Shown: piece after piece, positions 1-64,000 of the stretch | How positions within the stretch are numbered: the first letter of the stretch is position 1 | Layout: the number at the start of each line of letters is the position of its first letter | Source: an uncultured delta proteobacterium | GTDB taxonomy: Bacteria; Desulfobacterota; Syntrophorhabdia; Syntrophorhabdales; WCHB1-27 | DNA: 64,000 nt | Assembly: GCA_963750015.1 (NCBI GenBank) | Contig: CAVVPU010000053.1 | Location: forward strand, 3,104 to 67,103 | Reading direction: 5' to 3' | Program-made: the position numbers and the translations under genes | The notes under the pieces: generated by a model | What the model was told of the DNA's origin: nothing | What the model saw: only the letters and a program-made list of their open reading frames with translations | Database searches by the model: none

Positions 1-739
1 GTTTCCATGGCCACGTGCTGCTGGCCGGACAGGACTGTCACCTTATTGTTCGGCAACAATTCGGCCAGAAGTCGCATTTGGACCTTGACGTGATCGGGAC
101 TCTCCCCTCCTACGAGAAGCAAGGTAGGAAGGGCCATCTTCTTGAAGCGGTCGGCCTCGAAACAATACTCTTCGTGGGCGGTCAGCTCCCGAGGCACGGT
201 GTGGGCCGCTGCCACCCGAAGAGGCCACGCGGGCAGGGCCTTCGACATTTCGATCTCGTGCTCCGGCATCCTCACCAACTCCCGCATAAAGGTCTCCAGT
301 GCCCCTTCGCTGTCGCCCGCTGCAAGAAGGCTTTCTATCCTTCCCAGGACCTCCCGGTCGAGGACCCTTGTCGGGTCGGCTTTCAGTGGCGGTTCGTAAA
401 GGAGCAGACGATCGACCCCTCCCGTAAGGAGGACCGATTCGAGGGAGCATATGCCTCCGTACGAATGGCCGAAGAGATTAACCTTCCCCCCAATCCCGTC
501 GACCACTGCGGCCACGTCCTCGAACTCCCGCTCTATCGCATAGGGGCCCTGTCCGTCTCCGCTCTCCCCCGGCCGCGCCGGTCCATGGCATATACGGTAA
601 ACTCCTTCTCCAGGAGGGCCGAAAGGGGCGCCCAGCGAAGGGACGTGCCCCCGGTCCCGTGCACGAGAAGAAGGGGCGGACCATCACCGCTTTTGCGAAA
701 GGCGATCAATGTTCCGTCTTTTGACCTTACCTTTTCCAT
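1..739 (-). pseudogene. alpha/beta-fold hydrolase with one frame break; runs off the window edge
   Basis: The 5' part (inside ORF 533..781) reads MEKVRSKDGTLIAFRKSGDGPPLLLVHGTGG...YAMDRRGRG. A one-base shift at the C5 run 566-570 continues as ESGDGQGPYAIEREFEDVAAVVDGIGGKVNLFGHSYGG (GxSxG nucleophile elbow) down to position 1. The plus-strand ORF 15..845 is its shadow. Confidence 0.7.
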
Positions 740-1116
740 CCGACCATCTCCTTTTGACCTCGATGAATGGCATGGTACCACTGCCGATGAGGGTATGCAA
801 GGATCAATTTTAGGAGATTTCCTCGCCTTTGGGCAAAGACTTTAGTAGAAGTGTTTTCCGCTTTTTCCTTCGGGAGGGATGGCCCCTGTGTCAGGGAGGT
901 CTTCGTGTACGGGCCTGTCATTTCCTCGGGTGAGGGCAATGATAGAGGAAGCTCTGGACGGAATCGTCGAACTCCTCGACAGGAATCGTGCGAATCGCCT
1001 TTTTGCCCCTCGGTGAAACGGGGTGTTATGGCAAATTCCCGCGGGAAGATTTATGCTGTGATTATCACTGCCGTTCTGTAGTGAATTTCAACTTCTCAAA
1101 GAAAGGAGAGGAGATC

Positions 1117-1653
1117 ATGTTCAACGAACTTGCGGAAAAAAGAAGAAGTGTAAAGGTATATTCCGACCGCCCCGTGGAGCCGGAGAAAATCGATACCATC
1201 ATGGAGGCTGCCCTCCGTTCACCCACCGGAGGGGCAAGAAGACCCTGGTCATTCGTGGTGGTCACGGACAAGAACCTGTTGAAGGACCTCTCAATAGCGA
1301 AGCCCGGAGGCGCGGCCTTTGTGAAGGATGCTCCGGTAGGCGTCGTCGTCTGCGGAGACCCGTCCGTTTCCGGTCTCTGGGTCGAGGATTGCTCCATCGT
1401 CGCAGTCACCATGCAATATGCGGCCCAGGATCTCGGGCTCGGAAGCCGCTGGGCAAATATAAAGGGAAACGAGTTCAAGGAAGGCACCACGTCAACCCAG
1501 TATATCGCGAAGCTCCTGGGACTTCCCGAAAATTTGGCAGTTCTATGCATCATCTCCATCGGCTATTCAGGAGAGGAAACGGTCCCCTACAAAAAGGAAG
1601 AGCTCCGTTTCGATAAGATCAGCTATAACCGTTACGGTCAGAAGAAATCCTAA
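1117..1653 (+). CDS. nitroreductase family protein
   Basis: ATG at 1117 follows AAAGGAGAGGAG. MFNELAEKRRSVKVYSDRPVEPEKIDTIMEAALRSPTGG... has the typical NAD(P)H nitroreductase N-terminus and length. The ORF-track start at 988 has no RBS. Confidence 0.85.
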   Translation: MFNELAEKRRSVKVYSDRPVEPEKIDTIMEAALRSPTGGARRPWSFVVVTDKNLLKDLSIAKPGGAAFVKDAPVGVVVCGDPSVSGLWVEDCSIVAVTMQYAAQDLGLGSRWANIKGNEFKEGTTSTQYIAKLLGLPENLAVLCIISIGYSGEETVPYKKEELRFDKISYNRYGQKKS

Positions 1654-1681
1654 AACCGGCCTTGGCGGACTCGATGTGGTT

Positions 1682-3435
1682 CTATGGAGGTCCGACGATG
1701 GCAAGCGCCAAAGAGGTTCGGACATCCCTATAGAGGCGATGACTATCCGAATAGGGCGAAGACCCAAAAATCGCGAGAGGCCGGTTCGCGATCAGGCACC
1801 GGTCGTCCTCACAGAGGGGCGCCTGAGCCCCGTTGATGCCCAGCTCTTTCAGGCGGACGAGACGCTTTGCCTTGTATAAGACAAAGACGGGCAGATCGGA
1901 CCTGTAGAGGCGGAGAAGCTTATCTGCGTCGAGGAAGAGGTGCTTTGCGTCGGGGTACTGAGACCCCATCTCCAATTCCCCTTTATAATCAGCAATATAG
2001 ACCCTTCTTTTTGTGTAGAACGGCAGGGTTTGGTCATAAGTGGCGTAGTCGACGACCACGGCGTTGGCCGGCCCCTTTTCCACGATTAACCGGGCAAGGT
2101 CCTTTGTGGTGTCGAACCTGTCAATGACGGGTGTGCATGCCAGGAGCACCAGGGTCACCACAACAGAAAAAACCCCGAGCCCGTAGAAAAGAGTCTAAAA
2201 CTCCTCATACAGCCGGATAGGAAAAGGATGAGCATAATGAGGGCAAGACCGGCCATTATGAGAGAGGGGGCCTTCAAGGAGCTTGCGATAACCGAAGCCT
2301 CGGGCACATCCGGCAGGTGGGCCGCAAGGATTCCGCTCCCGGCCAAGAAGGCTCCGAGGGCAAGGAGAAAGAAAAAGAGCGCGTAAGCTATTCCTTCGAT
2401 TCGGAAGCGCTGCCGGCTGCCCCACTGGTCAACGAAAAACCGTGCCAGGACGATCGAGAGGGCCGGAAAGATAGGAAGGATGTAGGGCACGAGCTTCGAG
2501 CCCGAGACGCTGAAGAAGAGAAAGACCACGCCCGACCAGATGAGAAACAGACGCGCCTCTGCGCTCCTCCACAGGCGCCCGGCAGCCCTCGGAATAAAGA
2601 AGGACCAGGGGAAGAGGCCGCCGATTATCACCGGAATAAAGTAATATATTGGGCCTGATCTGTTGTGCTCGGTAGTGAGGAAACGCGTCAGGTTCTGGTC
2701 AATGAAGAAGAATTGAAAGAACTGCGGTTCCTTAAGACAGACGAGAATGAACCAGGGGACGGCGATAACCGCAAAGAGAAGGACCGGCCTCGGTGCAGCC
2801 ATCTTCTTGAGAAAGGAGATCCTTCTCTCCATGACAAGAAAAAGTCCTATCGAAACGCCGAGAAGGACGATGCCCACGGGTCCCTTGGCGAGCACCGACA
2901 GGGCGAGAAAAGCATAAAAGAGATAAAGATAACGGCGCCGATTGCCGAGATAAAACTCATAAAAAGAAAGGAGGGAAGCAGAAAGCAAAAAAGTGAGGAG
3001 CATGTCGATGGTCACCGCCCGGCTCATGCCGAAGAAGCCGAAGGAGGAAGCGAGCATAGAGGACGAGACAAAGGCTGTTTCTTCGCTGAACCTGCGTGCT
3101 GCGAAAAGGTAAACGGCAAGCACGCAGGCGAGGGAAAAAAATGCGTTCGGAAGCCTAAAGGACCACTCGTTTGCCCCCATCAGTTTATAAGAAAGGGCGC
3201 AGGCCCAGTAAAGGAGCGGCGGCTTCTCGAAGTAGCGAACGTAATCGAGATGGGGGACTATGTAGTCGCCCTGTTCTATCATCTCCCGGGGGATCTCCGC
3301 ATACCGCCCCTCGTCCGGCTCCTTGAGGGAATAGCTTCCGAGATGATGGAAAAAAAAGAGATAAGAGAAGGCGAGAATGAGCAGCACATAGACGGCCCGC
3401 TTCTTACGGCTATTCTCCAACAGCACCTCTTCCAC
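1682..3435 (-). pseudogene. ArnT/PMT-like (GT-C fold) membrane glycosyltransferase, split into ORFs 2155..3435 and 1682..2161
   Basis: The N-terminal ORF is polytopic and carries SLKEPDEGRYAEIPREMIEQGDYIVPHLDYVRYFEKPPLLYW, the first-loop motif of ArnT/PMT_2 enzymes. A soluble C-terminal domain follows in another frame. One extra base in the A6 run at 2167-2172 fuses them (..GSGFFSVVVTLVLLAC..). Confidence 0.75.
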
Positions 3436-3825
3436 CCCCGTCCCTTGAGCTATTCCTTCGTGTCCTTCTGCCGACCAATAGCCGCTTCAACCGACCACTA
3501 AAGCGTTCCGCAGAATTGATTCCCGTTTCAACCTCTTTTCGAGCCTTTAGGAATAGGTCATATATGTCCTATAAGACCTATTCTTAGAAAGAAGAAGTGC
3601 CACGCTCAAGGAATGGCCGGGCCCGCTCAATCGTGACTTTATTTTGCAGAACGGCTTAATCATAACCCATCTACGGTTAGCAGATCATGGCCGGAGCATT
3701 ACCTTCCGCCAATAAATCCGGCAGGCCTATTCTATCATATCCGGGCCATTTTGGAAGGCCAAGAAGAGGTCCGCTCAGAGAATTTAGAAATGCTGAAAAA
3801 GACATGAGACAACAAATGCGGGTAC

Positions 3826-3947
3826 GAGGTGTGGCCGGTGACACGGGTCGCCGTATCTTTAAAAGCCCGCGGCTCCGGCCCTCATAGGATGCACATACCA
3901 GCACCAATTGAAGGACCGCCGCAGGCGCGCAGTGCCCCTTCCCGAGA
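3826..3947 (-). repeat. Family-B structured repeat, short variant (copy B1, reverse orientation)
   Basis: Reverse complement aligns with the 5' and 3' parts of the long B copies (..TTCAATTGGTGCTGGTATGTGCATCCTATGAGGGCCGGAGCCGCGGGCTTTTAAAGATACGGCGACCCGTGTCACCGGCCACACCTCG). It lacks the ~150-nt internal stem-loop. Confidence 0.8.
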
Positions 3948-3970
3948 GGGTGGGGTGAGGGGGGCGGTTG

Positions 3971-4268
3971 ATAACAGAGGCGGCCCGAAGAGGCCGCCCA
4001 AACCATTCCCTCCCTTCCCCTCCCTTTTTTCAGCGCACAGGCATTTGACCCCCTTGGCAATCCCATAAGCGTATGGCACCCCTTCCTCTCGCACATATTG
4101 CGCAGCGACCGTTAACCAGCGTTAGCGGAGCTTGAGCGGTCCCGAAGGGATGATGTGTCATGCTCGAACTGCTTTTAGCTCGGACGCCACCGTGCACATC
4201 AAGCTCAAGCGGAGCTTACGATGGTCGGGAGCGGAGCCTTTGTGCGAGAGGAAGGGGTGCCATACGCG
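3971..4268 (+). repeat. Family-A structured repeat, copy A1 (forward)
   Basis: GC hairpin GGCGGCCCGAAGAGGCCGCC (3979-3998), polypyrimidine tract, CAGCGCACAGGCATT, then a perfect 27-bp stem: 4068-4094 GCGTATGGCACCCCTTCCTCTCGCACA pairs with 4241-4267 TGTGCGAGAGGAAGGGGTGCCATACGC. Three further copies are in the window. Confidence 0.85.
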
Positions 4269-4297
4269 TCGATTCCCCATACCACCCCCATTCAAAC

Positions 4298-4412
4298 GCC
4301 TTTGCTTTGCTTTGCCTTTGCCTTTGCTTTGCCTTTGCCTTTGCTTTGCCTTTGCCTTTGCTTTGCCTTTGCCTTTGCTTTGCCTTTGCTTTGCCTTTGC
4401 CTGTGCCCTGCC
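4298..4412 (+). repeat. tandem repeat, 17-nt unit GCCTTTGCCTTTGCTTT, about 6-7 units
   Basis: Direct reading of 4298-4412. Shorter or degenerate versions follow or precede every A and most B copies. Confidence 0.9.
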
Positions 4413-4497
4413 CTTTTCTTTCCCCTTTCATTTCTCCCCTTGCCGCATTATATAGTGAACGGGAAGAATGTCCCTTTTGGGGCGGCAGGAGGCCGGA

Positions 4498-5631
4498 ATG
4501 TTCGGACGACCGATAAAACTTTTCAAGCTTTTCGGTTTCACCGTGCGCGCCGATGCGAGTTGGCTCGTCATCGCATTCCTGATCGTCTGGACCCTCGCCG
4601 CCGGGCTCTTTCCCTCCTACTACAAAGGCCTGCCCAAGGCCACCTACTGGTGGATGGGGGTCGGCGGGGCGCTCGGACTATTCGGCTCAGTCGTCTTCCA
4701 CGAATTCTGGCACTCCTATGTAGCCCGGCGCCACGGCCTTCCTATCAGCGGCATCACCCTCTTCATCTTCGGGGGTGTCTCGGAGATGACCGAAGAGCCG
4801 TCGAGCCCTGGGGTGGAGTTCTTCATGGCCCTGGCAGGCCCCGTTTCAAGCTTCGTCCTGGCAGGTATCTTCTACCTGGCCGCCCTCGGAATGCGGGCGA
4901 CCACTCCTCTTCCGCTCCACGCGGTCATCGGCTATCTTGCTCACATCAATGTACTGCTTGGCTTCTTCAACCTTCTGCCCGCCTTCCCCCTTGATGGCGG
5001 CCGCGTGCTCAGGTCCATCTTGTGGCACTGGAAGGAAAATCTGCGGTGGGCAACGAAGGTCGCTTCCCGGATAGGTGCAGCCTTCGGCGGCGCCATGATA
5101 CTTCTCGGCATAGTCACCTTCGTCACCGGCAACCTGGTCGGCGGCATCTGGTGGTTCCTCATAGGCATGTTCCTGAGAAACGCTTCCATGATGTCCTATC
5201 GCCAGATCCTGATCCGCAGAGCCCTCGAAGGAGAGCACGTCGGCCGTTTTATGAAGGCCGATCTCGTGACCGTCGCGCCTTCCCTTACCCTCTCGAAACT
5301 CATGGATAACTACATTTACAAATACCCTTACAAGATGTTCCCCGTGGTGGACAAAGGGAATCTCGCCGGGGTGGTCACCATTAATCAACTCAAGGAAGTC
5401 CCCAGGGAAGAATGGAATACGCGCACAGTGAAAGATATCGCCGAGACGTGCACTGAAGGCAACACTATCGACCCGGATGCGGATGCGACCAAGGCCTTGG
5501 AGAAGATGAGCAGGACGGGGACCGGCCGCCTCATGGTCGTGGACCACGGCAGGCTGGTCGGCATCCTTGTCCTGCGCGACCTCCTGCGATTCTTGTCGAA
5601 TAAGCTCGATTTCGAAGCCGCTGAGGTATAA
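4498..5631 (+). CDS. M50 site-2-protease family metalloprotease with C-terminal CBS pair
   Basis: HEFWHSYVARRHG (HExxH), a multi-TM N-terminal half, and two CBS-like repeats at the C-terminus. Start moved to ATG 4498, with AGGAGG 5 nt upstream. Confidence 0.85.
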   Translation: MFGRPIKLFKLFGFTVRADASWLVIAFLIVWTLAAGLFPSYYKGLPKATYWWMGVGGALGLFGSVVFHEFWHSYVARRHGLPISGITLFIFGGVSEMTEEPSSPGVEFFMALAGPVSSFVLAGIFYLAALGMRATTPLPLHAVIGYLAHINVLLGFFNLLPAFPLDGGRVLRSILWHWKENLRWATKVASRIGAAFGGAMILLGIVTFVTGNLVGGIWWFLIGMFLRNASMMSYRQILIRRALEGEHVGRFMKADLVTVAPSLTLSKLMDNYIYKYPYKMFPVVDKGNLAGVVTINQLKEVPREEWNTRTVKDIAETCTEGNTIDPDADATKALEKMSRTGTGRLMVVDHGRLVGILVLRDLLRFLSNKLDFEAAEV

Positions 5632-5857
5632 ACGGATCGACAACCCTCCATTGCGATTCACACAAGGGTGAATTACTTTTTCTATATGATTCCGGTGCCT
5701 TTCTTACCTCTGGTTACGACATAGGTACGTGGAAGGACGACGTCATTTTACGCCTCCTTCTCCCAGAATAAACGCTGTGGGTGCGGTGGGCTAAACGCCC
5801 GAAGGGCCTGTAATAGGACCCATAGGTCGCCTAGGACCAATAAGGCCGCTTCAGGCC

Positions 5858-7141
5858 TCAGGCTTTTGCCCGTGTCACCAGTCCCTGTATGATGTCGTTG
5901 TAATGGAGCACGCCGATCAGCCGGTCCTGAACATCGACCACCGGTATCATCCGGAAGTGGTACTTGGCGAAGAGCTCCTCCAGGTCGTCTCTTGTCGTCT
6001 CTTCTTCGGCGACGACCACAGAGGTGACCATCAGGTCACAAAGGCGCGTCCCGTCGGGCGCGAGCACCAGGTCGCGCAGATCGATGACGCCGACGAGCAC
6101 CTTGTCTTCGACAACGAAGACATAGGCGACCGCATCATGGTCATAGCCCCCGGTTCTGATACGGTCCAGGGCCTCCCCGACAGTCGCTTCCTTCGGGAAA
6201 ATCACGCAATCGGCAGACATAAGCTCCCGGGCCGTAATCTCCTTTTCCGAAATGATGCTTCTGATGCGCTTCGCCTCCGACTCCGGAAGGAGATCGAGGA
6301 ACTTCTGGGAATCTTCGTGAGGCAGAACCGAGAAGAGGTCTGCCAGCTGGGGTATGGAGAGCTCCGAAAGAATATTCTGAGCCTTCTCTTTCCTCAGGTT
6401 GGCGATAAGCTGCCGCTTGGCCCTCGGCTCCGCGTGGGCCAGTGTCTCCGCCGCCTTCTCTGAATCGAGGGCGGCAAAGAAGGCCTCCTGTTCTTTACCG
6501 GAGAGCATTTCGAGCACGTCGGCCAGGTCTTCACCGGGCAAATCGAGGGCGCCCTCCTTCTTCACCGAAAGGGAGACGCTGTCCGTGGTCACCGCATCCT
6601 CTACGGAAAAGGGCTGGACGTATTTCCAGGAGATAAGGCGGTCCCTGATCCACCTCACGCTCCCCAGCCTCCACTTTCGCAAGAAACCGTTGAAGGAGGT
6701 GTCCACGTGGACGATGATCATTCGCCTCCTCGAATAGAGGAGATGGACGTCGTTCACCACCTCGACTCTGCGACCGTCCGTGTCGAGTATGGTCTTCCCC
6801 ATCAAATGCTGATTAAGGAGCATCCACCCGGGCTGGTCCACGAAGGGCGGGTAAGTCTCTCCATGCTCGGGGGCAAGCACGAAGATCACATCAGGCTGAA
6901 TATCTATGACCCTGTCCCACGGGATGAACTCGGTCGGCTTTCCCCATCCGTGTTCGAGGTAGATGCCGGCCGCCTCGGGATGGGGCTCGGTGAGCTGGAA
7001 GACGAGATCAGAGAGCTTACCGAGACGGTTGTCGACCTTGCCCACACAGACGGGGCGTTTGAGAAGCTCCGAGAACCAGAAGAACTGAAAATCCCGGCTC
7101 ACGGTTTCCGCAGGCTTGTAATCCGGATTAGTGACGGCCAT
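5858..7141 (-). CDS. soluble PRC-barrel / MgtE_N / CBS-pair protein (no transporter domain)
   Basis: MgtE N-domain-like helical region (LSGKEQEAFFAALDSEKAAETLAHAEP..LPHEDSQKFLDLLPESEAKRI) followed by a CBS pair, with no TM segments. Start at ATG 7141 has GGAGG 6 nt upstream. Confidence 0.7.
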   Translation of the reverse strand: MAVTNPDYKPAETVSRDFQFFWFSELLKRPVCVGKVDNRLGKLSDLVFQLTEPHPEAAGIYLEHGWGKPTEFIPWDRVIDIQPDVIFVLAPEHGETYPPFVDQPGWMLLNQHLMGKTILDTDGRRVEVVNDVHLLYSRRRMIIVHVDTSFNGFLRKWRLGSVRWIRDRLISWKYVQPFSVEDAVTTDSVSLSVKKEGALDLPGEDLADVLEMLSGKEQEAFFAALDSEKAAETLAHAEPRAKRQLIANLRKEKAQNILSELSIPQLADLFSVLPHEDSQKFLDLLPESEAKRIRSIISEKEITARELMSADCVIFPKEATVGEALDRIRTGGYDHDAVAYVFVVEDKVLVGVIDLRDLVLAPDGTRLCDLMVTSVVVAEEETTRDDLEELFAKYHFRMIPVVDVQDRLIGVLHYNDIIQGLVTRAKA

Positions 7142-7223
7142 GAAATCCTCCGGTCTATTATACATAATGAACCCCTGATTAGGAAGCACCTTGCCATTTG
7201 GTGTATACTAATGGACCTTTCAG

Positions 7224-8165
7224 GTGAACGAAATGGACATAAAGCAAAAAGCCTCCATCTTCGCCGTGGTCTGCGCCCTGGGTCTCGCCGCGAGCAAGTT
7301 CTTTGTCGGGCTCATGTCGGGTTCCATGGCGGTTGTTGCTTCGGGCCTCGACAGCCTCCTCGATGTCTTCATGTCGGCCATGAACTTCCTTGCCATCAGA
7401 ACGGCCGCCCAGCCTGCCGACGAAGAGCATAAGTACGGCCACGGAAAGGCCGAGGCGATTGCCGGCTCCGGTGAGGCCATAATCGTCGTGCTCACGGGCG
7501 GCTTTATCGTTTACAAGGCGATCGAGGAATTCGTAAGCGCAAAGAAGATCAACTACTCGGGAGCAGACCTTGCCGTCATGGGCCTTTCCCTGGTCTTCAG
7601 CTTCGTCATCTCCCATGTCCTCAAAACCGTAGGCCGGAAGACCGATTCGGCCGCCCTCAAGGCTGATGCCCTTCACTATACGAGCGACCTTTATTCCAAC
7701 TCGGCAGCCATCGTCGCCATCATCCTCACCTATCTCACGGGAAAGCCTTTCTTCGACATACTCTTCGCCGTCATCGCGGGCCTTATCATCATGTTCCCCG
7801 CCTTTAACATACTGAAGGAAGCCGTTTCCGGACTCATGGACCAGAGCATTCCGCCCTCAGTGGAAAAGGAGATTGCATCGATCATAGACGACATGCCTTT
7901 CCCTTATGCGGGCTACCACAAGCTCCGGACCCGTTTTTCGGGGAGCAAGAAATATATCGACTTCCATCTGCTCATCTGCCGGAAGCTCCAGATAGACGAA
8001 GCCCATGCTCTCGCTCATGAAATCGAGGACAGGATAACCGCCAGGTTCGCCACGGTCGACGCGGTAATCCACCTCGAGCCGTGCGAATACAAGTGCAGCC
8101 TCGACGAGGCCACGTGCATGGTGATCAGAATGCGGAGAGACAAACTATCCGCCCATAAACAGTAA
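7224..8165 (+). CDS. cation diffusion facilitator (CDF) family transporter
   Basis: Six predicted TM segments plus a cytoplasmic C-domain. Shows the CDF-like motifs SGSMAVVASGLDSLLD and HYTSDLYSN. Start could be GTG 7224 or ATG 7233. Confidence 0.85.
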   Translation: MNEMDIKQKASIFAVVCALGLAASKFFVGLMSGSMAVVASGLDSLLDVFMSAMNFLAIRTAAQPADEEHKYGHGKAEAIAGSGEAIIVVLTGGFIVYKAIEEFVSAKKINYSGADLAVMGLSLVFSFVISHVLKTVGRKTDSAALKADALHYTSDLYSNSAAIVAIILTYLTGKPFFDILFAVIAGLIIMFPAFNILKEAVSGLMDQSIPPSVEKEIASIIDDMPFPYAGYHKLRTRFSGSKKYIDFHLLICRKLQIDEAHALAHEIEDRITARFATVDAVIHLEPCEYKCSLDEATCMVIRMRRDKLSAHKQ

Positions 8166-8327
8166 TCGGCAATCGGCCGATGGCCTCGGCACTTTTCCAC
8201 ATAGCTGTTATTCGGGCCCGGAATCGGGTAATATATAGGCGTAGTGGGAAGACCGGGCGGAGAGGTCTCATCGATGTACGCCGGTGCACGCCGCCCTTAC
8301 CACGCCAATCAAGGAGCAGACAGATAC

Positions 8328-8951
8328 GTGAAGACAAAAGAGCATGTGAAGACAAAGAGCAAAACCAGACAGTATGTGGAGTCGATCGCCATCGCCCTCG
8401 TCCTCGCCCTTTTCGTGAGAAGCTTCATGGTCGAGGCTTTCACTATCCCCTCGGGCTCTATGGAGCCCACCCTCCTCGTGGGAGACTACCTCATCGCGAG
8501 CAGACTGAGCTACGTGGTGAAGGTTCCCTTCACGGACACAGTTCTGCTCCGTCTCGGTGAGCCGCGCCGGGGCGACGTGGTGATCTTCCGGTATCCGGTC
8601 GATCCGAGCAAGGATTTTGTGAAGAGGATCATCGGTAAGGAAGGCGATACGGTGCAGGTCCGGGATAAAGTCGTCTACGTCAACGGCAAACGCATAGAGG
8701 ACAGCCACGCCCACATCATGCCCGATTACCACTGGGAAGGCGATAACTTCGGCCCCGTCACGGTGCCGAAAGACTCCTACTTCGTCATGGGCGATAACAG
8801 GGACAACTCAAGCGACAGCAGGGTCTGGGGTTTCGTCAAGACCTCCGACCTCGTGGGCAAAGCGGAGATCATATACTTCTCGAAGGACAGCAGCCCCGAC
8901 AGCCTGCTCGGTTATGTAAGGTGGGAGAGACTCGGCCACCGGGTGAGGTAG
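8328..8951 (+). CDS. lepB: signal peptidase I
   Basis: Has SGSMEPTL (Ser box), KRIIG (Lys box) and GDNRDNSSDSR. Start is uncertain: GTG 8328 lies 11 nt after AAGGAG, and the ORF track begins at 8244. Confidence 0.85.
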   Translation: MKTKEHVKTKSKTRQYVESIAIALVLALFVRSFMVEAFTIPSGSMEPTLLVGDYLIASRLSYVVKVPFTDTVLLRLGEPRRGDVVIFRYPVDPSKDFVKRIIGKEGDTVQVRDKVVYVNGKRIEDSHAHIMPDYHWEGDNFGPVTVPKDSYFVMGDNRDNSSDSRVWGFVKTSDLVGKAEIIYFSKDSSPDSLLGYVRWERLGHRVR

Positions 8952-8965
8952 TGAGAGGAACAGAG

Positions 8966-9030
8966 CACAGGCAAGGCACAAGCAAAGGCAAGGCAAAGGC
9001 ACAAGCAAAGGCAAAGGCATTAGGAAGGGG
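8966..9030 (-). repeat. tandem GCAAAGG-type repeat (reverse complement of the 17-nt unit), about 4 degenerate units
   Basis: CACAGGCAAGGCACAAGCAAAGGCAAGGCAAAGGCACAAGCAAAGGCAAAGGCA, directly flanking A2. Confidence 0.8.
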
Positions 9031-9049
9031 AAAGTCATGCCCGTGGGAC

Positions 9050-9340
9050 GCGTATGGCACCCATTCCTCTCGCACAAAGGCTCCGCTCCCGACCATCGTA
9101 AGGCTCCGGTTCGCTTGATGTGCGCGGTGGCGCACGAGCAAAGAAGTCCGAGCACGCACATCATCCCTTCGGGACCGCTCTCCTTAAGCCAACGGTGGTT
9201 AACGGTCGCTCCGCAATATGTGCGGGAGGAACGGGTGCCATACGCTTATGGGATTACCAGGGAGGAATGCCTGTGCGCTGGAGGGGAAGAAAGGAAGGGA
9301 GGGGGTGTCAGGGCGGCCTCTTCGGGCCGCCGGACTTATC
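9050..9340 (-). repeat. Family-A structured repeat, copy A2 (reverse)
   Basis: Reverse complement aligns along its full length with A1. The stem arms at 9050-9076 and 9223-9249 pair at 25/27 positions. The terminal hairpin GGCGGCCTCTTCGGGCCGCC is at 9312-9331. Confidence 0.85.
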
Positions 9341-9394
9341 CAGTAGGTGCCGGTGTGCAACCCTTTCTTGAGAGCCGGAACCTGGAAAGATCGA

Positions 9395-9520
9395 CGGACG
9401 AGGGACGAGAAAAGACATCCCGAAACTCGAATCGCGAATCGCGAAAGTTAACGACAAAAGAGCGACCGACCCCCTCACCCTACCCTCTCCCCTCACCGAG
9501 GGCGAGGGAAAAAAGAGCAT
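9395..9520 (+). repeat. S module: repeat found upstream of two B copies
   Basis: ..GAAACTCGAATCGCGAATCGCGAAAGTTAAC..AAAAGAGCGACCGACCCCCTCACCCTACCCTCTCCCCTCA..GGCGAGGG recurs at 54700-54835. Confidence 0.75.
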
Positions 9521-9529
9521 GTTGCCCTT

Positions 9530-9777
9530 GGCGGCCTCAAGGGACGCCGCCCTTATTCAATTGGTGTTGGTGTGTACATCCTATGAGGGCCGGAGCCGCG
9601 GACCAAAGGATACGGCGACCCGTGTCATCGGGCGGTCGCATGAAGGGGATGCGTCATAGGTGGATGAGATTTGAGCCTTATCGGCCGCAGGCGTACTTTC
9701 GTACGCCGGAGGGCATACGGCGAAAAGATCGCCGCATAGGGCGTATTCCCTTCATGCGACCGGCCACACCTCGTGCC
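9530..9777 (+). repeat. Family-B structured repeat, long variant (copy B2, forward)
   Basis: Has the 5' hairpin GGCGGCC..GCCGCC, then CTTATTCAATTGGTG..CCTATGAGGGCCGGAGCCGCGG. A long stem pairs GGCGGTCGCATGAAGGGGATGCG with CGTATTCCCTTCATGCGACCGGCC. An inner hairpin GGCGTAC-TTTC-GTACGCC is present. Confidence 0.85.
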
Positions 9778-10042
9778 TTCATATGCCCTTGCCTCTGTAT
9801 TTTGCCTCTCGCCCCTTTGTCCCTTCGCCCATAGAGCCCCTTCGCCTCGTCCTGGACGAATTATAACGGGTTGATACCCGAGCTATATATGCACCCGAGC
9901 AGGATCAGCCCCGCATTGACGGCCTTTGTTCTTGCATTGTGCCCTGTTATCGTGTTAATCCCTATTATCGAGATATCGGTATTCCAAGCACCCAAGCCCG
10001 ATCGCCGATCCTCTTCACTTTTCCTCATACTCGGGAGGCTTT

Positions 10043-11281
10043 TTGAATAAGATAAAGGGCTCGCCTTTCTTCAGCAGGATCAGGAAGATCGATCCTACCA
10101 TTCTGTCGCTGACTATCGGTCATGGATTCACCGATTGGTATCTGGGCACCTTAACCGTCATTATCCCCTATCTCGCCATTGACATGGGGCTCAACTACAG
10201 CCAGGTGGGGTTCCTCATGGGCTGGAACTCCTTTTCCAGCTTCTTCGTGAACCTGCCGGGCGGCTTCATCGTCGACACCATAGGCCAAACCAGGCTACTT
10301 CTGGGACTGGCCCTGCTCCTTACCGGTCTGCCCTATATGTGCCTCGCCTTCGCCGTCAACTACCTGACGGCTATGATCGTGGTGACCTTCACGGGGATAG
10401 GTGCGAACCTGTGGCACCCGGCAGCTTTCTCTTTCCTCGCCAAACGCTATCCGGACCGGAAAGGCTTCGCCATGGCCGTCCATATCCTCGGAGGCAACCT
10501 CGGGACCACCCTGGCCCCTCTGGCCCTCGGCTTTGCCCTCACCTACACTGCATGGCGGCATGTGCTGGTCCTCAACTTTCTGCCCGGTCTCATCATGACA
10601 ATCGTCTTGTGGAAGCTCCTCGCCAAGACGGGGGACGTCATGGCCAAAGCCAAGGGGAAGCAGCTTTCGGTCGCCCAATATTGGACAGCCGCAAAAACCA
10701 TGTTCCGGAACAGGCATATCCTCCTTCTCTGTGTGCTGGCCGGTATGCGAACCATGACGCAGTCGGGGCTCTTCACGTTTCTTCCCCTCTACCTGGTCCA
10801 CGACCTGAAATACTCCCCTGCCCTTCTCGGAATCTATCTCACCGTTATCCGGGGAGTCGGCACTTTGGCCGCTCCCGTAATGGGAAAGATCTCGGACTCG
10901 AGGGGAAGGCGTCCGGTGCTTACCATGGGACTTACGGTGACGAGCCTGCTTCTGGTGGCCCTGGTCGTGCTTAAGCTCCATTACCTGTTCATCGCCGTTC
11001 TGGCGATTCTCTGTTTCTTCCTCTTTTCCTTATCGCCGGTCATGCTTGCGTGGATGACGGACCTGGCGCCGAAAAACATGGAAGGCACGACAGTGAGCGC
11101 CCTCTTCGGTATCCAATCGCTCTTTGCGGGGCTTGCGCCTCCGGCGTGCGGCCTCATTGCCGACCGCTACGGACTCCTCTACACCTTCTATTTCCTGGCA
11201 GCCACGGTCTTCGCGGCGAACTTCCTGGTCTATCTGATACCGGAAAAGGCGGTTGAGGAGGAAGCTGCCTTGGCAAGTTAA
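10043..11281 (+). CDS. MFS transporter
   Basis: About 12 hydrophobic segments over 412 aa. TTG start lies 4 nt after GGGAGG. No substrate can be inferred. Confidence 0.8.
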   Translation: MNKIKGSPFFSRIRKIDPTILSLTIGHGFTDWYLGTLTVIIPYLAIDMGLNYSQVGFLMGWNSFSSFFVNLPGGFIVDTIGQTRLLLGLALLLTGLPYMCLAFAVNYLTAMIVVTFTGIGANLWHPAAFSFLAKRYPDRKGFAMAVHILGGNLGTTLAPLALGFALTYTAWRHVLVLNFLPGLIMTIVLWKLLAKTGDVMAKAKGKQLSVAQYWTAAKTMFRNRHILLLCVLAGMRTMTQSGLFTFLPLYLVHDLKYSPALLGIYLTVIRGVGTLAAPVMGKISDSRGRRPVLTMGLTVTSLLLVALVVLKLHYLFIAVLAILCFFLFSLSPVMLAWMTDLAPKNMEGTTVSALFGIQSLFAGLAPPACGLIADRYGLLYTFYFLAATVFAANFLVYLIPEKAVEEEAALAS

Positions 11282-11354
11282 CCCTCCGTCACATCGGGTT
11301 TGCTCTTGAAGTCCGGTCGGTTTCTTGTTGATAGGTAAGAGGGAGGGAAAAATG

Positions 11355-11428
<74 letters not shown>

Positions 11429-11634
11429 ATCTTCTATGGCATAGAGTATACACAAAACAGCGAAAAAACTGTAGTGGATTCTGGACTCTCCCGCATAAAT
11501 CATGGGGCATGAAAGGGTTTACGGGGGTCTTTACGCGATCGATGCCGGATGTCCACCGGGGCTCGCGCCCGTGTAAAATCAGTTGACACCGGAGGGCAAC
11601 GCTGTTACCTTTAGAAAAACTTATGGAGGGGAGT

Positions 11635-11850
11635 ATGTCGTTGGATGGCAGGGTCGCAAGGGTGACGGAAGTCATCGCAGGGTCGCCGAAGAGCTTTGAT
11701 GACGCAGTCATGGTGGGTTTCAAAAGGGCCACAAAGACGCTCAGGGGCATCACCGGCCTTAAGGTCAAGGACTGGCGGGCAAAGGTGGAAGACGGCAAGA
11801 TCATCGAGTACAGGGTAACTCTGGAAGTGCTCTTCGTCCTGGAGAGCTAG
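11635..11850 (+). CDS. dodecin family flavin-binding protein
   Basis: About 71 aa. VARVTEVIAGSPKSFDDAVMVGFKRATKTLRGITGLKVKDWRAKVEDGKIIEYRVTLEV matches the dodecin pattern. ATG 11635 follows GGAGGGG. Confidence 0.8.
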   Translation: MSLDGRVARVTEVIAGSPKSFDDAVMVGFKRATKTLRGITGLKVKDWRAKVEDGKIIEYRVTLEVLFVLES

Positions 11851-12782
11851 AGCCGGAGGCCGGCATTATCCGGGCAGCCGCGCAGATGCCAGGCGATAAG
11901 CCTGAAGTAGTAGTTGTACTTCCGCCTCATCGACCTATCCAACAAAAGAAAAGGAAGTAGAGTGACGGGGAGCAGGAAAAGGAGCGCCTTCCCTGCCCTG
12001 ATTGCCACAAAAGTCCGGTAGTAGATCCTCGACCGATACTTTTTGAGAAACTTATAGAGGGATATGGAATACTCTATCCTCCCTGCGACCCAGGACTTTC
12101 GTATCGTCTTACCCTGAAGGTGTATGAGGCGGGCGCCGGGAAAAAAGACCACACCAAAGCCCTTCCTGCCCGCCCGGAGACAGAAATCGGTCTCTTCGAG
12201 ATAGAAAAAGAACCTCTCGTCGAAGCCGTCGAGGCTATCCAGGACCGATCTACGCACGAGCATTGCCGCACCGATCAGGGATTCCACCTGAATTGGATCG
12301 GAAACACCCCTTCCCTTCGTCCTGAACCCGCCGGGAAGAAGCCTTTCGAGCAAGGAACGGGGAAGCAGCTCGAGGGCGAGGGAGGGCGTCAGGGCAAAGG
12401 AACGCTGGGGCCGCAGGTCCTCGTAGACGAGCTGGGGCCCGACTATGCCTACCCTATCCTCCCGGGCCACGTAGTCGAGCATCTTGGACAACTCTCCCGG
12501 AATAAGGCGGGTGTCCGAGTTAAGAAGAAGAACGAATTCGCCTGTCGAGCGCCGGTATCCCAGATTCACTGCCGCCGCGAAACCCCTGTTCTCCTCGTTT
12601 CTGACGAGGTGAACCCCCGGGAACCTCGGGGCCAGCATAGCGTCCGTCCCGTCCGTCGACCCGTTGTCCACGACGACGATCTCCGTATCATGCTTTGAAA
12701 GCGACGAGTCGGCCTCGATGGACGCCAGAAGCGATTGAAGAAGGTCCCTGTTGTTCCGGGCTATAATGATGATAGAAAGCAC
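11847..12782 (-). CDS. family 2 glycosyltransferase
   Basis: Has SIIIIARNN.., VVDNGSTDGT and LLLNSDT. Start trimmed to GTG 12782 because the longer ORF overlaps the upstream aminotransferase by ~100 nt. Confidence 0.8.
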   Translation of the reverse strand: MLSIIIIARNNRDLLQSLLASIEADSSLSKHDTEIVVVDNGSTDGTDAMLAPRFPGVHLVRNEENRGFAAAVNLGYRRSTGEFVLLLNSDTRLIPGELSKMLDYVAREDRVGIVGPQLVYEDLRPQRSFALTPSLALELLPRSLLERLLPGGFRTKGRGVSDPIQVESLIGAAMLVRRSVLDSLDGFDERFFFYLEETDFCLRAGRKGFGVVFFPGARLIHLQGKTIRKSWVAGRIEYSISLYKFLKKYRSRIYYRTFVAIRAGKALLFLLPVTLLPFLLLDRSMRRKYNYYFRLIAWHLRGCPDNAGLRL

Positions 12783-12837
12783 GCACTTATAGTAGCTTAA
12801 GGAGCTTAAGGAGCGCAAGAGCCGGGCCGGCTTAAGT

Positions 12838-13935
12838 TCAGACCATACTGTTGAGAATCTCGATGCCTTTGACGATCGCTTCCTCGCCCGCAGCGAAGGA
12901 TATGCGAAAATGGGTCGCCTTCCTGGAAAAGACACTCCCCGGTATGATGAAGAGCCGATTTTTGATGGCCCGCTCTACGAAAGCGTCACCATCCCCACCC
13001 GGTGCCTCGGGAAAGGCATAATAGGCTCCCAAGGGCTTTGCAAGACGGAACTTGTCTTTGAGACCGTCATAGATAAGGTCCCTTTTCCCGACGAAAGTCT
13101 CAATGAGGGGCTTCGTGTCAAAATCGAGGGCAAGGAGGGCGGCCTTCTGGGCGATCGAATTGACGCTCGAGAAGACATACTGCTGCATGGTGACCATGCT
13201 GTCGATAATCTCCTTGGGGCCCGCCACGTACCCCAGACGCCACCCCGTCATGCCCCAATTCTTGGAAAATCCTCCGAAGGTCAGGGTGTTCTCGTAGAGC
13301 TGCCCCAGGTAAGTCCGGGGCTCCTGTGGATCGAAGACGAAGTGGTCGTAGATATCGTCGGAGAAGACGAGGACGTTCTTCTCCCTTGCCACACGCGCCA
13401 CCATGGCAAGCTCCTCCCCCGAATTGACGGCTCCGGTGGGATTGTTGGGGCTGTTGATGAGGATGGCCCTCGTCCTCTCGGAAAAGGCTGCCCTCAGATC
13501 GTCTTCACGCAGGGTGAAATCGGGATAGGTATCGAAGAAGACCGGCTTGCCGCCGAGAAGAAGGATCTGATACTCGTAGAGGACGAAGTAGGGGTCCGGG
13601 ATTATTATCTCGTCACCGGGGTTGAGAGTGACCAAAAGAGAGAGAAGGAGACCCCCCGTGACCCCCGGCGTCACGATCACGTCTTCGCACATGATCCCTT
13701 TGTTATGGAGATAATGGAGTATTTTTTCGCGAAGCTCGGGGAGCCCGCCCGAAGGGGTGTACTTATTGAAGCCCTTTCTTATCCACCTAATGCCTTCTTC
13801 CTTGATCGACTCGGGTATGTCGAAATCGGGCTCGCCCAGGCTCAGATCGACGGGGTCTTTCACGGTCCTCGCCAGATCGAATATCTTCCTCACCCCGGAC
13901 GGCCGTATGTTTTGCACTCTATCGGAAAGCCACAT
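12838..13935 (-). CDS. class I/II PLP-dependent aminotransferase
   Basis: Has ILINSPNNPTGAV and FGGFSKNWGMTGWRLGY (SxSK lysine motif). Confidence 0.85.
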   Translation of the reverse strand: MWLSDRVQNIRPSGVRKIFDLARTVKDPVDLSLGEPDFDIPESIKEEGIRWIRKGFNKYTPSGGLPELREKILHYLHNKGIMCEDVIVTPGVTGGLLLSLLVTLNPGDEIIIPDPYFVLYEYQILLLGGKPVFFDTYPDFTLREDDLRAAFSERTRAILINSPNNPTGAVNSGEELAMVARVAREKNVLVFSDDIYDHFVFDPQEPRTYLGQLYENTLTFGGFSKNWGMTGWRLGYVAGPKEIIDSMVTMQQYVFSSVNSIAQKAALLALDFDTKPLIETFVGKRDLIYDGLKDKFRLAKPLGAYYAFPEAPGGDGDAFVERAIKNRLFIIPGSVFSRKATHFRISFAAGEEAIVKGIEILNSMV

Positions 13936-14047
13936 AACTCCTCACTCAATGTCTCGCGTAGCGTTTAGCCTAATCCGTATAAGCAGCAGAATCCAGAAAA
14001 AAATGTAGACAGGGAAAATTGGTGGCTGCCCTGCGCTTCTTCTTTTC

Positions 14048-14554
14048 TCATGCACCTTTTCTTTCAAAAAGGTCCATGTTTCTGTTGATGTACTGAATGT
14101 GTTTGTCGAAGTGTTGGGTATAGATCGACAGTATCATCCTAAGATTGATTCGCCCGAAATCCGGGTGCTGAATGCCATAAGTCGTCATCTCCTCATCGGT
14201 CATGGTGGAGACGTGCCGAAGCGTTATGCTTCTCAGAAGCCTTATGATCTCCAAGGAGTCATCGATATCTTGGGAAGAATACCCGAGCAGGCTGTTGCTT
14301 GCGTCAACCTCTCCACCTCCGAGCCTGAGGTCTACCCCGGGCTCGGCGACCGCGTTTCTATACCGGATGAAGGCCCTGATCTCCACATCCATCAAATGGG
14401 CCAAATGCTCCCTTATAGACCACGCCTCTTGGAGGTCGGGGACAAAATCGACTGCGCCCGGGGGCAAGGCCTCTATCATTCCTTTGAGCCTTGGCCAGTC
14501 ACTCTCGTATTTTGCCAAGAGATGTTTTCTGTCGGTTAATTCAAAAAAATCCAT
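14048..14554 (-). CDS. DinB-family (DinB_2-like) protein
   Basis: Reads MDFFELTDRKHLLAKYESDWPRL..IREHLAHLMDVE... Size and His pattern fit DinB-like helical bundles. Confidence 0.7.
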   Translation of the reverse strand: MDFFELTDRKHLLAKYESDWPRLKGMIEALPPGAVDFVPDLQEAWSIREHLAHLMDVEIRAFIRYRNAVAEPGVDLRLGGGEVDASNSLLGYSSQDIDDSLEIIRLLRSITLRHVSTMTDEEMTTYGIQHPDFGRINLRMILSIYTQHFDKHIQYINRNMDLFERKGA

Positions 14555-14659
14555 CGTTGAACCTCCGACCGCGCAGGTCTGTTCTTGCCGCATAACGTGG
14601 AGTTCGCCCGCGCCGCGTCCTTCTCATCCTGCTGGGCGGAAGGCATTGTTCGCTCTAAT

Positions 14660-14887
14660 TCACAGTAGTTTTTCAAATTCGTCAACACCCAGCCTTGCCT
14701 GCTTCAGGATGTGCGAAAGCGTGGAACGCTTCAGTGGCCGATGGGCCGGAAGCGTTAGCTTGAGGACTTCGGCAGCAGTTCGTTTCTGAAGGCGCACGTG
14801 GCTTCCTTTCTGCCTTACCACAACCCATCCATCTCGCTGTAATGCTCGAATAATCTGGTCGTACGGCAGGCTCGGGACTTTGGTCAT
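14660..14887 (-). CDS. hicA: HicA-family mRNA interferase toxin
   Basis: 75 aa. ..IIRALQRDGWVVVRQKGSHVRLQK.. is the HicA/YcfA signature. Overlaps the upstream antitoxin stop by 4 nt. Confidence 0.85.
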   Translation of the reverse strand: MTKVPSLPYDQIIRALQRDGWVVVRQKGSHVRLQKRTAAEVLKLTLPAHRPLKRSTLSHILKQARLGVDEFEKLL

Positions 14888-15087
14888 ACCGCCAATTCGA
14901 CTGTCTCGGCATTCGGTGCGAGAATTTGGTCGTCCTCGACGGGTTCAAGATAAAGTTCGATGGCTTCCCGTATGTTTTTCAAAGCATCTTCTTTGGTCTC
15001 CCCTTCGCTGATGCAGCCGGGCAGCGAAGGAGCGATAGCCGTGTAGCCGCCCTCCTCGCTCGGTTCCAATACGATCCTTAGCCTCAT
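14884..15087 (-). CDS. hicB: HicB-family antitoxin (UPF0150)
   Basis: Reads MRLRIVLEPSEEGGYTAIAPSLPGCISEGETKEDALKNIREAIELYLE. ATG 15087 lies 5 nt after GAGGTG. Confidence 0.85.
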   Translation of the reverse strand: MRLRIVLEPSEEGGYTAIAPSLPGCISEGETKEDALKNIREAIELYLEPVEDDQILAPNAETVELAV

Positions 15088-15206
15088 AATTTCACCTCGT
15101 CCCAAAAGTATACACCATTCCGAAAAACAGGCGTAGTTTCTTGGGATGTTGCTTCCAACGTTTCTCGGCTGATTTGATGTCCCTTACCTTTTTTCCCTTT
15201 GCCTTT

Positions 15207-15276
15207 GGCGGCCTCAAAGGGACGCCGCTCTTATTCAATTGTTGCTGGTGTGTGTATCCTATGAAGGCCGGAGCCG
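15207..15276 (+). repeat. Family-B repeat, 5' fragment (copy B3)
   Basis: GGCGGCCTCAAAGGGACGCCGCTCTTATTCAATTGTTGCTGGTGTGTGTATCCTATGAAGGCCGGAGCCGG, then it diverges into another hairpin-rich sequence. Confidence 0.75.
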
Positions 15277-15454
15277 GAAAGGACAGAGGGGAGCGGAGAG
15301 ATCGTCCCTTCGGGACTGGGGAGCGGGGAGAGAAAGAGCTTTTTTGCTCCCCAGCGAGTAGAACGAGCGGTCTCCCATCTCCCATCTCCCCTCCCCTTTG
15401 TGCTCACCCCTCCCCTCTTGATCGACCCTGCCCCATACTCGGCAAATTCACCGC

Positions 15455-16822
15455 CTAGGGCTTGGGGAACTTCTCCAGGTCCTTCATTGCCCTCTGAATA
15501 TCCTCATCCTCCAGGACCGCATCTTCGAGCTTTCCCGACAGGAAAGCGTCATAGGCGGCCAGGTCGATGAGACCGTGGCCGCTCCAGTTCATGAGAATCA
15601 CCCGCTCCTTGCCCTCTTCTTTGGCTCGCTTCGCTTCCTCGATCACGCAGGCAATGGCGTGGTTGGTCTCCGGCGCAGGCACAAAACCCTCGGTCCGGGC
15701 AAAGGTGAGGCCCGCGGCAAAGGTCTGGGTCTGGGCATAGGCCCTCGCCTCGATCAGCCCCTCGGAGAATACCTTGCTTACCAGGGGCGCCATACCGTGG
15801 TACCTCAGGCCTCCCGCGTGAATGGGAGCGGGCATGAAGGAATGGCCGAGGGAATGCATGGGCATGAGGGGTGTCTTCCCTGCGGTATCCCCGAAATCAT
15901 AGACAAAGGGACCCTTGGTCAGGGTGGGGCAGGAGGCAGGCTCGCACGCGACCACCCGCACGTCCTTGCCGTTCATCTTATCCCTTAGGAAGGGGAATGT
16001 GAGGCCCGCAAAATTGCTGCCGCCGCCGACGCAGGCGATCACTACGTCGGGGTACTCTCCCGTCTTCTCCATCTGTTGCCGGGCCTCGAGGCCGATCACG
16101 GTCTGATGCATGAGCACGTGGTTGAGCACGCTTCCCAGGGAGTACTTGGTGTCCCGGGAACTCATCGCGTCCTCGACCGCCTCGCTGATGGCAATGCCCA
16201 GCGAGCCCGTGTGTTCGGGGTTCCGGGCGAGGAATCCCCTGCCCACCGCTGTATCGGGACTCGGGCTGGCCACACAACTCGCGCCCCATGTCTCCATGAG
16301 CATCTTCCTGTAAGGCTTTTGATTGTAGCTCACCCGCACCATATAGACCTTCAGCTCAAGACCGAACTGGTTGCAGGCAAAGGCGAGAGCACACCCCCAC
16401 TGGCCTGCCCCGGTTTCCGTGGTGATCCTCTTCACGCCGGCCATCTTGTTGTAATAGGCCTGAGGCAGAGCGGTGTTCGGCTTGTGGCTGCCTGCGGGGC
16501 TCACCCCCTCGTGCTTGAAGTAGATGTGGGCCGGTGTGCCGAGGAATTTCTCCAGCCGCAAAGCGCGGTAGAGGGGCGTCGGCCTCCAGATGAGCAATCT
16601 TTCAAGGACGGCCTCGGGTATGTCCACCCACCGTTCGGCGCTCATCTCCTGCTCCAAAAGACTCATAGGGAAGAAGCTCAAATCATCGGGGCTCGCGGGC
16701 TGACCCGTGACAGGGTTGAGCGGCGGAAGCAGCGGCGTGCCCAGATCGGCCTGGATGTTGTACCATTGTCTGGGCATCTCCTTTTCGTCGAGCAGTATTT
16801 TCGTGTTCATCTCTTCCTCCAT
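15455..16822 (-). CDS. trpB2: TrpB2-type tryptophan synthase beta-like PLP enzyme
   Basis: 455 aa with the long N-terminal extension typical of TrpB2. PLP lysine motif GSHKPNTA is present. ATG 16810 (after GGAGG) is an alternative start. No trpA or other trp genes are nearby. Confidence 0.9.
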
Positions 16823-16845
16823 CCGTGAAATTTACCCGTGGTCGA

Positions 16846-16935
16846 ACAAAAAGGGCCATGAATCTTACAGACTCATGGCCCACAAAAAAAAGGCCATGAG
16901 CAGTTTGAAACCGCACATGGCCCCATGATAGCGGT
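16846..16935 (-). promoter_or_regulatory. two tandem terminator-like hairpins in the trpB2 leader (candidate attenuator)
   Basis: On the minus strand: GGCCATG..CATGGCC followed by T8, then GGGCCATGA..TCATGGCCC followed by T5. The inner arms (CTCATGGCC / GGGCCATGAG) are mutually complementary. Confidence 0.4.
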
Positions 16936-17220
16936 CTCACCGTTTAAAGATGCACCACCACCATGCGCAGACAAGTGTCGTATTTGGTCTTCCGGGCATA
17001 CTTTCATGTAACACGGCTAAAGCGGGCTGTCAAGAGAATTTTAGCAAACACCTTGCGAATACAGGCTTAATCTGTTACAATGTATTGATTTTAGGCCGGT
17101 TCGTCGGAGCTTCCGAAAGCCTGGTTCGAACTCCTTGACCAAGTAGAAAAGAAAAAGCTTGTTGCCGGATAGGAGGTCGGATACAATGGGAATGGAGCGC
17201 CCTGGGCGAAAGAACGAAGC

Positions 17221-17249
17221 TTGACAATGGCCGAAAAAATGCTATATTT
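17221..17249 (+). promoter_or_regulatory. sigma70-like promoter (TTGACA-16-TGcTATATT)
   Basis: TTGACA at 17221-17226 and TATATT at 17243-17248, with a TG extended -10. It sits in an AT-richer spacer upstream of rpoD. Confidence 0.4.
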
Positions 17250-17282
17250 AGAAGAAGTCTGCAGGTTTTTAGCCTATGCAGT

Positions 17283-17319
17283 AAAAAAATGCCCTCTGAA
17301 AAGCAAGGGCATTTTTTTA
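17283..17319 (+). terminator. intrinsic-terminator-like hairpin 18 nt upstream of the rpoD start codon
   Basis: A7-ATGCCCT-CTGAAAAGCA-AGGGCAT-T7 (stem 17289-17295 / 17306-17312). Confidence 0.45.
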
Positions 17320-17336
17320 CACTCGGAGAAAAGTAG

Positions 17337-18854
17337 ATGAGCATAAAGAACTTCGATCAGATTAAGACGTTAATCGACATCGGTATGGAGAAGGGATACC
17401 TCACTCCCGATGAGATAAATGACTTCTTGCCGCAGAATATCTTCTCTCCTGAGGACATAGAAGACATATTCGACTTCCTCTCGGAGTCGAATATCGACGT
17501 GGTCGAGACTATAAAAGAAAAAATCGAGACCGCGGAAGAGGAGCCTCACGAGTGGGAAGAGGCGGAACGCTTCCCTACGGAAAAGACGGACAACATCATC
17601 TGGGCGTATCTGAAGGATATCGGCAGGATATCGCTTCTCTCGTCCGAGGAAGAATACGATATAGCTAAGAGGATAGAGGAGGGCGAGGCGCGAATCAGAA
17701 GCCGCCTCTTCGACATGCCCCTGGCAATCACCGAACTTCAGGAGTTGGTCAACCAGATCAAGAAAGAGACAATCAACATCATCGACGTGGTCAAGAACAT
17801 CGATGAGATGAACTATACGAAAAAAGACGAGGAACAGCACAAGAAGAAAATCATAACCCTCTCCAACAGTCTCAAGAACCTCCACGAAAAGAGGGAGGAG
17901 ATGAAGAAACAGTTGGGGCCTGGCGTGGACGAATTCACCAAGAAGCAGACCGAGAAGAAGCTCGCCGCCTCCGGCAGTAAGATCGAGGAGGTCCTCACGA
18001 ACCTCGGCCTCCAGAAAAAGGTGCTGGAGGAGATTACGAGAAGGGTCCAGAAGCGTGCAAAGTTCCTCGACGACAAAGAGGCCCGGTCGGTAGAGGCAAA
18101 CCTTCGTGAGATGGAGCTCGTCGAAAGGGAGCTGAAAGTCGTCAAGAACCGCCTGATCAAGGCGAACCTGAGGCTTGTGATTAACATTGCCAAGAAGTAC
18201 CTGAACAGAGGGCTTTCCTTCCTCGATCTCATACAGGAAGGCAACATGGGCCTCATGAAGGCGGCCGAGAAGTACGACTACCAGAAAGGCTACAAGTTCT
18301 CCACGTACTCTACGTGGTGGATAAGGCAGGCCATAACACGGGCCATCGCCGATTACGCCCGGACGATCAGGGTGCCGGTGCACGTGCTCGAAACTATGAA
18401 CAAGATCACGAAGGTGACCATATCCCTCTTTCAGGAGTTGGGAAGAGAGCCGACTCTCGAGGAGATTTCGGCCAAAGCCGCCCTGCCCCTGGAAAAGGTG
18501 CGGAAGATAATGAAGGTCTCCAATGAGCCCATCTCGATAGAGACGCCCATCGGTGATGATGATTCGAAGCTCGGGGATTTCATCGCCGATCCCAAGTCAC
18601 CCTCCCCCTTCGAGGAGCTTGTCAACATCTCGTGCAAAGAGGAGATCGATAAGGTCCTTTCCACCCTCACCCCGCGAGAGGAGAAGGTCATCAGGATGAG
18701 ACTCGGCATTGGGGAGAAGACCGATTACACCCTTGAAGAAGTGGGCGATGTTTTCGGACTTACGAGGGAGAGGATCAGGCAGATAGAGGCCAAGGCCCTA
18801 CGCAAGCTGAAACACCCTTCAAGAAGAAAAAGGCTCGAGAGCTTCCTCGAGTAG
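17337..18854 (+). CDS. rpoD: primary RNA polymerase sigma factor
   Basis: Has [43 protein letters not shown] (region 2) and [48 protein letters not shown] (region 4). Confidence 0.95.
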
Positions 18855-18916
18855 GGGTGAAACACTGCAAAGAATCCGACCGCCTGGGTTTTTCGGCTGG
18901 CAGGCGTGTCCGTCAG

Positions 18917-18948
18917 ATATCCCGGACTTGTTCCGGGATATTTTCTTC
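18917..18948 (+). terminator. rho-independent terminator after rpoD
   Basis: ATATCCCGG-ACTTGTT-CCGGGATAT followed by TTTCTT. Confidence 0.55.
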
Positions 18949-18955
18949 CGTCCTC

Positions 18956-26732: not shown

Positions 26733-27725
26733 TTATGGTTCTTCCGCCTTCAGCAAGATTGCCGCTTCTTCCGGAGTGGTGAAAACGGTGTAAAACTGGT
26801 CTTCGCGCTTGAACCTGTATGAATTGATATCCCTCGGAAGGATCTCCACATGCCAATGAAAACAATCGGCCGTACTGACGTTCTCTCCACCGAAGCCATC
26901 CCTCGTATTGGGCGAGGTATGAATCGCGACGGAATATGAGGCCGACACCTTCTCGATCCGCTTCATCGTATCCAGATAGACCTCTGCGAATTCTTCCTGC
27001 GTTGCTTTGTCGTCCCACGCTTCAAAGGCGGGTGTGTGGAGGCGGGGCACGATCCAGACTTCGAAGGCCACCCTCGAGGCAAAAGGACAGAGCACCACGA
27101 AGCGGTCGGTGAGTGTCACTATCCGTTTGGCCTGCCGTGTCTCCTGACTCACCACGTCGCATAAAAGGCACCTTTCCTTGAGCAGGTAGTGGTTCCTGGA
27201 GTTGGCGAGCTCCTGGGCGACCTGCTGAGGCACGATCGGTGTGGCAAGCACGTGAGAGTGGGGATGAAAAATAAAGGAGCCTGTGCCTTCTCCATGGTTC
27301 TTCGAGACCAGCACGTACTTGAACCGGTCGTCTCTTTTCAGGTCGAGGATACGCTCCGTATACATGTCCACCACAAGGGAGACTTCCGAAGGATCGAAGG
27401 CGGAAAGAGTCTTCACGTGAGATGCGCTTTCGACGATCAGCTCGTCCGCTCCCAGGTTCCCCATCTTATCGTAGAAGCCCTCGGCCCTTTTGTTCTCATC
27501 CGCCTCGACCTGAAACACCGGGTTGGCGGCCGAAAAACAGCGCAAGAGCCACCTCCCTTGATGGTCCCGTATCTCCCTTATCGACGGAGGAGTCATTTCT
27601 TCGTTGCCGGGACAAAAAGGGCACAGCCCCGCCGAGTTGGTCTTGGTCTTCTTGAAGTCCACCACCACCCAGTTGCCCCTCAAGGGATCTTTTCTAAACT
27701 CCGCCATAAAAGAACAATAACTCAT
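26733..27725 (-). CDS. GalT-like HIT-superfamily nucleotidyltransferase (galactose-1-phosphate uridylyltransferase / ADP-glucose phosphorylase type)
   Basis: Has the N-terminal Zn site CPFCPGNE and the histidine motif FIFHPHSHVLATP. ATG 27707 is an alternative start. Confidence 0.8.
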   Translation of the reverse strand: MSYCSFMAEFRKDPLRGNWVVVDFKKTKTNSAGLCPFCPGNEEMTPPSIREIRDHQGRWLLRCFSAANPVFQVEADENKRAEGFYDKMGNLGADELIVESASHVKTLSAFDPSEVSLVVDMYTERILDLKRDDRFKYVLVSKNHGEGTGSFIFHPHSHVLATPIVPQQVAQELANSRNHYLLKERCLLCDVVSQETRQAKRIVTLTDRFVVLCPFASRVAFEVWIVPRLHTPAFEAWDDKATQEEFAEVYLDTMKRIEKVSASYSVAIHTSPNTRDGFGGENVSTADCFHWHVEILPRDINSYRFKREDQFYTVFTTPEEAAILLKAEEP

Positions 27726-27921
27726 GAATCGAGCCTTGTAAAGCTTTACCGCCTGGAAACCCGGGTTTTTCAGGAAGCGACCGAAAGCTCACGGGAAGAA
27801 GCGAATCGGCTATACTCGATAGGAAGGATCCCACCACGGCGCCCGGACAGGGCACCGGGCTTGAGCGCCGAAGAAGGACAAAACTTTGACAAGGCCCGCC
27901 ATTCAAGGTTAAAATAGGTTT

Positions 27922-29358
27922 GTGCCATTGAGAATCTATAATTCACTTACAGGAAAAAAAGAAGGCTTCGTGCCCGTGACCGAGGGCAAGGTACGGCTCT
28001 ACGTATGCGGAGTCACTGTATACGATCATTCACATATCGGCCATGCCCGGAGCGCCATCGTGTTCGACGCCGTTTCGCGCTACCTGCGCTCGATCGGCTT
28101 TGACGTGATCTATGTAAGGAACTTTACCGACATCGACGACAAGATCATTAACCGGGCTTCAGCCGAGGGACGGGATTGGAAAGAGGTAGCGGAGGAGCAT
28201 ATCGCCTCCTTTAGGGAGGATATGGCGAGCCTCGGGGTCCTTCCGCCCACCTTCGAGCCCAAGGCCACCGACCACATCGATGACATGATCGCGCTCATAA
28301 AGGAGCTCGTCGAAAAGGGATACGCCTACCAACTGGGTGGAAGCGTCTATTTCTCGGTGACCAAAGATAAGGCGTACGGCACGCTCTCGGGAAGGACCCT
28401 CGACGAGATGATGGCCGGGGTGCGCATAGAGGTGGACGAAAGGAAAAAGGATCCCCTCGATTTCGCTCTCTGGAAGGAATCGAAACCAGGTGAGCCTGCC
28501 TGGGAGAGCCCCTTCGGGAAAGGCCGGCCCGGATGGCATATCGAGTGCTCCACCATGAGCATCAAATACCTCGGCAACCCCTTCGACATGCACGGAGGCG
28601 GCAAAGACCTCGTCTTTCCCCATCATGAGAACGAGCGGGCCCAGGCCGAGTGTGCCACGGGACGGAAGTTCGTCAATTATTGGGTCCACAACGGCTTCGT
28701 CACCATGGAACGGGAGAAGATGTCGAAGTCCCTCGGCAACTTCCTGCTCATCAAAGACTTTCTCAAGCGCTATCATCCCGAGGTGCTTCGCCTTTTCTTC
28801 CTTTCAGCCCACTACCGTAACCCGATCGACTACACCGACAAAGCCGTGGACAACGCGGATGCGGCTTTGACCCGGCTTTATACCACTCTGGAGAGGGTCT
28901 CTGAAATAAAGGGAATAGACACCGTGTCGCCTCAGGCCAATGAAGAGATCGGGGTCTTGGAGGCGAAGTTCATTTCTGCCATGGAAGATGATTTCAATAC
29001 TGCCTTGGCCCTTGCCTCTGTCTTTGACCTCGCCACTGCCATAAACCGCATGCTCGACGAGGGTAACCGCTCCGTCCTCCCCTTCGTAGTCCGGGGACGG
29101 GATCTCGTCGTCTCCCTCTCCCGTCTGCTTGGTCTTCTCTTAGATGACGTCGCCTCTTTCATGAATTTTCAGGCACGCCATCACCTTGCGGGGGTCGGTC
29201 TCGACGAGGCCGCAATCGAAGGGCTCATCAATCGCAGAGCAGAAGCCCGTCAAGGGAAGGATTTCAAGAAAGCCGACGAGATCAGGGACGAGCTTCTCGA
29301 GAAGGGTATTACCCTGCTCGATTCTCCGCAGGGAACCAAATGGAGAGTCAAAAAGTGA
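27922..29358 (+). CDS. cysS: cysteine--tRNA ligase
   Basis: Has HIGHARS (HIGH) and KMSKSLGN (KMSKS). GTG start. Confidence 0.95.
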   Translation: MPLRIYNSLTGKKEGFVPVTEGKVRLYVCGVTVYDHSHIGHARSAIVFDAVSRYLRSIGFDVIYVRNFTDIDDKIINRASAEGRDWKEVAEEHIASFREDMASLGVLPPTFEPKATDHIDDMIALIKELVEKGYAYQLGGSVYFSVTKDKAYGTLSGRTLDEMMAGVRIEVDERKKDPLDFALWKESKPGEPAWESPFGKGRPGWHIECSTMSIKYLGNPFDMHGGGKDLVFPHHENERAQAECATGRKFVNYWVHNGFVTMEREKMSKSLGNFLLIKDFLKRYHPEVLRLFFLSAHYRNPIDYTDKAVDNADAALTRLYTTLERVSEIKGIDTVSPQANEEIGVLEAKFISAMEDDFNTALALASVFDLATAINRMLDEGNRSVLPFVVRGRDLVVSLSRLLGLLLDDVASFMNFQARHHLAGVGLDEAAIEGLINRRAEARQGKDFKKADEIRDELLEKGITLLDSPQGTKWRVKK

Positions 29359-29412
29359 CCCGTCCGGGCTCCTCCCCGTCCTGCATCACCGCAGACCCCT
29401 TCCGATAGGCCT

Positions 29413-29949
29413 ATGCTGGAAAAGTGGGAGCTCCTTAGTTCCAGGGTAGATAAAGACTACGGGATCTTCAAGGTCAGGGTGGACTCGGCTCGCTCCCCGA
29501 GGACCAACAGGGTTAACGAATTCTACACTCTGGAGTCGGGCAAATGGGTCAACGTGATACCCCTCACGCCGGAAGGCGAGGTAGTCATGATACGCCAGTA
29601 CCGACACGGCAGCCGCGAGATGAGCCTGGAAATACCGGGCGGCCTCGTCGAGGGGGAAGACCCGCGGTGCGCAGCTCTGAGAGAGCTGGTCGAAGAGACG
29701 GGCTATGAGGGAAGCCGGGTAACTTTTCTCGGCAAAGTGAGCCCCAACCCTGCCCTATTTAATAACCTCTGCTACACCTACCTGGTCGAAGACGCGAGAA
29801 GGACGCAGGGTCTGAACCTGGATGAAGGTGAGGACATAGAGGTCGATCTCATCCCCCTGGCCCGCATTCCGTCCCTCATCAGCGAGGGCAGGATAAACCA
29901 CGCCCTCGTCATCGCCGCCTTTTACTTCTACTTGAACAGGAAGCCTTGA
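29413..29949 (+). CDS. NUDIX hydrolase (ADP-ribose pyrophosphatase-like)
   Basis: Nudix box GGLVEGEDPRCAALRELVEETGY. Confidence 0.85.
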   Translation: MLEKWELLSSRVDKDYGIFKVRVDSARSPRTNRVNEFYTLESGKWVNVIPLTPEGEVVMIRQYRHGSREMSLEIPGGLVEGEDPRCAALRELVEETGYEGSRVTFLGKVSPNPALFNNLCYTYLVEDARRTQGLNLDEGEDIEVDLIPLARIPSLISEGRINHALVIAAFYFYLNRKP

Positions 29950-29957
29950 GGTAGTCC

Positions 29958-31070
29958 TTGACGACCTTCTCCGATATCCTCGACGTTATCGACAGCCACG
30001 TTCATTTGGGCTCCACGGAAACGATTCCCCTCGCCGCCGCTTACGACCGGGTTCTGGCAAGGTCGATCTCCTCCAGCAAGGCCGTGCCGCCCTTCGACGT
30101 GTCGGCCCTCGACGGATACGCTCTCAAAGGCGCGGGCACGCAATTTACTCTAAAGGGTCTCCTTTCTCCCTTTTCCGCCGTTCCTTCCCGCATGAGGGCG
30201 AAAGAGGCGTTCTTCGTGCCCACCGGAGGCCGCTTTCCACTGGGCGCGCGGTTTGTCATGAGGGAGCATGTAGTCGAGTCCGGGGACCTGGTAGAGGCAG
30301 AGACCGGCCTCGACGAAAGGCGAATCGTGAAGAAGGGGGATTGGCTCGCACGAGGAAAGGTTGTCATGAAACGCGGCGACCGGTTCACTCCCGAGACCAT
30401 GGCGCTGGCTGCCCTCGCCGGGACGCGCGTCATTCACGTATACGGCCGGCCGTCAGTCGCCCTCATCGCCACGGGAAGCGAGCTGAAAAGCGGACTCATG
30501 GCCGACTCCAACGGCTTTCTGCTCGCAGGGCTGGTTCAGAGGGATGGCGGCGAAGTGGCCGGCATCTACACGGCGGACGACGAGATCGGTGAGATCTCCA
30601 GGATCGTGGAAGATGCACGGGGGGCTGATCTACTGATCCTCACGGGAGGAACATCCCAAGGGAAAAAGGACCTCACCAGAGAGGCGATGCGTCGCTGCGG
30701 TGCTCGCATCCTTCTCGACGCCCCACCCGTGATACCGGGAAAGACCATGGCCTTCGGCAGAAAAGGATCGACCCCCTTCTTCATCCTACCGGGTAATCCC
30801 AAGGCGATCCGCACCTTGTACGAAGTCTTCGTGAAGAGATGCCTCCACATTATAGCCGGGCGAGAGCCGCTGAGGAAGGAACAAAAGGTTCCCCTGCCCG
30901 AGGCGTTCAGGAAAGCCGAGGGGGTCATCTCCCTGGTCCCGGTGCTTCTCGAACACCGGGAGGAAGCCATAGCCCGCATGTATCCCGCAGAGCCGAACGG
31001 GTTCATCGTGCTCGAAGGGAAGCAGGACCTAATCCCCGCGGGGACGTTGGTGAAGGTGCTGGAGCCCTGA
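29958..31070 (+). CDS. moeA: MoeA-like molybdopterin molybdenumtransferase
   Basis: Has MoeA N-domain features and the MoCF domain (IATGSEL.., LLILTGGTSQGKKD). TTG start; somewhat short at 370 aa. Confidence 0.75.
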   Translation: MTTFSDILDVIDSHVHLGSTETIPLAAAYDRVLARSISSSKAVPPFDVSALDGYALKGAGTQFTLKGLLSPFSAVPSRMRAKEAFFVPTGGRFPLGARFVMREHVVESGDLVEAETGLDERRIVKKGDWLARGKVVMKRGDRFTPETMALAALAGTRVIHVYGRPSVALIATGSELKSGLMADSNGFLLAGLVQRDGGEVAGIYTADDEIGEISRIVEDARGADLLILTGGTSQGKKDLTREAMRRCGARILLDAPPVIPGKTMAFGRKGSTPFFILPGNPKAIRTLYEVFVKRCLHIIAGREPLRKEQKVPLPEAFRKAEGVISLVPVLLEHREEAIARMYPAEPNGFIVLEGKQDLIPAGTLVKVLEP

Positions 31071-31221
31071 GGACCTTTTTGTCATAGGTCCTATCGGTCC
31101 TATAAGACCTATTCTTCTCCGTTGAAAAAACTGCCCGACGATAGGTTGCACAGTACCAAGTCGCGGCCAGACCCCATTGTCCGTCCTCCGGCCCGAACAG
31201 GCCTCATCTTGCCGGCGGCCC

Positions 31222-31950
31222 CTATCGCAGGGATACGGAACCCTTGATGGGAAGGTGATCCGAGGCGATGCGGGCTAGGCTGCTCCGATGAACCAGGGAG
31301 TGCACGAAGGCGTCCTCCGGCCATACGAAGATCCGATCGAGGGGAAGCACGGGGAGCCTCGACGGGAATGTGGGCAGCGAAGGTGATGTGTTGAAGGAGG
31401 CGCGCAGACAGGAGAGGGCCCTTGCCCGCGGGATCCATTCATTCATGTCGCCGAGCAGGATGGTCGGGCAGAGAAGTTCCTTCTCTCCGATAATGTCGAG
31501 GAGATTCATAACCTGCTTCTTTCGCTCTACCCTTCCAAGGCCGAGGTGGGCCACAATCACACGGACCCTCTTGCCGTGGCAGAGAAGGTCCACGTCCAGG
31601 GCGCCCCTGGGCCATTTCCCGGGAAGGCTCAGATCGATCTGGCGGGACGAGCAGACGTCGAAGCGGGTGAGCAGGGCGTTTCCGAAGCGGCGATGCCCCT
31701 TGAGCACGGTAGGGCCGGCTATCGCCTTCAGGCCGGACAAACGGGCCAGGTTCTCTATCTGATGCGCCCCATCCAGAGATACGGTGGAGAGGGCGACCTC
31801 CTGCAGGCCCAGGATGTCGACACGAAGCTCCCTGATCACCCTGGCGATCCGCTCCGGGTGATGGAGCCCGTCGAGTCCGACGCAACGATGAACGTTATAG
31901 GATGCGACATGGAGTAGATCGGTAACACTCTTGTCTTGATTTCTTTTCAT
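31222..31950 (-). CDS. endonuclease/exonuclease/phosphatase (EEP) family protein
   Basis: Has SYNVHRCVG, LGLQEV and ..SDHLPI at the C-terminus. Confidence 0.8.
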   Translation of the reverse strand: MKRNQDKSVTDLLHVASYNVHRCVGLDGLHHPERIARVIRELRVDILGLQEVALSTVSLDGAHQIENLARLSGLKAIAGPTVLKGHRRFGNALLTRFDVCSSRQIDLSLPGKWPRGALDVDLLCHGKRVRVIVAHLGLGRVERKKQVMNLLDIIGEKELLCPTILLGDMNEWIPRARALSCLRASFNTSPSLPTFPSRLPVLPLDRIFVWPEDAFVHSLVHRSSLARIASDHLPIKGSVSLR

Positions 31951-32220
31951 TGCCTCGTACCTATTCCTGCCTTAAGCTTTCCGACAACGGGACACCGACC
32001 GCTTCCAGTGCTCTTCCGCGCACACACCCCATGATGGCAGGGCATTGGAAGAGTGATGACAAGCGCACCCGGGAATAGCCCGATGCCCTGTCGATCCGGA
32101 AATCGTTAGTGTCCTTAAGTTTATCCATTGTGAGTTGACCAGGTTGAGGATAAACATCGTAGTTCCGGGAAGTTATAATAACACAGAAAGGCGGGGACGT
32201 ACAATGGGGGGTGGGAGCAG

Positions 32221-32258
32221 GGCACAGGCAAAGGCAAGGCGCGGCAAGGGCAAGGCAT
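32221..32258 (-). repeat. degenerate GCAAGG-type tandem repeat flanking A3
   Basis: GGCACAGGCAAAGGCAAGGCGCGGCAAGGGCAAGGCA. Confidence 0.6.
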
Positions 32259-32281
32259 CTAAGGACCATTGCCCGTTGAGC

Positions 32282-32575
32282 GCGTATGGCACCCGATCCT
32301 CTCGCACATCAGGCTCCGCTCCCGACCACCGTAAGCTCCACTTGAGCTTGATGTGCATGGTGGCGTCCGAGCTAAAAGCAGTTCGAGCATGACACATCAT
32401 CCTTCGGACCGCTCAAGCTCCGCTAACGCTGGTTAACGGTCGCTTAAGCAATATGTGCGAGAGGATCGGGTGCCATACGCTTATGGGACTGCCAGGGGGA
32501 AAATGCCTGTGCGCTGAAAAGAAGAAAGGGAATGGAGGGAATGTAACGGGCGGCCCGTAAGGCCGCCGGGCGATG
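32282..32575 (-). repeat. Family-A structured repeat, copy A3 (reverse)
   Basis: The arms GCGTATGGCACCCGATCCTCTCGCACA (32282-32308) and TGTGCGAGAGGATCGGGTGCCATACGC (32454-32480) pair at 27/27, with two compensated substitutions relative to A1. The terminal hairpin GGCGGCCCGTAAGGCCGCC is at 32549-32567. Confidence 0.85.
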
Positions 32576-33033
32576 GGCCACGGCATATCCACCCGGCCAC
32601 TACAGTGGTGTCTAGTTCAGGTTCAGGAAAATCCAGGCCCTTGGGGTGTAATCTTCAAGGTCTGACCGACGAAAATGTTGGGGGCCCCTTCCTGCAGTGG
32701 TTATGTTCCACTATTCGCTTGCAAGCATCGATTGCAGGTGGTAATCAGTGGTTATTGAACGGCCATTTATGGCGACAAGAAGAGACGGTGATGCAGTCTT
32801 CATCATACAAAAAGCTACAATAGATTGGAGCGGCCATACAAGTTGTTGTGTATACTCAATTATTTGTGCATAAAGGAAAGATGATGCGAGAATCGGCTTA
32901 CATCCACGGAACCCACCCCGAAGAGATACCCGTGAAAGCCTCCTCTTTCCGTGCTTATACTATATACGAACATGCGAACGTAACCCACCATCTGCCCACC
33001 TGCCTGCGCGGCACCTTCTACTCATGACCTCTC

Positions 33034-33530
33034 GTGGGGGGGAGAATGGATAGCAAGGATAGTATAGAGTTCCTGAATGGATCGCAGAGCCCGGGATATT
33101 CCTCTTTCCGGTGCGGACGCCTTACTATCCTGTACGGAATATTCATTCTGCTCGGGTCATGCCTGATCTGTCCTCACAGTCACCTCCTTTTCCATAACAT
33201 TTTAGAAATGTTCAGCTTTTTGATAGCGTTTTGCATATTTGTGATCGCCTGGAACTCAAGACGGTTTCTCGATAGCATCTTGTCCCCTTTTCATCGGCAT
33301 TGCTTTTCTGTGTGCGGGATTCATTGATATAGTTCGCACACCTGCTTACAGAGGAATGGGCGTGCTCCGTGGATATGACCCTAATTTACCTACCTAGCGC
33401 CAATGAGTCTGAAGGGACCGGCATGGGGCTGGCCAATGTCCGCCGGATCATCAGCCGACTCGGCGGCAGAACCCGGGCGGAGGGCGAAGTCAATCAGGGC
33501 GCGACGTCTTACTTTTCACTGCCTCAAACG
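33034..33530 (+). pseudogene. MASE3-type sensor histidine kinase remnant (internal deletion)
   Basis: A MASE3-like TM region (HLLFHNILEMFSFLIAFCIFVIAWNSRRFLD) runs after frame breaks straight into a HATPase_c tail ([38 protein letters not shown]). The HisKA domain and most of the catalytic domain are missing. Confidence 0.6.
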
Positions 33531-33736
33531 AGGCCAGGGACTCGAACACGGGGACTCTATTGGGTCAGGGGGTTTGAAGGCTTTGGATGTCTTTTGCGAT
33601 GGGGACTAGTTCGGAAAGAAAAGAGTTGGCGAATACCATTGAAATCCAGAAATCCGACACAGAACGGGGACGGGGACCGGCTTCCTGCACGCCTAAACGA
33701 GAAAAGAATCGAGACTCATTTCAAGGGAGGTTTGTC

Positions 33737-34252
33737 ATGAATGAATCGAGTAAAGAAATCGAAATGGGATTCACGAAAGGCTTTTTTCCTGAACACGGCG
33801 ACATCTGTCTGATCTATGAGAATGATGAGCAGCGCCGAAGGATCGTTTCAGAATACATGGCAGCCGGCATTAGACAGGGAGAACTGGTTCGGTATTTCGC
33901 GGACTCGACAACACCCGAAAAGATTCGTTCGTGGCTCCTGGAAATAGGGGTGGCGCTCCCGGAAGCCGAGCAAAATGGCGCTTTCACCATATCGAGAGCT
34001 GAAAGCGTCTACTGCCGAAGGAGAGTTCGAACTCAGGTAATGATAGACGGGACGGAACACCGATACGGCCAGGCCAAGGAGGCCGGTTATAGCGGCGTTC
34101 GCAGTTGTGGTGAGATGACCTGGGTGTTCAGAGGTATTCCCGGTTCCGACCGCTGGCTGGAGTATGAAGCTTTGCTTAACACCGTCACCGCCAAACTTTC
34201 CCCATACGGGGATGTGCCAATACGACGCCCGCTGACAGAGACACGCTGTTGA
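33737..34252 (+). CDS. MEDS-domain protein, possibly degraded
   Basis: ATG follows [54 protein letters not shown] resembles MEDS sensory domains. The C-terminal ~20 codons read better in another frame ([12 protein letters not shown]..). Confidence 0.5.
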
Positions 34253-34397
34253 ATGTGTCAGGTGATCTTATATAGCAAGGGCAGGTTGTAGGAATCCTTA
34301 CTACACAAGGCCGGAGGAGTATCTGGCAAGCTAAGATAAAAGGAACGGGAGAAGAATATAGGACCTCCATGGGGAGCGACACGAGTGAGAGAGGCGG

Positions 34398-36625
34398 TTG
34401 GAAGAAATCGATGCCCGGTCCTGGTCAGATTATAGCGGCGCGGATCTCTGTTCGTGCTGCCGACCAGAAAGAATATCACCGAGTTTATGCGAAATCGTTG
34501 TCATGTATACAGGTGTACACTCCTGCCGCGTTTGCCTAGGACATTCCTCTTCACAGGAGGGGGCATTTGACGAAAAGCCATGCAGCGAGTGCGAAAACGC
34601 TCTGCAAAAGGAAGGAGAAACCGCTACTATCTCCAAGGATTTCGCATGCAAGTTGCAGGAATTACCACATTTTTGCGTTATTGCATTAGAAACGATTGAC
34701 CGTCGCTTCGGTTTCTTGATCTTCCGCGTTGATCAAGCCGGATTGTTTGAACTATACAAACCTTTTGTTATTAACCTTGGAAATCTCGTCGCCCTTTCTC
34801 TGGAAAACCGTCTGCAAAAAAACGATCTGCAGCAGGCGCGAGACGTACTTGAACGAAGGGTAGCAGAGCGTACGGAACAGTTGGGAAGTGCCAACAGGCG
34901 CCTGAAAGAGGACATCACCGAACGTGAACGGGCCGAGGAGGCCCTCCGCCGCCTCAACCGCGAACTGCGAGCCATCAGCAACTGTAACCAGGTCTTGATG
35001 CGGGCAGAGAACGAGCAGACCTTGCTCAACGACATCTGCCGTATCGTTCACGACGAGGCCGGCTACCGCATGGCCTGGGTGGGGTATGCCGACAACGATG
35101 AGGCAAAGACCATACGCCCTGTCGCCTGGGCCGGGGTCGAGGATGGGTATCTCGCAACGGCCAATATCACCTGGGCCGACGCGGAACGGGGGCGCGGCCC
35201 TGGCGGCACAGCCATCCGGAGCGGCGAAACAGTCTATGTTCAGGATTTCACCACCGACCCGCGAATGGCCCCGTGGCGCGAGGATGCCTTGCAGCGCGGC
35301 TATCGCTCCACTATCGCCCTACCCCTTAAAGACGAGAGCGCGAAGGCATTCGGCGTTCTCCTCATTTATTCCATGGAGATCAGCGCATTTACCCCTGACG
35401 AACTCCGGCTTCTTGAGGAGCTTGCAGGCGATCTGGCATTCGGCATCAACGTGCTGCGAACCCGCAGCAAGCGTAAGGCGGCCGAAGAGACAGTCGGACG
35501 GTTGAACGCCGACCTCTCCGCAACCCTTCAGGCGATCCCCGACCTGCTGTTCGAACTGGATCAGACGGCACATATGTCAACATATGGGCGCGGAATCCGA
35601 CCTCCTTGCACGGGAAAAAGAAGTCCTGCTTGGCCATACCGTCTCCGGTATGCTCGCGCCGGATGCCGCGCAAATCGTCATGGAGTCGATTCACGAGGCT
35701 GACGAAAAGGGCTCTTCCTACGGGAACACAATCTCCATCGAGCTTCCCGACGGCGCACGATGGATAGAGACTATCCAGATCCAAGAAGACCGGTGCCGAT
35801 GCCCTTCCGGCCGCTTCATGAGTTGTCCCGTGATATCACCGGGCGTAAGAGGGCTTGTCGAGGAAGAGATCCGTAAACTTAACTAGGAACTGGAACAACG
35901 TGTCGGGGACCGTTCCATATAACGCCAGGCCGGCGAACAAGGTAGCTGGAGGCGTTGTGCGTACTCGGTGTCCCACGACCTGCGCGCGCCCTTGCGCCAC
36001 ATTGACGGCTTTCTGGAACTGCTCCGACAGCGGCTGCCCAAGACCCTCGATGAACAAAGTGAACACCACATGAATGCTATCGCCACTTCTGCAAAAGACA
36101 TGGGAATACTGATTGATGATCTCCTCTCCTTCTCACGCATGGGGCGGTACTGAAATGTCCAAAGAGGCAAGTGGACCTTGCAAGCTCTGGTGCAGGAGGT
36201 AATCAGAGACTTTGAACCGGAGACCGCGGACAGATCCGTCCGCTGGCAGATCGCTGACCTTCCCGTGGTCAGAGGAGATCAGGCCATGCTGCGGGTAGTG
36301 CTGGTCAACTTGATCTCGAACAGCTTGAAATTCACCCGGCTTGTACGCCGGCAGAAATAGAAATAGCCGGGAGTCCGGCCAGGAAGGTGAAACCATCCTC
36401 TTCGTGCGCGACAATGGGGCGGGCTTTGACATGCAGTATGCCGACCGGCTCTTCGGCGTCTTTCGGCGCCTGCATCGGGCGGACGAATTTGAAGGCATCG
36501 GGATCGGCCTCGCCAACGTCCGCCGGATAATCACCAGACACGGCGGCAGGACCTGGGCGGAAGGGGAGGTCGACCACGGTGCGACGTTCTGCTTCTCTCT
36601 GCCTTCGAAAACGGAGGGACAATGA
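34398..36625 (+). pseudogene. multi-domain GAF/PAS sensor histidine kinase broken into at least 5 ORFs
   Basis: The domains run in consecutive frames. Coiled coil plus GAF lies in 34398..35702, PAS in 35584..35886, and HisKA ([18 protein letters not shown]) in 35968..36153. HATPase_c is split over 36178..36360 and 36341..36625 ([26 protein letters not shown]). Confidence 0.7.
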
Positions 36626-37083
36626 ATACGGATTCGCCGCTCAAACGGATGCTTCTGGTGGAAGACGATCCGAAGGACGTCGAGCTTACGCTCACCGCAC
36701 TCGCAGATTACCACCTCGCCAACGAGATTGCGGTTGCCTGCGACGGGGTTGAAGCGCTTGATTATCTCTATCAACGGGGGTCCTTCTCCACCCGCCCCGA
36801 GGGGAACCCTGTCGTGATCCTGCTCGATATCAAGCTGCCCAAGCTGGATGGCATCCAAGTCTTGAGGCACCTCAAATCGGACGAGCGTATGCGTTCCATT
36901 CCCATCGTCATACTGACATCCTCCTGTGAAGATCGCGATCTGGACGAGTGCTACAAGCTTGGTGTGAACGCCTACGTCGTGAAGCCCGTTCGATTCACGG
37001 AGTTTGTTGACACCGTCAAGACAATCGGTGTGTTTTGGGCTCTCATCAATGAACCGCCTCCCGGCAGCGTAAGGAAGGGATGA
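36622..37083 (+). CDS. stand-alone response regulator receiver protein
   Basis: Has [24 protein letters not shown] and VVKP. Its start overlaps the kinase stop (ATGA). Confidence 0.85.
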
Positions 37084-37577
37084 CCGGGGGCGCTCGTGTC
37101 CGCGCGTGCGCGCCTGACATGGCGCTGTGGGCTTCACTGCGTCATCTTTTTGTCGATGGGTCCTCTCTATTTCTGGTGCATTTTTGTGCGCAACAGGCCG
37201 GGGAAAGCCGTTTTTGAACCGACGGGAGCAAGAATACATCCTTCAGTCGAGCCCGAAGGAACACTCTCAGGCAGACAGGCGGAATAGATGGGCCGGATCG
37301 ATGCCCTGATCCTGGTCAGACGGGGCATGTTGGCCCTGGACACCAACACCCGGGTCTAAGACCCGGCCGGTGTCGGAACATCCTTCCCTAGTCCCCCGCT
37401 TGCAATCCTTGCGCTGGATGGACGTGTGCTCCACGGAAAGTGACCGAAATCACGTCCGGGCCTCATTGGTTCTATTGCAGCACTATACCGGCATTCCTCA
37501 AGAATTCTTGAACGTCGAGGGGCATCATTTGTAGGTGAATGTACTACGTGTAGGCAGTGGAAATCTTGTTCTGCCTT

Positions 37578-37840
37578 TGGCGGCCTTCAGGGACGCCGCT
37601 CTTATTCAATTGGTGCTGGTGTGCGCATCCTATGAAGGCCGGAGCCGCGCTCTCTTTGATGATACGGCGACCCGTGCCACCGGCCGGTCGGATGGGAGGG
37701 ATCGTGAGCTGTGGATGGGCTGTCGTGCCTCATAGACCGCAGGCGTACTTAACGTACGCCGGGGCGTCATGAGGTGCGGCAGAGCGCCGCAGATCGCGAT
37801 CTCTCCCAGCCGACCGGCCACACCTCGTGCCCTCACTCGT
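37578..37840 (+). repeat. Family-B structured repeat, long variant (copy B6, forward)
   Basis: The stem pairs GGCCGGTCGGATGGGAGGGATCG with CGATCTCTCCCAGCCGACCGGCC. Inner hairpin is GGCGTAC-TTAAC-GTACGCC. Confidence 0.85.
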
Positions 37841-37980
37841 CCCCTTGCCCCTTTGACTCCCTGGACTCTTTCCGAGAAGCGCATCGACAAACAAATCCGC
37901 TGTGTGCCCCGGGCCGGCGCGGCCGCTTACATTGCGGCCATTCGCCGATTATAATAGTATTGGTAAAGAACAGGGGTGCC

Positions 37981-38265
37981 ATGGATACAACGGATCAGAT
38001 ACCTGACGGAGAATTGCTCATCTCTTTGCGAATGGATTTCATGCAGGCCCTTCAGCGGGATGACTTCAGCCGCATAAACCGCGTCATCCTACCCCTTTTT
38101 CTCGGACGCTTCCGGCAGCATTACGAAGAATACGCGCGGAACTGGAAGAGCGTCTCCGTCACCCACGGGTCGGTCAGGCTGGTCATCGACCCGCATCACA
38201 GGGAGGAGATGGAGATCGAATGGGCGGAACACGTGCTCAAGGGCGAAATCGATCTGATCCTCTGA
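37981..38265 (+). CDS. hypothetical protein (94 aa)
   Basis: ATG 37981 lies downstream of repeat B6. The longer ORF-track start lies inside the repeat. No motif recognised. Confidence 0.45.
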   Translation: MDTTDQIPDGELLISLRMDFMQALQRDDFSRINRVILPLFLGRFRQHYEEYARNWKSVSVTHGSVRLVIDPHHREEMEIEWAEHVLKGEIDLIL

Positions 38266-38285
38266 GACTGGTTCTCGTGTGCCTA

Positions 38286-38984
38286 TCAGGAAAGGGATTC
38301 TTTGCCGTTCGCCCGTCTTTTTCCCCACCAGAGGATGACCCCGCTCGCGACGTAGAGAATGATCGTCAGGGCCAGCAGGACTTCCGAGAGGGGCCGCTGG
38401 AGAAAGCCCGCACGAAAAAATCCCGCTTCCGCCAGTTCGCCGGCACACAGGATCACAATCGCCATGGCCCAGAACCGTAAAATCCTTGCCATTTCCTTGG
38501 CGCTGACCCGTTTGGTCAAAAACCCATCGAAGAGGGAGCCTATGTTCCTAAGGGATTGCCTGTTCGGGAACAGGAGGGGCGTCTCGAGTATGTAGTCTGA
38601 GAAGGCGGACCCATAGGTCTCGAAAAGGGTGCGCTCTTCTTTCCCCATGGTCGGACCATAAGCCCAGAAGAACAGGAACAGGTAGATGAGGACCATGTAA
38701 CGGCTGCCGCTCAACAAGCAAAAGCAGCAATCGACGAGGAAGTTGGCCAGGTAGTAGGGATGACGCACGATGGCGTAAATCCCCTCCTTGCAGAGGACTT
38801 TGTTCCGTATGAGAACGCCCTTTGTGAGGAAGTGGATGAAGCTCCCCGCAGCAAGCAGGATAAAGGCGACCGCGACCTCGGTGCAGGTCGGCCGAAGAAA
38901 GAAGGCGCAGGCCACCGAAAGGACGAAAATTACATCTCGGAGCCGGCTCCTCGTCAGAAAGCCTTCGGTCTCTTCGCGAGACAT
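38286..38984 (-). CDS. isoprenylcysteine carboxyl / phospholipid methyltransferase family membrane protein
   Basis: Polytopic, with IVRHPYYLANFLVD, which is typical of ICMT/PEMT-like enzymes. Confidence 0.7.
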   Translation of the reverse strand: MSREETEGFLTRSRLRDVIFVLSVACAFFLRPTCTEVAVAFILLAAGSFIHFLTKGVLIRNKVLCKEGIYAIVRHPYYLANFLVDCCFCLLSGSRYMVLIYLFLFFWAYGPTMGKEERTLFETYGSAFSDYILETPLLFPNRQSLRNIGSLFDGFLTKRVSAKEMARILRFWAMAIVILCAGELAEAGFFRAGFLQRPLSEVLLALTIILYVASGVILWWGKRRANGKESLS

Positions 38985-39086
38985 CCTATTGCTACCCCCT
39001 ACCCCTTCAGCGGTGGATCCGACAAATGCATCGGTTATTATGCCCTCTTTCGGGGACCGGGGTCAAATCATTTCGGCACCCTCGGC

Positions 39087-40385
39087 CTATTCTTCCCAAT
39101 CGGTGATTGGAACGGTGAGGCCTCCCGTCGGGAATACGGCCACCCGGGCCTCGGGGTATGCGCCCTTCAGGAGGTCCATACCTGCCTCCAGCGAGTCGGC
39201 ATATTCCAAGCCAAGGGTGGAGGCAGTCTCTTTCGACAGCATGGGGCAGACTATGACTGTCCGCATCGCGGATCTGCGGATCGCGTAAGACATGGCCAGA
39301 TTGAACTCTGCCGATTGGTCGGGCAGAAAAGGCATGCCCTTGGACATGGCATCTACCACGAAGGGGATCGGATCGTGGTGAGATTTCTCCTTCACCTCAT
39401 TGAAGCACCGAAAAAACGCATCCGGCACCGGGGCCACCATGGGAGCTACCATGAGGATGGCGCCGCCCTCTCTCGTCACGATATCGGGAACAGCAAGGCC
39501 TTTGTACATTTGTATTCCGTGGGTGTGGGGATAGCTCGAGACAATCGATATATCGACCTTTTCGCTGAACCGATGGCCGAGCTTGTCGTAGCACATACCT
39601 ACGGCCGCACCGAAGGCCTCCTCCAGGCTACCGGCCACCATGTTCGCGACCTGCCCCTCACGGTCATAAACGGTGTCTATGGTGAGATCGAGCCCGATCG
39701 TTCGGGCAATCATCATACAGTCTTCGTGGAAGGGGTTGGTCTTGGCCAGTCCTATCCTCGACCGTGGGTGTATGCCCCGTCGCATGTGATGGGTCCGAAT
39801 GAAGTCTATATCGCAGATACCGGGCATCAGAAGCTTGGGCCCACCACCGTAACCCGCCATAGGATGGGGAAGGATCGAGCTCACTCCTATCTTGATCTCG
39901 GCTTGCTCGACAACAGGATTGATCTTCACCACCCTGCCGTCCTCCAGGTGCACGGGAACGAGGTCGGCTTGCCACGCATTGTGCTGAACTATTCTGTAAG
40001 TGGAGACGACCTGTTTCCCCAGCCTCGCTTCGAGTGCCTCCCTCGCCAGGGGCACATGAGTCCCAAGGGCCACGACAATCGTGACTTTATCTTTCGGGCA
40101 GCCTGACTGGGTGAGGAAGGGAAGCAGGACGTCGAGGATTTCCGCCACGGGGGTCGGGCGGGTGGAGTCGTCTACGAGCACTGCCACGCTCTTCGCTTTC
40201 GCGAGTCTTTCCTTCAATGCCGGGACGCCGAGCGGGTTGTCGAGGGCACGGGCCGTCATCTGCCTCACGGTCGGCACTGTTCCTTCATCGATGCTTTCGA
40301 GAAAATGAAGGGCCACCCATCCCTGAGGCAGCAAAAAAGGATGTCGTTGGCCTGGGCCAAGGGTCAGATAGTAGTTTTCATTCAT
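39087..40385 (-). CDS. LarA-like (DUF2088) nickel-dependent racemase family protein
   Basis: 432 aa. ..SVAVLVDDSTRPTP.., HPMAGYGGGPK and conserved His residues match my memory of lactate racemase homologues. Confidence 0.75.
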   Translation of the reverse strand: MNENYYLTLGPGQRHPFLLPQGWVALHFLESIDEGTVPTVRQMTARALDNPLGVPALKERLAKAKSVAVLVDDSTRPTPVAEILDVLLPFLTQSGCPKDKVTIVVALGTHVPLAREALEARLGKQVVSTYRIVQHNAWQADLVPVHLEDGRVVKINPVVEQAEIKIGVSSILPHPMAGYGGGPKLLMPGICDIDFIRTHHMRRGIHPRSRIGLAKTNPFHEDCMMIARTIGLDLTIDTVYDREGQVANMVAGSLEEAFGAAVGMCYDKLGHRFSEKVDISIVSSYPHTHGIQMYKGLAVPDIVTREGGAILMVAPMVAPVPDAFFRCFNEVKEKSHHDPIPFVVDAMSKGMPFLPDQSAEFNLAMSYAIRRSAMRTVIVCPMLSKETASTLGLEYADSLEAGMDLLKGAYPEARVAVFPTGGLTVPITDWEE

Positions 40386-40612
40386 GTCTTGACTCCATTA
40401 GAGTGACATAGGTTGTATACAATATACTCTACAGACTCATGTTGCCTCCCGTCAAGAATAAAAAAGGAAGGGCAAAAGGAAGGTATGGTTCTGGAGGGGG
40501 AAAGTCCCTGAATTCTCTGGCTGACTTGAATGGGTTCATTGTTCTACCGGCCTAAAAAGGTTCCTTATCGACGGAACCGATTCAACCGGTAGAACCGATC
40601 GCTTCAGCCGTC

Positions 40613-41569
40613 CTACCGGGCGGCATGTCTCCTAGTTTCGACGGTCTGTTTCATAAATTCGATCAGGGCAAGATCGGGCTTGGAGAACTGGCCGTCGGCC
40701 CCCACCGCTTCCCCTTTATGGGCCAGTTTATCGGTGATCAGGGAAGAGAAAAGGACCACGGGGATCGTCCTGAGTATGGGATCGTCCTTTATTCTTTTGC
40801 AGAGATGGTATCCGTCCATTCCCGGCATCTCGATGTCGGTAAGGACGATGTCAATCGAATCGTTCAAAGGCGCGCCGTCACTCTCGTTCTTGCTCTTGAT
40901 CTCGGTAAGGTGTCCCCAGGCCTCGTCGCCGTTCGTGACCGACTCTACCACGAAGACCCCGTGTTCTTCCAGCCGCCGTTTAATGGTGCTGCGGATGGTG
41001 TGGGAATCGTCTGCGTGCAATACCCTTATGGGCACGAACTCTTCACTCACATTCTCACCCTCCCCATTCGTCTCCGATATGGCAAGGGCGGAATTGAGGT
41101 CTCCTATCGCCTTTTCCAGATCGAGGAGAAAGACGAGCTTATTATCCAGTTCTATGACGCCCGTGACCGAGTCGCTCAGGCCCTCGGTATATCCCTCGAG
41201 TGGCCTTATATCGCTCCAGGTGGCCCGGTGAATTCTCGTGACCCCGGAAACCAAGAAAGCGGTGACCGTGCTGTTGAACTCCGTAATCAGTACCTTGCCC
41301 TGGCTAGTCTCCACTTTCTTCCTGCCCAGCCATTCCGCCAGGTCGAGAAGGGGCACGATCTTGTCCCTGTGGTTGAAGATACCAGTGGCAAAAGTCCCTT
41401 TCAGGTGGGGCGGTCTCATTACCTTCGTGGGCATCGGGATTATCTCGAGCACCTTGGCTACATTCACTCCGTAATAACCCTTGTACTCCCCTTCATCGAT
41501 GAACAGCTCCAGGATCTCTACTTCGTTGGTGCCCGTCTCAAGCAGGATATTCGACATGCCCGTTCCCAT
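40613..41569 (-). CDS. cheV: chemotaxis coupling protein CheV (CheW domain + receiver)
   Basis: An N-terminal CheW-like domain is followed by a REC domain (LHADDSHTIR, LTDIEMPGMDG, FSK). Confidence 0.85.
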   Translation of the reverse strand: MGTGMSNILLETGTNEVEILELFIDEGEYKGYYGVNVAKVLEIIPMPTKVMRPPHLKGTFATGIFNHRDKIVPLLDLAEWLGRKKVETSQGKVLITEFNSTVTAFLVSGVTRIHRATWSDIRPLEGYTEGLSDSVTGVIELDNKLVFLLDLEKAIGDLNSALAISETNGEGENVSEEFVPIRVLHADDSHTIRSTIKRRLEEHGVFVVESVTNGDEAWGHLTEIKSKNESDGAPLNDSIDIVLTDIEMPGMDGYHLCKRIKDDPILRTIPVVLFSSLITDKLAHKGEAVGADGQFSKPDLALIEFMKQTVETRRHAAR

Positions 41570-41817
41570 AGTCTCCCCTTATACGCCTTTATTACCGCAC
41601 CGTCTGCGAGGTCCGGCTGTCCTAAAGCCCGGTGGCCGTGCCGCCCTTTCTTCCGGTCGGACGCATAGATACTTTATCGGAAAGGATGGAACGCAACTTA
41701 AACCGGGACTCCGCCGGGAAGTCTCCGGAGAGAGAAGACTTTGACCGCAAAAAAGAGGAAATGGGCGGCACACGTCCGTTCTATCGAAAGATGCCGCCCC
41801 TTGCTCATTGAAAAGGT

Positions 41818-42738
41818 CTATCGTCCGGAAAGGCCGGCCGCGAGACTTTGAATCGATTTTGCCGCTTCTTTCAGGCCGTCGGACTGGGCTTTCGTGAGGG
41901 ACAGCTCAACGATCTCCCGCACACCGCTTCTGCCCAACCGGACCGGAACCCCCATGCTTACGTCCGAAAAGCCGTATTCGCCGTTCAGAATAGCCGAACA
42001 CTGAAAGATTTTATCGGATTCGTTCAGTATTGCCCCGACGATCTCGGGTATGCCCACGGCACAGGTCCAGCCGGTTGTTCTTACGTCACCCGCAAGGCGG
42101 GTAAAGGTCGAGAACCAGTCCCGCATCGATCGGCCCAATTCCTCTTCCTGCTCGGCAGTAAACCGGACTGGCTTTGACCGCAGAGTAACCCGGTCAAAAA
42201 GGTGCACCTTCGCCGGACCGTGTTGCCCCAGTACTATGGCGTCGATCTCGGAGATCGGGGCTTTCAGGAGGTCGGCGACGGCGTACCGGAAACGATAGGT
42301 GTCATTCCAGGAATAGCCGACGAACTGCCGTGGCTCCAAGCCCGACAGGCGGTAAAGAATGTAGTTGAAGACATCCATAGGATTCGTCACGGTTATAACG
42401 ATTGTCTTCGGGCAGTGCGTGACTATCCGGCTCGCCAGCTCACGAGCAATCTCTACGTTCGAAGCGATCTTAGGCAGGACCGAAGGAGGCCCTCCAGGTG
42501 CGGCTGCGGCCATGATCACGACGTCGCAGCCCTCGAGGTCCGGCCAGGTGCCATACCGGACGACCGTGCCGCTCGTCTCCCGCACCCCCTGCTCGATGTC
42601 CATAGCATGGCTTCGGCCCAAGTCTTCCCGATTATCGATCATAATCAGTTCAGAGACGATCTGCCGCTCTGCCAGCGCAAATGCCGCGGCAGATCCGACG
42701 CCCCCGGCCGCGCCTATGATGGCGAGTCTTGTACCCAT
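41818..42738 (-). CDS. malate/L-lactate dehydrogenase family (LDH/MDH) enzyme
   Basis: Has the Rossmann motif IIGAAGGVGS, NPMDV and the usual length. Substrate not assigned. Confidence 0.85.
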   Translation of the reverse strand: MGTRLAIIGAAGGVGSAAAFALAERQIVSELIMIDNREDLGRSHAMDIEQGVRETSGTVVRYGTWPDLEGCDVVIMAAAAPGGPPSVLPKIASNVEIARELASRIVTHCPKTIVITVTNPMDVFNYILYRLSGLEPRQFVGYSWNDTYRFRYAVADLLKAPISEIDAIVLGQHGPAKVHLFDRVTLRSKPVRFTAEQEEELGRSMRDWFSTFTRLAGDVRTTGWTCAVGIPEIVGAILNESDKIFQCSAILNGEYGFSDVSMGVPVRLGRSGVREIVELSLTKAQSDGLKEAAKSIQSLAAGLSGR

Positions 42739-43070
42739 GGTGTAGCCTCCCTTCTTGTTTGAATTATAGCGGGTCTTCTTTGACTCTAAGGAGTCCTGTA
42801 GGTCTTATCGAACTTATCGGACCCGTTGAGAGCATGATCGGCAAAGACATCAGCCCGACGTTTTCCGCCCATTCATATTCCCCATCCTATATTGAGCTTC
42901 CCTTTGGTGTCAAGGCCTAACGCATATCCGGCTCCTGTCTTGGCTGCCGCCGCGGGGCCTGCTCCTCGAAAACCTGCTCTCCAAAAGGAACAAAAAGGCC
43001 TTGACAAACAATATGTCATCTGGAATAGTGGTCACCATGCACCCGACGGGGTTGCATACCAGAACGGTTG

Positions 43071-43382
43071 ATAATAGCGGCGGCCTGAAGGCCGCCCATT
43101 ACATCCCCTCCTTTCCCTTTTCCCCCCCAGTGCACAGGCATTTGCCCTTGGCAAGTCCATAAGCGTATGGCACCCCTTCCTCTCGCACATATTGCGGAGC
43201 GACCGTTAACCACCGTTGGCTTAAGGAGAGCGGTCCGTGAGGATGATGTGCGTGCTCGAACTCGGGGCACCCAGCCCTAAGGCTGGGTCGGACTTGGACG
43301 CCACCGCGCACATCAAGCGAACTGGAGCCTTACGGGGGTCGGGAGCGGAGCCTCATGTGCGAGAGGAAGGGGTGCCATACGC
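43071..43382 (+). repeat. Family-A structured repeat, copy A4 (forward)
   Basis: Same 27-bp stem arms as A1, at 43163-43189 and 43356-43382. It carries an extra internal hairpin CCCAGCC-CTAA-GGCTGGG. Confidence 0.85.
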
Positions 43383-43407
43383 TTCCCGCAAGCAGTGGTC
43401 CTTAGAT

Positions 43408-43456
43408 GCCTTTGCTTTGCCTTTGCTTTGCCTTTGCCTTTGCCCTCGCCTGTGCG
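43408..43456 (+). repeat. tandem GCCTTTG-type repeat, about 3 units
   Basis: GCCTTTGCTTTGCCTTTGCTTTGCCTTTGCCTTTGCCCTCGCC. It ends 36 nt before the tatD start. Confidence 0.8.
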
Positions 43457-43491
43457 TTGATTCTGCCTCCTCCTCTGTGCTATAAATTGCC

Positions 43492-44262
43492 ATGTTCGTC
43501 GATTCTCACTGTCATCTGGAATTGGAAGAATACGACGACGACCGGTCGGAGGTCATCGCCCGGGCCCTTCATGCCGGCGTCTCGCAGATGGTCACCGTCG
43601 CCACGGAAGAGCGGTATTTCGCGAGGGCCATAGAGATCGCCGAGACCCACCACGAGGTGTACGCCGCGTTAGGCGTGCACCCCCACAACTCGGCCGATTA
43701 CTCTGACGCCCTCGAAGAGCGCATCAAAGGATATCTCGCACATCCGCGGATCGTCGGGTACGGGGAAATAGGCCTCGACTTCTACAGGGACTATGCACCG
43801 CGGGACGTCCAGGCGAACGCCTTTAGAAGGCAGATAGAGGTGGCGCGGTCCGCGGGCCTGCCGATCATAGTCCATTCGAGGAATGCCAAGAAAGAAACCC
43901 TGGGAATACTGATTGATGCGAACCTCCGGGACCACAAGACCATAATCCACTGCTACTCATACGATCTGGAAACGGCTAAAAAGATGCTCGATATGGGCTT
44001 TTTCCTCTCCATACCGGGCACGGTGACTTACAAAAATTCCACTCTCGGCGATATAGTGCGCTACGTGCCCGCGGACAGGCTGCTTTCCGAAACGGATGCG
44101 CCTTTCCTCTCGCCACAGCCTTTTCGGGGCAAGAGAAACGAGCCGGCCCACGTCAGGCTCGTGGCCGAAGAGATAGCCCGGATAAAACAGATGTCGATAG
44201 ATGAAGTGTCGCGCCTTCTGGCCGACACCTTTGCCCGCATCTTTCTGGCCGGAGAGGAGTGA
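43492..44262 (+). CDS. tatD: TatD family metal-dependent hydrolase
   Basis: Has DSHCHL, IVHSR, HCYS and ETDAPF motifs. Confidence 0.9.
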   Translation: MFVDSHCHLELEEYDDDRSEVIARALHAGVSQMVTVATEERYFARAIEIAETHHEVYAALGVHPHNSADYSDALEERIKGYLAHPRIVGYGEIGLDFYRDYAPRDVQANAFRRQIEVARSAGLPIIVHSRNAKKETLGILIDANLRDHKTIIHCYSYDLETAKKMLDMGFFLSIPGTVTYKNSTLGDIVRYVPADRLLSETDAPFLSPQPFRGKRNEPAHVRLVAEEIARIKQMSIDEVSRLLADTFARIFLAGEE

Positions 44263-44265
44263 CCC

Positions 44266-44832
44266 ATGAAGCCCGCGATCATCATCGTCGACATGCTGGA
44301 AGACAATTACGGGAAGGAAAAGGACCCCGAGAAGGAAGAGGTCAAGATCATCGGACCGGTGCGGGAGTGCCTGAAGAAATGCCGGTCCCTCTCCATACCC
44401 GTGATCTTCGCCTGTGACAGTTATATAGAGGGCGACTTTCTCTTCAGGGGAAGGATGAAGCCTCACGCCATGCGCGGCACACCGGGCGCGGCGGTCCTCG
44501 CCGACCTCGAGCCTGAACCATCGGACATAATCCTCCCCAAACGGCGTTTCAGCGCTTTCTTCAAGACCGACCTCGATCAGACCCTCAGGACCCTAGGCGT
44601 CGACACGGTCGCCGTCGGCGGCATCAACACACATGTCTGTGTCCTCGCCACCGCCCTCGATGCCCTCGCTCACGACTTTTACACGATTATACTCGAAGAC
44701 CTGAGTGCCGCGTACAAACGCGAGATCCACGACCACTGCCTCGACGGGTACCGGAAGATGTTGATCTATCCCCTGCTCAAGGTGGCCGGGTCGCAGGAAT
44801 TTCTGGACTCCTTCGCCCATGGCCCGGCATAA
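44266..44832 (+). CDS. isochorismatase-family cysteine hydrolase
   Basis: Has IIVDMLEDN.., KRRFSAF and GGINTHVCV (catalytic Cys). Confidence 0.85.
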   Translation: MKPAIIIVDMLEDNYGKEKDPEKEEVKIIGPVRECLKKCRSLSIPVIFACDSYIEGDFLFRGRMKPHAMRGTPGAAVLADLEPEPSDIILPKRRFSAFFKTDLDQTLRTLGVDTVAVGGINTHVCVLATALDALAHDFYTIILEDLSAAYKREIHDHCLDGYRKMLIYPLLKVAGSQEFLDSFAHGPA

Positions 44833-45340
44833 GCTACTCATCTCCGTGCTCCTCGGGGTCTTCATCGGCCTGGTGGGAGCGGTCGTGGCCCTTTATGTCG
44901 GGCAGCACGGAACACGAGTCGTGCAGACCGCAGAGGTCGTGGACAGTGACAGGGTCTCGATCTTCTTTCCCGATGACCAGGGAAAACTGGTGCGAAAGAT
45001 GGTGGAGGTGCGAAAAAAGCTTTCAGATAAGGCGCGGGCCGACACGCTCCTCAGCGAGTTGAAAGATGCGGGCACTGTTCCGGACCTGCTCAGGCTCTAT
45101 GAGGTGGCCTTGGGCAAGGATGGTGTGTTATACTTGAATCTGTCGAAGGAGTTCATCGACCGAGACACCCCCGAACGAGAGATCACCATGACCTACGGTC
45201 TGGTCGATTCCTTTATTGAAAGCTTCCCCGGCGCGCAAAGCGTGCAGATACTGGTGGAAGGGCAGCCTGTCTACACGAGAAGCGGGGTCCTCTACATCCT
45301 GGAACCTCTTCGATTCAATAAGGAACTATTGGAGGAATAG
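44819..45340 (+). CDS. GerMN-domain lipoprotein/membrane-anchored protein
   Basis: An N-terminal TM segment is followed by a GerM-like pattern (VSIFFPD..LYLNLSKEF....VQILVEGQP). Confidence 0.65.
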   Translation: MARHKLLISVLLGVFIGLVGAVVALYVGQHGTRVVQTAEVVDSDRVSIFFPDDQGKLVRKMVEVRKKLSDKARADTLLSELKDAGTVPDLLRLYEVALGKDGVLYLNLSKEFIDRDTPEREITMTYGLVDSFIESFPGAQSVQILVEGQPVYTRSGVLYILEPLRFNKELLEE

Positions 45341-46615
45341 ATGCTCGATCCCAAACTCATCAGAGAAAAGCCGGATATCGTGAGGGAAAGTCTGAAAGTG
45401 CGGGGCACTTCTTTCGATCTCGACCGTCTGGTCAAGCTCGATGGAGAAAGGCGCGACCTGATCAAGGAAGTGGAGGGACTGAAAAACCGGAGAAACGTCA
45501 CTTCCGATGAGATCGCCAAGCTCAGGAAGTCCGGGGTCGACGCCCAGGCACAGATCGCAGAGCTCAGGAACGTCGGGAAGCAGATAGAGACCCTGGAGCA
45601 GGACCTGAGGAAGGTCGAAGGGGAATGGGAGCTCGCGAGCATGGAAATCCCCAACATACCCCACGGCTCAGTCCCGATCGGCTCGGGCGACGAGCAAAAC
45701 GAAGTGGTCAAGGTATGGGGGGAGAAGCCTGCTTTCGCCTTCGAACCCGTTCCCCATTGGGACCTGGGTGAGCGCCTGGGAATACTCGATTTCAAGAGGG
45801 CGGCGAAGATTACCGGCTCCAGGTTCACCCTTTACAAGTCCTACGGCGCGCTCCTCGAGCGGGCCCTCATCAACTTCATGCTCGATCTCCACACGATGAA
45901 GCACGGCTATACCGAGGTCCTCCCTCCCTTCATGGTCAACAGGGACAGCATGACCGGGACGGGACAACTTCCCAAATTCGAGGAGGAGCTTTTCAAACTG
46001 GGAGACCCGGATTATTTTCTCATTCCCACGGCCGAGGTGCCGGTCACCAATATCTTCAGGGATGAGATTTTGAAAGAGAGCGACCTGCCTGTCAAATATG
46101 TGGCCTACACCCCCTGTTTCAGGAAGGAGGCCGGGGCCCACGGCAAAGATACCAGGGGACTCACCAGACAGCACCAGTTCAATAAGGTGGAGCTCGTCAA
46201 GTTCGCCCTGCCGGAAAATTCCTACAATGAGCTCGAAGGCCTGCTCCTCGACGCGGAGGACGTGCTGAAAAACCTGAACATTCACTACCGCGTCTCAGTG
46301 CTCTGCACAGGCGACCTCGGTTTCTCCTCGGCCAAGACCTATGACATCGAGGTCTGGCTGCCGGGACAGAACATCTACCGGGAGATCTCGTCGTGCAGCA
46401 ACTTCGACGATTTCCAGGCTCGAAGGGCGAGGATCAGGTATAAGACAGGCAAAGGAAAGACCGAGTTCGTCCACACCTTGAACGGCTCGGGCCTCGCCAT
46501 CGGCAGGACTGTCATGGCGGTTCTGGAGAACTATCAACTCCCGGACGGCACCGTTGAAGTGCCTGAAGCGTTGCGCCCCTACATGCATGGAATGCGAACG
46601 ATAGTAGCTGTCTAG
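45341..46615 (+). CDS. serS: serine--tRNA ligase
   Basis: Has an N-terminal coiled coil and class II motifs ([25 protein letters not shown]; GSGLAIGRT). Confidence 0.95.
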
Positions 46616-46716
46616 GATTACATAGAGCGGATGCGTATATTCAATCGCGATCCGTCCATGTCCGCTTGCGTCCGGCTGACCTGCTAGTGCGAACTGAGCG
46701 GGGAGGCTCGGCGGGC

Positions 46717-49007
46717 TTAGCCCGTCGAGGGGGTGCTGAACTCCAACCTAGGATTCGAGCTTCGCGAGCAGCCGATCAGAAGCCCGTCTATGCGGTCTAT
46801 CATCTCCGGCTCCCTCTCCACGTCTGCTATCCGTATGAGCAGGTCCCGGGCCGATATTTCAGGAAACTCGCAGATCCGCTCGACGACACGCTCCCTCGTT
46901 GCCCCATCCCCCATATCCGAAAGGATCTTCATGAGCGCGACGATTGCCCTCCTCTTGCCCGCCGCGACGACGTAATCGGCGAGGAGGCCGCGTAGCTCAG
47001 GTTCCCTTTCCTTTGGAAGGAGGGCCAGAATGGGGTTGATGATGCCTTCGCCCGACACATAGGGCAGCAGTCTGATGGCCTGCTCGCGCGTATACAGGTC
47101 CTCAGCGGCAAGCAACTGCAGAAGGGCCGCACCGTCGAGGCTGCCCGACTGCTGCTTCGTATTTTCGATAAAAGCCGTCCAGTCCCTCCTGAGAGGGACC
47201 ATGCTCGCGACGATCAGCCCTGCCTCCACCGTTGAGAAGATCATCCGTTCCCGAAGCCCCTCTATCAAGTCGAGTTCTTCGGCAGCGAGAAGGCGACCCT
47301 CTCCCACGGCGTCTGCGAGCTTGCGGCGGATCGCCCATTTATCAAGGGAGCGGCTCAAGTCAATGCGCTCCCTCAGCAGGTCCCGCACGTACCGGCCCGT
47401 AAGTGCATAGAAGAGGCCTCCGCCAAACTCATGGCGCCGCGCCACTCCGTTTTTCTCCAGAAACTCCAGGGCACGGTCGATCTCCTCTTCGGGCATGCAC
47501 GTGTCCGCAAGGATATCTTCCTTCGTATACCTCTTGAGCATCCCGTCGATCTCCCCTGCGAGCACGCCGACCACATCGACCAGGGATTCCCTCTCCAAAG
47601 CGGCCCTCACCACTTCATCGACACCCGTCTTCGACCCGTTTCCTGCCTGTCCATCCGATACAGGCTTGCGAACATCGATCGCAGGTGCGCGACCAGGCTC
47701 GTAAACCGCCCGGAGGCTCGTCCCCCTGAAGGGCCTGTACCAGTCGAAGAACGACCCCTTGTCACCGACGATAATGAGGTACGTGGCCTCATTATCGATG
47801 CAGAACTCGACAAGCCGCTCCAATTTGTCCAGCTCGTCTTCTTCAACGTTTTTCAGCCTCTCGCATCCATCGATGACGAAAAAGCACCTGCCCCGAGGCA
47901 GCAGCTCTTTACACATGGAGACCATATCGACCGCTCTCCCCTGCGGGGTCGAAGTGGCCCGCCCAGGGTTTCCCGTATCTGGTGCATCGGCCTGTCCCAC
48001 ACCTCGGTGTGAAAAACATTGGGCGACATACGGCGCAGCTGGGGCACCACGAATGAATCGACGAGGGTACTCTTTCCCGAAGTCCCGTCGCCCACCACAA
48101 CCACGTGCCCATATCGAAAAAGCTTGTCGAGGAGGCGTGAGGCTTCATCCCATGCGTCAAAGGATGCACCCTCAGAGGTTTCGAGGGCGGAAAGGACGGA
48201 GGCGTTCGCATTGACCGGAGGCAGACCAGTGCCCCCGGCCGTGTCCCAGACGATCTGTCTGTACTGAAAGCCGAGCCTTCCATTCACCGTCTCCCTGAAA
48301 CGCCTGAAGATGTACTCGACATAAGGCTTCACGCGGGACATCACGTGTTCCTCATAGGGTGTTTCGGGCGTGCAGCGGATAAGGATGGTCCCTGCCCTGC
48401 TGTCGATCTCGACTGACGCCTTTTCGCAGCAGAGGCGGAGATCACGATTCTGTCCCATCCTGAGGTGCGTATGAACGGCATCCGGAGAAAACAGGTCCCA
48501 CATGAGGTGGGCGAAATTGAAGATCTCCCCGAGGGCCCTTCCGTTTCTGACGATGGCCTTACGCGTATCTTCCCGGATTTCCCACTCGAGAGGTATCTTC
48601 TTTACCGAGAAGATCAGGGAATTGACGAGTTCCAGGGCTTTTTCGGGGATCGCGATCCTCTTGCCTATCTCGTCGTTGAAAAAGAGTCTCCTGGCCGGTC
48701 CCTCCATCTGATCGAGGAGGTCCCTGTTCGCGCTCCATTCATAGCGGCCCGCCACACCCAGGTCGTGAAAGTAGAGCGTGCACAGGAGCACGAAGATTTC
48801 CCCCGAAAACATCTCTTCTCTCCGGTCCGTAGGCTCAGGGAGGAGTCGTTCGACGAAATCCTTTAATTCTTCGATGTGCCTTTGAAGGGGGGAAGGCGCG
48901 GGCGGGAATACGGAACCTTCGCAGAAGGCTACGAGGTCCTCGAACTTCTGATAGAGCTTCAGCTCCCTTTCTTTGTCCCTGAGAACCGTTTCGAGCTTCG
49001 ATTGCAT
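46717..49007 (-). pseudogene. HD domain + P-loop NTPase + winged helix + HEAT repeats (STAND/Avs-like), one frame break
   Basis: ORF 47853..49007 has LCTLYFHDLG (HD) and VVVVGDGTSGKSTLV (Walker A). ORF 46717..48000 has CFFVIDGCERL (Walker B), a wHTH-like LEFLEKNGVARRHE and C-terminal HEAT-like repeats. The ORFs overlap by ~150 nt, and a 1-nt shift near 47955-47965 joins them into ~760 aa. Confidence 0.65.
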
Positions 49008-49196
49008 TTAAGTTTACTGCCGTTTGCGTGAAACCCCGTCAACCTCTCCAGTGCCTTTCCGCTTCCATTCGATCAGGACTGCACTGAAAAGCCCCATATC
49101 GATTCGGCTTAAAGCGCGCTGGCACGCTCCCGGAGCAAGAACTCCTTAAGAGCCGAGGCTTGCAAAAAACCACCTGGAAAGTCGCCGGTCGGCTGG

Positions 49197-50102
49197 CTAT
49201 GCTCTCTTTCTCCACAGATAGATGAGAGGGCTTGCCACGAATATCGACGAATAGGTGCCGACCAGCACGCCGATGAAGAGGGCCAATGCGAAATCGAACA
49301 GGACCGGGCCGCCGATAACGATAAGCGCAGCCAGCACGAGAAGCACCGTGAGGGAGGTGATAAGGGTCCTGCTCAAGACCTCGTTGATGCTCGTGTTGAT
49401 GACTTCGCCCAAATCCGCCTTGGACTTCATCTTGGCCATGTTGTCCCTGATCCTGTCGTAAACGACGACAGTATCGGTGAGGGAATAGCCGGCGATGGTG
49501 AGGAGCGCCGTGATGAAGAGGATGTTCATCTCAAAATGGAGCAGATAGAATATGCCGAGGAGTGCGAGGACGTCATGAAAGGTGGCGATCGTCGCCGCCA
49601 CGCCGAAAACGAAATTGAACCTCCAGGCGATGTAAATGACTATGCCGAGGAGGGAAAGGACTATCGCGATGATCGCATCCCGTTTCAGGGTCTTGCCGAC
49701 GCTCGATCCCACCATGTTGCTCTCGAGCACCTGAAACTTCTTGTCCGGGAAAGCCTTGGTAATGATGCCACTGATCTTGTCCTGCACCCTCACGGGTCCC
49801 GTTTCGAGGAGCTTGGTCTTGATGAAGAAGTCGTTCTTCCCCGTCACCTGCTGGATCTCCGCGTCGGCTATGCCCCCTGTGGTCAAGGCGTTTCGAAGAT
49901 CGCCGATAGCGACGGGCTGGTCGAAGCGAATCTGCACGCTCGTTCCACCCGTGAAATCGACGCTCAGGTTCGCCTTGCCCGTGGCGACCATGATGAAGCC
50001 CAACAGTCCGAGTCCCACGAGCACGGCCGACAGCACAAAGGCCTTGTTCCGCAGACCTATGAAATCGATAGCGGTCTTTTTCGTTATCTCTCTAAATTTC
50101 AT
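49197..50102 (-). CDS. secF: protein translocase subunit SecF
   Basis: Typical SecF topology and motifs. Its ATG overlaps the secD stop (ATGA). Confidence 0.9.
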   Translation of the reverse strand: MKFREITKKTAIDFIGLRNKAFVLSAVLVGLGLLGFIMVATGKANLSVDFTGGTSVQIRFDQPVAIGDLRNALTTGGIADAEIQQVTGKNDFFIKTKLLETGPVRVQDKISGIITKAFPDKKFQVLESNMVGSSVGKTLKRDAIIAIVLSLLGIVIYIAWRFNFVFGVAATIATFHDVLALLGIFYLLHFEMNILFITALLTIAGYSLTDTVVVYDRIRDNMAKMKSKADLGEVINTSINEVLSRTLITSLTVLLVLAALIVIGGPVLFDFALALFIGVLVGTYSSIFVASPLIYLWRKRA

Positions 50103-51699
50103 CAGATGCTCAGACTCCTCGGTTTATACTTGGCGATTACCCAATCGAAGATCGCCTTCGACCCGAAGAAGGCGATGAACAGGTTGATGACGATGCCGAT
50201 GCTCAGGGTCACGGCAAAGCCCTTTATCGGGCCCGTTCCGAAAATGAAAAGGACGAGGGCCGTGATGAGGGTGGTGACGTGGGCGTCGATGATGGTAACC
50301 CACCCTTTGGCATAGCCGCCGTCTATGGCTGCCCTCACAGTCTTGCCTAGCCTCATCTCCTCGCGGATGCGCTCGAAGATGATGACGTTCGTATCGACTC
50401 CCATACCCATGGTGAGGATGATGCCGGCGATGCCGGGAAGGGTCATGGTGGCGTGTATCAGGGCGAAGGCCCCGAGCAGGTAGACCAGGTTGAGAAAGAG
50501 GGCGATATCGGCGACGACTCCCGAGCCCTTATAGTAGTAGACCATGAAAGCTATTATCAGCAAGCCCCCGAGGATCGCGGCCTGCACTCCCCGCCTGATG
50601 GCGTCCTGTCCGAGGGTGGGGCCCACGGTAATGTTCTGTATTACGTTCACAGGCGCAGGCAGGGCCCCTGCCCGGAGCACGATGGCCAGGTCCTTTGCCT
50701 CGTCAGGGGTGAAGCTGCCCGTGATCTGGGCTTGACCGCCGGATATGCGCTCCCTGATGGAAGGTGCGGAGTAGACCGTGTTATCGAGGATGATCGCCAG
50801 CCGCTTCCCCACGTTCTCGCCTGTCACCTGGTCGAAGATACGGGCGCCTTCGCTGTTGAAGCTTATGCCACGTAGGGTCCGTTGTTTCCTATGCCGCCAC
50901 CCCCCAACTTGACCTGGGCGTCGGTGAGCAGCTCACCCGTGAGAATCGTCTCCTTCTTCACGAGTATGGTGGAGGTCGTCGTTATTCCCGTCTCCGGGTT
51001 CCTTTCCCTGTAGGGAAGCAGCTCGTCGCCTTCAGGCAGCGGGCCGCCGGGAGTCGCGCCATGCGATTCGTCGACGAGCTTGAACTGAAGCTGTGCCGTC
51101 CGGCCGATGAGGGCCAAGGCCCTTTCCGGGTCCTTGATACCGGGAAGCTCGACGAGGATCTCATTCTCCCCCTGTTGCTGGATCACGGGCTCCGACACGC
51201 CGAGTTGGTCTATTCTGTTCCTGATCGTCTCCAAGGCCTGATGGACGGCATTGTCCTTCAGACTCGCGAGCTGGGTCATGGTATAGGATATATCCAGATA
51301 GAGATCGGTCCCTTCCGTCCTGCTTCCGCTCTCCCTGAACTCGGGCAGTTCCTTGCCCAGGAGGTTTTCGAAGTTCTGCCGCTGGTCCGTCTTGACGGCC
51401 ACGGTGATGCGGTCCGATTTCCGGTCGAGGGCCGTAAACCTGATGTTATCCCGTATCATGCCTTCCTTGAGCTGGTCGGCCTTCCGGTCGAGGAGTTGCT
51501 CCATCATCTTGCTCATGTCGAGTTGGAGCAGAAGGCGCATGCCTCCCTGCAGGTCGAGCCCGAGGTGTATCTTCTCCGAAGGGAGGTACTCTTTTACCGT
51601 CCCCGTCAGTTCCACAAAATTGGGAAGGAGAAAGACCACGGCCACCACCAGGAAGACCAATATGAGAATTGCTCTCACTTTCAATGATAATTTCAGCAC
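50102..51699 (-). pseudogene. secD: protein translocase subunit SecD, split by a 1-nt indel (probably an assembly error)
   Basis: ORFs 50863..51699 and 50102..50827 are involved. Adding one base at CC 50868-50869 gives ..[45 protein letters not shown].., the canonical SecD sequence. Confidence 0.85.
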
Positions 51700-51979
51700 G
51701 TAAATAACCTCATTTTACTGGCGATTAGGGCACAAAGAAAGTCAATAAGGGTATACCGGCGTCTCTTCCTTGTCAAGGGAATTGTAAGGTTCTCCACCGA
51801 CAAAAGGCGCTTTCCACCTCCCGTCAGGCAATGCCCGGAGAACCTCTATCTACCTTCAGCTCTTCGGCCCCGTACAAGGGCGGCCTACTGAGCCTTACCG
51901 ATTCCGGGCGACCACGGTATTTCACGTTCCAGGGCCCGGACGCTCGGTATTTCTAACATTTTTGAAGAAAAAATACAAC

Positions 51980-54592
<2,613 letters not shown>

Positions 54593-54699
54593 CTGGTATC
54601 TCCTTCCTTTTCCAGTCCGATTTAAACCCCTGCCTGTTAAAATAATCCGTAGTGCCGGCTTTAGCAAGAAATCGGCCCTGCCTGACCCGGACGAAGCCG

Positions 54700-54835
54700 G
54701 AAGGACCGATGGACGAGAAGAACAAGCGCGAAACTCGAACCGCGAATCGCGAAAGTTAATATAAAAGAGCGAACGACCACCCTCACCCTACCCTCTCCCC
54801 TCATTAAAGGCGAGGGGAAAAATGGCATCCCTTTG
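54700..54835 (+). repeat. S module, second copy
   Basis: GAAACTCGAACCGCGAATCGCGAAAGTTAAT..AAAAGAGCGAACGACCACCCTCACCCTACCCTCTCCCCTCA..GGCGAGGGG; compare 9395-9520. Confidence 0.75.
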
Positions 54836-54848
54836 GAATGTTTCTTTT

Positions 54849-55116
54849 GGCGGCCTCTATGGGCCGCCGCCCTTATTCAATTGGTGCTGGTGTGTGCATC
54901 CTATGAAGGCCGGAGCCGCGGGCTTTTGGAGATACGGCGACCCGTGTCACCGGCCGGTCGGCTGGGAGGGATCGTGAGGTGTGGATGCAATTTGAGCCTT
55001 GCTGCCCGGATGGCGTACTAAATGTACGTCGGAGGGCGCATGGCGAAAAGTGCGCCGCCGGGTGCCCGCTTGCGGGCGGCACGATTCCTCCCAGCCGACC
55101 GGCCACACCCCGTGCC
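54849..55116 (+). repeat. Family-B structured repeat, long variant (copy B7, forward)
   Basis: A 25-bp stem pairs GGCCGGTCGGCTGGGAGGGATCGTG with CACGATTCCTCCCAGCCGACCGGCC, including one G-U. It is followed by GCCTTTGCCTTTGCCCTTGCC at 55120-55150. Confidence 0.85.
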
Positions 55117-55202
55117 CTCTCTTGCCTTTGCCTTTGCCCTTGCCTCTTTTGCTTCTGCGCCTCCCGCCTCTTTGCCTCCCGCATTGACTTCCGGGAGACG
55201 AT

Positions 55203-56306
55203 GTGGAAAAATTGAGTATGGACGAGATCATTCAAGCTATCTTGGAGGGTAAGGAGCCAAATCAGCCGCTCGACCGTATCTTGGCTCTGCCCCGATCCGA
55301 ACAGGAGGAGCTGATCCGGCGTCTGGGCACGCTCAAGAGCCCGCTGGCGGGGGCATTCCTCTCGACCCTCTATCCGCGCCTTTCAGACAAGGTGCTCCAG
55401 AAGCTCGCCAAGAAGGCCATCTTTCACCTTAAGACACTCGGCATAGCCGTGGAAGAGCCGAAAGTCGCCGGAGAATCCGCTCTAAAACCGATAGACACCT
55501 CCCGGGAGGCGATGGGTCTCCTGTCGAATTACGACGGGGAATCGCTGAGGGTCATCCTTGCGGCAGTGGAGCTGAAGAAAAACCAGTTTCTCTTCTCCCA
55601 CGCCATCAGCCATTTCAGCAACGGCCTCGTCGACCTGCAGAGCATGGCCGTCAGCAGGCCCCAGCTCGAGGAGCTTACCCGGGACTATGTGGCGAGAACC
55701 AAGACTCCCATCCTGTTGACCGAGATATCGCCGCTCTACGCCGGATATTTGATCGAGGAGGCTGCCTCTGTCTCGGGGCACGATACGGAAGACGCCAGGT
55801 CCCTAAACCGAATGCTCTCATCGGCCAAAGGGAATGCAAGGAAACCGGCCGATATCTATCTCTTCGAGACAGAAGCCGACCTCGTGCCGGCCCCATCAGA
55901 GGCAGTGCTGGGGGACGAGCTTTTCAAGCCGTTCACCCTCGATTGGCGGGGGATCGAAGAAGACCGGAAAAGGTTGAACGACGCTATCAACCCCGGGATC
56001 GTCCTTCCCCCTTCGGCGATCCTGGAAAGGAAAACCGATTTCTTCGTGGAACTCGTCAAGAAAGGGCAAATCCAGCCCGTATTGCCCGCCTTCAAAAGGA
56101 TGCTCGAGGATTCGGCCTATCTCTTCTTCTGTCTCAAGGAGCTGCCCCTCTATGCAGGCATCATGAGTCTCCTCAAGGCGCCCGACGGCGTCGAGGCGGC
56201 CCTGACCTATTTCCTCGACAAGGCCCTTACGGAAAAGGAGAAGAAAGAAGAGCAGCACCAGCAGCCGGGCCTCATCGTCGATCCCTATTCCCTCGGCCGC
56301 CGTTAG
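55203..56306 (+). CDS. hypothetical protein (367 aa)
   Basis: Long clean ORF with coding-like composition. GTG start lies 5 nt after GGGAG. No motif recognised. Confidence 0.6.
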   Translation: MEKLSMDEIIQAILEGKEPNQPLDRILALPRSEQEELIRRLGTLKSPLAGAFLSTLYPRLSDKVLQKLAKKAIFHLKTLGIAVEEPKVAGESALKPIDTSREAMGLLSNYDGESLRVILAAVELKKNQFLFSHAISHFSNGLVDLQSMAVSRPQLEELTRDYVARTKTPILLTEISPLYAGYLIEEAASVSGHDTEDARSLNRMLSSAKGNARKPADIYLFETEADLVPAPSEAVLGDELFKPFTLDWRGIEEDRKRLNDAINPGIVLPPSAILERKTDFFVELVKKGQIQPVLPAFKRMLEDSAYLFFCLKELPLYAGIMSLLKAPDGVEAALTYFLDKALTEKEKKEEQHQQPGLIVDPYSLGRR

Positions 56307-56325
56307 ATCCGGATATTTAAGGACC

Positions 56326-56919
56326 ATGCCCCGCTACGTCGTCAAAGATACCTTTTACAAGAAAGCGAAAAAAGAGGGGTTCCGGGCGAGAAGCGCCTAT
56401 AAGCTGGAAGAGGTGCAGCAGAAATACCGGCTCATAAGGCCCGGCGACCGGCTGCTCGATCTGGGGGCCGCGCCCGGCGGCTGGCTCCAGGTCGAATCGC
56501 GCCTCGTCGGGAACGGGGGGCTCGTGGTCGGTCTCGATATCCTTCCCGTGGCGCCCCTGGCGTTTCCGAATGTGCGTGTCCGGCAGAACGACATAAGGGA
56601 CCTCTCTGTCGCCGAATTCCTCGCAGAGCTTGCCATCCCCTCATTCGACGTGGTCACCTCCGACATAGCCCCCAACCTTTCGGGCATAAAGGATGTCGAC
56701 CGGGCGAACACGATGGAGCTTTACGTGACAATGACACGGGTCGTCAAAGAAGGGCTGAGACAAGGCGGCAATTTCCTCATCAAGGTCTTCGTGAGCCCGG
56801 ACTTCAAGGACATAACCTCGGATTTGAAAGGTCTTTTCTCGAGGGTGGCGTCATTCAAGCCGAAGGCTTCCAGGGACGTAAGCGCCGAGACGTACCTCGT
56901 CTGCATGGGGAAGCGCTAG
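56326..56919 (+). CDS. rlmE: 23S rRNA (uridine-2'-O)-methyltransferase RlmE/FtsJ
   Basis: Has RSAYKLEE, DLGAAPGGW and the DIAPNLSG.. pattern of FtsJ. Confidence 0.9.
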   Translation: MPRYVVKDTFYKKAKKEGFRARSAYKLEEVQQKYRLIRPGDRLLDLGAAPGGWLQVESRLVGNGGLVVGLDILPVAPLAFPNVRVRQNDIRDLSVAEFLAELAIPSFDVVTSDIAPNLSGIKDVDRANTMELYVTMTRVVKEGLRQGGNFLIKVFVSPDFKDITSDLKGLFSRVASFKPKASRDVSAETYLVCMGKR

Positions 56920-56934
56920 CGGTCGCGCGCCGCC

Positions 56935-57294
56935 TTATTTCCCCATTTCCGCAAGGAGCCTGTCTATATCATCCTGGGAAAGGTTTTCGCTTGCCGAAGA
57001 AGCAGATGCCTCAGCCGGTGCCGAAGAAGCAGAGGGAGGATCGACAGGCGCATCAGCCCACAGGGCGTCGAGGTCAGCCTGGGACATGCCGCCCGATGGG
57101 GACTCTTTCGCCTTGGCGGGCTCAGGCTCGCCTAAGCCGCCGAGATCGGCCCAGAGGGCATCGAGGTCAGCCTGAGATACGCCGGCAGATGCGGCCGGCT
57201 CCTCCTTTTTCGCGGGTGCCGGTGCCTCGTCCTGCCCTTCCGATAATGAACCCCATAACGCGTCGAGGTCAGCCTGCGATATCGATTCAGCCAT
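56935..57294 (-). CDS. acidic repeat protein with four FliM-N-terminus-like motifs
   Basis: Has ISQADLDALW, VSQADLDALW, MSQADLDALW and a C-terminal LSQDDIDRLL, separated by Ala/Pro/Glu-rich linkers. Confidence 0.6.
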   Translation of the reverse strand: MAESISQADLDALWGSLSEGQDEAPAPAKKEEPAASAGVSQADLDALWADLGGLGEPEPAKAKESPSGGMSQADLDALWADAPVDPPSASSAPAEASASSASENLSQDDIDRLLAEMGK

Positions 57295-57535
57295 TCTCTC
57301 TTTCCGAGAAGCGGTTGTCGCGGGGCCATCGCCCCGTCCTAATAATGATCGCCCATTAGCCTAAAGACTTAACCGTATCGCCCTTCGTCACGTCCATACA
57401 TTCCCGAACTTCCGCCAGTGCCTTTGTCCGGCTCTTACTACATTTATGAGTCGTCCGGAAATACAGGCTAGGTGTTTTGCTAGGTGCAATTCGTCATATT
57501 TTGTGCTACTTTGTTATCGGCGTCTGATAAAGCCA

Positions 57536-57630
57536 AACCATCCGCGAGGATGGGACGGAAAGCCAACGGGTCTCAAGATCGCGCAAGCGGTCTCCTCCCT
57601 TGGAGATGGCCGGGCCGCCAGTAGAAACGT
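57536..57630 (+). promoter_or_regulatory. second candidate c-di-GMP-I-like aptamer (5' half convincing, 3' half atypical)
   Basis: AAAGCCAAACCAUCC-GCGA-GGAUGGGACGGAAAGCC is nearly identical to the 25570 element and parallels GEMM-I. The downstream part differs and contains AUCGC-GCAA-GCGGU. Confidence 0.4.
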
Positions 57631-57631
57631 C

Positions 57632-57676
57632 GAATGAACTACCCCGCAGCGCAGCATGCTGCGGGGTAGTTCATTC
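57632..57676 (+). other. perfect 19-bp hairpin in the long glgP leader
   Basis: GAATGAACTACCCCGCAGC-GCAGCAT-GCTGCGGGGTAGTTCATTC. Confidence 0.7.
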
Positions 57677-58009
57677 TCCGGGAGGTATTTTGGGGACACA
57701 AAACCCGAAACCCCGCAGAGGTTCGTGTCACACGGATGGGCTTTCGCCCATCCCGATAAAGCCCCTTCCCGGCCCCTATCGATTAAGACATATGGTCAGC
57801 GGCCGAAAATAGTGGTAATATGTCGATTGGTCCTGCGTTTGAGCACAGCCTATGCTGACGATAAGGCTTCTCTCCTGCCCTTCGGGGCGCTTTACCACGA
57901 TATCGCCTCTTTGCCTTCTTTCTCGATCCGGGCCTATCGGTCATGGGCGTTTATCCCGGTTCTTGCGGACCACAGAACCATACGATGCGAGCAATAAAGG
58001 AGCAGACGC

Positions 58010-59767
58010 GTGAACGACAGGAAGCGAATTGCATACTTTTCCATGGAAATTGCAGTGGATCCCAGCGTCCCGACTTACAGCGGAGGGCTTGGCATTCTCG
58101 CCGGGGACACGATACGGGCCGCTGCCGACCTTGCGGTCCCCATGGTGGCGGTTACTCTTCTTTATCGGAAAGGCTATTTCAACCAGGTTCTCGACGCCAA
58201 CGGTTGGCAGCACGAGCAGCCGGTGCAGTGGGCCGTGGAAGACCTGTTTACTGAGATGCCCGTGAGGGTTGAGGGCTCCATGGGGAGTGAATCTTTTAGC
58301 GCACGTGCCTGGCAGTATGATGTGACGGGCGTAAACGGCTACAAAGTACCCGTGCTCTTCCTCGACGCCGATCTCCCGGAAAATTCACCGTACATCAGGT
58401 CACTGACGGACCACCTGTACGGAGGCGACCAAAGATACCGCTTCTCACAGGAAGTGCTCCTCGGGATATGTGGGGTCAGGCTTCTCAACACTCTCGGTTA
58501 TACAGACATCGAACGATTCCATATGAATGAAGGTCACGCGAGCCTTCTTGTCCTTGAGCTTTTGGATATCGAGGCAAAAAAGGCGGGCCGGGTCCAGCCG
58601 AATGTTGAGGACATCCAGCGCGTGCGGGATCAATGCATATTCACCACCCATACGCCGGTTCCCGCAGGACACGATCAATTCCCTTTAAGCCTTGTAGCGG
58701 AAGTGCTGCAAGGCAGCCCCAACATCATGGGCCTTCACGACACGCCTTGTGCCGACGTCTTCAACAAAATCTACGGCCAGGGCATTGAAGGCTTCCAGAT
58801 GAATTGCGTCGACCCGGGCACGGTGAAGCTTAACATGACCTACCTCGCCCTCAATTTGAGCCGTTACGTAAACGGAGTCGCCAAGGAGCACGGCAAGACG
58901 TCCTCCAGCATGTTTGCCGGATATCAGATCGATGCTATCACGAACGGCGTTCACGCCGCCACGTGGGCTTCGCCATCTTTCCAAAAGCTGTATGATGAAC
59001 ACGTTCAGGGTTGGAGACAGGACAACTTCAGCCTGCGCGCGGCGCTTAGCATCAACGGGAACAAAGTATGGCATGCCCATATGCGCGAGAAAAAGAAACT
59101 CATCGACTTCGTGAAGGAAACTACGGGCGCGGCGATGGACCCATATGTCTTTACGATAGGCTTTGCCCGCCGGGCGACTCCTTACAAACGGGGAGATCTC
59201 TTATTTACCGACATCGAAAGGCTGAAGGCTATAGCATCCGCAGTCGGCCGCTTCCAGATCGTCTATGCAGGCAAGGCGCATCCTCACGACAACCAGGGAA
59301 AGGAAATGATCCGGCGCATCGTCCATCTCCAGGAAACCCTGAAGTGGTCAATACCGGTCGTATACCTGCAGAATTACGATTTTGCCCTGGGAAAGATGAT
59401 CACGGCCGGGGTGGATCTGTGGCTGAATACCCCGGAACCGCCCTTAGAGGCATCAGGAACCAGCGGCATGAAAGCCGCCCTGAATGGTGTCCCCAGCTTG
59501 AGCACGATGGACGGGTGGTGGATAGAAGGCCACATAGAAGGCGTCACCGGTTGGGCCATAGGCGAACGGTCGAACGGTACGCAGCATACGGACCGATCCC
59601 GTGATGCGGACTTACTCTATAACAAGCTCGAAAAGATAATAATACCAATGTTCTATACAAACCGCGACGCCTTTATAGGGGTCATGCGCCACGCCGCCGC
59701 GCTCAACGGGTCCTTTTTCAACACACACAGGATGCTACAGCAGTACGTCTTGGAGGCTTACTTTTGA
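58010..59767 (+). CDS. glgP: alpha-glucan (glycogen/maltodextrin) phosphorylase, short GT35 type
   Basis: Has [15 protein letters not shown] and the PLP-lysine region [17 protein letters not shown] start lies 8 nt after AAGGAG. Confidence 0.9.
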
Positions 59768-59898
59768 TGGGCTTTGTCCTATGGATCAGGGGGACGCCCA
59801 TCGTCTTGCTTCATCTCTCTCTCGGTTTCGCCGGAGTTTTTTCGCTTTTCTGCTTCGCGGGGGCTGCTTTGCCGGCCGCCGCCCTGTGTTCTCCCCTG

Positions 59899-60558
59899 TC
59901 AGATTTCGGATAAGGCATCGCCCAGCTTTTTTCCGGCTGCCTTGACGCGGGCTACCGTTTCCGGATCATCCTCCCATTTACGGAAAAGCTCCGGCGTGAT
60001 GACGAGGGTATGTGCCTTTTCACCCCACTTCCTGTAAGCGCCTCCGATACTGCACTCCTGGTGACGGCCGCAACGGTAACACGGCGGTATTTCCGATGTG
60101 TATTGTGCTACATCAACAATATTGACCTGGTAAGGAGTGACGGCCCGGCGGAAATCCTCTGCCGCATCATTGGCCTTGACACCAAGGGCCCCAACGAGGG
60201 CCAGAACGAAAGGCTTGTTCTTGATGGGGATCGTGACATGACGAAAAGCCCATAACCGGGAAATGAAAGCCACCATGGTCGCATTGATCGTGCCTGCAGT
60301 GATGGGGCTTCCCAGCACGACGGCATCCGCTTCCTTCACTTTCTGACTGTAAGGCAGTAGATCGTCCTCGACCATGCATAGTTGGGGCTTGGCGCAGAGC
60401 CAGGCGCAGCCTTTGCATGCAGAATAGTTGAGATCATTGAGTTTGACAAATTCGGACTCATATCCGGTTTCTGCCATAATAGCTTTTACCATCCGGTCTA
60501 CGTTGGATTCCCGTCCGACCACACCGGAGCTGAAGCCGATAATCTTCATTTCAGACAA
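59899..60558 (-). CDS. flavodoxin-like / iron-sulfur flavoprotein (NADPH-dependent FMN reductase fold)
   Basis: Has MKIIGFSSG.., a Cys cluster CKGCAWLC..C and VLGSPI. Confidence 0.7.
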   Translation of the reverse strand: MSEMKIIGFSSGVVGRESNVDRMVKAIMAETGYESEFVKLNDLNYSACKGCAWLCAKPQLCMVEDDLLPYSQKVKEADAVVLGSPITAGTINATMVAFISRLWAFRHVTIPIKNKPFVLALVGALGVKANDAAEDFRRAVTPYQVNIVDVAQYTSEIPPCYRCGRHQECSIGGAYRKWGEKAHTLVITPELFRKWEDDPETVARVKAAGKKLGDALSEI

Positions 60559-60701
60559 CCTCCCTTTTTAATTCATCGATCCCTATCTTCCAGGGGCCAC
60601 TAAAAACCGGTCCCCGGAGCGTGAACCTTCCCGAAAGGATACCTTATTTCTTGCCCGTAGCAAAGTCGCCACCATAGGGGCGGCGGCCGGGGCCGAGGTC
60701 T

Positions 60702-61388
60702 TCACTTGAGAGGTCTCACGAATACTTCCAGGCCCTTGACGCTTCCATGGGCGAACTCGGCCATGGTCTCCGCGGCAACGGCCAATCCTTCCCTCACGTA
60801 GAGCGCATCGATACCAGGAACTGCATAAGAGTAAAAAAGGGCATTGGAGGTATCGTCCCGCACCCTTGTCTTCTCATCCGCACCCTGGCAGAGCACGCAG
60901 ATGATGCCTGTTTCGTCGCGGAGCACTATCTCTCCTTCTTTGGTCGTGAATCGGCGCCCTCCCATGCCCACGGTTTCCTCCCCTGCGCTCGCGACGTCGA
61001 GCAGGAGACGACCTTCAACCCGATCATAGTCCGCAACGGCCACAAGTATTCCGGCGCACATCTCGGCGAGGAAGTGAGCATCGACCATCAGGTTGTACAT
61101 TGGGAACCCGCTGTTAATTGTCCTTTTGAGGTGCTGAGGCAAGGGGCACTCGTAGCCGAAGCTCCGGAAGAACCGGTCATACGTGTCGATGCCCCGGGAG
61201 ATCCGGGCGAGGGTTTCCCGCTTTCTCATTTTCCGAAGAAGCTTTCGCTTATACTGATCGAATGGCTCACTGTCAATGAGCGGTCCGCACCCTTCGACGA
61301 GGGTTAATCCGAATGCCACGCAAGGATACCTGTCTTCATAGGCCGGCGAGATTGAGAAATTTATCCATGCGGACAAGGCGGATGACAT
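60702..61388 (-). CDS. B3/B4 tRNA-binding-domain protein (PheT-related stand-alone)
   Basis: About 228 aa. The pattern ..NLMVDAHFLAEMCAGILVAVADYDRVEGRL..ICVLCQGADEKT matches my memory of B3_4 domain proteins. Confidence 0.65.
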   Translation of the reverse strand: MSSALSAWINFSISPAYEDRYPCVAFGLTLVEGCGPLIDSEPFDQYKRKLLRKMRKRETLARISRGIDTYDRFFRSFGYECPLPQHLKRTINSGFPMYNLMVDAHFLAEMCAGILVAVADYDRVEGRLLLDVASAGEETVGMGGRRFTTKEGEIVLRDETGIICVLCQGADEKTRVRDDTSNALFYSYAVPGIDALYVREGLAVAAETMAEFAHGSVKGLEVFVRPLK

Positions 61389-61784
61389 AGGAGCATCTCC
61401 AATAGTTTCTCTATCGTTTACCACGGCAAAGGATTCAGTTCAAGGAGAAAACCGGGGAAAAGAAATGAGGTTGTCAAATTCCGGTACCGGTGATAAAATT
61501 ATCTCAGGCTGCACCCCACACATATGGGTATTGTGGCATCCTTAAGGATGACCACGTCGCCGTCATGCACGGCTTTTGGTCCGCGAGACCTTTGGGACAT
61601 ACGATCCCGTTCACCCGTGGGGTGCGCCTCTCTCATTTCTCTCTTCTACACGAGATTCAACAGGGATGGGAAGAGTTTGTGGCGCCGGCCCTTGATTCCT
61701 GAATTTCCCTCGATCCCTTCGGTGCATGGCTCATAGTTGACAACTGCGCCCTGACATCTGATATATTCTGTGTAGAGGTGAAGC

Positions 61785-61995
61785 ATGGCTCGTGAATTTA
61801 CCGTTGTCATCGAACGAGACGAAGAAGGGTACTATGTGGCTGACGTTCCCGAGCTGCGCGGATGTCACACCCAAGCGCGATCACTCGACACCCTCATGGA
61901 AAGAGTCAGGGAAGCTATCGAGCTTTGCCTCGAAGCCGGCGGAGAGGACGCTCCTGTCAGGAGAGCTCATCGGGATACAAAGAATAGCCGTGTGA
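61785..61995 (+). pseudogene. hicB: HicB-family antitoxin with one frame break
   Basis: Reads MAREFTVVIERDEEGYYVADVPELRGCHTQARSLDTLMERVREAIELCLE.. The natural C-terminus GELIGIQRIAV* lies in the +1 frame (ORF 61792..61995). In the assembly the first frame reads through into hicA. Confidence 0.7.
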
Positions 61996-62225
61996 GCAAG
62001 CTTCCTGCGCTCACCGGCAGTGCACTTATCTCCCTTCTCATAAGAATAGGTTTTATTCGCCAAAGACAAAAGGGAAGTCACGTTTTCATGAAGCACCCAG
62101 ACGGAAGAACAGCCGTTATTCCGATCCACTCGGGCGAAGCCATCGGCCCCGGACTCCTCGCGAAGATACTCAGAGACGTAGACCTGACTCGGGATGAACT
62201 CCTCGATTTGATCGAGGGACGATAG
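61992..62225 (+). CDS. hicA: HicA-family toxin
   Basis: The GTG start overlaps the hicB stop (GTGTGA). Reads VSKLPALTGSALISLLIRIGFIRQRQKGSHVFMKHPDG. Confidence 0.75.
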   Translation: MSKLPALTGSALISLLIRIGFIRQRQKGSHVFMKHPDGRTAVIPIHSGEAIGPGLLAKILRDVDLTRDELLDLIEGR

Positions 62226-62285
62226 CCGCCGAGGGGAAGCGGGTTTCCGAGCACCTTTACTCGATGAGCAGGAGAGCATACCTGT

Positions 62286-62571
62286 TCATTGTCTCGGAGT
62301 AGTCAACACCACCTGGATCGGGAAGTCATGCTTTCTCGCGGTCGAGTAGACATCTATGGCCATACCTTCTAGGCGTGGGCGGTGCCGACTTTGGATTCCT
62401 GCAATCCTCCCGCACGCCCGTACATTGCTCGCATATACTGCACGGGCTCATGGGCAATAGAAAGGCCTTCCGAACACTGACTCGAGTTCTCCGCGATTCT
62501 TCATCGGCCTTCTCCTCGCCCTCCACGGCCCTCACGTTTCTTTGTGTCTGGTCCGTCATATGTGCTTCCAT
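62286..62571 (-). pseudogene. possible DUF2284-like metal-binding protein remnant
   Basis: CSICEQCTGVREDCRNPKSA, then after a frame shift ..RPRLEGMAIDVYSTARKHDFPIQV. Too short for a full gene. The family call is from memory only. Confidence 0.35.
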
Positions 62572-62666
62572 TCCTATCAGCTTACCACAGGTTGTCTGAA
62601 GTCAAGACCCTTGCAGCCTGCTTCCCGAGGCAGGGTCGCGGCCCGGTTCATCCCGGATTACCCATT

Positions 62667-63569
62667 TCATAGGTTAGAATCGACAACCCCGTGAACGAGG
62701 CAGTGAGTGCCGTTTACCCGGCCAACCTTGTTCCCGGCCGCACCTGTGCAGCCCGTGAAGTACATCTCTTCCAGTCCCTCGGAGTCCTTCTCCTCGATAA
62801 CCGACATGCCATATCGTGCGAGAAAGGCCCCAAGACCTCCCTTCTCAATTCCGAAACGCCACCCTTCTCCTGCCTTCGAGACAGTTTTGGCCATCCCCTT
62901 CTCACCGTAGCGAAGACCTTCACCGCGGAGGACCGACGCATAGACGTAATCGAAGACGATTTCACTGCCGGTCGTGGCGAAACGTTGTATCGTGCCGAAG
63001 GTTTCATCGACAGACCCGGGCAGGAGGTACATAAGCAGACCTTCGAGAATGAAGAGACTTCTTCTATCTTTATCGAATCCTGCCCTTTCCAGGCACGTCG
63101 GGAGCGACTCCCGGTCGAAATCGACGGGGACCCACACGAGGTTCGCCGGTATATCCAAACCGCGATTATGGTACTGCCCGATCTTTGCCGTCTGGGTGAT
63201 GGGGGCATCCAATTCGAAGACCCGCGTCTTGCCCGCCTTATCGCAAAAGCGCAGGGCACGGGTATCGAAGCCTGCGCCGAAGATGAGAATCTGGTCGAAA
63301 CCTCGGGCGAGGGCCTCTTCAAAGATCGCGTCGATATATTTCGTTCGGGCGATCACGTATTCATAGATGCCCTGGGCGGGCATCTTCCCGATGAAAAGCC
63401 TTCTAAAGTAGGACAGGCGGAAAAGAAGCCTCAAAATGGCCGGCAGAAGCAGGGGCGCAATGTAGTCGTCACTCTTGTAGCAGACATTCTCATCAAGGAA
63501 CGACAAGGCCCGTGACATGCACATCCACTCGGCAGTCCTGGACGTTCTGGATTCAATCCTTCTTTTCAT
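62667..63569 (-). CDS. class I SAM-dependent methyltransferase (LCM / TIGR00027-like O-methyltransferase)
   Basis: Has ILIFGAGFDTRALRF (motif I) and LFILEGLLMYL. Confidence 0.85.
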   Translation of the reverse strand: MKRRIESRTSRTAEWMCMSRALSFLDENVCYKSDDYIAPLLLPAILRLLFRLSYFRRLFIGKMPAQGIYEYVIARTKYIDAIFEEALARGFDQILIFGAGFDTRALRFCDKAGKTRVFELDAPITQTAKIGQYHNRGLDIPANLVWVPVDFDRESLPTCLERAGFDKDRRSLFILEGLLMYLLPGSVDETFGTIQRFATTGSEIVFDYVYASVLRGEGLRYGEKGMAKTVSKAGEGWRFGIEKGGLGAFLARYGMSVIEEKDSEGLEEMYFTGCTGAAGNKVGRVNGTHCLVHGVVDSNL

Positions 63570-63905
63570 GGTTGGGTGATCCTTATACTGTTACGGTCGC
63601 TCTCGCTCAAGCCCCTCGCAACCCCTCATAGTACGCCTGGTCCGCCCCAACTTGCCGAGCTCACGATTCCACTTTCTATCACAGATGCGCAAAAAGAAAA
63701 ACCAAATTGTGGGCGACAGGAGACACGTATCACGTAAATCAGGAGAAAAGGGCCCAAGTCCCCCGGGCACTGTTCGTTAAAAAAGGATGCTCCTTGACAC
63801 TTGAATAGCGCAAAGGGGGTGGACCCACCCCTCGAACCGCCTTCTTGCGGCCTGTCGCGTAACGCACGAATGAACCAGTCTCCCCGCCGAAATGCACCTG
63901 CTTCC

Positions 63906-64000
63906 CTATCGCCAGAGGTATCCGCACAGGAGGCATCGCGGTTCATGAATGCATATGAGCCCACCGCACTCGGGACAAGTCCAATCTTCCTTTTCCCTTT
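63906..64000 (-). CDS. possible 3' end of a zinc-ribbon protein (partial, runs off window)
   Basis: One frame reads ..[27 protein letters not shown]. Only 31 codons are visible. Confidence 0.25.

Follow-up and report, generated by a model that had tools for sequence, protein, structure and literature searches.

The Correia elements of Neisseria are short intergenic repeats present in many copies, 100-155 bp long, which carry inverted repeats of about 26 bp and form a long hairpin when transcribed. The 26-bp repeats are terminal and a TA is duplicated at the target; the elements are found near promoters and mark rearrangements. The BOX elements of Streptococcus pneumoniae are intergenic repeats of modular build that contain short internal units in varying number. 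Insertion sequences of the ISAs1 family end in inverted repeats of 14-22 bp that start with CAGGG and are accompanied by a 10-bp direct repeat (PMC11946415). One member, ISArsp11, has the left inverted repeat CAGGGCTGATGCAAAGTCG and a direct repeat of 10 bp (PMC6305408). REPINs are intergenic, hairpin-forming mobile DNA of about 70-120 bp, with arms made of REP sequences, a poorly conserved spacer and a RAYT gene, and compensatory changes are common in their hairpins (PMC3116915).

Here we analysed a repeat, termed family A, in a DNA stretch of 64,000 nt (the window). Family A is short (about 270-380 bp), non-coding and multicopy, with four copies in the 64 kb and more in related contigs. We give a probability of roughly 0.6 to the reading that it is a lineage-restricted MITE of an uncultured Syntrophorhabdales-like bacterium, with ends of the ISAs1 type and a palindromic interior in which the pairing is conserved. 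Like MITEs derived from ISAs1, it is small, non-coding and multicopy, it has CAGGG ends (both ends in the diverged copy L108, the right end in the window copies) and L108 is flanked by a 10-bp direct repeat (PMC11946415, PMC6305408). It differs from them in the left end of the window copies, which starts with CAGCG or CAGTG, in the unclean duplications of these copies and in that no partner transposase was found. A covarying rod of about 215 nt with a 27-bp stem is not described for the ISAs1 family.

With the Correia elements, family A has in common the intergenic position, the multiple copies, repeats of similar length, the long hairpin and the location near promoters and at rearrangement points. 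However, its 27-bp repeats lie inside another pair of repeats, the outer ones, and its duplication is 10 bp long. Like REPINs, it is intergenic hairpin-forming DNA with compensatory changes and a long persistence in one lineage, whereas REPINs lack terminal repeats with a 10-bp duplication (PMC3116915). The arm of family A is not self-complementary as a REP arm would be, and the interior is well conserved within subtypes. The modular build, the variable short units and the sharing of intergenic regions by several families recall the BOX elements and the 'multicopy nucleotide sequences' of Geobacter (PMC2700814, PMC2996986). The Geobacter sequences have no sequence similarity to family A, whose organism is Syntrophorhabdales-like, and a search of their supplements for family A motifs gave no match (PMC2700814, PMC2996986). 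A Geobacter origin, at first suggested by the c-di-GMP riboswitches of the window, was rejected, since named homologs of TatD and of a phosphatase place the organism near Syntrophorhabdales.

Table 1. Features of the family A copies in the window and of the neighbouring tatD promoter
Feature	Position	Strand	Remarks
Copy c1 (alpha)	4031..4410	+	outer repeats 4031-4043 and 4398-4410; blast and alignment against the other copies
Copy c2 (beta)	8961..9280	-	GC hairpin 9312-9331
Copy c3 (alpha)	32218..32516	-	GC hairpin 32549-32567
Copy c4 (beta)	43128..43459	+	GC hairpin 43079-43096
c1 GC hairpin, GGCGGCC-loop-GGCCGCC, 5' of the copy	3979..3998	+	after GTTGATAAC (3967-3975), before the pyrimidine tract (about 4006-4030)
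c1 left terminal inverted repeat, CAGCGCACAGGCA	4031..4043	+	homologous to the L108 left end CAGGGCAAGCGCA
c1 inner arms	4069-4095 / 4241-4267	+	27 nt, 100% complementary (inverted-repeat finder)
c1 rod interior	4096..4240	+	side hairpin GGTCCCGAAGGGAT at 4138-4151; predicted folds and pair counts
c1 microsatellite, GCCTTTGCCTTTGCTTT	4298..4397	+	6.5 copies, within the right end; TRF
c1 right terminal inverted repeat, TGCCTGTGCCCTG	4398..4410	+	reverse complement CAGGGCACAGGCA
c2 arms	9050-9076 / 9219-9245	-	27 nt, 93% complementary, two mismatches (G.U and C.A; inverted-repeat finder)
c3 arms	32282-32309 / 32453-32480	-	28 nt, 100% complementary (inverted-repeat finder); 27-nt limits 32454-32480 and 32282-32308
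c4 arms	43161-43190 / 43355-43384	+	30 nt, 100% complementary (inverted-repeat finder); 27-nt limits 43163-43189 and 43356-43382
tatD promoter and start codon	43460..43494	+	TTGATT, 18 nt, TATAAA preceded by TG, TTGCC, ATG; outside the element, whose position it fixes

The four copies that an earlier note had placed in the window were all recovered with their coordinates and strands (Table 1 gives the limits of the units as set by the outer repeats). Alignment of the copies confirmed the order of parts proposed there: GC hairpin, polypyrimidine tract, CAGCGCACAGGCATT, arm, interior and second arm. The arms are perfectly complementary in c1, c3 and c4. The two changes that the note had seen in c2 are indeed uncompensated, one leaving a G.U and the other a C.A. 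In c3, the arms read CCCGATCC / GGATCGGG where the other copies have CCCCTTCC / GGAAGGGG, and since both arms are altered (GA/TC), this double change counts as compensated, as the note had held. The extra hairpin that it had seen at the apex of c4 lies at 43270-43287. The arms are 142-164 nt apart in the four copies (inverted-repeat finder), and 9 matches of the 13-nt arm end were found in the window, with 1.3 expected by chance. The interior occurs in two subtypes, alpha in c1 and c3 and beta in c2 and c4, and is 91-97% identical within each. That the conservation is non-coding was also borne out, as 1- and 2-nt indels between the copies break every reading frame. One frame starting with ATGATG seemed conserved in c1, c2 and c4 and was rejected as coding; it is shifted in the copies L101 and L096 of a related strain, and again by the 3' arm. 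Two further candidates were discarded. An invertible promoter switch with 27-bp repeats does not fit the orientation of the interior, which is identical in all 15 copies aligned, and beta does not represent an inverted alpha. A sigma-54 promoter at the TGGCAC in the arm has the wrong spacing to its GC element.

The second arm had been taken as the end of the unit, which was not confirmed. It is followed by a variable linker, then by a (CTTTGCC)n microsatellite and finally by the conserved motif TGCCTGTGCnCTG. The sequence CAGCGCACAGGCA, located 5' of the first arm, is the inverted repeat of this motif and matches it at 12/13 positions in the window copies. Together the two enclose the rod and the microsatellite. 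The window units are about 300-380 bp long because their true limits are the outer repeats, and in the predicted folds these repeats pair around the rod. In the window copies the right end starts with CAGGGCA. The length of the microsatellite differs in each copy and also between strains in the alignments, and L108 is devoid of it; it has grown from a TTTGCC at the inner side of the right end.

The clearest ends were observed in L108 (6666-6934), a copy at another locus that is 67-74% identical to the others over the rod. Its ends are CAGGGCAAGCGCATTTGGGAA and, reverse-complemented, CAGGGCAAACCCATTTGGAAA; they are 21 nt long, match at 18/21 positions and both start with CAGGGCA. On both sides the copy is flanked by GCCCGGCCGC, a direct repeat matching at 10/10 positions. 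Terminal inverted repeats together with a direct repeat are the signature of a cut-and-paste transposon, here of the ISAs1 type. The earlier note had leaned towards a structured RNA and had named a MITE match with target-site duplications as the finding that would speak against it; L108 has exactly this, with its CAGGG ends of 21 nt and its 10-bp repeat. The objection it had raised to a MITE, that the conservation extends beyond the 27-bp arm, falls, as the true ends are formed by the outer CAGCGCACAGGCA / TGCCTGTGCnCTG pair and the GC hairpin and the tract are separate from the unit. The decisive clue, terminal repeats with a target duplication, thus lay beyond the hairpin and was visible only in a diverged copy.

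Several observations count against the MITE reading. A clean target duplication was found in a single copy, L108. Of the window copies, c1 has a flanking repeat of 8/9 and c2 of 7/8, whereas c3 and c4 have none; the flanks are rich in pyrimidines, where partial matches arise easily. The imperfect duplications of c1 and c2 fit old insertions and prove nothing. No transposase with matching ends was present among the scanned genes of the window or among the genes tabulated for the related loci. In addition, the copies share a conserved GC hairpin and pyrimidine tract upstream, even though both lie outside the terminal repeats. Without family A, this GC-hairpin module occurs beside another repeat, family B (15207-15226 and 54849-54868). 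The GC hairpin and the pyrimidine tract are therefore a separate repeat module that accompanies family A. As a terminator of the opposite strand, the GC hairpin was rejected; its tail is weak, and missing in c3 and L101. The opposite strand of the pyrimidine tract (4006-4030, 43104-43127) has runs of G, for example GGGAGGGGAAGGGAGGG in c1, a motif of the G-quadruplex type.

The range of family A was narrow. A metagenome scan with the arm pattern returned seven contigs, all from one sample, and their source is a close relative, with tatD differing at 8.6% of the four-fold sites. Contigs of two near-identical strains (L103, L104 and L105; flanks 96-99% identical) contain the orthologs of all four window copies. 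Copies at additional loci were found in a related strain (L096 and L098-L102), the one in L098 being truncated at the apex. Since the close strains carry the element at each of the four loci, no insertion polymorphism was seen within the species cluster, which again counts against a MITE. In none of five more distant relatives (L106-L110), with a TatD 72-79% identical, is the element present upstream of tatD. Filled and empty sites thus occur among related genomes, as is typical of MITEs. Family A is therefore known from one metagenome and close strains, plus one copy in a genome with a TatD 79% identical. It was not found in plasmids, phages and viral contigs, in 94 unrelated genome stretches or in about 75 kb from other relatives. 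When the 17-mer GGTCGGGAGCGGAGCCT was compared with genome contigs, the matches listed were only chance ones in GC-rich genomes. For the L108 insertion, no orthologous empty site was found, the locus being rearranged there.

If family A is a MITE, the ancestral unit would have been about 270 bp long, with terminal inverted repeats beginning with CAGGG and a near-palindromic interior that folds into a rod of about 215 nt closed by the 27-bp stem. It would have spread in trans, by an ISAs1-type DDE transposase that duplicates 8-10 bp of the target. In the window species, the copies are old and have become fixed at their sites, which are rich in pyrimidines and lie directly 5' of promoters. Present change comes mainly from ectopic gene conversion and recombination between the copies, by which their edges become hot spots for differences in gene content between strains. 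The pairing of the rod may be kept by selection on a hairpin of single-stranded DNA or RNA, or by arm-to-arm conversion within the palindrome. A plain DDE mechanism leaves the conserved pairing unexplained, as a classical DDE transposon needs no internal hairpin, and this counts against the MITE.

The pairing bears most directly on another explanation, namely that family A is a structured-RNA family. Here the reported strand would be transcribed, giving a rod with its 27-bp stem enclosed by the paired outer repeats; its function would be that of a small RNA or of a cis element, for example an RNase III site. We regard this as unlikely. The rod itself is its best argument. The pairing suggested by the earlier note persisted when 11 copies from close strains and the diverged L108 were added. 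In a covariance-model alignment of 15 copies, which was fitted to the structure, 98.1% of the cells were paired and 12 pairs were changed on both sides, compared to 4.4 in shuffles (0/500 reached 12) and 0-2 with slid partners. The two central pairs of the 27-bp stem occur as C-G and G-C and as U-A, A-U and C-G, respectively; the ortholog of c3 in L103 has GC/GC, i.e. C-G where c3 has A-U. L108 alone is predicted to fold into the same rod architecture. It has the compensatory helix ACAGAGC/GCUCUGU in place of GCUUGAGC/GCUCAAGC in alpha, G-C to A-U changes in two helices (pairs 42/214 and 48/209), a change of CACAU/AUGUG to CACGU/ACGUG and further double changes in the closing stem. The z-scores of the fold energy ranged from -8.3 to -10.4. 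Both strands fold well. On the reported strand, G.U is frequent at three positions whereas A.C cells are singletons only, so that this strand may be the one that matters; this is a modest hint at selection on one strand.

However, few independent events underlie the covariation: the split between alpha and beta, the changes at the two central pairs of the stem and those in a single diverged copy. Moreover, the alignment had been fitted to the model. In REPINs, that is, in mobile hairpin DNA, compensatory changes are common too (PMC3116915), and the covariation alone is thus no proof of an RNA. Beyond the hairpin, nothing supported the lean of the earlier note towards a new structured RNA. Simple consensus scans of all four loci, a weak negative, revealed no promoter or terminator common to the copies. 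Orthologous copies are only 82-96% identical and are swapped or mosaic between near-identical strains, a copy at another locus is truncated, and the family is confined to one lineage. The note had recognised no Rfam family, and the family A regions of the window have indeed no match at the gathering score. With c1, only chance matches of the microRNA type appeared at E up to 10. The pyrimidine tract of c1 can pair with a purine-rich stretch around the GC hairpin (3939-3962), which gives rise to such spurious matches. A retron, 6S RNA, Y RNA or omega-RNA was dismissed, as neither an RT nor a TnpB gene is adjacent and Rfam gave no match.

The position of the copies relative to genes was informative for the RNA reading in both directions. 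At 7/9 loci a co-directional gene follows immediately downstream, as expected for a cis element; the exceptions are c2 and L101. C2 faces the 3' end of the convergent lepB gene and has no gene downstream. The right end of c4 directly abuts the -35 box of tatD. In the relatives L106-L110, the tatD promoter and start are almost unchanged (TTGATT, 17-18 nt, TGCTATAAAT, TGCC, ATG). Since these relatives keep the promoter without having the element, c4 was inserted upstream of a working promoter and lies outside the tatD leader, which argues against an RNA acting from that leader. The tatD promoter ends only 5 nt before the ATG and is nearly identical in relatives with a TatD 72-79% identical, suggesting a leaderless or nearly leaderless mRNA. 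In L108, a second copy of this promoter module, including the start codon, follows the family A copy and precedes a truncated CBS-gene fragment (L108 6950-7125). About 40 nt 5' of the c4 unit, at 43001-43029 (+), there is a good match to a promoter of the sigma-70 type (TTGACA, 17 nt, AATAGT, with a TG). It could drive read-through transcription of c4; in L103 it is split from the element by a 2.1-kb insertion.

The same positions could also point to a DNA module kept by the host upstream of promoters, either domesticated or never mobile, which might be a protein-binding site, a cruciform insulator or a site for the exchange of promoters or gene cassettes. In c1, c3, c4 and L108 the right end is 0-20 bp from the predicted -35 box, family B with the same layout is aimed at the other gene of divergent pairs, and at 3/4 loci the gene content peculiar to a strain starts at an element edge or close to it. 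Yet all promoter positions except that of tatD are only guesses from the consensus. No gene lies downstream of c2 and L101, the relatives use the same tatD promoter in the absence of the element, and no binding protein or motif is known. We therefore hold such a host module to be decidedly improbable. That family A is a single-stranded-DNA mobile element of the REPIN/RAYT or IS200/IS605 type, for which a tyrosine HUH transposase recognises a hairpin on one strand only, is the most improbable reading of all, since the hairpin kept by compensatory changes as in REPINs, the hint of a strand-specific G.U tolerance and the TTGAT just 5' of the GC hairpin in most copies are set against arms unlike the small palindromes of REPs, an interior as conserved as the arms, the lack of TTGAT in c3, L101 and L103_c3o, no Y1 transposase seen, and the terminal inverted repeats and 10-bp direct repeat of L108, neither of which, to our knowledge, is made by this class. 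A role of TTGAT as a target or duplication of the IS200/IS605 type was also rejected, because several copies and most right ends lack it.

The comparison of near-identical strains showed the copies to be more diverged than their surroundings. While the flanks are 96-99% identical, orthologous copies reach only 82-96%. The copy at tatD is beta in the window and alpha in L103, within DNA that is otherwise 97-99% identical. In L104, c2 is a mosaic with an alpha 5' half and a 3' half identical to the beta copy of the window, and c1-like sequence has taken the place of its upstream flank. Gene content differed as well. After c1 (4468-5631), the window has an M50/CBS peptidase gene and L104 a nitroreductase gene. 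In L103, 2.1 kb with fragments of a solute-binding-protein gene and a family B copy are inserted just before c4 (43047/43066). A block of about 5 kb near c3 (32694-37907) with MEDS- and GAF-domain genes is absent from L103. From the swapped and mosaic copies and the breaks of gene content at the edges, we conclude that the copies exchange sequence by recombination and mark rearrangement points. The element edges are thus hot spots of gene-content difference between strains that are 96-99% identical.

A transcribed 27-bp stem, if reached by read-through, would be double-stranded RNA of the kind that RNase III cuts. We consider it conceivable, although rather unlikely, that the rod is a selected single-stranded structure, either RNA or one-strand DNA, which is carried by the MITE or was domesticated from it. 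At promoters, it would then act on the neighbouring gene, for example by RNase III cleavage of read-through transcripts, and it would also serve the strains as a point of cassette exchange. On the favoured reading, family A is an undescribed MITE family of an uncultured Syntrophorhabdales-like lineage, and its ends appear to be of the ISAs1 type. For RNA discovery it is a caution, as even a long hairpin whose compensatory changes are real and which matches nothing in Rfam can be mobile DNA.

In the whole window, the Rfam matches were one tRNA and two c-di-GMP riboswitches, and nothing else. The sole tRNA is a tRNA-Arg (CCG) at 11354-11428 (-). The class I c-di-GMP aptamers are located at 25568-25667 (+) and 57523-57623 (+); of the two, the GGC variant scored 62.3 bits (gathering score 59) and the standard one 51.6 bits.

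Family B was observed at 54847-55117 (+) and also at 9472-9798, 37577-37832, 21304-21522 and 15104-15276, with a partial copy at 3833-3912. It is laid out like family A: a GC hairpin is followed after about 85 nt by a long hairpin, and then come CTTGCC repeats and a gene. Family B is often placed back to back with family A, aimed at the other gene of a divergent pair. Its 25-bp stem (54952-54976 / 55080-55104) is 96% complementary, and a weaker one is present at 9630-9765. In the family B copy beside c1 the long hairpin is missing, and the flanks meet at a single CCGGCC, which is duplicated at the filled site. This suggests that the hairpin of family B is an insertion as well.

Follow-up and report, generated by a model that had tools for sequence, protein, structure and literature searches.

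The BOX elements of pneumococci have the layout boxA-(boxB)n-boxC, with an internal 45-nt box. BIMEs are mosaics of a GC-rich palindromic unit and other motifs, the Correia elements of Neisseria are bounded by defined terminal inverted repeats of 26 bp and show a TA duplication, and integron attC sites are direct repeats that each follow a promoterless ORF and lie beside intI and attI. The pneumococcal repeats BOX, RUP and SPRITE are lineage-restricted, highly structured and slow-moving, and can affect genes that share a transcript with them (Croucher et al. 2011, PMC3049150). REP sequences of ~20-40 nt and REPINs of ~70-110 nt are found mostly at gene 3' ends and are linked to a RAYT (Bertels & Rainey 2011, PMC3116915).

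The stretch of DNA analysed here (64 kb, hereafter the window) holds two families of structured repeat, A and B. The preliminary description took both to be real repeat families with a hairpin, a core and a tandem repeat, and this is borne out by self-comparison and alignments: the A arm runs from a GC hairpin module (h) through a long branched hairpin core of ~210 nt to a (GCCTTTG)n microsatellite (T), and the B arm runs from h through a long branched hairpin core of ~165 nt to a T array. It is suggested, with moderate confidence, that A forms the left arm and B the right arm of a single modular, non-coding interspersed repeat confined to a narrow uncultured Syntrophorhabdales lineage. The repeat would be new and lineage-restricted, a mosaic comparable in kind to BOX, BIMEs and MITEs, and probably non-autonomous.

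The likeness to BOX is one of architecture alone; host phylum and GC content differ. A and B are modular and non-coding, vary in the number of their tandem sub-units, have extensive predicted secondary structure, lie in intergenic DNA where they are able to affect neighbours, and show a narrow lineage distribution with slow turnover from strain to strain. Unlike BOX, they have two different long hairpin cores (165-210 nt) and a GC hairpin head module, their tandem part, a 5-6-nt microsatellite, occupies the outer end whereas that of BOX is an internal 45-nt box, and the full element measures 600-900 bp. With REP, BIME and REPIN sequences they share a mosaic of GC-rich palindromes and an opposed orientation of units, and hairpins kept on one strand would be compatible with a mechanism that acts on single-strand DNA; unlike in REPs and REPINs, the repeated unit is 300-450 nt long (the h hairpin being ~20 nt), no linked RAYT was seen among the 50 ORFs scanned and the copies were not seen mostly at 3' ends. 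Like MITEs of the Correia type, they are small non-autonomous repeats near promoters that form long hairpins when transcribed and can change promoter context; unlike for Correia elements, terminal inverted repeats, a target duplication and a parent IS were not found. Like integron attC sites, they are imperfect palindromes that fold on one strand, and DNA is bracketed by repeated structured sites; unlike in attC cassettes, the arms are inverted, the short DNA between them (X) is without an ORF and no integrase is present in the 50 ORFs scanned.

Among the ordinary chromosomal genes of the window are those for PMT, an M50/CBS protease, MgtE, a CDF transporter, LepB, an MFS transporter, RpoD, NrdDG, CysS, MoeA, TatD, SerS, SecDF and ClpB, and the best named matches of LepB, CysS and other window proteins are in Syntrophorhabdales MAGs. 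By self-comparison, the repeated DNA lies almost wholly in a handful of intergenic stretches, and Tandem Repeats Finder located T-type arrays at the A and B copies only. The preliminary description had noted that the window lacks a recombinase, and this stands: no recombinase or transposase domain, no Y1/HUH transposase domain, no integrase and no invertase was found among 50 window ORFs scanned.

The A family has four copies in the window, with pairwise identities of 77-92%. A1 (3966-4425, plus strand) faces the M50/CBS protease gene and consists of h (3966-3998), a CT-rich segment (3999-4030), the core palindrome (4055-4268) and a T array (4298-4425) in which a 17-nt period recurs 6.5 times. 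The T end of A2 (8961-9398, minus strand) abuts the LepB stop codon, and is followed inwards by the core, an AG-rich segment, the hairpin and a B-head-like extension (T 8961-9038, core 9047-9260, AG-rich 9266-9311, hairpin 9312-9333, extension 9334-9398). The other two copies are solo arms: A3 (32217-32569, minus strand) has its T end towards the Exo_endo_phos gene (31222-31950, minus strand), and the T array of A4 (43049-43476, plus strand) abuts a promoter-like site before the TatD ATG at 43492. A4 is kept in L003, a contig with the orthologous A4/TatD locus, at 89% identity.

The B family is represented in the window by four full copies, one centrally deleted copy and one fragment. The deleted copy, B1 (3819-3935, minus strand), is without a T array and has its outer end towards the PMT gene start; head and core flanks are present and the central hairpin is deleted (CACCGGCC/ACACC). 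B2 (9523-9830, plus strand), which points at the MFS transporter gene, comprises h (9523-9600), the core (9603-9776) and a degenerate T (9777-9830), B5 (21298-21545, plus strand) is a diverged full copy that scores 147.8 bits with the covariance model, and the solo arm B6 (37572-37871, plus strand) lies upstream of a promoter-like site, TTACAT-17-TATAAT, and of an ORF of 94 aa (37981-38265). B3 (15199-15276, plus strand) is a head-only 5' fragment. An optional 5' extension of B, the S module (9399-9522, plus strand), forms with B2 one contiguous alignment block with 54707-55136; there it precedes the solo arm B7 (54843-55184, plus strand), and S and B7 together (54707-55184) fill the divergent spacer between ClpB and orf55218. 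What had been described as a further B arm, 'B4', could not be upheld as such. It is here termed the Y module (20520-20630, minus strand), a diverged B-head-like fragment (TATGAAGGGGAGGCTCCGCGGGC) with an 18-nt tandem repeat that has neither core nor T array and gave no match to the B-core covariance model. The conserved ATGAAGG of the B head was considered as the start of a small ORF and rejected, because copies differ by indels (8, 10 and 11 nt) that disrupt the frame.

Copies of the two families were located only in the JGI metagenome Ga0181520, in ENA assemblies and in Logan contigs of close relatives; in Ga0181520 they lie on seven short contigs, most of which break inside repeats. Exact-pattern scans of GTDB representative genomes gave no match for A and three for B, the latter with no similarity beyond the pattern and therefore treated as chance, and viral contigs gave no match to either pattern. 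Rfam gave no match to A or B, whether at the gathering threshold over the whole window or at E≤10 over 8900-10050, and a literature search on Syntrophorhabdus repeats returned nothing relevant. Searches with CysS and MoeA homologues reached only relatives of ≤82% identity. In the relatives L009-L012 and L017 (~75% nucleotide identity, ~59 kb), neither A nor B was found by BLAST and the B-core covariance model detected no hidden copies; in the case of L017, synteny with the window is confined to 26525-31063.

Both arms are predicted to fold far more stably than shuffled sequence, A1 at -140.4 kcal/mol (z -6.2) and B2 at -133.8 kcal/mol (z -4.6). Across seven copies, the 52 pairs of the B core are 94.5% paired and compensatory change affects 17 of them, against 5.3±1.8 in shuffles, a value reached by none of 500; when the partners are slid, pairing falls to 33-45%. 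Three U-G wobbles of the B core are invariant. In both families the h-to-T strand is the stabler one, by ~20 kcal/mol in all six B copies and by 4-12 kcal/mol in all nine A copies, and in B this strand has 5-9 G-U pairs against 1-5 on the complement. The A core is 98.6% paired and its covariation is weak because most pairs never vary; its side hairpin (GGUCC-loop-GGAU) keeps the stem with a variable loop, and A4 and its L003 orthologue have an extra apical hairpin. Structure kept on a single strand implies not a cruciform but RNA or single-stranded DNA. The covariation-backed structure expected of a cis-regulatory RNA is thus present in the B core and weak in A. Nevertheless, the B core is cleanly missing from three copies (B1, locus 2 of the close strain contig L016, and L008 of Ga0181520) and is dispensable. 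This strand-specific structure exceeds the needs of a purely selfish DNA element, which counts against the favoured reading.

The arms have a preferred position relative to genes, in that the T (outer) end lies towards a gene start at 11 of 15 loci, which is borderline (binomial P ~0.06). Besides the window copies already given, these include A copies on other contigs that face the starts of genes for EamA (L002), a B12-binding protein (L005) and PTPS (L006), B7, which faces orf55218, and the L008 copy of B, which faces a nitroreductase gene; the exceptions are A2 at the LepB 3' end, B3, B5 and an element at 1877-2292 of L016. In several cases the T array lies directly against a -35-like hexamer, as judged from promoters predicted by reading the sequence: TTGATT-18-TATAAA-TTGCC-ATG at A4, which is 100% conserved in L003 and L001, TTGACT-17-AAAAAT-TGAGT-ATG at B7 and TTGACA-17-TAGATT-ATTGC-ATG at L006. 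The element would thus lie upstream of -35, and the genes seem to retain promoters of their own on its downstream side. Sigma-54 and sigma-70 promoters inside h or the cores were sought by eye and no convincing match was seen.

It could be argued from these data that the host keeps both cores as regulatory leaders or as small RNAs and that their spread is secondary. The strand-specific covariation and invariant wobbles of B, the conserved stem and additional apical hairpin of A, and the co-orientation of arms with downstream genes are all consistent with a functional RNA. However, this account is unlikely for several reasons: the genes downstream are of unrelated kinds (protease, TatD, transporters, PTPS, nitroreductase), the T end precedes the -35/-10-like sites, which makes it not obvious that the cores belong to those mRNAs, no convincing internal promoter was seen, and the B core hairpin can be deleted. 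Furthermore, no fixed 5' UTR place before functionally related genes across taxa was found; the elements are absent from the ~75%-identity relatives and have no Rfam match.

The relationship between the two arms is seen best where they are paired. The module common to both, h, is ~75 nt long in all and comprises a GGCGGCC-loop-GGCCGCC hairpin followed by ~45-55 nt, with the sequence CTTATYCAAYYGGTGCYGGTGTG.GCA.CC...TGARGGCCGG. In a pair it lies at the inner end of A on the minus strand and at the start of B on the plus strand in identical orientation, so that the two h modules are direct and not inverted repeats. The preliminary description placed A and B with hairpins facing inwards at 3826-4412 and 8966-9830, with X of roughly the sizes found here, and the layout is present at both (3819-4425, locus 1, and 8961-9830, locus 2), as well as at two unrelated loci in Ga0181520 (L005 and L008). 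The inward-facing look of the hairpins results from each arm pointing outwards at its flanking gene. At locus 1 the centre contains an S-right-like CCCTCACCCCACCCTCTC segment (3936-3965, read on the minus strand), and 3913-3965 recurs between A and B/Y at locus 2 of L016 and in L005; at locus 2, X consists of S and the A extension, and the latter (up to 9408) recurs in L008. In a four-way alignment the centres of the four loci form one homologous centre with indels, and the right part of S has its homologue in the centres of the other composites. On this evidence the X of the two adjacent pairs, in which no conserved ORF is present, is the element's own variable middle and not captured foreign DNA.

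Two further loci had been assigned to the same architecture, and here the description holds less well, since locus 3 has the 'B4' fragment in place of an arm and the arms of locus 4 are 5 kb apart. A3 and B6, which would form locus 4, enclose an X whose edges match neither S nor Y, and appear to be two solo arms that each adjoin a gene of their own. A 115-nt repeat inside this 5-kb X was rejected as a pair of element ends, as it represents two histidine-kinase C-termini. The orientations of the 11 elements along the window read - + - + + - + - + + +, for which combinatorics give P ~0.11 (35/330).

A second alternative is that A and B are separate MITE-like elements that inserted independently beside a GC-rich terminator hairpin, their pairing being due to a common target preference. 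Solo A (A3, A4, L007) and solo B (B5, B6, B7) do exist and the hairpin is at the same end in both families. This scenario is nonetheless decidedly unlikely, given that homologous centres separate A and B at four unrelated loci: the A/centre/B layout shared by loci 1 and 2, L005 and L008 reflects common descent, not chance, and indicates one two-armed unit. In addition, the hairpin stem GGCGGCC/GGCCGCC is invariant in all copies and ~45 nt beyond it are common to both arms, which makes it part of the element and not a native target. As in REP, BIME and REPIN mosaics with units in alternating orientation, the modules h, S, Y, A-core, B-core and T are recombined in several layouts.

Only a slim chance is given to a mobile element of a new kind, with an RNA or single-stranded DNA hairpin intermediate that would home upstream of -35, with h as an exchange point for the centre and for occasional genes. 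Were it true, this would be a promoter-proximal, cassette-shuffling repeat without a linked recombinase.

The PMT/M50 spacer bears on whether the unit was inserted. The relatives L009 and L011 retain the PMT(-)/M50(+) gene pair at ~75% nucleotide identity, with a spacer of 233 bp and 210 bp respectively against 1032 bp in the window. The boxes CCTATTCTAACACATC on the PMT side and GCATTATATATAG on the M50 side are recognisable in all three, and between them the window has ~700 bp of B1-centre-A1. This supports the reading of the A/B unit as an insertion relative to these distant relatives, the empty sites being known only from relatives of ~75% identity whose spacers can hardly be aligned. At the corresponding position L009 has a T-end-like TTTGCCTGCGGCCTTTTCTTTT, so that the absence may have arisen by loss in the relatives instead of gain in the lineage of the window. 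No target-site duplication is visible when locus 1 is compared with L009 and L011, the spacers being too diverged for the junctions to be fixed. A single arm ends in h on one side and in a T array on the other, and composites have inverted (CAAAGGC)n...(GCCTTTG)n arrays at their outer ends. The earlier view of a non-autonomous mobile unit with terminal inverted structures thus stands as far as the outer arrays are inverted, but these are low-complexity T arrays only, and no other terminal inverted repeats were found.

Comparison with close strains indicates what has happened at occupied sites. L016 (ENA contig_33800) is collinear with positions 1-19486 of the window at ~95-98% identity. At 95-99.96% identity all comparable sites are occupied in both strains; no site was seen that is filled in one close strain and vacant in another, and no empty form with a single h was seen anywhere. 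The occupied sites differ in content: at locus 1 the B arm is centre-deleted in the window (B1) and full length in L016 (6046-6301), at locus 2 the reverse is found, with B2 full length and its L016 counterpart centre-deleted, and the head-only B3 fragment has in its place in L016 a full B (16216-16465). The centre of locus 2 consists of the A extension and S in the window and of an S-fragment and Y, inserted in the loop of the B hairpin, in L016, and the breakpoints fall at the hairpin of A and within that of B. The replacing segments in swapped centres are each a module known from other copies, and homologous exchange between copies therefore explains the swap. A2 shares 85% identity with its orthologue, whereas the flanks share 96%, and the inner 135 columns of this comparison are closest to copies at other loci, a pattern that points to conversion between copies. 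The arrays also vary in length, with ~110 nt in the A1 T array of the window against ~63 nt in L016, and with one 17-nt period of difference between A4 and L003. Finally, L016 has a nitroreductase gene in place of M50, with the junction exactly at the A1 T end.

Given this exchange, it is conceivable that no transposition took place and that a native spacer, for example the ClpB upstream region with S, spread by segmental duplication or ectopic recombination. At two loci S accompanies B, there is clear evidence of conversion between copies, and the replacement of M50 at the A1 T end would also fit. This is very improbable, however, as there are at least 10 A/B copies in 64 kb that adjoin unrelated genes with sharp family boundaries, and recombination alone requires prior homology at every new site.

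The same strain comparisons bear on the proposal of the preliminary description that these loci are a recurrent cassette site. On such a reading h would be a site-specific recombination site and DNA of any size would be integrated between the arms, flanked by direct h modules as by attL and attR. The direct orientation of the h modules that flank X fits such a site, as do the single low-GC gene (GC 0.49) in the ~660-bp X of locus 3 and the difference in the locus 2 centre between the window and L016. The breakpoints of that difference do fall at the hairpins, but what was exchanged there are modules of the family itself: S, found also with B7, and Y with the S-fragment, found in L005, L008 and L016. 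The X of locus 3, together with B3, is unchanged in two other strains, L018 (99.96% identity) and L022 (98.5% identity). With no single-h empty form seen, no integrase in the 50 window ORFs, 'B4' short of a full arm and no family sequence at the edges of the 5-kb X, the cassette reading is highly improbable; the proposal fails at the two adjacent pairs and is not supported as a whole. Integrons, invertons, retrons, 6S-like RNA and type III antitoxin repeats were each rejected for want of the defining partner gene or layout; in the case of an inverton, no invertase is among the ORFs scanned and the orientations at loci 1 and 2 are the same in L016 as in the window.

Under the favoured reading of A and B as two arms of one interspersed repeat, the full element would have the order T-Acore-h-centre-h-Bcore-T and a length of ~600-900 bp, and half elements would be represented by solo A and solo B arms, sometimes with S. 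The element would have entered intergenic DNA just upstream of promoters, with its T ends at genes, and movement would most likely depend on an enzyme encoded elsewhere. Later change would be remodelling rather than movement, by exchange or conversion at the conserved hairpins, loss of the core hairpin and slippage of the T array. The core hairpins probably act as transcribed RNA or single-stranded DNA, and the h hairpin is probably a terminator or insulator.

For those who annotate such genomes, the module grammar allows copies to be masked, which avoids spurious ORF calls such as that at 9037-9834 and prevents A/B pairs from being taken for island borders. For the organism, an uncultured syntroph, the A/B repeats fill whole promoter-upstream spacers and coincide with strain differences, including one gene replacement at a T end, and short-read contigs break there. 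Large strand-specific hairpins and length-variable pyrimidine arrays lie directly against -35 boxes, and the repeats may thereby tune or insulate many unrelated promoters.

Comparison of the window with L016, a collinear strain contig that is ~95% identical to it, identified a gene replacement that begins precisely at the T end, formed by the outer (GCCTTTG)n array, of A1, the A arm of the non-coding repeat element at 3966-4425 (plus strand). In place of the M50/CBS protease gene of the window (4413-5842), L016 carries a minus-strand nitroreductase gene (L016 6787-7513); PMT/M50 is retained in distant relatives. The same comparison revealed an indel at 3489-3657, in which 169 bp of the window are absent from L016, including the first copy (3541-3585) of a ~40-nt motif, ATAGGTCnTATnnGTCCTATAAGACCTATTCTT, which is separate from the other repeats and has its second copy at 31072-31116.

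At B5, a diverged full B arm (21298-21545, plus strand), the neighbouring gene is an orphan Cas6-like ORF on the minus strand (21564-22253; Pfam PF10040, E 8e-10, under the NCBIfam cut-off), flanked on its other side by nrdG/nrdD. No CRISPR array was found within the 64-kb window, and a connection between this ORF and the hairpin repeats is pure speculation. Direct reading of the sequence indicates that the G-tract runs GGGGAGAGGGTAGGGTGAGGGGG, present in the S module, an optional 5' extension of B (~9478-9500, minus strand), and in the centre between the arms of locus 1 (3945-3968, plus strand), match a G-quadruplex motif. The intergenic stretch between converging genes includes, at 20141-20172, a perfect 32-nt palindrome, AAAGAAGGCGTCCTGATCAGGACGCCTTCTTT, which is probably a two-way terminator.

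SecD is broken into two ORFs (50102-51699), HicB and HicA domains stand together in a single ORF (61785-62225), and two histidine-kinase C-terminal remnants lie at 33410-36604, inside the 5-kb region between the solo arms A3 and B6; these represent either frameshift noise of long-read assembly or true pseudogenes.

An Rfam scan of the whole window at the gathering threshold identified two c-di-GMP-I class riboswitch aptamers, both on the plus strand: a c-di-GMP-I aptamer (25568-25667, 51.6 bits) upstream of a DUF642 gene and a c-di-GMP-I-GGC aptamer (57523-57623, 62.3 bits) upstream of the ORF at 57656-57997. Elsewhere, a -10-like box and the ATG, as read from the sequence, are exactly 5 nt apart at three genes, TatD (site at 43455-43494), orf55218 (site at 55185-55220) and a PTPS gene (site at ~850-900 of L006, a contig from another metagenome), a spacing suggestive of leaderless transcripts in this organism.

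What the first reader, a model, noticed from the sequence alone, without database searches (positions are those of the whole stretch)
46717..49007. HD + P-loop NTPase + wHTH + HEAT-repeat protein: STAND/Avs-like candidate defence or signalling ATPase
Joining the two overlapping ORFs gives about 760 aa. The domains are:
- an N-terminal HD motif (LYFHDLG, with an earlier His)
- Walker A GDGTSGKST
- Walker B FFVIDG
- a winged-helix-like segment
- C-terminal HEAT-like repeats (..LLPYVSGEGIINPILALLPKEREPELRGLLADYVVAAG..)

An effector followed by a STAND NTPase and then a repeat sensor is the logic of antiviral STAND (Avs) and related NLR-like proteins. The gene sits alone between serS and secF with no mobile-element context.

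The single frame break near 47955-47965 lies in G/C runs and may be an assembly error.
Basis: partly seen in the sequence, partly recalled or inferred. Interest (0 to 1): 0.6.

Follow-up and report, generated by a model that had tools for sequence, protein, structure and literature searches.

The report
Order-wide HD–STAND–HEAT switch behind secDF
The two overlapping reading frames are one roughly 760-residue gene for an immune-receptor-like (NLR-type) ATPase with an HD hydrolase head and a short HEAT-repeat tail. Unlike typical defence genes, it is inherited vertically at one fixed place, just downstream of secDF, across a whole order of anaerobic bacteria, and the break in it is probably an assembly error.

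Summary
ORFs 47853-49007 and 46717-48000 (minus strand) are two pieces of one gene, about 764 aa when joined. Intact relatives are single ORFs of 743-780 aa.

**Architecture**
- Residues 1-258: an HD-CE-like HD phosphohydrolase domain, with H44, H81-D82, H167 and D171 invariant.
- Centre: a divergent nSTAND1-type P-loop NTPase followed by a winged helix.
- C-terminus: PBS-type HEAT repeats.

AlphaFold and Foldseek place the core with STAND-TPR, Orc1/Cdc6, Avs4, Apaf-1 and plant NLRs.

**Not a typical defence gene**
- It does not hit any Avs or bNACHT model in a meaningful way.
- It is single-copy in 76 of 96 Syntrophorhabdales genomes.
- It always sits in the order secD-secF-X, convergent with serS.
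- Its dS matches its neighbours, and dN/dS is 0.13-0.27 in every domain.
- No full-length relative was found in about 290 other sampled genomes of the phylum.

**The frame break**
The break (47957-47966) is a one-base loss. About 7% of comparable genes in this MAG, including secD, are broken in the same way, so it is probably artefactual. A second frame problem affects the last codons.

**Verdict:** a new member of the NLR-like STAND kind. A defence role is plausible but unproven.

The parts
46717..49007 (-). Whole gene X (HD-CE-like + nSTAND1-like NTPase + wHTH + HEAT). In this assembly it is split into two overlapping ORFs.
   Evidence: full-length alignment to 743-780-aa single-ORF homologues.
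48234..49007 (-). N-terminal HD-superfamily domain (residues 1-258), HD-CE-like. The putative metal ligands H44, H81-D82, H167 and D171 are invariant.
   Evidence: Pfam HD-CE scores 22.8-24.5 bits, below the GA of 27, but it is the only match in the genome and gives none in 14 control genomes. hhalign to a bona fide HD-CE protein gives prob 85%, E 6.6e-6. AF2 pLDDT 86; Foldseek finds the PPX/GppA HD-like domain, YhaM, SAMHD1 and HD-GYP.
48756..48776 (-). LYFHDLG, the HD dyad (H81-D82).
48066..48092 (-). Walker A GDGTSGKST (G306, G311 and K312 invariant).
47957..47966 (-). Frame break. One base is missing within ctgggcgggcc, between ..IRETLG and RATSTPQGRAVD..
47860..47886 (-). Walker B CFFVIDGCE (Asp and Glu invariant; NACHT/nSTAND-like hhhhDGxE).
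47374..47541 (-). Winged-helix domain that follows the NTPase and its helical domain.
   Evidence: The PDB profile search hits HlyU/ArsR/SmtB wHTH chains. AF2 shows an H-H-E-E-H topology.
46777..47133 (-). PBS-type HEAT repeats (putative sensor / protein-binding module).
   Evidence: alphaRep/PBS-HEAT chains at E 1e-33 to 1e-9. Pfam HEAT_2 in 33 of 41 members.
46748..46776 (-). Second frame problem. The canonical C-terminus LLAKLES-stop is in another frame, and the annotated frame ends in a non-homologous 19-aa tail.
49197..51699 (-). secD (itself frame-broken at about 50866-50869) and secF, the conserved same-strand upstream neighbours.
45341..46615 (+). serS, the conserved convergent downstream neighbour.

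Best explanation
X is one gene for a cytoplasmic NLR-like STAND switch of about 750-765 aa, specific to the order Syntrophorhabdales.

**Shown**
- The domain order is an HD-CE-type HD phosphohydrolase, then a divergent nSTAND1-type P-loop NTPase with a helical and a winged-helix domain, then a short PBS-HEAT array.
- Catalytic-type residues of both the HD and the NTPase are invariant.
- The gene is single-copy, sits immediately downstream of secD-secF on the same strand, convergent with serS, and has been inherited vertically under purifying selection.

**Inferred by analogy with Apaf-1, Avs and NLR proteins**
- The HEAT array binds a protein or ligand.
- Binding permits nucleotide-dependent oligomerisation of the NTPase.
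- Oligomerisation brings the HD domains together and switches on hydrolysis of a nucleic acid or nucleotide substrate.

**Origin and role**
- The family most likely descends from conflict-system NLRs. Its nearest relatives are SIR2-nSTAND1-HEAT giants and HD-CE-NACHT-FGE proteins next to a reverse transcriptase.
- It has become a fixed chromosomal gene of this order. Whether its trigger is a phage protein or an endogenous signal is unknown.

**The breaks**
- The frame break in this window, and the one at the 3' end, are most likely consensus indel errors of the MAG.
For: **Architecture**
- Pfam hits in the 41 members are nSTAND1 34, HEAT_2 33, AAA_22 30, HD-CE 26.
- wHTH and PBS-HEAT matches in the PDB.
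- AF2 pLDDT 84, pTM 0.73. Top Foldseek hits are 6mfv STAND-TPR, Orc1/Cdc6, Avs4 (8dgf), a wheat resistosome, Apaf-1 and NLRP9.
- the N-terminal domain has an HD-superfamily fold.
- hhalign to the SIR2-nSTAND1-HEAT protein P0077 gives prob 94%, E 1.6e-7 over 365 columns.
- alignment to a bona fide HD-CE-NACHT-FGE protein covers the H and HD motifs.

**Vertical inheritance**
- 76 of 96 genomes and 22 of 26 genera, one copy each, with identity tiered by genus, family and order.
- secD-secF-X adjacency in all 18 loci; in the 14 whose fetched stretch also holds serS, it is convergent with X and keeps its own neighbours (gerM-like, isochorismatase-like, tatD).
- X dS is 0.30 and 0.72, against secF 0.29 and 0.59, for the same genome pairs. 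dN/dS is 0.13-0.27 in all four domains.
- the full-length family collapses to 3 clusters at 50% identity in 1.84 billion proteins. No N-domain match was found outside the order in about 290 genomes of the phylum.

**Artefactual break**
- 8 of 107 loci are frame-broken.
- secD is broken by a one-base loss.
Against: **Domain assignments**
- Pfam scores for the window's own pieces are below the curated cut-offs (HD-CE 22.8 bits, nSTAND1 14.2 bits).
- Foldseek E-values are modest: 5e-5 for the whole protein and 6e-3 for the HD domain.
- A canonical sensor-1 Arg is not evident (LGDKE where nSTAND1 has LREDF), so NTP hydrolysis could be impaired.

**The breaks**
- Three indels lie within 4.1 kb (two in X, one in secD). 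That is more than the genome-wide rate of about 1 per 15 kb predicts.

**Dispensability**
- The gene is absent from family f3 and genus g4, decayed in G036 and truncated in G064/G066.
Confidence: 0.62

Rival explanations
1. X is a bona fide antiviral STAND (Avs/NLR-like) abortive-infection sensor. The HEAT array recognises a conserved phage protein, and the HD domain then degrades DNA, RNA or dNTPs and kills or arrests the cell. It simply happens to be fixed in the core genome of this order.
For: - The tripartite architecture and fold match Avs4, Apaf-1 and NLRs.
- The nearest relatives are conflict-system proteins: SIR2-nSTAND1-HEAT and HD-CE-NACHT-FGE next to a reverse transcriptase.
- nSTAND1 was defined in counter-invader systems (PMC8195603; PMC10907252).
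- The gene evolves about twice as fast as its neighbours and has been lost repeatedly.
Against: - No meaningful Avs or bNACHT hit in PADLOC.
- Fixed locus, single copy, vertical descent, and no neighbouring defence or mobile genes.
- dN/dS of the HEAT part is 0.13-0.30 with no sign of diversification.
- The repeat array is very short compared with known sensors.
Confidence: 0.3
2. X is a housekeeping signalling or metabolic enzyme, for example a nucleotide, alarmone or polyphosphate hydrolase gated by an NTP switch. It may be functionally tied to the SecDF operon that it follows.
For: - Order-wide synteny directly behind secF on the same strand, with gaps of about 50-190 nt.
- Purifying selection over the whole length.
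- The best fold matches of the N-terminal domain are the C-terminal HD-like domain of exopolyphosphatase/GppA.
Against: - No NCBIfam or housekeeping family hit.
- Absent from complete genomes of family f3, genus g4 and several g16 members.
- Not found outside one order.
- The PPX fold match is weak (E 6e-3), and that PPX domain is not the catalytic one (my own knowledge).
- The intergenic region is not conserved, and co-transcription with secDF is untested.
Confidence: 0.25
3. In this particular genome X is a real, decaying pseudogene. The breaks are genuine mutations, not assembly errors.
For: - There are two frame disruptions in 2.3 kb, against a genome-wide rate of about 1 per 15 kb.
- The gene has decayed or been truncated in other lineages: G036 and G064/G066.
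Against: - secD, 2.9 kb away, and about 7% of conserved genes across many contigs carry the same kind of one-base indel.
- Apart from the indels, the window's copy has no stops and keeps every invariant residue of the family.
Confidence: 0.25
4. X is a MalT/AfsR-like STAND transcription factor that binds DNA through its winged helix.
For: - The wHTH segment matches ArsR/HlyU/SmtB-type regulators (E 0.004-0.07).
- A few members hit MarR_2 or TrmB.
- One JGI record names it an ArsR-family regulator.
Against: - A winged helix after the NTPase is an integral part of every STAND/Orc module.
- There is no terminal LuxR- or OmpR-type DNA-binding effector.
- The conserved N-terminal enzyme domain occupies the effector position.
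Confidence: 0.08

Closest known systems
nSTAND1-clade STAND NTPases of prokaryotic conflict systems (Kaur et al. 2021, PMC8195603; Pfam PF20703), e.g. the SIR2_2-nSTAND1-HEAT giants P0077, P0078 and P0094
   Same: - Effector / NTPase / wHTH / HEAT order.
- A GxxGxGKT(T/S)L..(V/I)P.L Walker A region, a D-x-x-E Walker B, and PBS-type HEAT repeats.
- hhalign prob 94% over 365 columns.
   Different: - The effector is an HD domain rather than SIR2.
- The helical domain is shortened.
- There are only about 4-5 HEAT repeats, against dozens in the giants (750 aa against 1500-2400 aa).
- Pfam scores are mostly at or below the cut-off.
- Vertical and syntenic in a single order.
HD-CE-NACHT/nSTAND3-FGE-sulfatase proteins next to a reverse transcriptase (DGR-type diversified STAND sensors; PMC10907252), e.g. 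G222 L051:2361-5012
   Same: - An N-terminal HD-CE-type domain with aligned H and HD motifs (28% identity over 94 columns).
- It is followed by a STAND NTPase and a C-terminal binding domain.
   Different: - A different NTPase clade and a different sensor (FGE/C-type lectin against HEAT).
- The G222 locus has an adjacent reverse transcriptase. X has no diversification machinery, and its C-terminus is under purifying selection.
Avs1-5 antiviral STAND proteins (Gao et al. 2022; Avs4 structure 8dgf)
   Same: - Tripartite logic: an N-terminal hydrolytic effector, a STAND ATPase and a helical-repeat sensor.
- Foldseek hit to 8dgf at E 9e-5.
   Different: - No PADLOC Avs model is matched.
- Half the size.
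- Not patchy or island-borne.
- The trigger is unknown.
Apaf-1 / plant NLR / ORC-Cdc6 AAA+ modules
   Same: NBD plus helical plus winged-helix core fold.
   Different: About 10-14% identity only. The effector and sensor domains are different, and this is a bacterial lineage-specific family.

Membership tests
STAND NTPase class (Leipe et al. 2004) | P-loop NTPase with conserved Walker A (GxxxxGK[ST]) and Walker B acidic residues | tested here: met
   GDGTSGKST and CFFVIDGCE. G306, G311, K312 and the Walker B Asp and Glu are invariant in 16-42 sequences.
STAND NTPase class (Leipe et al. 2004) | Helical and winged-helix domains directly C-terminal to the NTPase | tested here: met
   AF2 topology. 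wHTH matches in the PDB. Foldseek to 6mfv, Apaf-1, Avs4 and NLRP9.
STAND NTPase class (Leipe et al. 2004) | C-terminal superstructure-forming repeats, with an effector domain at the other end | tested here: met
   PBS-HEAT at E 1e-33. N-terminal HD-like domain.
STAND NTPase class (Leipe et al. 2004) | Canonical sensor-1 arginine and the other STAND-specific motifs | tested here: inconclusive
   The family has LGDKE where nSTAND1 P0077 has LREDF. No invariant Arg is seen at that strand end.
Pfam nSTAND1 (PF20703) | Score above the curated gathering cut-off (27.1 bits) | tested here: inconclusive
   The window's piece scores 14.2 bits, and X is not among the genome's six-frame hits. 34 of 41 homologues match at E <= 0.01, best 5.2e-8. 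hhalign to a bona fide member gives prob 94%.
Pfam HD-CE (PF24391) / HD superfamily | Score above the curated cut-off (27 bits) | tested here: not met
   22.8-24.5 bits. It is nevertheless the only hit in the genome, with none in 14 control genomes. 26 of 41 homologues match at E <= 0.01. hhalign gives prob 85%, E 6.6e-6.
Pfam HD-CE (PF24391) / HD superfamily | H...HD...D metal-binding residues on an all-helical core | tested here: met
   H44, H81-D82, H167 and D171 are invariant. Fold matches to the PPX/GppA HD-like domain, YhaM, SAMHD1 and HD-GYP. Spatial clustering was not checkable because no coordinates were available.
Avs1-5 (antiviral STAND) | Match to the family profile models (PADLOC / DefenseFinder type) | tested here: not met
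   No Avs hit for the window's pieces. One of 41 homologues hits Avs4 at E 0.0087.
Avs1-5 (antiviral STAND) | Patchy, island-associated, horizontally mobile distribution typical of defence genes | tested here: not met
   76 of 96 genomes carry it at a fixed syntenic locus, with dS equal to that of the neighbours.
Avs1-5 (antiviral STAND) | Recognition of a phage protein and protection from infection | not testable with these tools
   Needs experiments.
bNACHT (Pfam NACHT PF05729) | NACHT profile match | tested here: not met
   Only 4 of 41 members match, best E 1.7e-4.
MalT/LAL-type STAND regulators | A terminal LuxR- or OmpR-type DNA-binding effector domain | tested here: not met
   No such Pfam domain. 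The only HTH is the internal winged helix of the STAND module.

The most novel reading that the evidence does not exclude
A conflict-system NLR (HD-CE effector plus nSTAND1 plus HEAT) was captured once at the base of Syntrophorhabdales. It has since been kept as a core, non-diversifying chromosomal gene behind secDF. That would make it a domesticated bacterial NLR that now senses an endogenous state (for example protein-export, envelope or nutritional stress) and answers with an HD hydrolase, and no longer a phage sensor.
Probability: 0.2. Interest if true: 0.6.

Novelty: new member of a known kind. Interest (0 to 1): 0.33.

Why it matters
Bacterial NLR-like STAND proteins are usually studied as mobile, patchy, fast-diversifying phage sensors. 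This family has the same architecture but behaves like a lineage core gene. It is present in one copy at one locus in about 80% of the genomes of an order, and its sensor is under purifying selection.

If it is immune, it is an example of a hard-wired, germline-like NLR in bacteria. If it is not, it shows a conflict-system module re-used for cell physiology.

On the practical side, the family is unannotated ('hypothetical' or 'HEAT repeat protein') and is missed by NCBIfam and PADLOC. The result also flags that this MAG carries about one frame-breaking indel per 10-15 kb, which affects every gene call made from it.

Tried and rejected
- **Reads at the break.** The artefact question rests on indirect evidence only.
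- **Sequence-profile search of the PDB.** It found nothing for the HD or NTPase parts, only HEAT and wHTH.
- **NCBIfam.** No family.
- **PADLOC.** Only generic P-loop, wHTH and HEAT matches (mad8, Csa3, HEAT-ARM_XIII). I rejected these as evidence of membership in those systems.
- **Literature search for 'HD-CE'.** It returned only unrelated medical abbreviations. The meaning of the Pfam name is inferred from its occurrence in STAND proteins.
- **Promoter/terminator scan and upstream alignment.** No convincing terminator after secF and no conserved promoter-like motif, so operon status is undecided.
- **BFVD fold search of the HD domain.** Only weak HD/PDEase hits.
- **Programmed frameshifting.** I considered it for the break and rejected it. 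About 60 of the 76 genomes that carry the gene read through in one frame, the site is not conserved, and secD shows the same defect.
- **Model coordinates.** They were not available in the Python box, so active-site geometry was not checked.
Full report
**1. Observation**

On the minus strand, ORF 47853-49007 (384 aa) and ORF 46717-48000 (427 aa) overlap by 148 nt, in frames that differ by one base. A word-indexed search of 5.8 billion proteins with the joined 764-aa sequence returned 59 relatives. Nearly all are single ORFs of 743-780 aa covering 97-98% of the query (E 2e-272 to 1e-116, 36-62% identity). Those that carry a name are from Syntrophorhabdales MAGs.

The multiple alignment runs straight across the overlap. 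The N-terminal frame is homologous up to ..HQIRETLG, and the C-terminal frame from RATSTPQGRAVDMVS.. onward. This places the break in ctgggcgggcc at 47957-47966 and requires one missing base.

The family's canonical C-terminus (IDRIDGxLxKLE[ES]-stop) is encoded at 46748-46776 in a different frame (..LLAKLES*). The annotated frame runs on into a 19-residue non-homologous tail.

**2. Is the break real?**

- The window lies in a 278-contig MAG (95.8% complete, 7% contamination).
- I took uninterrupted ORFs from 200 kb of two relatives (G087, G057) and laid them on the whole MAG. Of 107 distinct homologous loci (117 kb), 8 are split between two frames. They include secD, an 1181-aa protein that is 83% identical, and genes on contigs C13, C81, C93, C136 and C236.
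- secD, 2.9 kb upstream of X, lacks one base at gtggc^ataagc, about 50866-50869. In every relative examined the two halves of secD are in one frame.

A rate of roughly one frame-breaking indel per 10-15 kb across conserved genes points to consensus error rather than gene decay. The window's X otherwise has no stops and keeps all family-invariant residues. The caveat is that three indels within 4.1 kb is more than the average rate predicts. I put about 70-75% on artefact.

**3. What the protein is**

Pfam on the two pieces gives only sub-threshold hits: HD-CE 22.8 bits, nSTAND1 14.2 bits, HEAT_2 23.2 bits. Across 41 intact homologues the same families recur: nSTAND1 34/41 (best E 5e-8), HEAT_2 33, AAA_22 30, HD-CE 26, nSTAND3 18.

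AlphaFold2 on the closest intact homologue (P0001, 59% identical), using the family alignment, gave pLDDT 84 and pTM 0.73. Its Foldseek matches in the PDB are:
- a STAND-TPR protein (6mfv);
- archaeal Orc1/Cdc6;
- Avs4 bound to a phage portal (8dgf);
- a wheat resistosome;
- Apaf-1 and NLRP9.

These have E 5e-5 to 1.5e-3 and prob about 1.0. A profile search of PDB sequences places a winged helix at profile positions 497-549 (HlyU/ArsR/SmtB). It also places PBS-type HEAT repeats at 629-735 (alphaRep, E 1e-33).

The window's own first 270 residues fold confidently (pLDDT 86, pTM 0.86). Their best structural neighbours are all HD-superfamily: the C-terminal HD-like domain of exopolyphosphatase/GppA (E 6e-3, TM 0.41/0.52), YhaM, SAMHD1, HD-GYP and the HD domain of CCA-adding enzymes. 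Viral HD/PDEase hydrolases match only weakly.

In six-frame searches the HD-CE model matches nowhere else in this genome and in none of 14 control genomes.

**4. Nearest relatives outside the family**

An exhaustive HMMER search of 1.84 billion representatives finds only three full-length clusters at 50% identity, plus fragments. After that come HEAT-repeat giants.
- Three of these (P0077, P0078, P0094; 1530-2400 aa) are SIR2_2 + nSTAND1 (E 1e-51 to 1e-60) + dozens of HEAT repeats.
- hhalign aligns the X family to P0077 over 365 columns, from Walker A to the first HEAT repeat (prob 94%, E 1.6e-7).
- Among about 290 genomes of the phylum outside the order, the N-terminal domain has no full-length match.
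- The best weak hit there is an 883-aa ORF with a bona fide HD-CE domain (E 7e-21), a NACHT/nSTAND3 NTPase and a C-terminal FGE-sulfatase domain, followed by a reverse-transcriptase gene.
- That layout is the DGR-type diversified STAND sensor described in PMC10907252. hhalign aligns X residues 43-137, including H44 and H81-D82, to its HD-CE domain (28% identity, prob 85%, E 6.6e-6).

nSTAND1 was defined as a STAND clade of counter-invader systems (PMC8195603). X is therefore built from parts typical of conflict-system NLRs.

**5. How the gene behaves in genomes**

In 96 species-level genomes of the order, 76 have a match (52 of 68 high-quality genomes; 22 of 26 genera), essentially always one copy. 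Identity falls in tiers: about 59% within the genus, 46-53% within the family, 35-41% in other families. About 60 of the 76 read through in one frame.

In all 18 loci fetched from three families, X directly follows secD-secF on the same strand, with gaps of about 50-190 nt. In the 14 whose fetched stretch also holds serS, X is convergent with serS, which keeps its own neighbours (gerM-like, isochorismatase-like and tatD genes).

Selection and divergence:

| Comparison | X | secF | serS |
|---|---|---|---|
| dS, first genome pair (L014/L016) | 0.30 | 0.29 | not computed |
| dS, second genome pair (L015/L018) | 0.72 | 0.59 | 0.65 |
| dN/dS | 0.13-0.27 | 0.06-0.11 | 0.10 |

- dN/dS of X is 0.13-0.27 in each of its four domains, the HEAT part included.
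- Identity of X to the window tracks that of secF and serS (Spearman 0.6).

The gene is nevertheless dispensable:
- In family f3 (1.5-2 Mb genomes) secF abuts serS with about 20 nt between them.
- In genus g4 a TctC gene, with or without TRAP-transporter and UbiD genes, takes its place.
- Some g16 genomes are rearranged.
- G036 carries a multi-frame remnant with a stop while its neighbours are intact.
- G064 and G066 have a 477-aa version that lacks the HEAT part.

This is the profile of a vertically inherited, lineage-specific, moderately constrained gene. It is not the profile of a mobile defence island gene.

**6. Mechanism**

Shown:
- the domain order;
- intact NTP-binding and HD metal-site residues;
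- the STAND-type fold;
- purifying selection on all parts.

Inferred by analogy with Apaf-1, Avs and NLR proteins:
- the HEAT array (about 4-5 repeats) holds the protein in an off state until it binds a ligand or protein;
- nucleotide-dependent oligomerisation then juxtaposes the HD domains and activates hydrolysis of a nucleic acid or nucleotide.

The substrate and the trigger are unknown. The lack of an obvious sensor-1 arginine (LGDKE against LREDF in nSTAND1) leaves open that the module acts as a binding switch more than as a hydrolase.

**7. Comparison and membership**

X works like an NLR/Avs-type protein, but it is not a member of Avs1-5 or bNACHT (PADLOC and Pfam tests not met). It is best filed as a divergent, miniaturised offshoot of the nSTAND1 clade with an HD-CE-like effector.

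No NCBIfam model covers it. Source annotations read 'hypothetical protein' or 'HEAT repeat domain-containing protein'. The scan noted the same architecture behind secDF in another genome (e1-3855787).

**8. Verdict**

This is a new member of a known kind (NLR-like STAND NTPases). Its one unusual trait is order-wide vertical fixation next to secDF.

- Probability that it is an HD-STAND-HEAT switch as described: about 0.85.
- Probability that it is specifically antiviral: about 0.3.
- Probability that the break is an assembly artefact: about 0.7-0.75.
- Interest is moderate to low (0.33).

Noticed in passing
window 50861-50871 (secD, minus strand): secD is split into 50863-51699 and 50102-50827 by a one-base loss at gtggc^ataagc. 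Relatives have a single 530-aa frame.
   Followed up: yes
G000 contigs C13, C81, C93, C136 (two sites), C236: 8 of 107 loci compared with uninterrupted ORFs of relatives are frame-broken in this MAG, with both +1 and -1 shifts. That is about one per 15 kb, so gene calls from this assembly need caution.
   Followed up: partly
window 46748-46776: The canonical C-terminus LLAKLES-stop of gene X lies in a different frame from the rest of the C-terminal ORF. This is a second indel in the same gene.
   Followed up: partly
L051:2361-6500 (G222, another family of the phylum): An 883-aa HD-CE + NACHT/nSTAND3 + FGE-sulfatase protein is immediately followed by a reverse-transcriptase gene. This is a DGR-like diversified STAND sensor locus.
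   Followed up: partly
L043:300-6200 and L042:400-1650 (G089, G090, genus g4): Between secF and serS, where X normally sits, these genomes carry a TctC-family receptor gene. G089 additionally has TRAP transporter (DctM, DctP) and UbiD-family decarboxylase genes there.
   Followed up: partly
L030:6465-8451 (G036); L028:7435-8772 (G064): In G036, X is a multi-frame remnant with a stop while secD, secF and serS are intact. In G064 and G066 a 477-aa version lacks the wHTH and HEAT part.
   Followed up: partly
L017:5716-7539 (G082) and L031:9386-12362 (G081): An extra 1.8-3 kb is inserted between X and serS in some relatives. Its content was not examined.
   Followed up: no

Follow-up and report, generated by a model that had tools for sequence, protein, structure and literature searches.

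INTRODUCTION

Pneumococcal BOX elements (boxA-boxB(n)-boxC) and RUP/SPRITE are modular repeats dispersed between genes, with no ORF. In BOX the terminal modules pair as a long stem around a variable number of internal modules, and the RNA structure predicted in case of transcription is very stable. Family B, described here, is a previously uncatalogued repeat of an uncultured syntrophic lineage (Syntrophorhabdaceae, Desulfobacterota) and resembles BOX in each of these respects. It shares no sequence similarity with BOX, belongs to another phylum, carries an extra structured core of ~110 nt and a pyrimidine-rich tail, and is more elaborate in its G-U strand asymmetry and multi-helix apical domain.

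The ERIC/IRU and REP/BIME repeats of Enterobacteria and the REPINs of Pseudomonas are, like family B, intergenic, palindromic and mosaic, found in both orientations and variable in presence between strains; they too are IS targets and keep a hairpin conserved beyond its sequence. REP units measure 20-40 nt and REPINs ~100 nt; they carry a GTAG-type motif and are linked to a RAYT gene, whereas family B has a 140-160-nt hairpin with internal helices, lacks a GTAG-type motif and showed no RAYT gene among the neighbours scanned. Correia elements (CREE/NEMIS) and NIMEs of Neisseria share with it stems of ~25 bp, insertion near promoters and mosaic intergenic arrays of several families. Correia stems form RNA hairpins in transcripts, and the elements end in inverted repeats, duplicate a TA and contain an IHF site; family B, by contrast, has its inverted repeat inside the unit and showed no duplication. 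The HEARO/IscB omegaRNA, the IS605-orfB/TnpB omegaRNA and the IS110 bridge RNA are likewise multicopy, covarying, strand-specific and 150-300 nt long. These RNAs lie consistently beside their protein gene and end at the element boundary, while family B has no such gene linkage and no Rfam match. By analogy, family B is best grouped with BOX of pneumococcus, ERIC/BIME of enterobacteria and Correia/NIME of Neisseria as an element of one general kind.

THE REPEAT UNIT AND ITS COPIES

The window, that is, the whole 64-kb stretch of DNA analysed, holds six copies of family B, five of them on one strand. They lie 5.7-22 kb apart amid housekeeping genes (ClpB, an RpoD-like sigma factor, NrdD, LepB), and one is inverted (Table 1). 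The conserved 19-mer has six exact matches in the window against 0.12 expected, and the fold of copy B7 has z = -7.5; family B is a real repeat, far above chance. A first-pass annotation of this DNA had listed four long copies on the + strand, all of which lie at the positions it gave, and had missed the 5' fragment B3 and the short - strand copy B1. Its unit, a long stem closing a ~110-nt domain, was also too small: to it belong a GC hairpin on the 5' side, a core of ~110 nt, a 3' tail rich in pyrimidines and, often, modules further upstream. The element is ~280 nt in size. A full unit runs from the GC hairpin through the core (~110 nt, two or three small helices) and an optional long hairpin of ~140-160 nt to a short conserved tail and the pyrimidine-rich tract.

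Table 1. Family B features in the window; parts of the unit are given for the reference copy B7
Feature	Position	Strand	Remarks
B1	3820-3912	-	Short form: core and tail, long hairpin precisely missing (CACCGGCC joined to ACACC)
Diverged partial 5' module	9313-9385	+	H1-like hairpin and CTTATCCAGTAGGTGCCGGTGTGCAACCC; between family A and B2
B2	9523-9785	+	Long form; CM 124.9 bits; within a ~870-nt composite (8965-9834) with family A
B2 inverted-repeat arms	9630-9663/9732-9765
B3	15201-15278	+	5' fragment only; broken at GGAGCCGG, where L025 and L037 also break
B5	21304-21551	+	Long form; CM 131.2 bits; antisense to both flanking - strand genes
B6	37572-37840	+	Long form; CM 120.5 bits
B6 inverted-repeat arms	37682-37714/37787-37819
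B7	~54843-55120	+	Long form
Upstream modules D14 and D15	54707-54828	+	GAAACTCGAAYCGCGAATCGCGAAAGTTAA (D14) and CCCTCACCCTACCCTC...GAGGG (D15); direct repeats common to 9399-9520
H1	54849-54868	+	GC-rich 7-bp hairpin GGCGGCC-TCTATG-GGCCGCC at the 5' edge, then CCCTTATTCAATT; read directly
H2 stem-loop	54876-54907	+	Outer pairs UUCA/UGAA, inner helix GGUGC-UGGUGUGU-GCAUC
Most conserved 19-mer	54900-54918	+	CCTATGARGGCCGGASCCG; search handle for family B
P1/P2 region	54908-54955	+	GGCCGG...CCGGCC closing GGAGCCG-variable loop-CGGCxxC
Internal region			GUGGAUGC/GCGCCGC
Long stem, 5' arm	54952-54976	+	25-nt arms, 96% complementary to 55080-55104
Apical domain	54977-55079	+	Helices 5-8, with inner hairpin 55012-55030 and optional sub-hairpin ~55057-55081
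Long stem, 3' arm	55080-55104	+	Pairs with 54952-54976
3' tail and tract	55105-55183	+	Conserved ACACCYCGTGCCC, then pyrimidine-rich (GCCTTT-like) tract; tail motif kept even in short forms

H1 is found in most copies and in a diverged copy on contig L043 of a relative, and other modules take its place in B1, L014, L031 and L016. Upstream of H1 the copies are unrelated in sequence except where other repeat modules lie there. D14 and D15 precede the element in L015, L022, L037 and L042, D15 alone does so in L017, and in L025 they lie inside the core. The diverged module at 9313-9385 has 76-83% identity (BLAST) to the 5' part of B3, B6 and B7. Two internal motifs, GTGGATG and GCGCCGC, are invariant. 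The optional sub-hairpin occurs in 7 of 17 copies, the others having AGATCGC instead. Averaged over 24 copies, the base composition of the 70 nt directly following the element is C 0.36, T 0.30, G 0.19 and A 0.15; the window has C 0.29, T 0.22, G 0.27 and A 0.22. Family A has the same layout of hairpin plus (CUUUGC)n on its own better-folding strand; nhmmer and CM searches found no homology between the hairpins of the two families.

COVARIATION OF THE FOLD

The first-pass annotation reported a long stem whose sequence differs between copies yet stays complementary. This is borne out (21-25 bp), its quoted stem sequences are correct, and the inner hairpin GGCGTAC-loop-GTACGCC with varying loops and the 5' helix covariation (GCCG/CGGC against CCCG/CGGG) that it described are present. 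Pair statistics were taken over 16 long copies and 61 predicted pairs, with slid partners as the control. The pairs are 95.9% paired, against 37-44% with slid partners, compensatory (double) changes occur at 19 of them, and none of 500 shuffles does as well; here and below, cell counts overstate independent events because the copies share ancestry. Helix 4, the long stem, has compensatory changes at 9 of its 21 pairs, and in helices 6, 7 and 8 the pairs altered on both sides number 3, 4 and 1. There are at least seven distinct outer-stem haplotypes, every one complementary.

The small helices behave alike. P2 forms 7 bp as GGAGCCG/CGGCTCC in 11 of 16 copies, and in a twelfth one of these pairs is G-U; B5 shows the compensatory change to GGACCCG/CGGGTCC, and the L043 copy has an unrelated stem, CCGGAATTG/CAATTCCGG, at the same place. 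In H2 a C-G pair (nine copies) becomes U-A (six copies) with zero mismatches, and columns 50/65 form a G-U pair in nine copies; the exact fold there is unsettled because RNAalifold favours an alternative pairing. The H2 loop GGUGUG could pair with the tail CACACC as a pseudoknot, but these positions hardly vary, and where they do the pairing is broken. As modelled from these alignments, the + strand of family B folds into a conserved multi-helix structure, and selection acts on that fold.

STRAND ASYMMETRY

The outer stems of the four long window copies contain five G-U pairs, the number given in the first-pass annotation, and, as it also stated, no A-C pairs. Three A-C cells at B5 are a MAFFT register artefact; aligned by hand, that stem has one G-U pair, one C-U mismatch and zero A-C. 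The asymmetry persists with more copies, rising to 124 G-U cells against 8 A-C cells in the 16 long copies. At seven pair positions G-U is found in at least half of the copies, and at none is A-C in the majority. U-G pairs stand at columns 152/230 in 14 of 16 copies and at columns 156/227 in all 16.

The + hairpin is more stable than the - hairpin in 16 of 16 copies, by a mean of 20.8 kcal/mol, and likewise in both L043 copies. With DNA parameters the strand gap falls to 6.7 kcal/mol and the apical helices are lost on the - strand. Because the gap shrinks in this way, and because G-U pairs are near-fixed in helices 5 and 6, which covary, the modelling favours the RNA level: the + fold is more probably selected as RNA than as ssDNA. 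The asymmetry had earlier been taken to mark an RNA and not a DNA palindrome. It holds, and it contradicts a strand-symmetric palindrome, but a strand-specific ssDNA intermediate predicts a G-T asymmetry equally.

GC skew is weak, and negative on the + strand across the window.

COPIES BEYOND THE WINDOW

A metagenome scan gave 23 further copies, and contig L043 two diverged ones, for a total of at least 31. All metagenome copies were retrieved through the core 19-mer, so the sample is biased. The samples in which the family occurs are from peat/sediment (JGI Ga0181520, Ga0181517, Ga0181539, Ga0182028, 3300035696). The related contigs are mostly 1-3 kb long, and several end within the repeat. 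Among GTDB genomes the 19-mer gave 12 singleton matches, about the number estimated by chance and none extending past the pattern. Relatives with 85-86% ClpB identity gave zero matches in 22.6, 22.6 and 14 kb, and no flanking genes are shared between the metagenome loci and the window loci.

Short forms have different junctions (B1/L017, L033/L038, L032, L040). Genes of the IS5 family, the IS110 family and a group II intron lie inside or abut copies of family B, and the IS110 genes in L031 and L035 interrupt it at different sites and in different orientations. Two copies in L042 stand head-to-head 130 nt apart; with this pair and the one - strand window copy, orientation is not tied to replication direction. 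The copies are mosaic, nested and truncated, with IS elements inserted in several. That family B is a dispersed, mosaic, insertion- and deletion-prone repeat is a reading absent from the first-pass annotation.

GENE CONTEXT AND THE clpB LOCUS

About 10 copies have the same orientation as the downstream gene and about 7 are convergent with it; some 10 sit 60-250 nt upstream of a same-strand start codon. No association with a particular gene is seen, the downstream genes being unrelated (PMT, MFS, RlmN-like, CysE-like, TatA-like, nitroreductase-like, hydrolase). At B7, flanked by divergent promoters, no read-through is expected. B3, B5 and the L043 copy at 9300-9040 are antisense to both neighbours, so that many copies may never yield a transcript of the folding strand.

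The two divergent promoters are conserved, and B7 belongs to a ~440-nt insertion that separates them. The spacer between clpB and a gene of 360 aa measures 625 bp here and 180-186 bp in four relatives, and B7 lies in this lineage-specific insertion, upstream of the conserved -35/-10 of its downstream gene. When this filled site is set against the empty sites in L045, L046 and L048, the spacer is too diverged to place the junctions. L043 has a copy upstream of clpB in the opposite orientation.

Consensus scans of B2 and B7, whose reach is canonical signals, found no sigma-70-like promoter and no intrinsic terminator. The candidate promoters TTCAAT/TATGAA and TTGGCG/TATTCA have wrong spacings (hand check), and a sigma-54-like TGGTGC-N-TGCA is off by one in spacing and loses its GC in GTACAT variants. 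The earlier proposal that the folded strand is a forward-transcribed RNA thus stands in part. The + fold covaries with a G-U bias, but a dedicated RNA gene is not established, given the missing promoter and terminator, the near-random orientation and the position of B7 upstream of its downstream gene's promoter.

DATABASE SEARCHES AND CLASS TESTS

Rfam cmsearch, a check proposed at first pass, gave no match to family B at gathering thresholds: across the whole window, Rfam 15 reports only one tRNA and two c-di-GMP-I riboswitches. At E<=10 the B7 region returned only far sub-threshold miRNA and frameshift noise. Phage, plasmid and viral-contig collections had zero matches.

Family B is short (~280 nt), multicopy and without a conserved ORF, as MITEs are. 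Length differences in the P2 loop, which in L025 holds an insertion of ~190 nt, are not multiples of 3, so no ORF is conserved, and a small ORF from the ATG in CCTATGA was rejected on these lengths and on frames and stops that differ between copies. The terminal inverted repeats of MITEs are absent; the 25-bp inverted repeat is internal, flanked by conserved core and tail. The composite ends show only loose GA-rich/CT-rich complementarity, and the IS5 and IS110 elements found have unrelated ends. With neither terminal inverted repeats nor a target-site duplication nor a parent transposase identified, mobility is read from presence/absence and mosaicism only.

The hairpin arms are unique sequences without the doublet organisation of REP, and no Y1 gene occurs among the scanned neighbours (64 kb of the MAG and short metagenome contigs). 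Integron attC sites were rejected, the copies lying far apart among housekeeping genes with one inverted; spacing and TRF output also exclude attC, CRISPR and tandem arrays. A likeness to group II intron domain V (GAGCCG...CGGCTC) has no Rfam intron match and the wrong hairpin length.

INTERPRETATION

The features of the BOX/ERIC class other than transcription are all found: the copies are intergenic, multicopy, modular and variable in presence, with a stable predicted hairpin. We put at about an even chance the reading of family B as a non-autonomous, mosaic repeat dispersed between the genes of an uncultured Syntrophorhabdaceae lineage, with a + fold that is selected, mainly as RNA, and serves as a transcript-boundary module. 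The repeat, its covarying fold, the strand asymmetry, the polymorphic insertion, the mosaicism and the want of a gene-specific association are direct observations; selection as RNA instead of ssDNA, the boundary role and the way of spreading are inferred. On this reading, units are gained and lost locus by locus and nest within one another, the long hairpin is lost through slippage at its base, and copies act as landing pads for IS elements. The fold would matter whenever a copy is transcribed, by read-through or from local promoters. The transcript would then carry a highly stable structure and, 3' of it, a C-rich, G-poor tail lacking structure, a combination that could block exonucleases or promote Rho-type termination and insulation.

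The same strand could instead be selected as DNA, in a non-autonomous element moved or kept through a strand-specific ssDNA intermediate (REPIN/RAYT-like or IS200/IS605-PATE-like), with hairpins recognised by a protein and G-T pairs permitted on the active strand alone. In line with this, copies are numerous, polymorphic in their insertion, in part truncated or nested, and oriented without relation to genes, and they lack a promoter and terminator. The asymmetry that weakly persists with DNA parameters, the one strand shared by five of six window copies, and the invariant GTGGATG and GCGCCGC, which could be protein-binding sites, fit as well. Yet none of the ~31 copies adjoins a Y1/HUH transposase gene (the transposases found are of IS5 and IS110 types, with their own ends), and sharp ends, a conserved flanking tetranucleotide and a REP-like GTAG motif are lacking. 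Orientation does not follow replication direction, the apical helices rely on several G-T pairs, which are weak in DNA, and the ssDNA transposase substrates known to us are much smaller than a 150-nt multi-helix hairpin. We think this route unlikely, with a chance that still has to be reckoned with. Very improbable, in our judgement, is a neutral palindrome in which intra-hairpin templated repair or gene conversion keeps the arms complementary and neither single strand functions. The very long near-perfect stems would suit it, as would the family A arms (93-100% complementary, 100% in three of four copies) and hairpin deletions typical of palindrome instability. Such a palindrome predicts strand symmetry, which near-fixed G-T, the lack of fixed A-C and the energy asymmetry in 16/16 copies contradict. 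Inner helices with bulges and wobbles also covary, and the negative GC skew would, if anything, favour A-C on the + strand, a weak argument.

Among RNA readings, a multicopy family of trans-acting ncRNA genes (for instance RNAs that serve an RNA-binding protein as subunit or sponge), with an unrecognised promoter for each copy, is distinctly doubtful. The covarying architecture is kept in a diverged relative, whose P2 helix persists with another stem sequence; unpaired or wobble-containing motifs are conserved, insertions are tolerated only in loops, and copies antisense to their neighbours would make sense as independent genes. Against it, neither the element nor its 5' flank has a conserved signal resembling a promoter or terminator, truncation or loss of the main hairpin affects many copies, presence varies between close relatives, and the 22.6, 22.6 and 14 kb of relatives searched hold no match. 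Solo copies of a guide or scaffold RNA of a mobile-element enzyme (TnpB/IscB omegaRNA-like or IS110 bridge RNA), dispersed without the protein gene, have a precedent in the multicopy motifs HEARO and IS605-orfB, which proved to be such RNAs. The strong strand-specific, RNA-like covariation and the physical association of IS110-family elements with two copies would agree. The chance is nonetheless very slim: no nuclease or recombinase gene has a consistent position, no copy being beside tnpB, iscB or an IS110 gene in consistent geometry; the IS110 and IS5 elements break family B at different positions and orientations, as insertions would; Rfam gives zero matches to HEARO or related families; and the 3' end decays into a low-complexity tract with no sharp stop before a guide. 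A cis-regulatory leader (riboswitch or attenuator) of the downstream gene deserves scarcely any credence, being effectively refuted by genomic context. The copies upstream of same-strand start codons would suit it, and the two c-di-GMP riboswitches indicate that this genome uses RNA leaders, but orientations are mixed, with seven copies facing a convergent gene at its 3' end, the downstream genes have no function in common, and B7 lies upstream of its downstream gene's conserved -35/-10, at a locus empty in four relatives.

Strand-specific structural selection is unusually clear in family B, with 19 covarying pairs and a strand difference of ~21 kcal/mol in every copy, and either way it offers a clean test case for RNA-level versus DNA-level selection on bacterial repeats. 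Selected as RNA, it would supply many ready-made modules of stable hairpin and C-rich tail that could set transcript boundaries; selected as ssDNA, it would point to an unrecognised mobilisation system. Such repeats fragment metagenome assemblies, make insertion hot spots for IS elements and introns, and can remodel promoter regions, e.g. that of clpB.

A more speculative and, we think, improbable view is that families A and B are genes for a new class of large structured ncRNA, with tens to hundreds of copies per genome, a multi-helix domain and a CU-rich tail. These might spread SINE-like via an RNA intermediate, or act as scaffold or guide for a protein. Reverse transcriptases of group II introns, which bear on the first of these possibilities, occur in the same population.

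Copies and anatomy

Family B is a structured intergenic repeat whose four long copies, all on the + strand, had been listed by the first-pass annotation; direct reading and comparison bore out their places, the quoted stem sequences, the inner hairpin GGCGTAC/GTACGCC with its differing loops and the helix change GCCG/CGGC versus CCCG/CGGG. That list had overlooked a 5′ fragment (B3) and a short form (B1), which keeps the core and tail and precisely lacks the long hairpin, CACCGGCC being joined to ACACC at the junction. Inverted-repeat detection gave the long copies arms of 25-34 nt with 79-96% complementarity, enclosing 68-103 nt. The best conserved 19-mer of the family, CCTATGARGGCCGGASCCG, occurs six times in the window against 0.12 expected, and for the reference copy B7 the fold energy is -160.7 kcal/mol (z = -7.5; opposite strand, -138.0); the repeat is not a product of chance. 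The first 70 nt 3′ of the element are 66% pyrimidine (24 copies), compared with 51% in the window.

Copies of family B in the window and successive parts of the unit in B7
Feature	Position	Strand	Remarks
B1	3820-3912	-	short form
B2	about 9523-9785	+	long copy
B3	15201-15278	+	5′ fragment
B5	about 21304-21551	+	long copy
B6	about 37572-37840	+	long copy
B7	about 54843-55120	+	long copy
H1	54849-54868	+	GC hairpin, 5′ edge of unit
H2	54876-54907	+	stem-loop
P1/P2	54908-54955	+	GGAGCCG-variable loop-CGGCTCC
Long stem arms	54952-54976 / 55080-55104	+	
Apical domain	54977-55079	+	four helices, one at 55012-55030; optional sub-hairpin at ~55057-55081
Tail	55105-55119	+	ACACCYCGTGCCC
Pyrimidine-rich tract	after tail, to about 55183	+	

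Occurrence outside the window

The 19-mer gave only 12 singleton matches in 185,579 GTDB species genomes, none extending past the pattern and together about the number that we estimate would arise by chance. In metagenomes it matched 29 contigs, 23 of them true family B copies, nearly all from a single JGI sample series (Ga0181520 and neighbours). The nearest named relatives, judged by the ClpB adjacent to B7, are Syntrophorhabdaceae/Syntrophorhabdales MAGs. A hairpin HMM with a covariance model added two diverged copies, both in L043, a relative's contig (ClpB identity 89%), and found none in 59 kb of relatives with 85-86% ClpB identity. The Rfam search proposed by the first-pass annotation was run and matched no family, plasmid, phage and viral-contig searches likewise gave no match, and a limited literature search found nothing relevant.

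Covariation and strand asymmetry

Sixteen long copies were aligned with MAFFT, without structure fitting, and pairs were predicted with RNAalifold. The consensus has 61 pairs, and in 19 of these both sides have changed so as to keep the pairing; standard pairing is found in 95.9% of cells, falling to 37-44% once the 3′ side is shifted by 1-3 columns, and none of 500 column shuffles matched any observed measure. At least seven outer-stem haplotypes occur, all self-complementary, and in an L043 copy the P2 helix is of unrelated sequence (CCGGAATTG/CAATTCCGG) in an unchanged position.

Structural selection acts on one strand. The excess of G-U over A-C pairs reported from four copies persists with the added ones, at 124 against 8 cells, which are not independent events since the copies share descent; at seven paired positions half or more of the copies have G-U, and at no position do most copies have A-C. 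Folded singly, the + strand hairpin is the stabler in all 16 copies (mean gap 20.8 kcal/mol), as it is in both L043 hairpins. DNA parameters narrow the B7 gap to 6.7 kcal/mol, and the apical helices vanish from the - strand centroid.

Gene context

Genes of the window are ordinary chromosomal ones (ClpB, RpoD-like sigma factor, NrdD, LepB, MFS transporter, M50 peptidase), and family B has no gene-specific association. About 10 copies lie 5′ of a same-strand start codon (genes called by Pfam or clear homology), the downstream genes being mutually unrelated; seven (B3, B5, L016, L027, L037, L040, L043a) point towards a convergent gene's 3′ end, and three of these, B3, B5 and L043a, lie antisense to the genes on either side. 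Neither a sigma-70-like promoter nor an intrinsic terminator was found within B2 or B7.

In the window, clpB and the divergent 360-aa gene lie 625 bp apart, against 180-186 bp in four relatives, the surplus of ~440 nt being a block of the upstream repeat modules D14 and D15, B7 and the CT tract. This block lies between two conserved boxes: a promoter-like one of clpB and, within the stretch 55184-55220, the TTGACT-17-AAAAAT of the 360-aa gene. The latter ends 5 nt 5′ of the ATG at 55218 and is kept in relatives (L045, L048; 5-7 nt from the ATG overall). The sequence suggests that the mRNA of this gene is leaderless. Because the extra block sits between two promoter-like boxes, B7 does not belong to a 5′ UTR; it is an insertion into the spacer that separates the two promoters. 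The B copy upstream of clpB in L043 is a different one: it is oriented the other way and carries another module inside its apical loop. This contig has a small repeated hairpin module (GGGCACCCCCGACCGSCCAGAMATGTTGAGAGC...GGGGGTCGCA; 310-372 and 455-540), one copy of which is inside the apical loop of the B-like hairpin upstream of clpB.

Mosaicism and insertions

Family B is a dispersed, modular intergenic repeat prone to gain and loss. Hairpin-less short forms (B1/L017, L033/L038, L032, L040) differ in their junctions, a pattern that agrees better with separate slippage deletions at the palindromic base, CCGGCC/GGTCGG, than with a single empty site. B3, L025 and L037 are all broken at GGAGCCGG and continue into D14; in L025 the 3′ half of B picks up again about 190 nt beyond the break, so that other modules occupy the P2 loop. 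At least seven copies have D14 and D15 on their 5′ side (only D15 in L017); family A, a second long-hairpin repeat, precedes B in L038 and at two loci of the window.

Copies are also insertion targets. An IS5-family element (DUF4096 + DDE_Tnp_1) occupies the apical loop at TTAG in L019 (195-1090), IS110-family transposase genes or fragments interrupt B at two different positions (L031, 369-594; L035, 1094-2164), and in L016 (976-2355) a group II intron RT/maturase borders the core and ends at the expected site of H1. Large insertions in L019, L031, L025 and L043b all fall within predicted loops, which fits selection on the helices.

Classification and mechanism

Closest in function and architecture are the pneumococcal BOX, ERIC/BIME/REPIN and Correia/NIME repeats; family B behaves like these without having their sequences or the motifs that define them. 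It lacks the terminal inverted repeats required of a MITE and, unlike omegaRNAs and bridge RNAs, is tied to no nuclease or recombinase gene. On these grounds we file it as a structured dispersed intergenic repeat, a known kind of which no member is known to have been described in this lineage. That it is instead a family of RNA genes or a mobile element mediated by RNA seems improbable.

The first-pass annotation took the strand asymmetry as the signature of an RNA; the asymmetry stands, and strand-specific propagation as single-stranded DNA, REPIN/RAYT-like or IS200/IS605-like, would explain it too, along with the dispersal. This main rival is at odds with the lack of a linked transposase and of sharp ends, and with an orientation that is not replication-linked, L042 holding two head-to-head copies. 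We lean towards RNA as the selected molecule, because the covarying inner helices hold near-fixed G-U pairs, which are weak in DNA, because known substrates of ssDNA transposases are much smaller and less branched than the element, and because in both families A and B a CU-rich tail lies 3′ of the hairpin on each family's own better-folding strand. Against RNA stand the lack of a detected promoter and the placement of B7 and the antisense copies where sense transcription is unexpected. If RNA is selected, a stable hairpin with an unstructured tract, rich in C and poor in G, 3′ of it would, speculatively, be the layout expected of a transcript-boundary module, perhaps serving as an exonuclease block or Rho loading region.

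Family A and other elements

Family A occurs at 4069-4267, 9050-9245, 32282-32480 and 43161-43384, with arms of 27-30 bp, perfectly complementary in three of the four copies (range 93-100%), that enclose 142-164 nt; a fragment is found in the relative L045 (4185-4348). A (CUUUGC)n tract follows every copy on its better-folding strand, which in A+B composites is opposite to that of B (differences of 6-9 kcal/mol). Composite MFE folds pair a GA-rich 5′ flank with the CU-rich 3′ tail. Microsatellite-like GCCTTT/GCAAAG tracts with periods of 6, 11 and 17 lie beside both families (4298-4432, 8965-9038, 43386-43475, 55120-55183), three of them immediately 5′ of start codons on the + strand (4468, 43492, 55218).

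A Cas6-like ORF (21564-22253, -; PF10040, E = 8e-10) had no further cas genes noticed nearby, and the window's tandem-repeat output held no CRISPR array. A HicA/HicB-like toxin-antitoxin pair (14660-15105, -), recognized by eye from translations, adjoins the truncated B3. Two copies of a 45-nt repeat (3541-3585 and 31072-31116; 82% identical) contain TAGGTC...GACCTA palindromes and resemble an operator, one lying between B1 and a PMT-family gene (2155-3435, -). A tRNA gene is found at 11355-11428 (-; Rfam, 71.5 bits). Two c-di-GMP-I riboswitch aptamers exceed Rfam gathering thresholds (25568-25667 and 57523-57623, both +); the latter is the GGC variant, and the perfect 19-bp inverted repeat that comes after it (57632-57676) is probably its expression platform or terminator.
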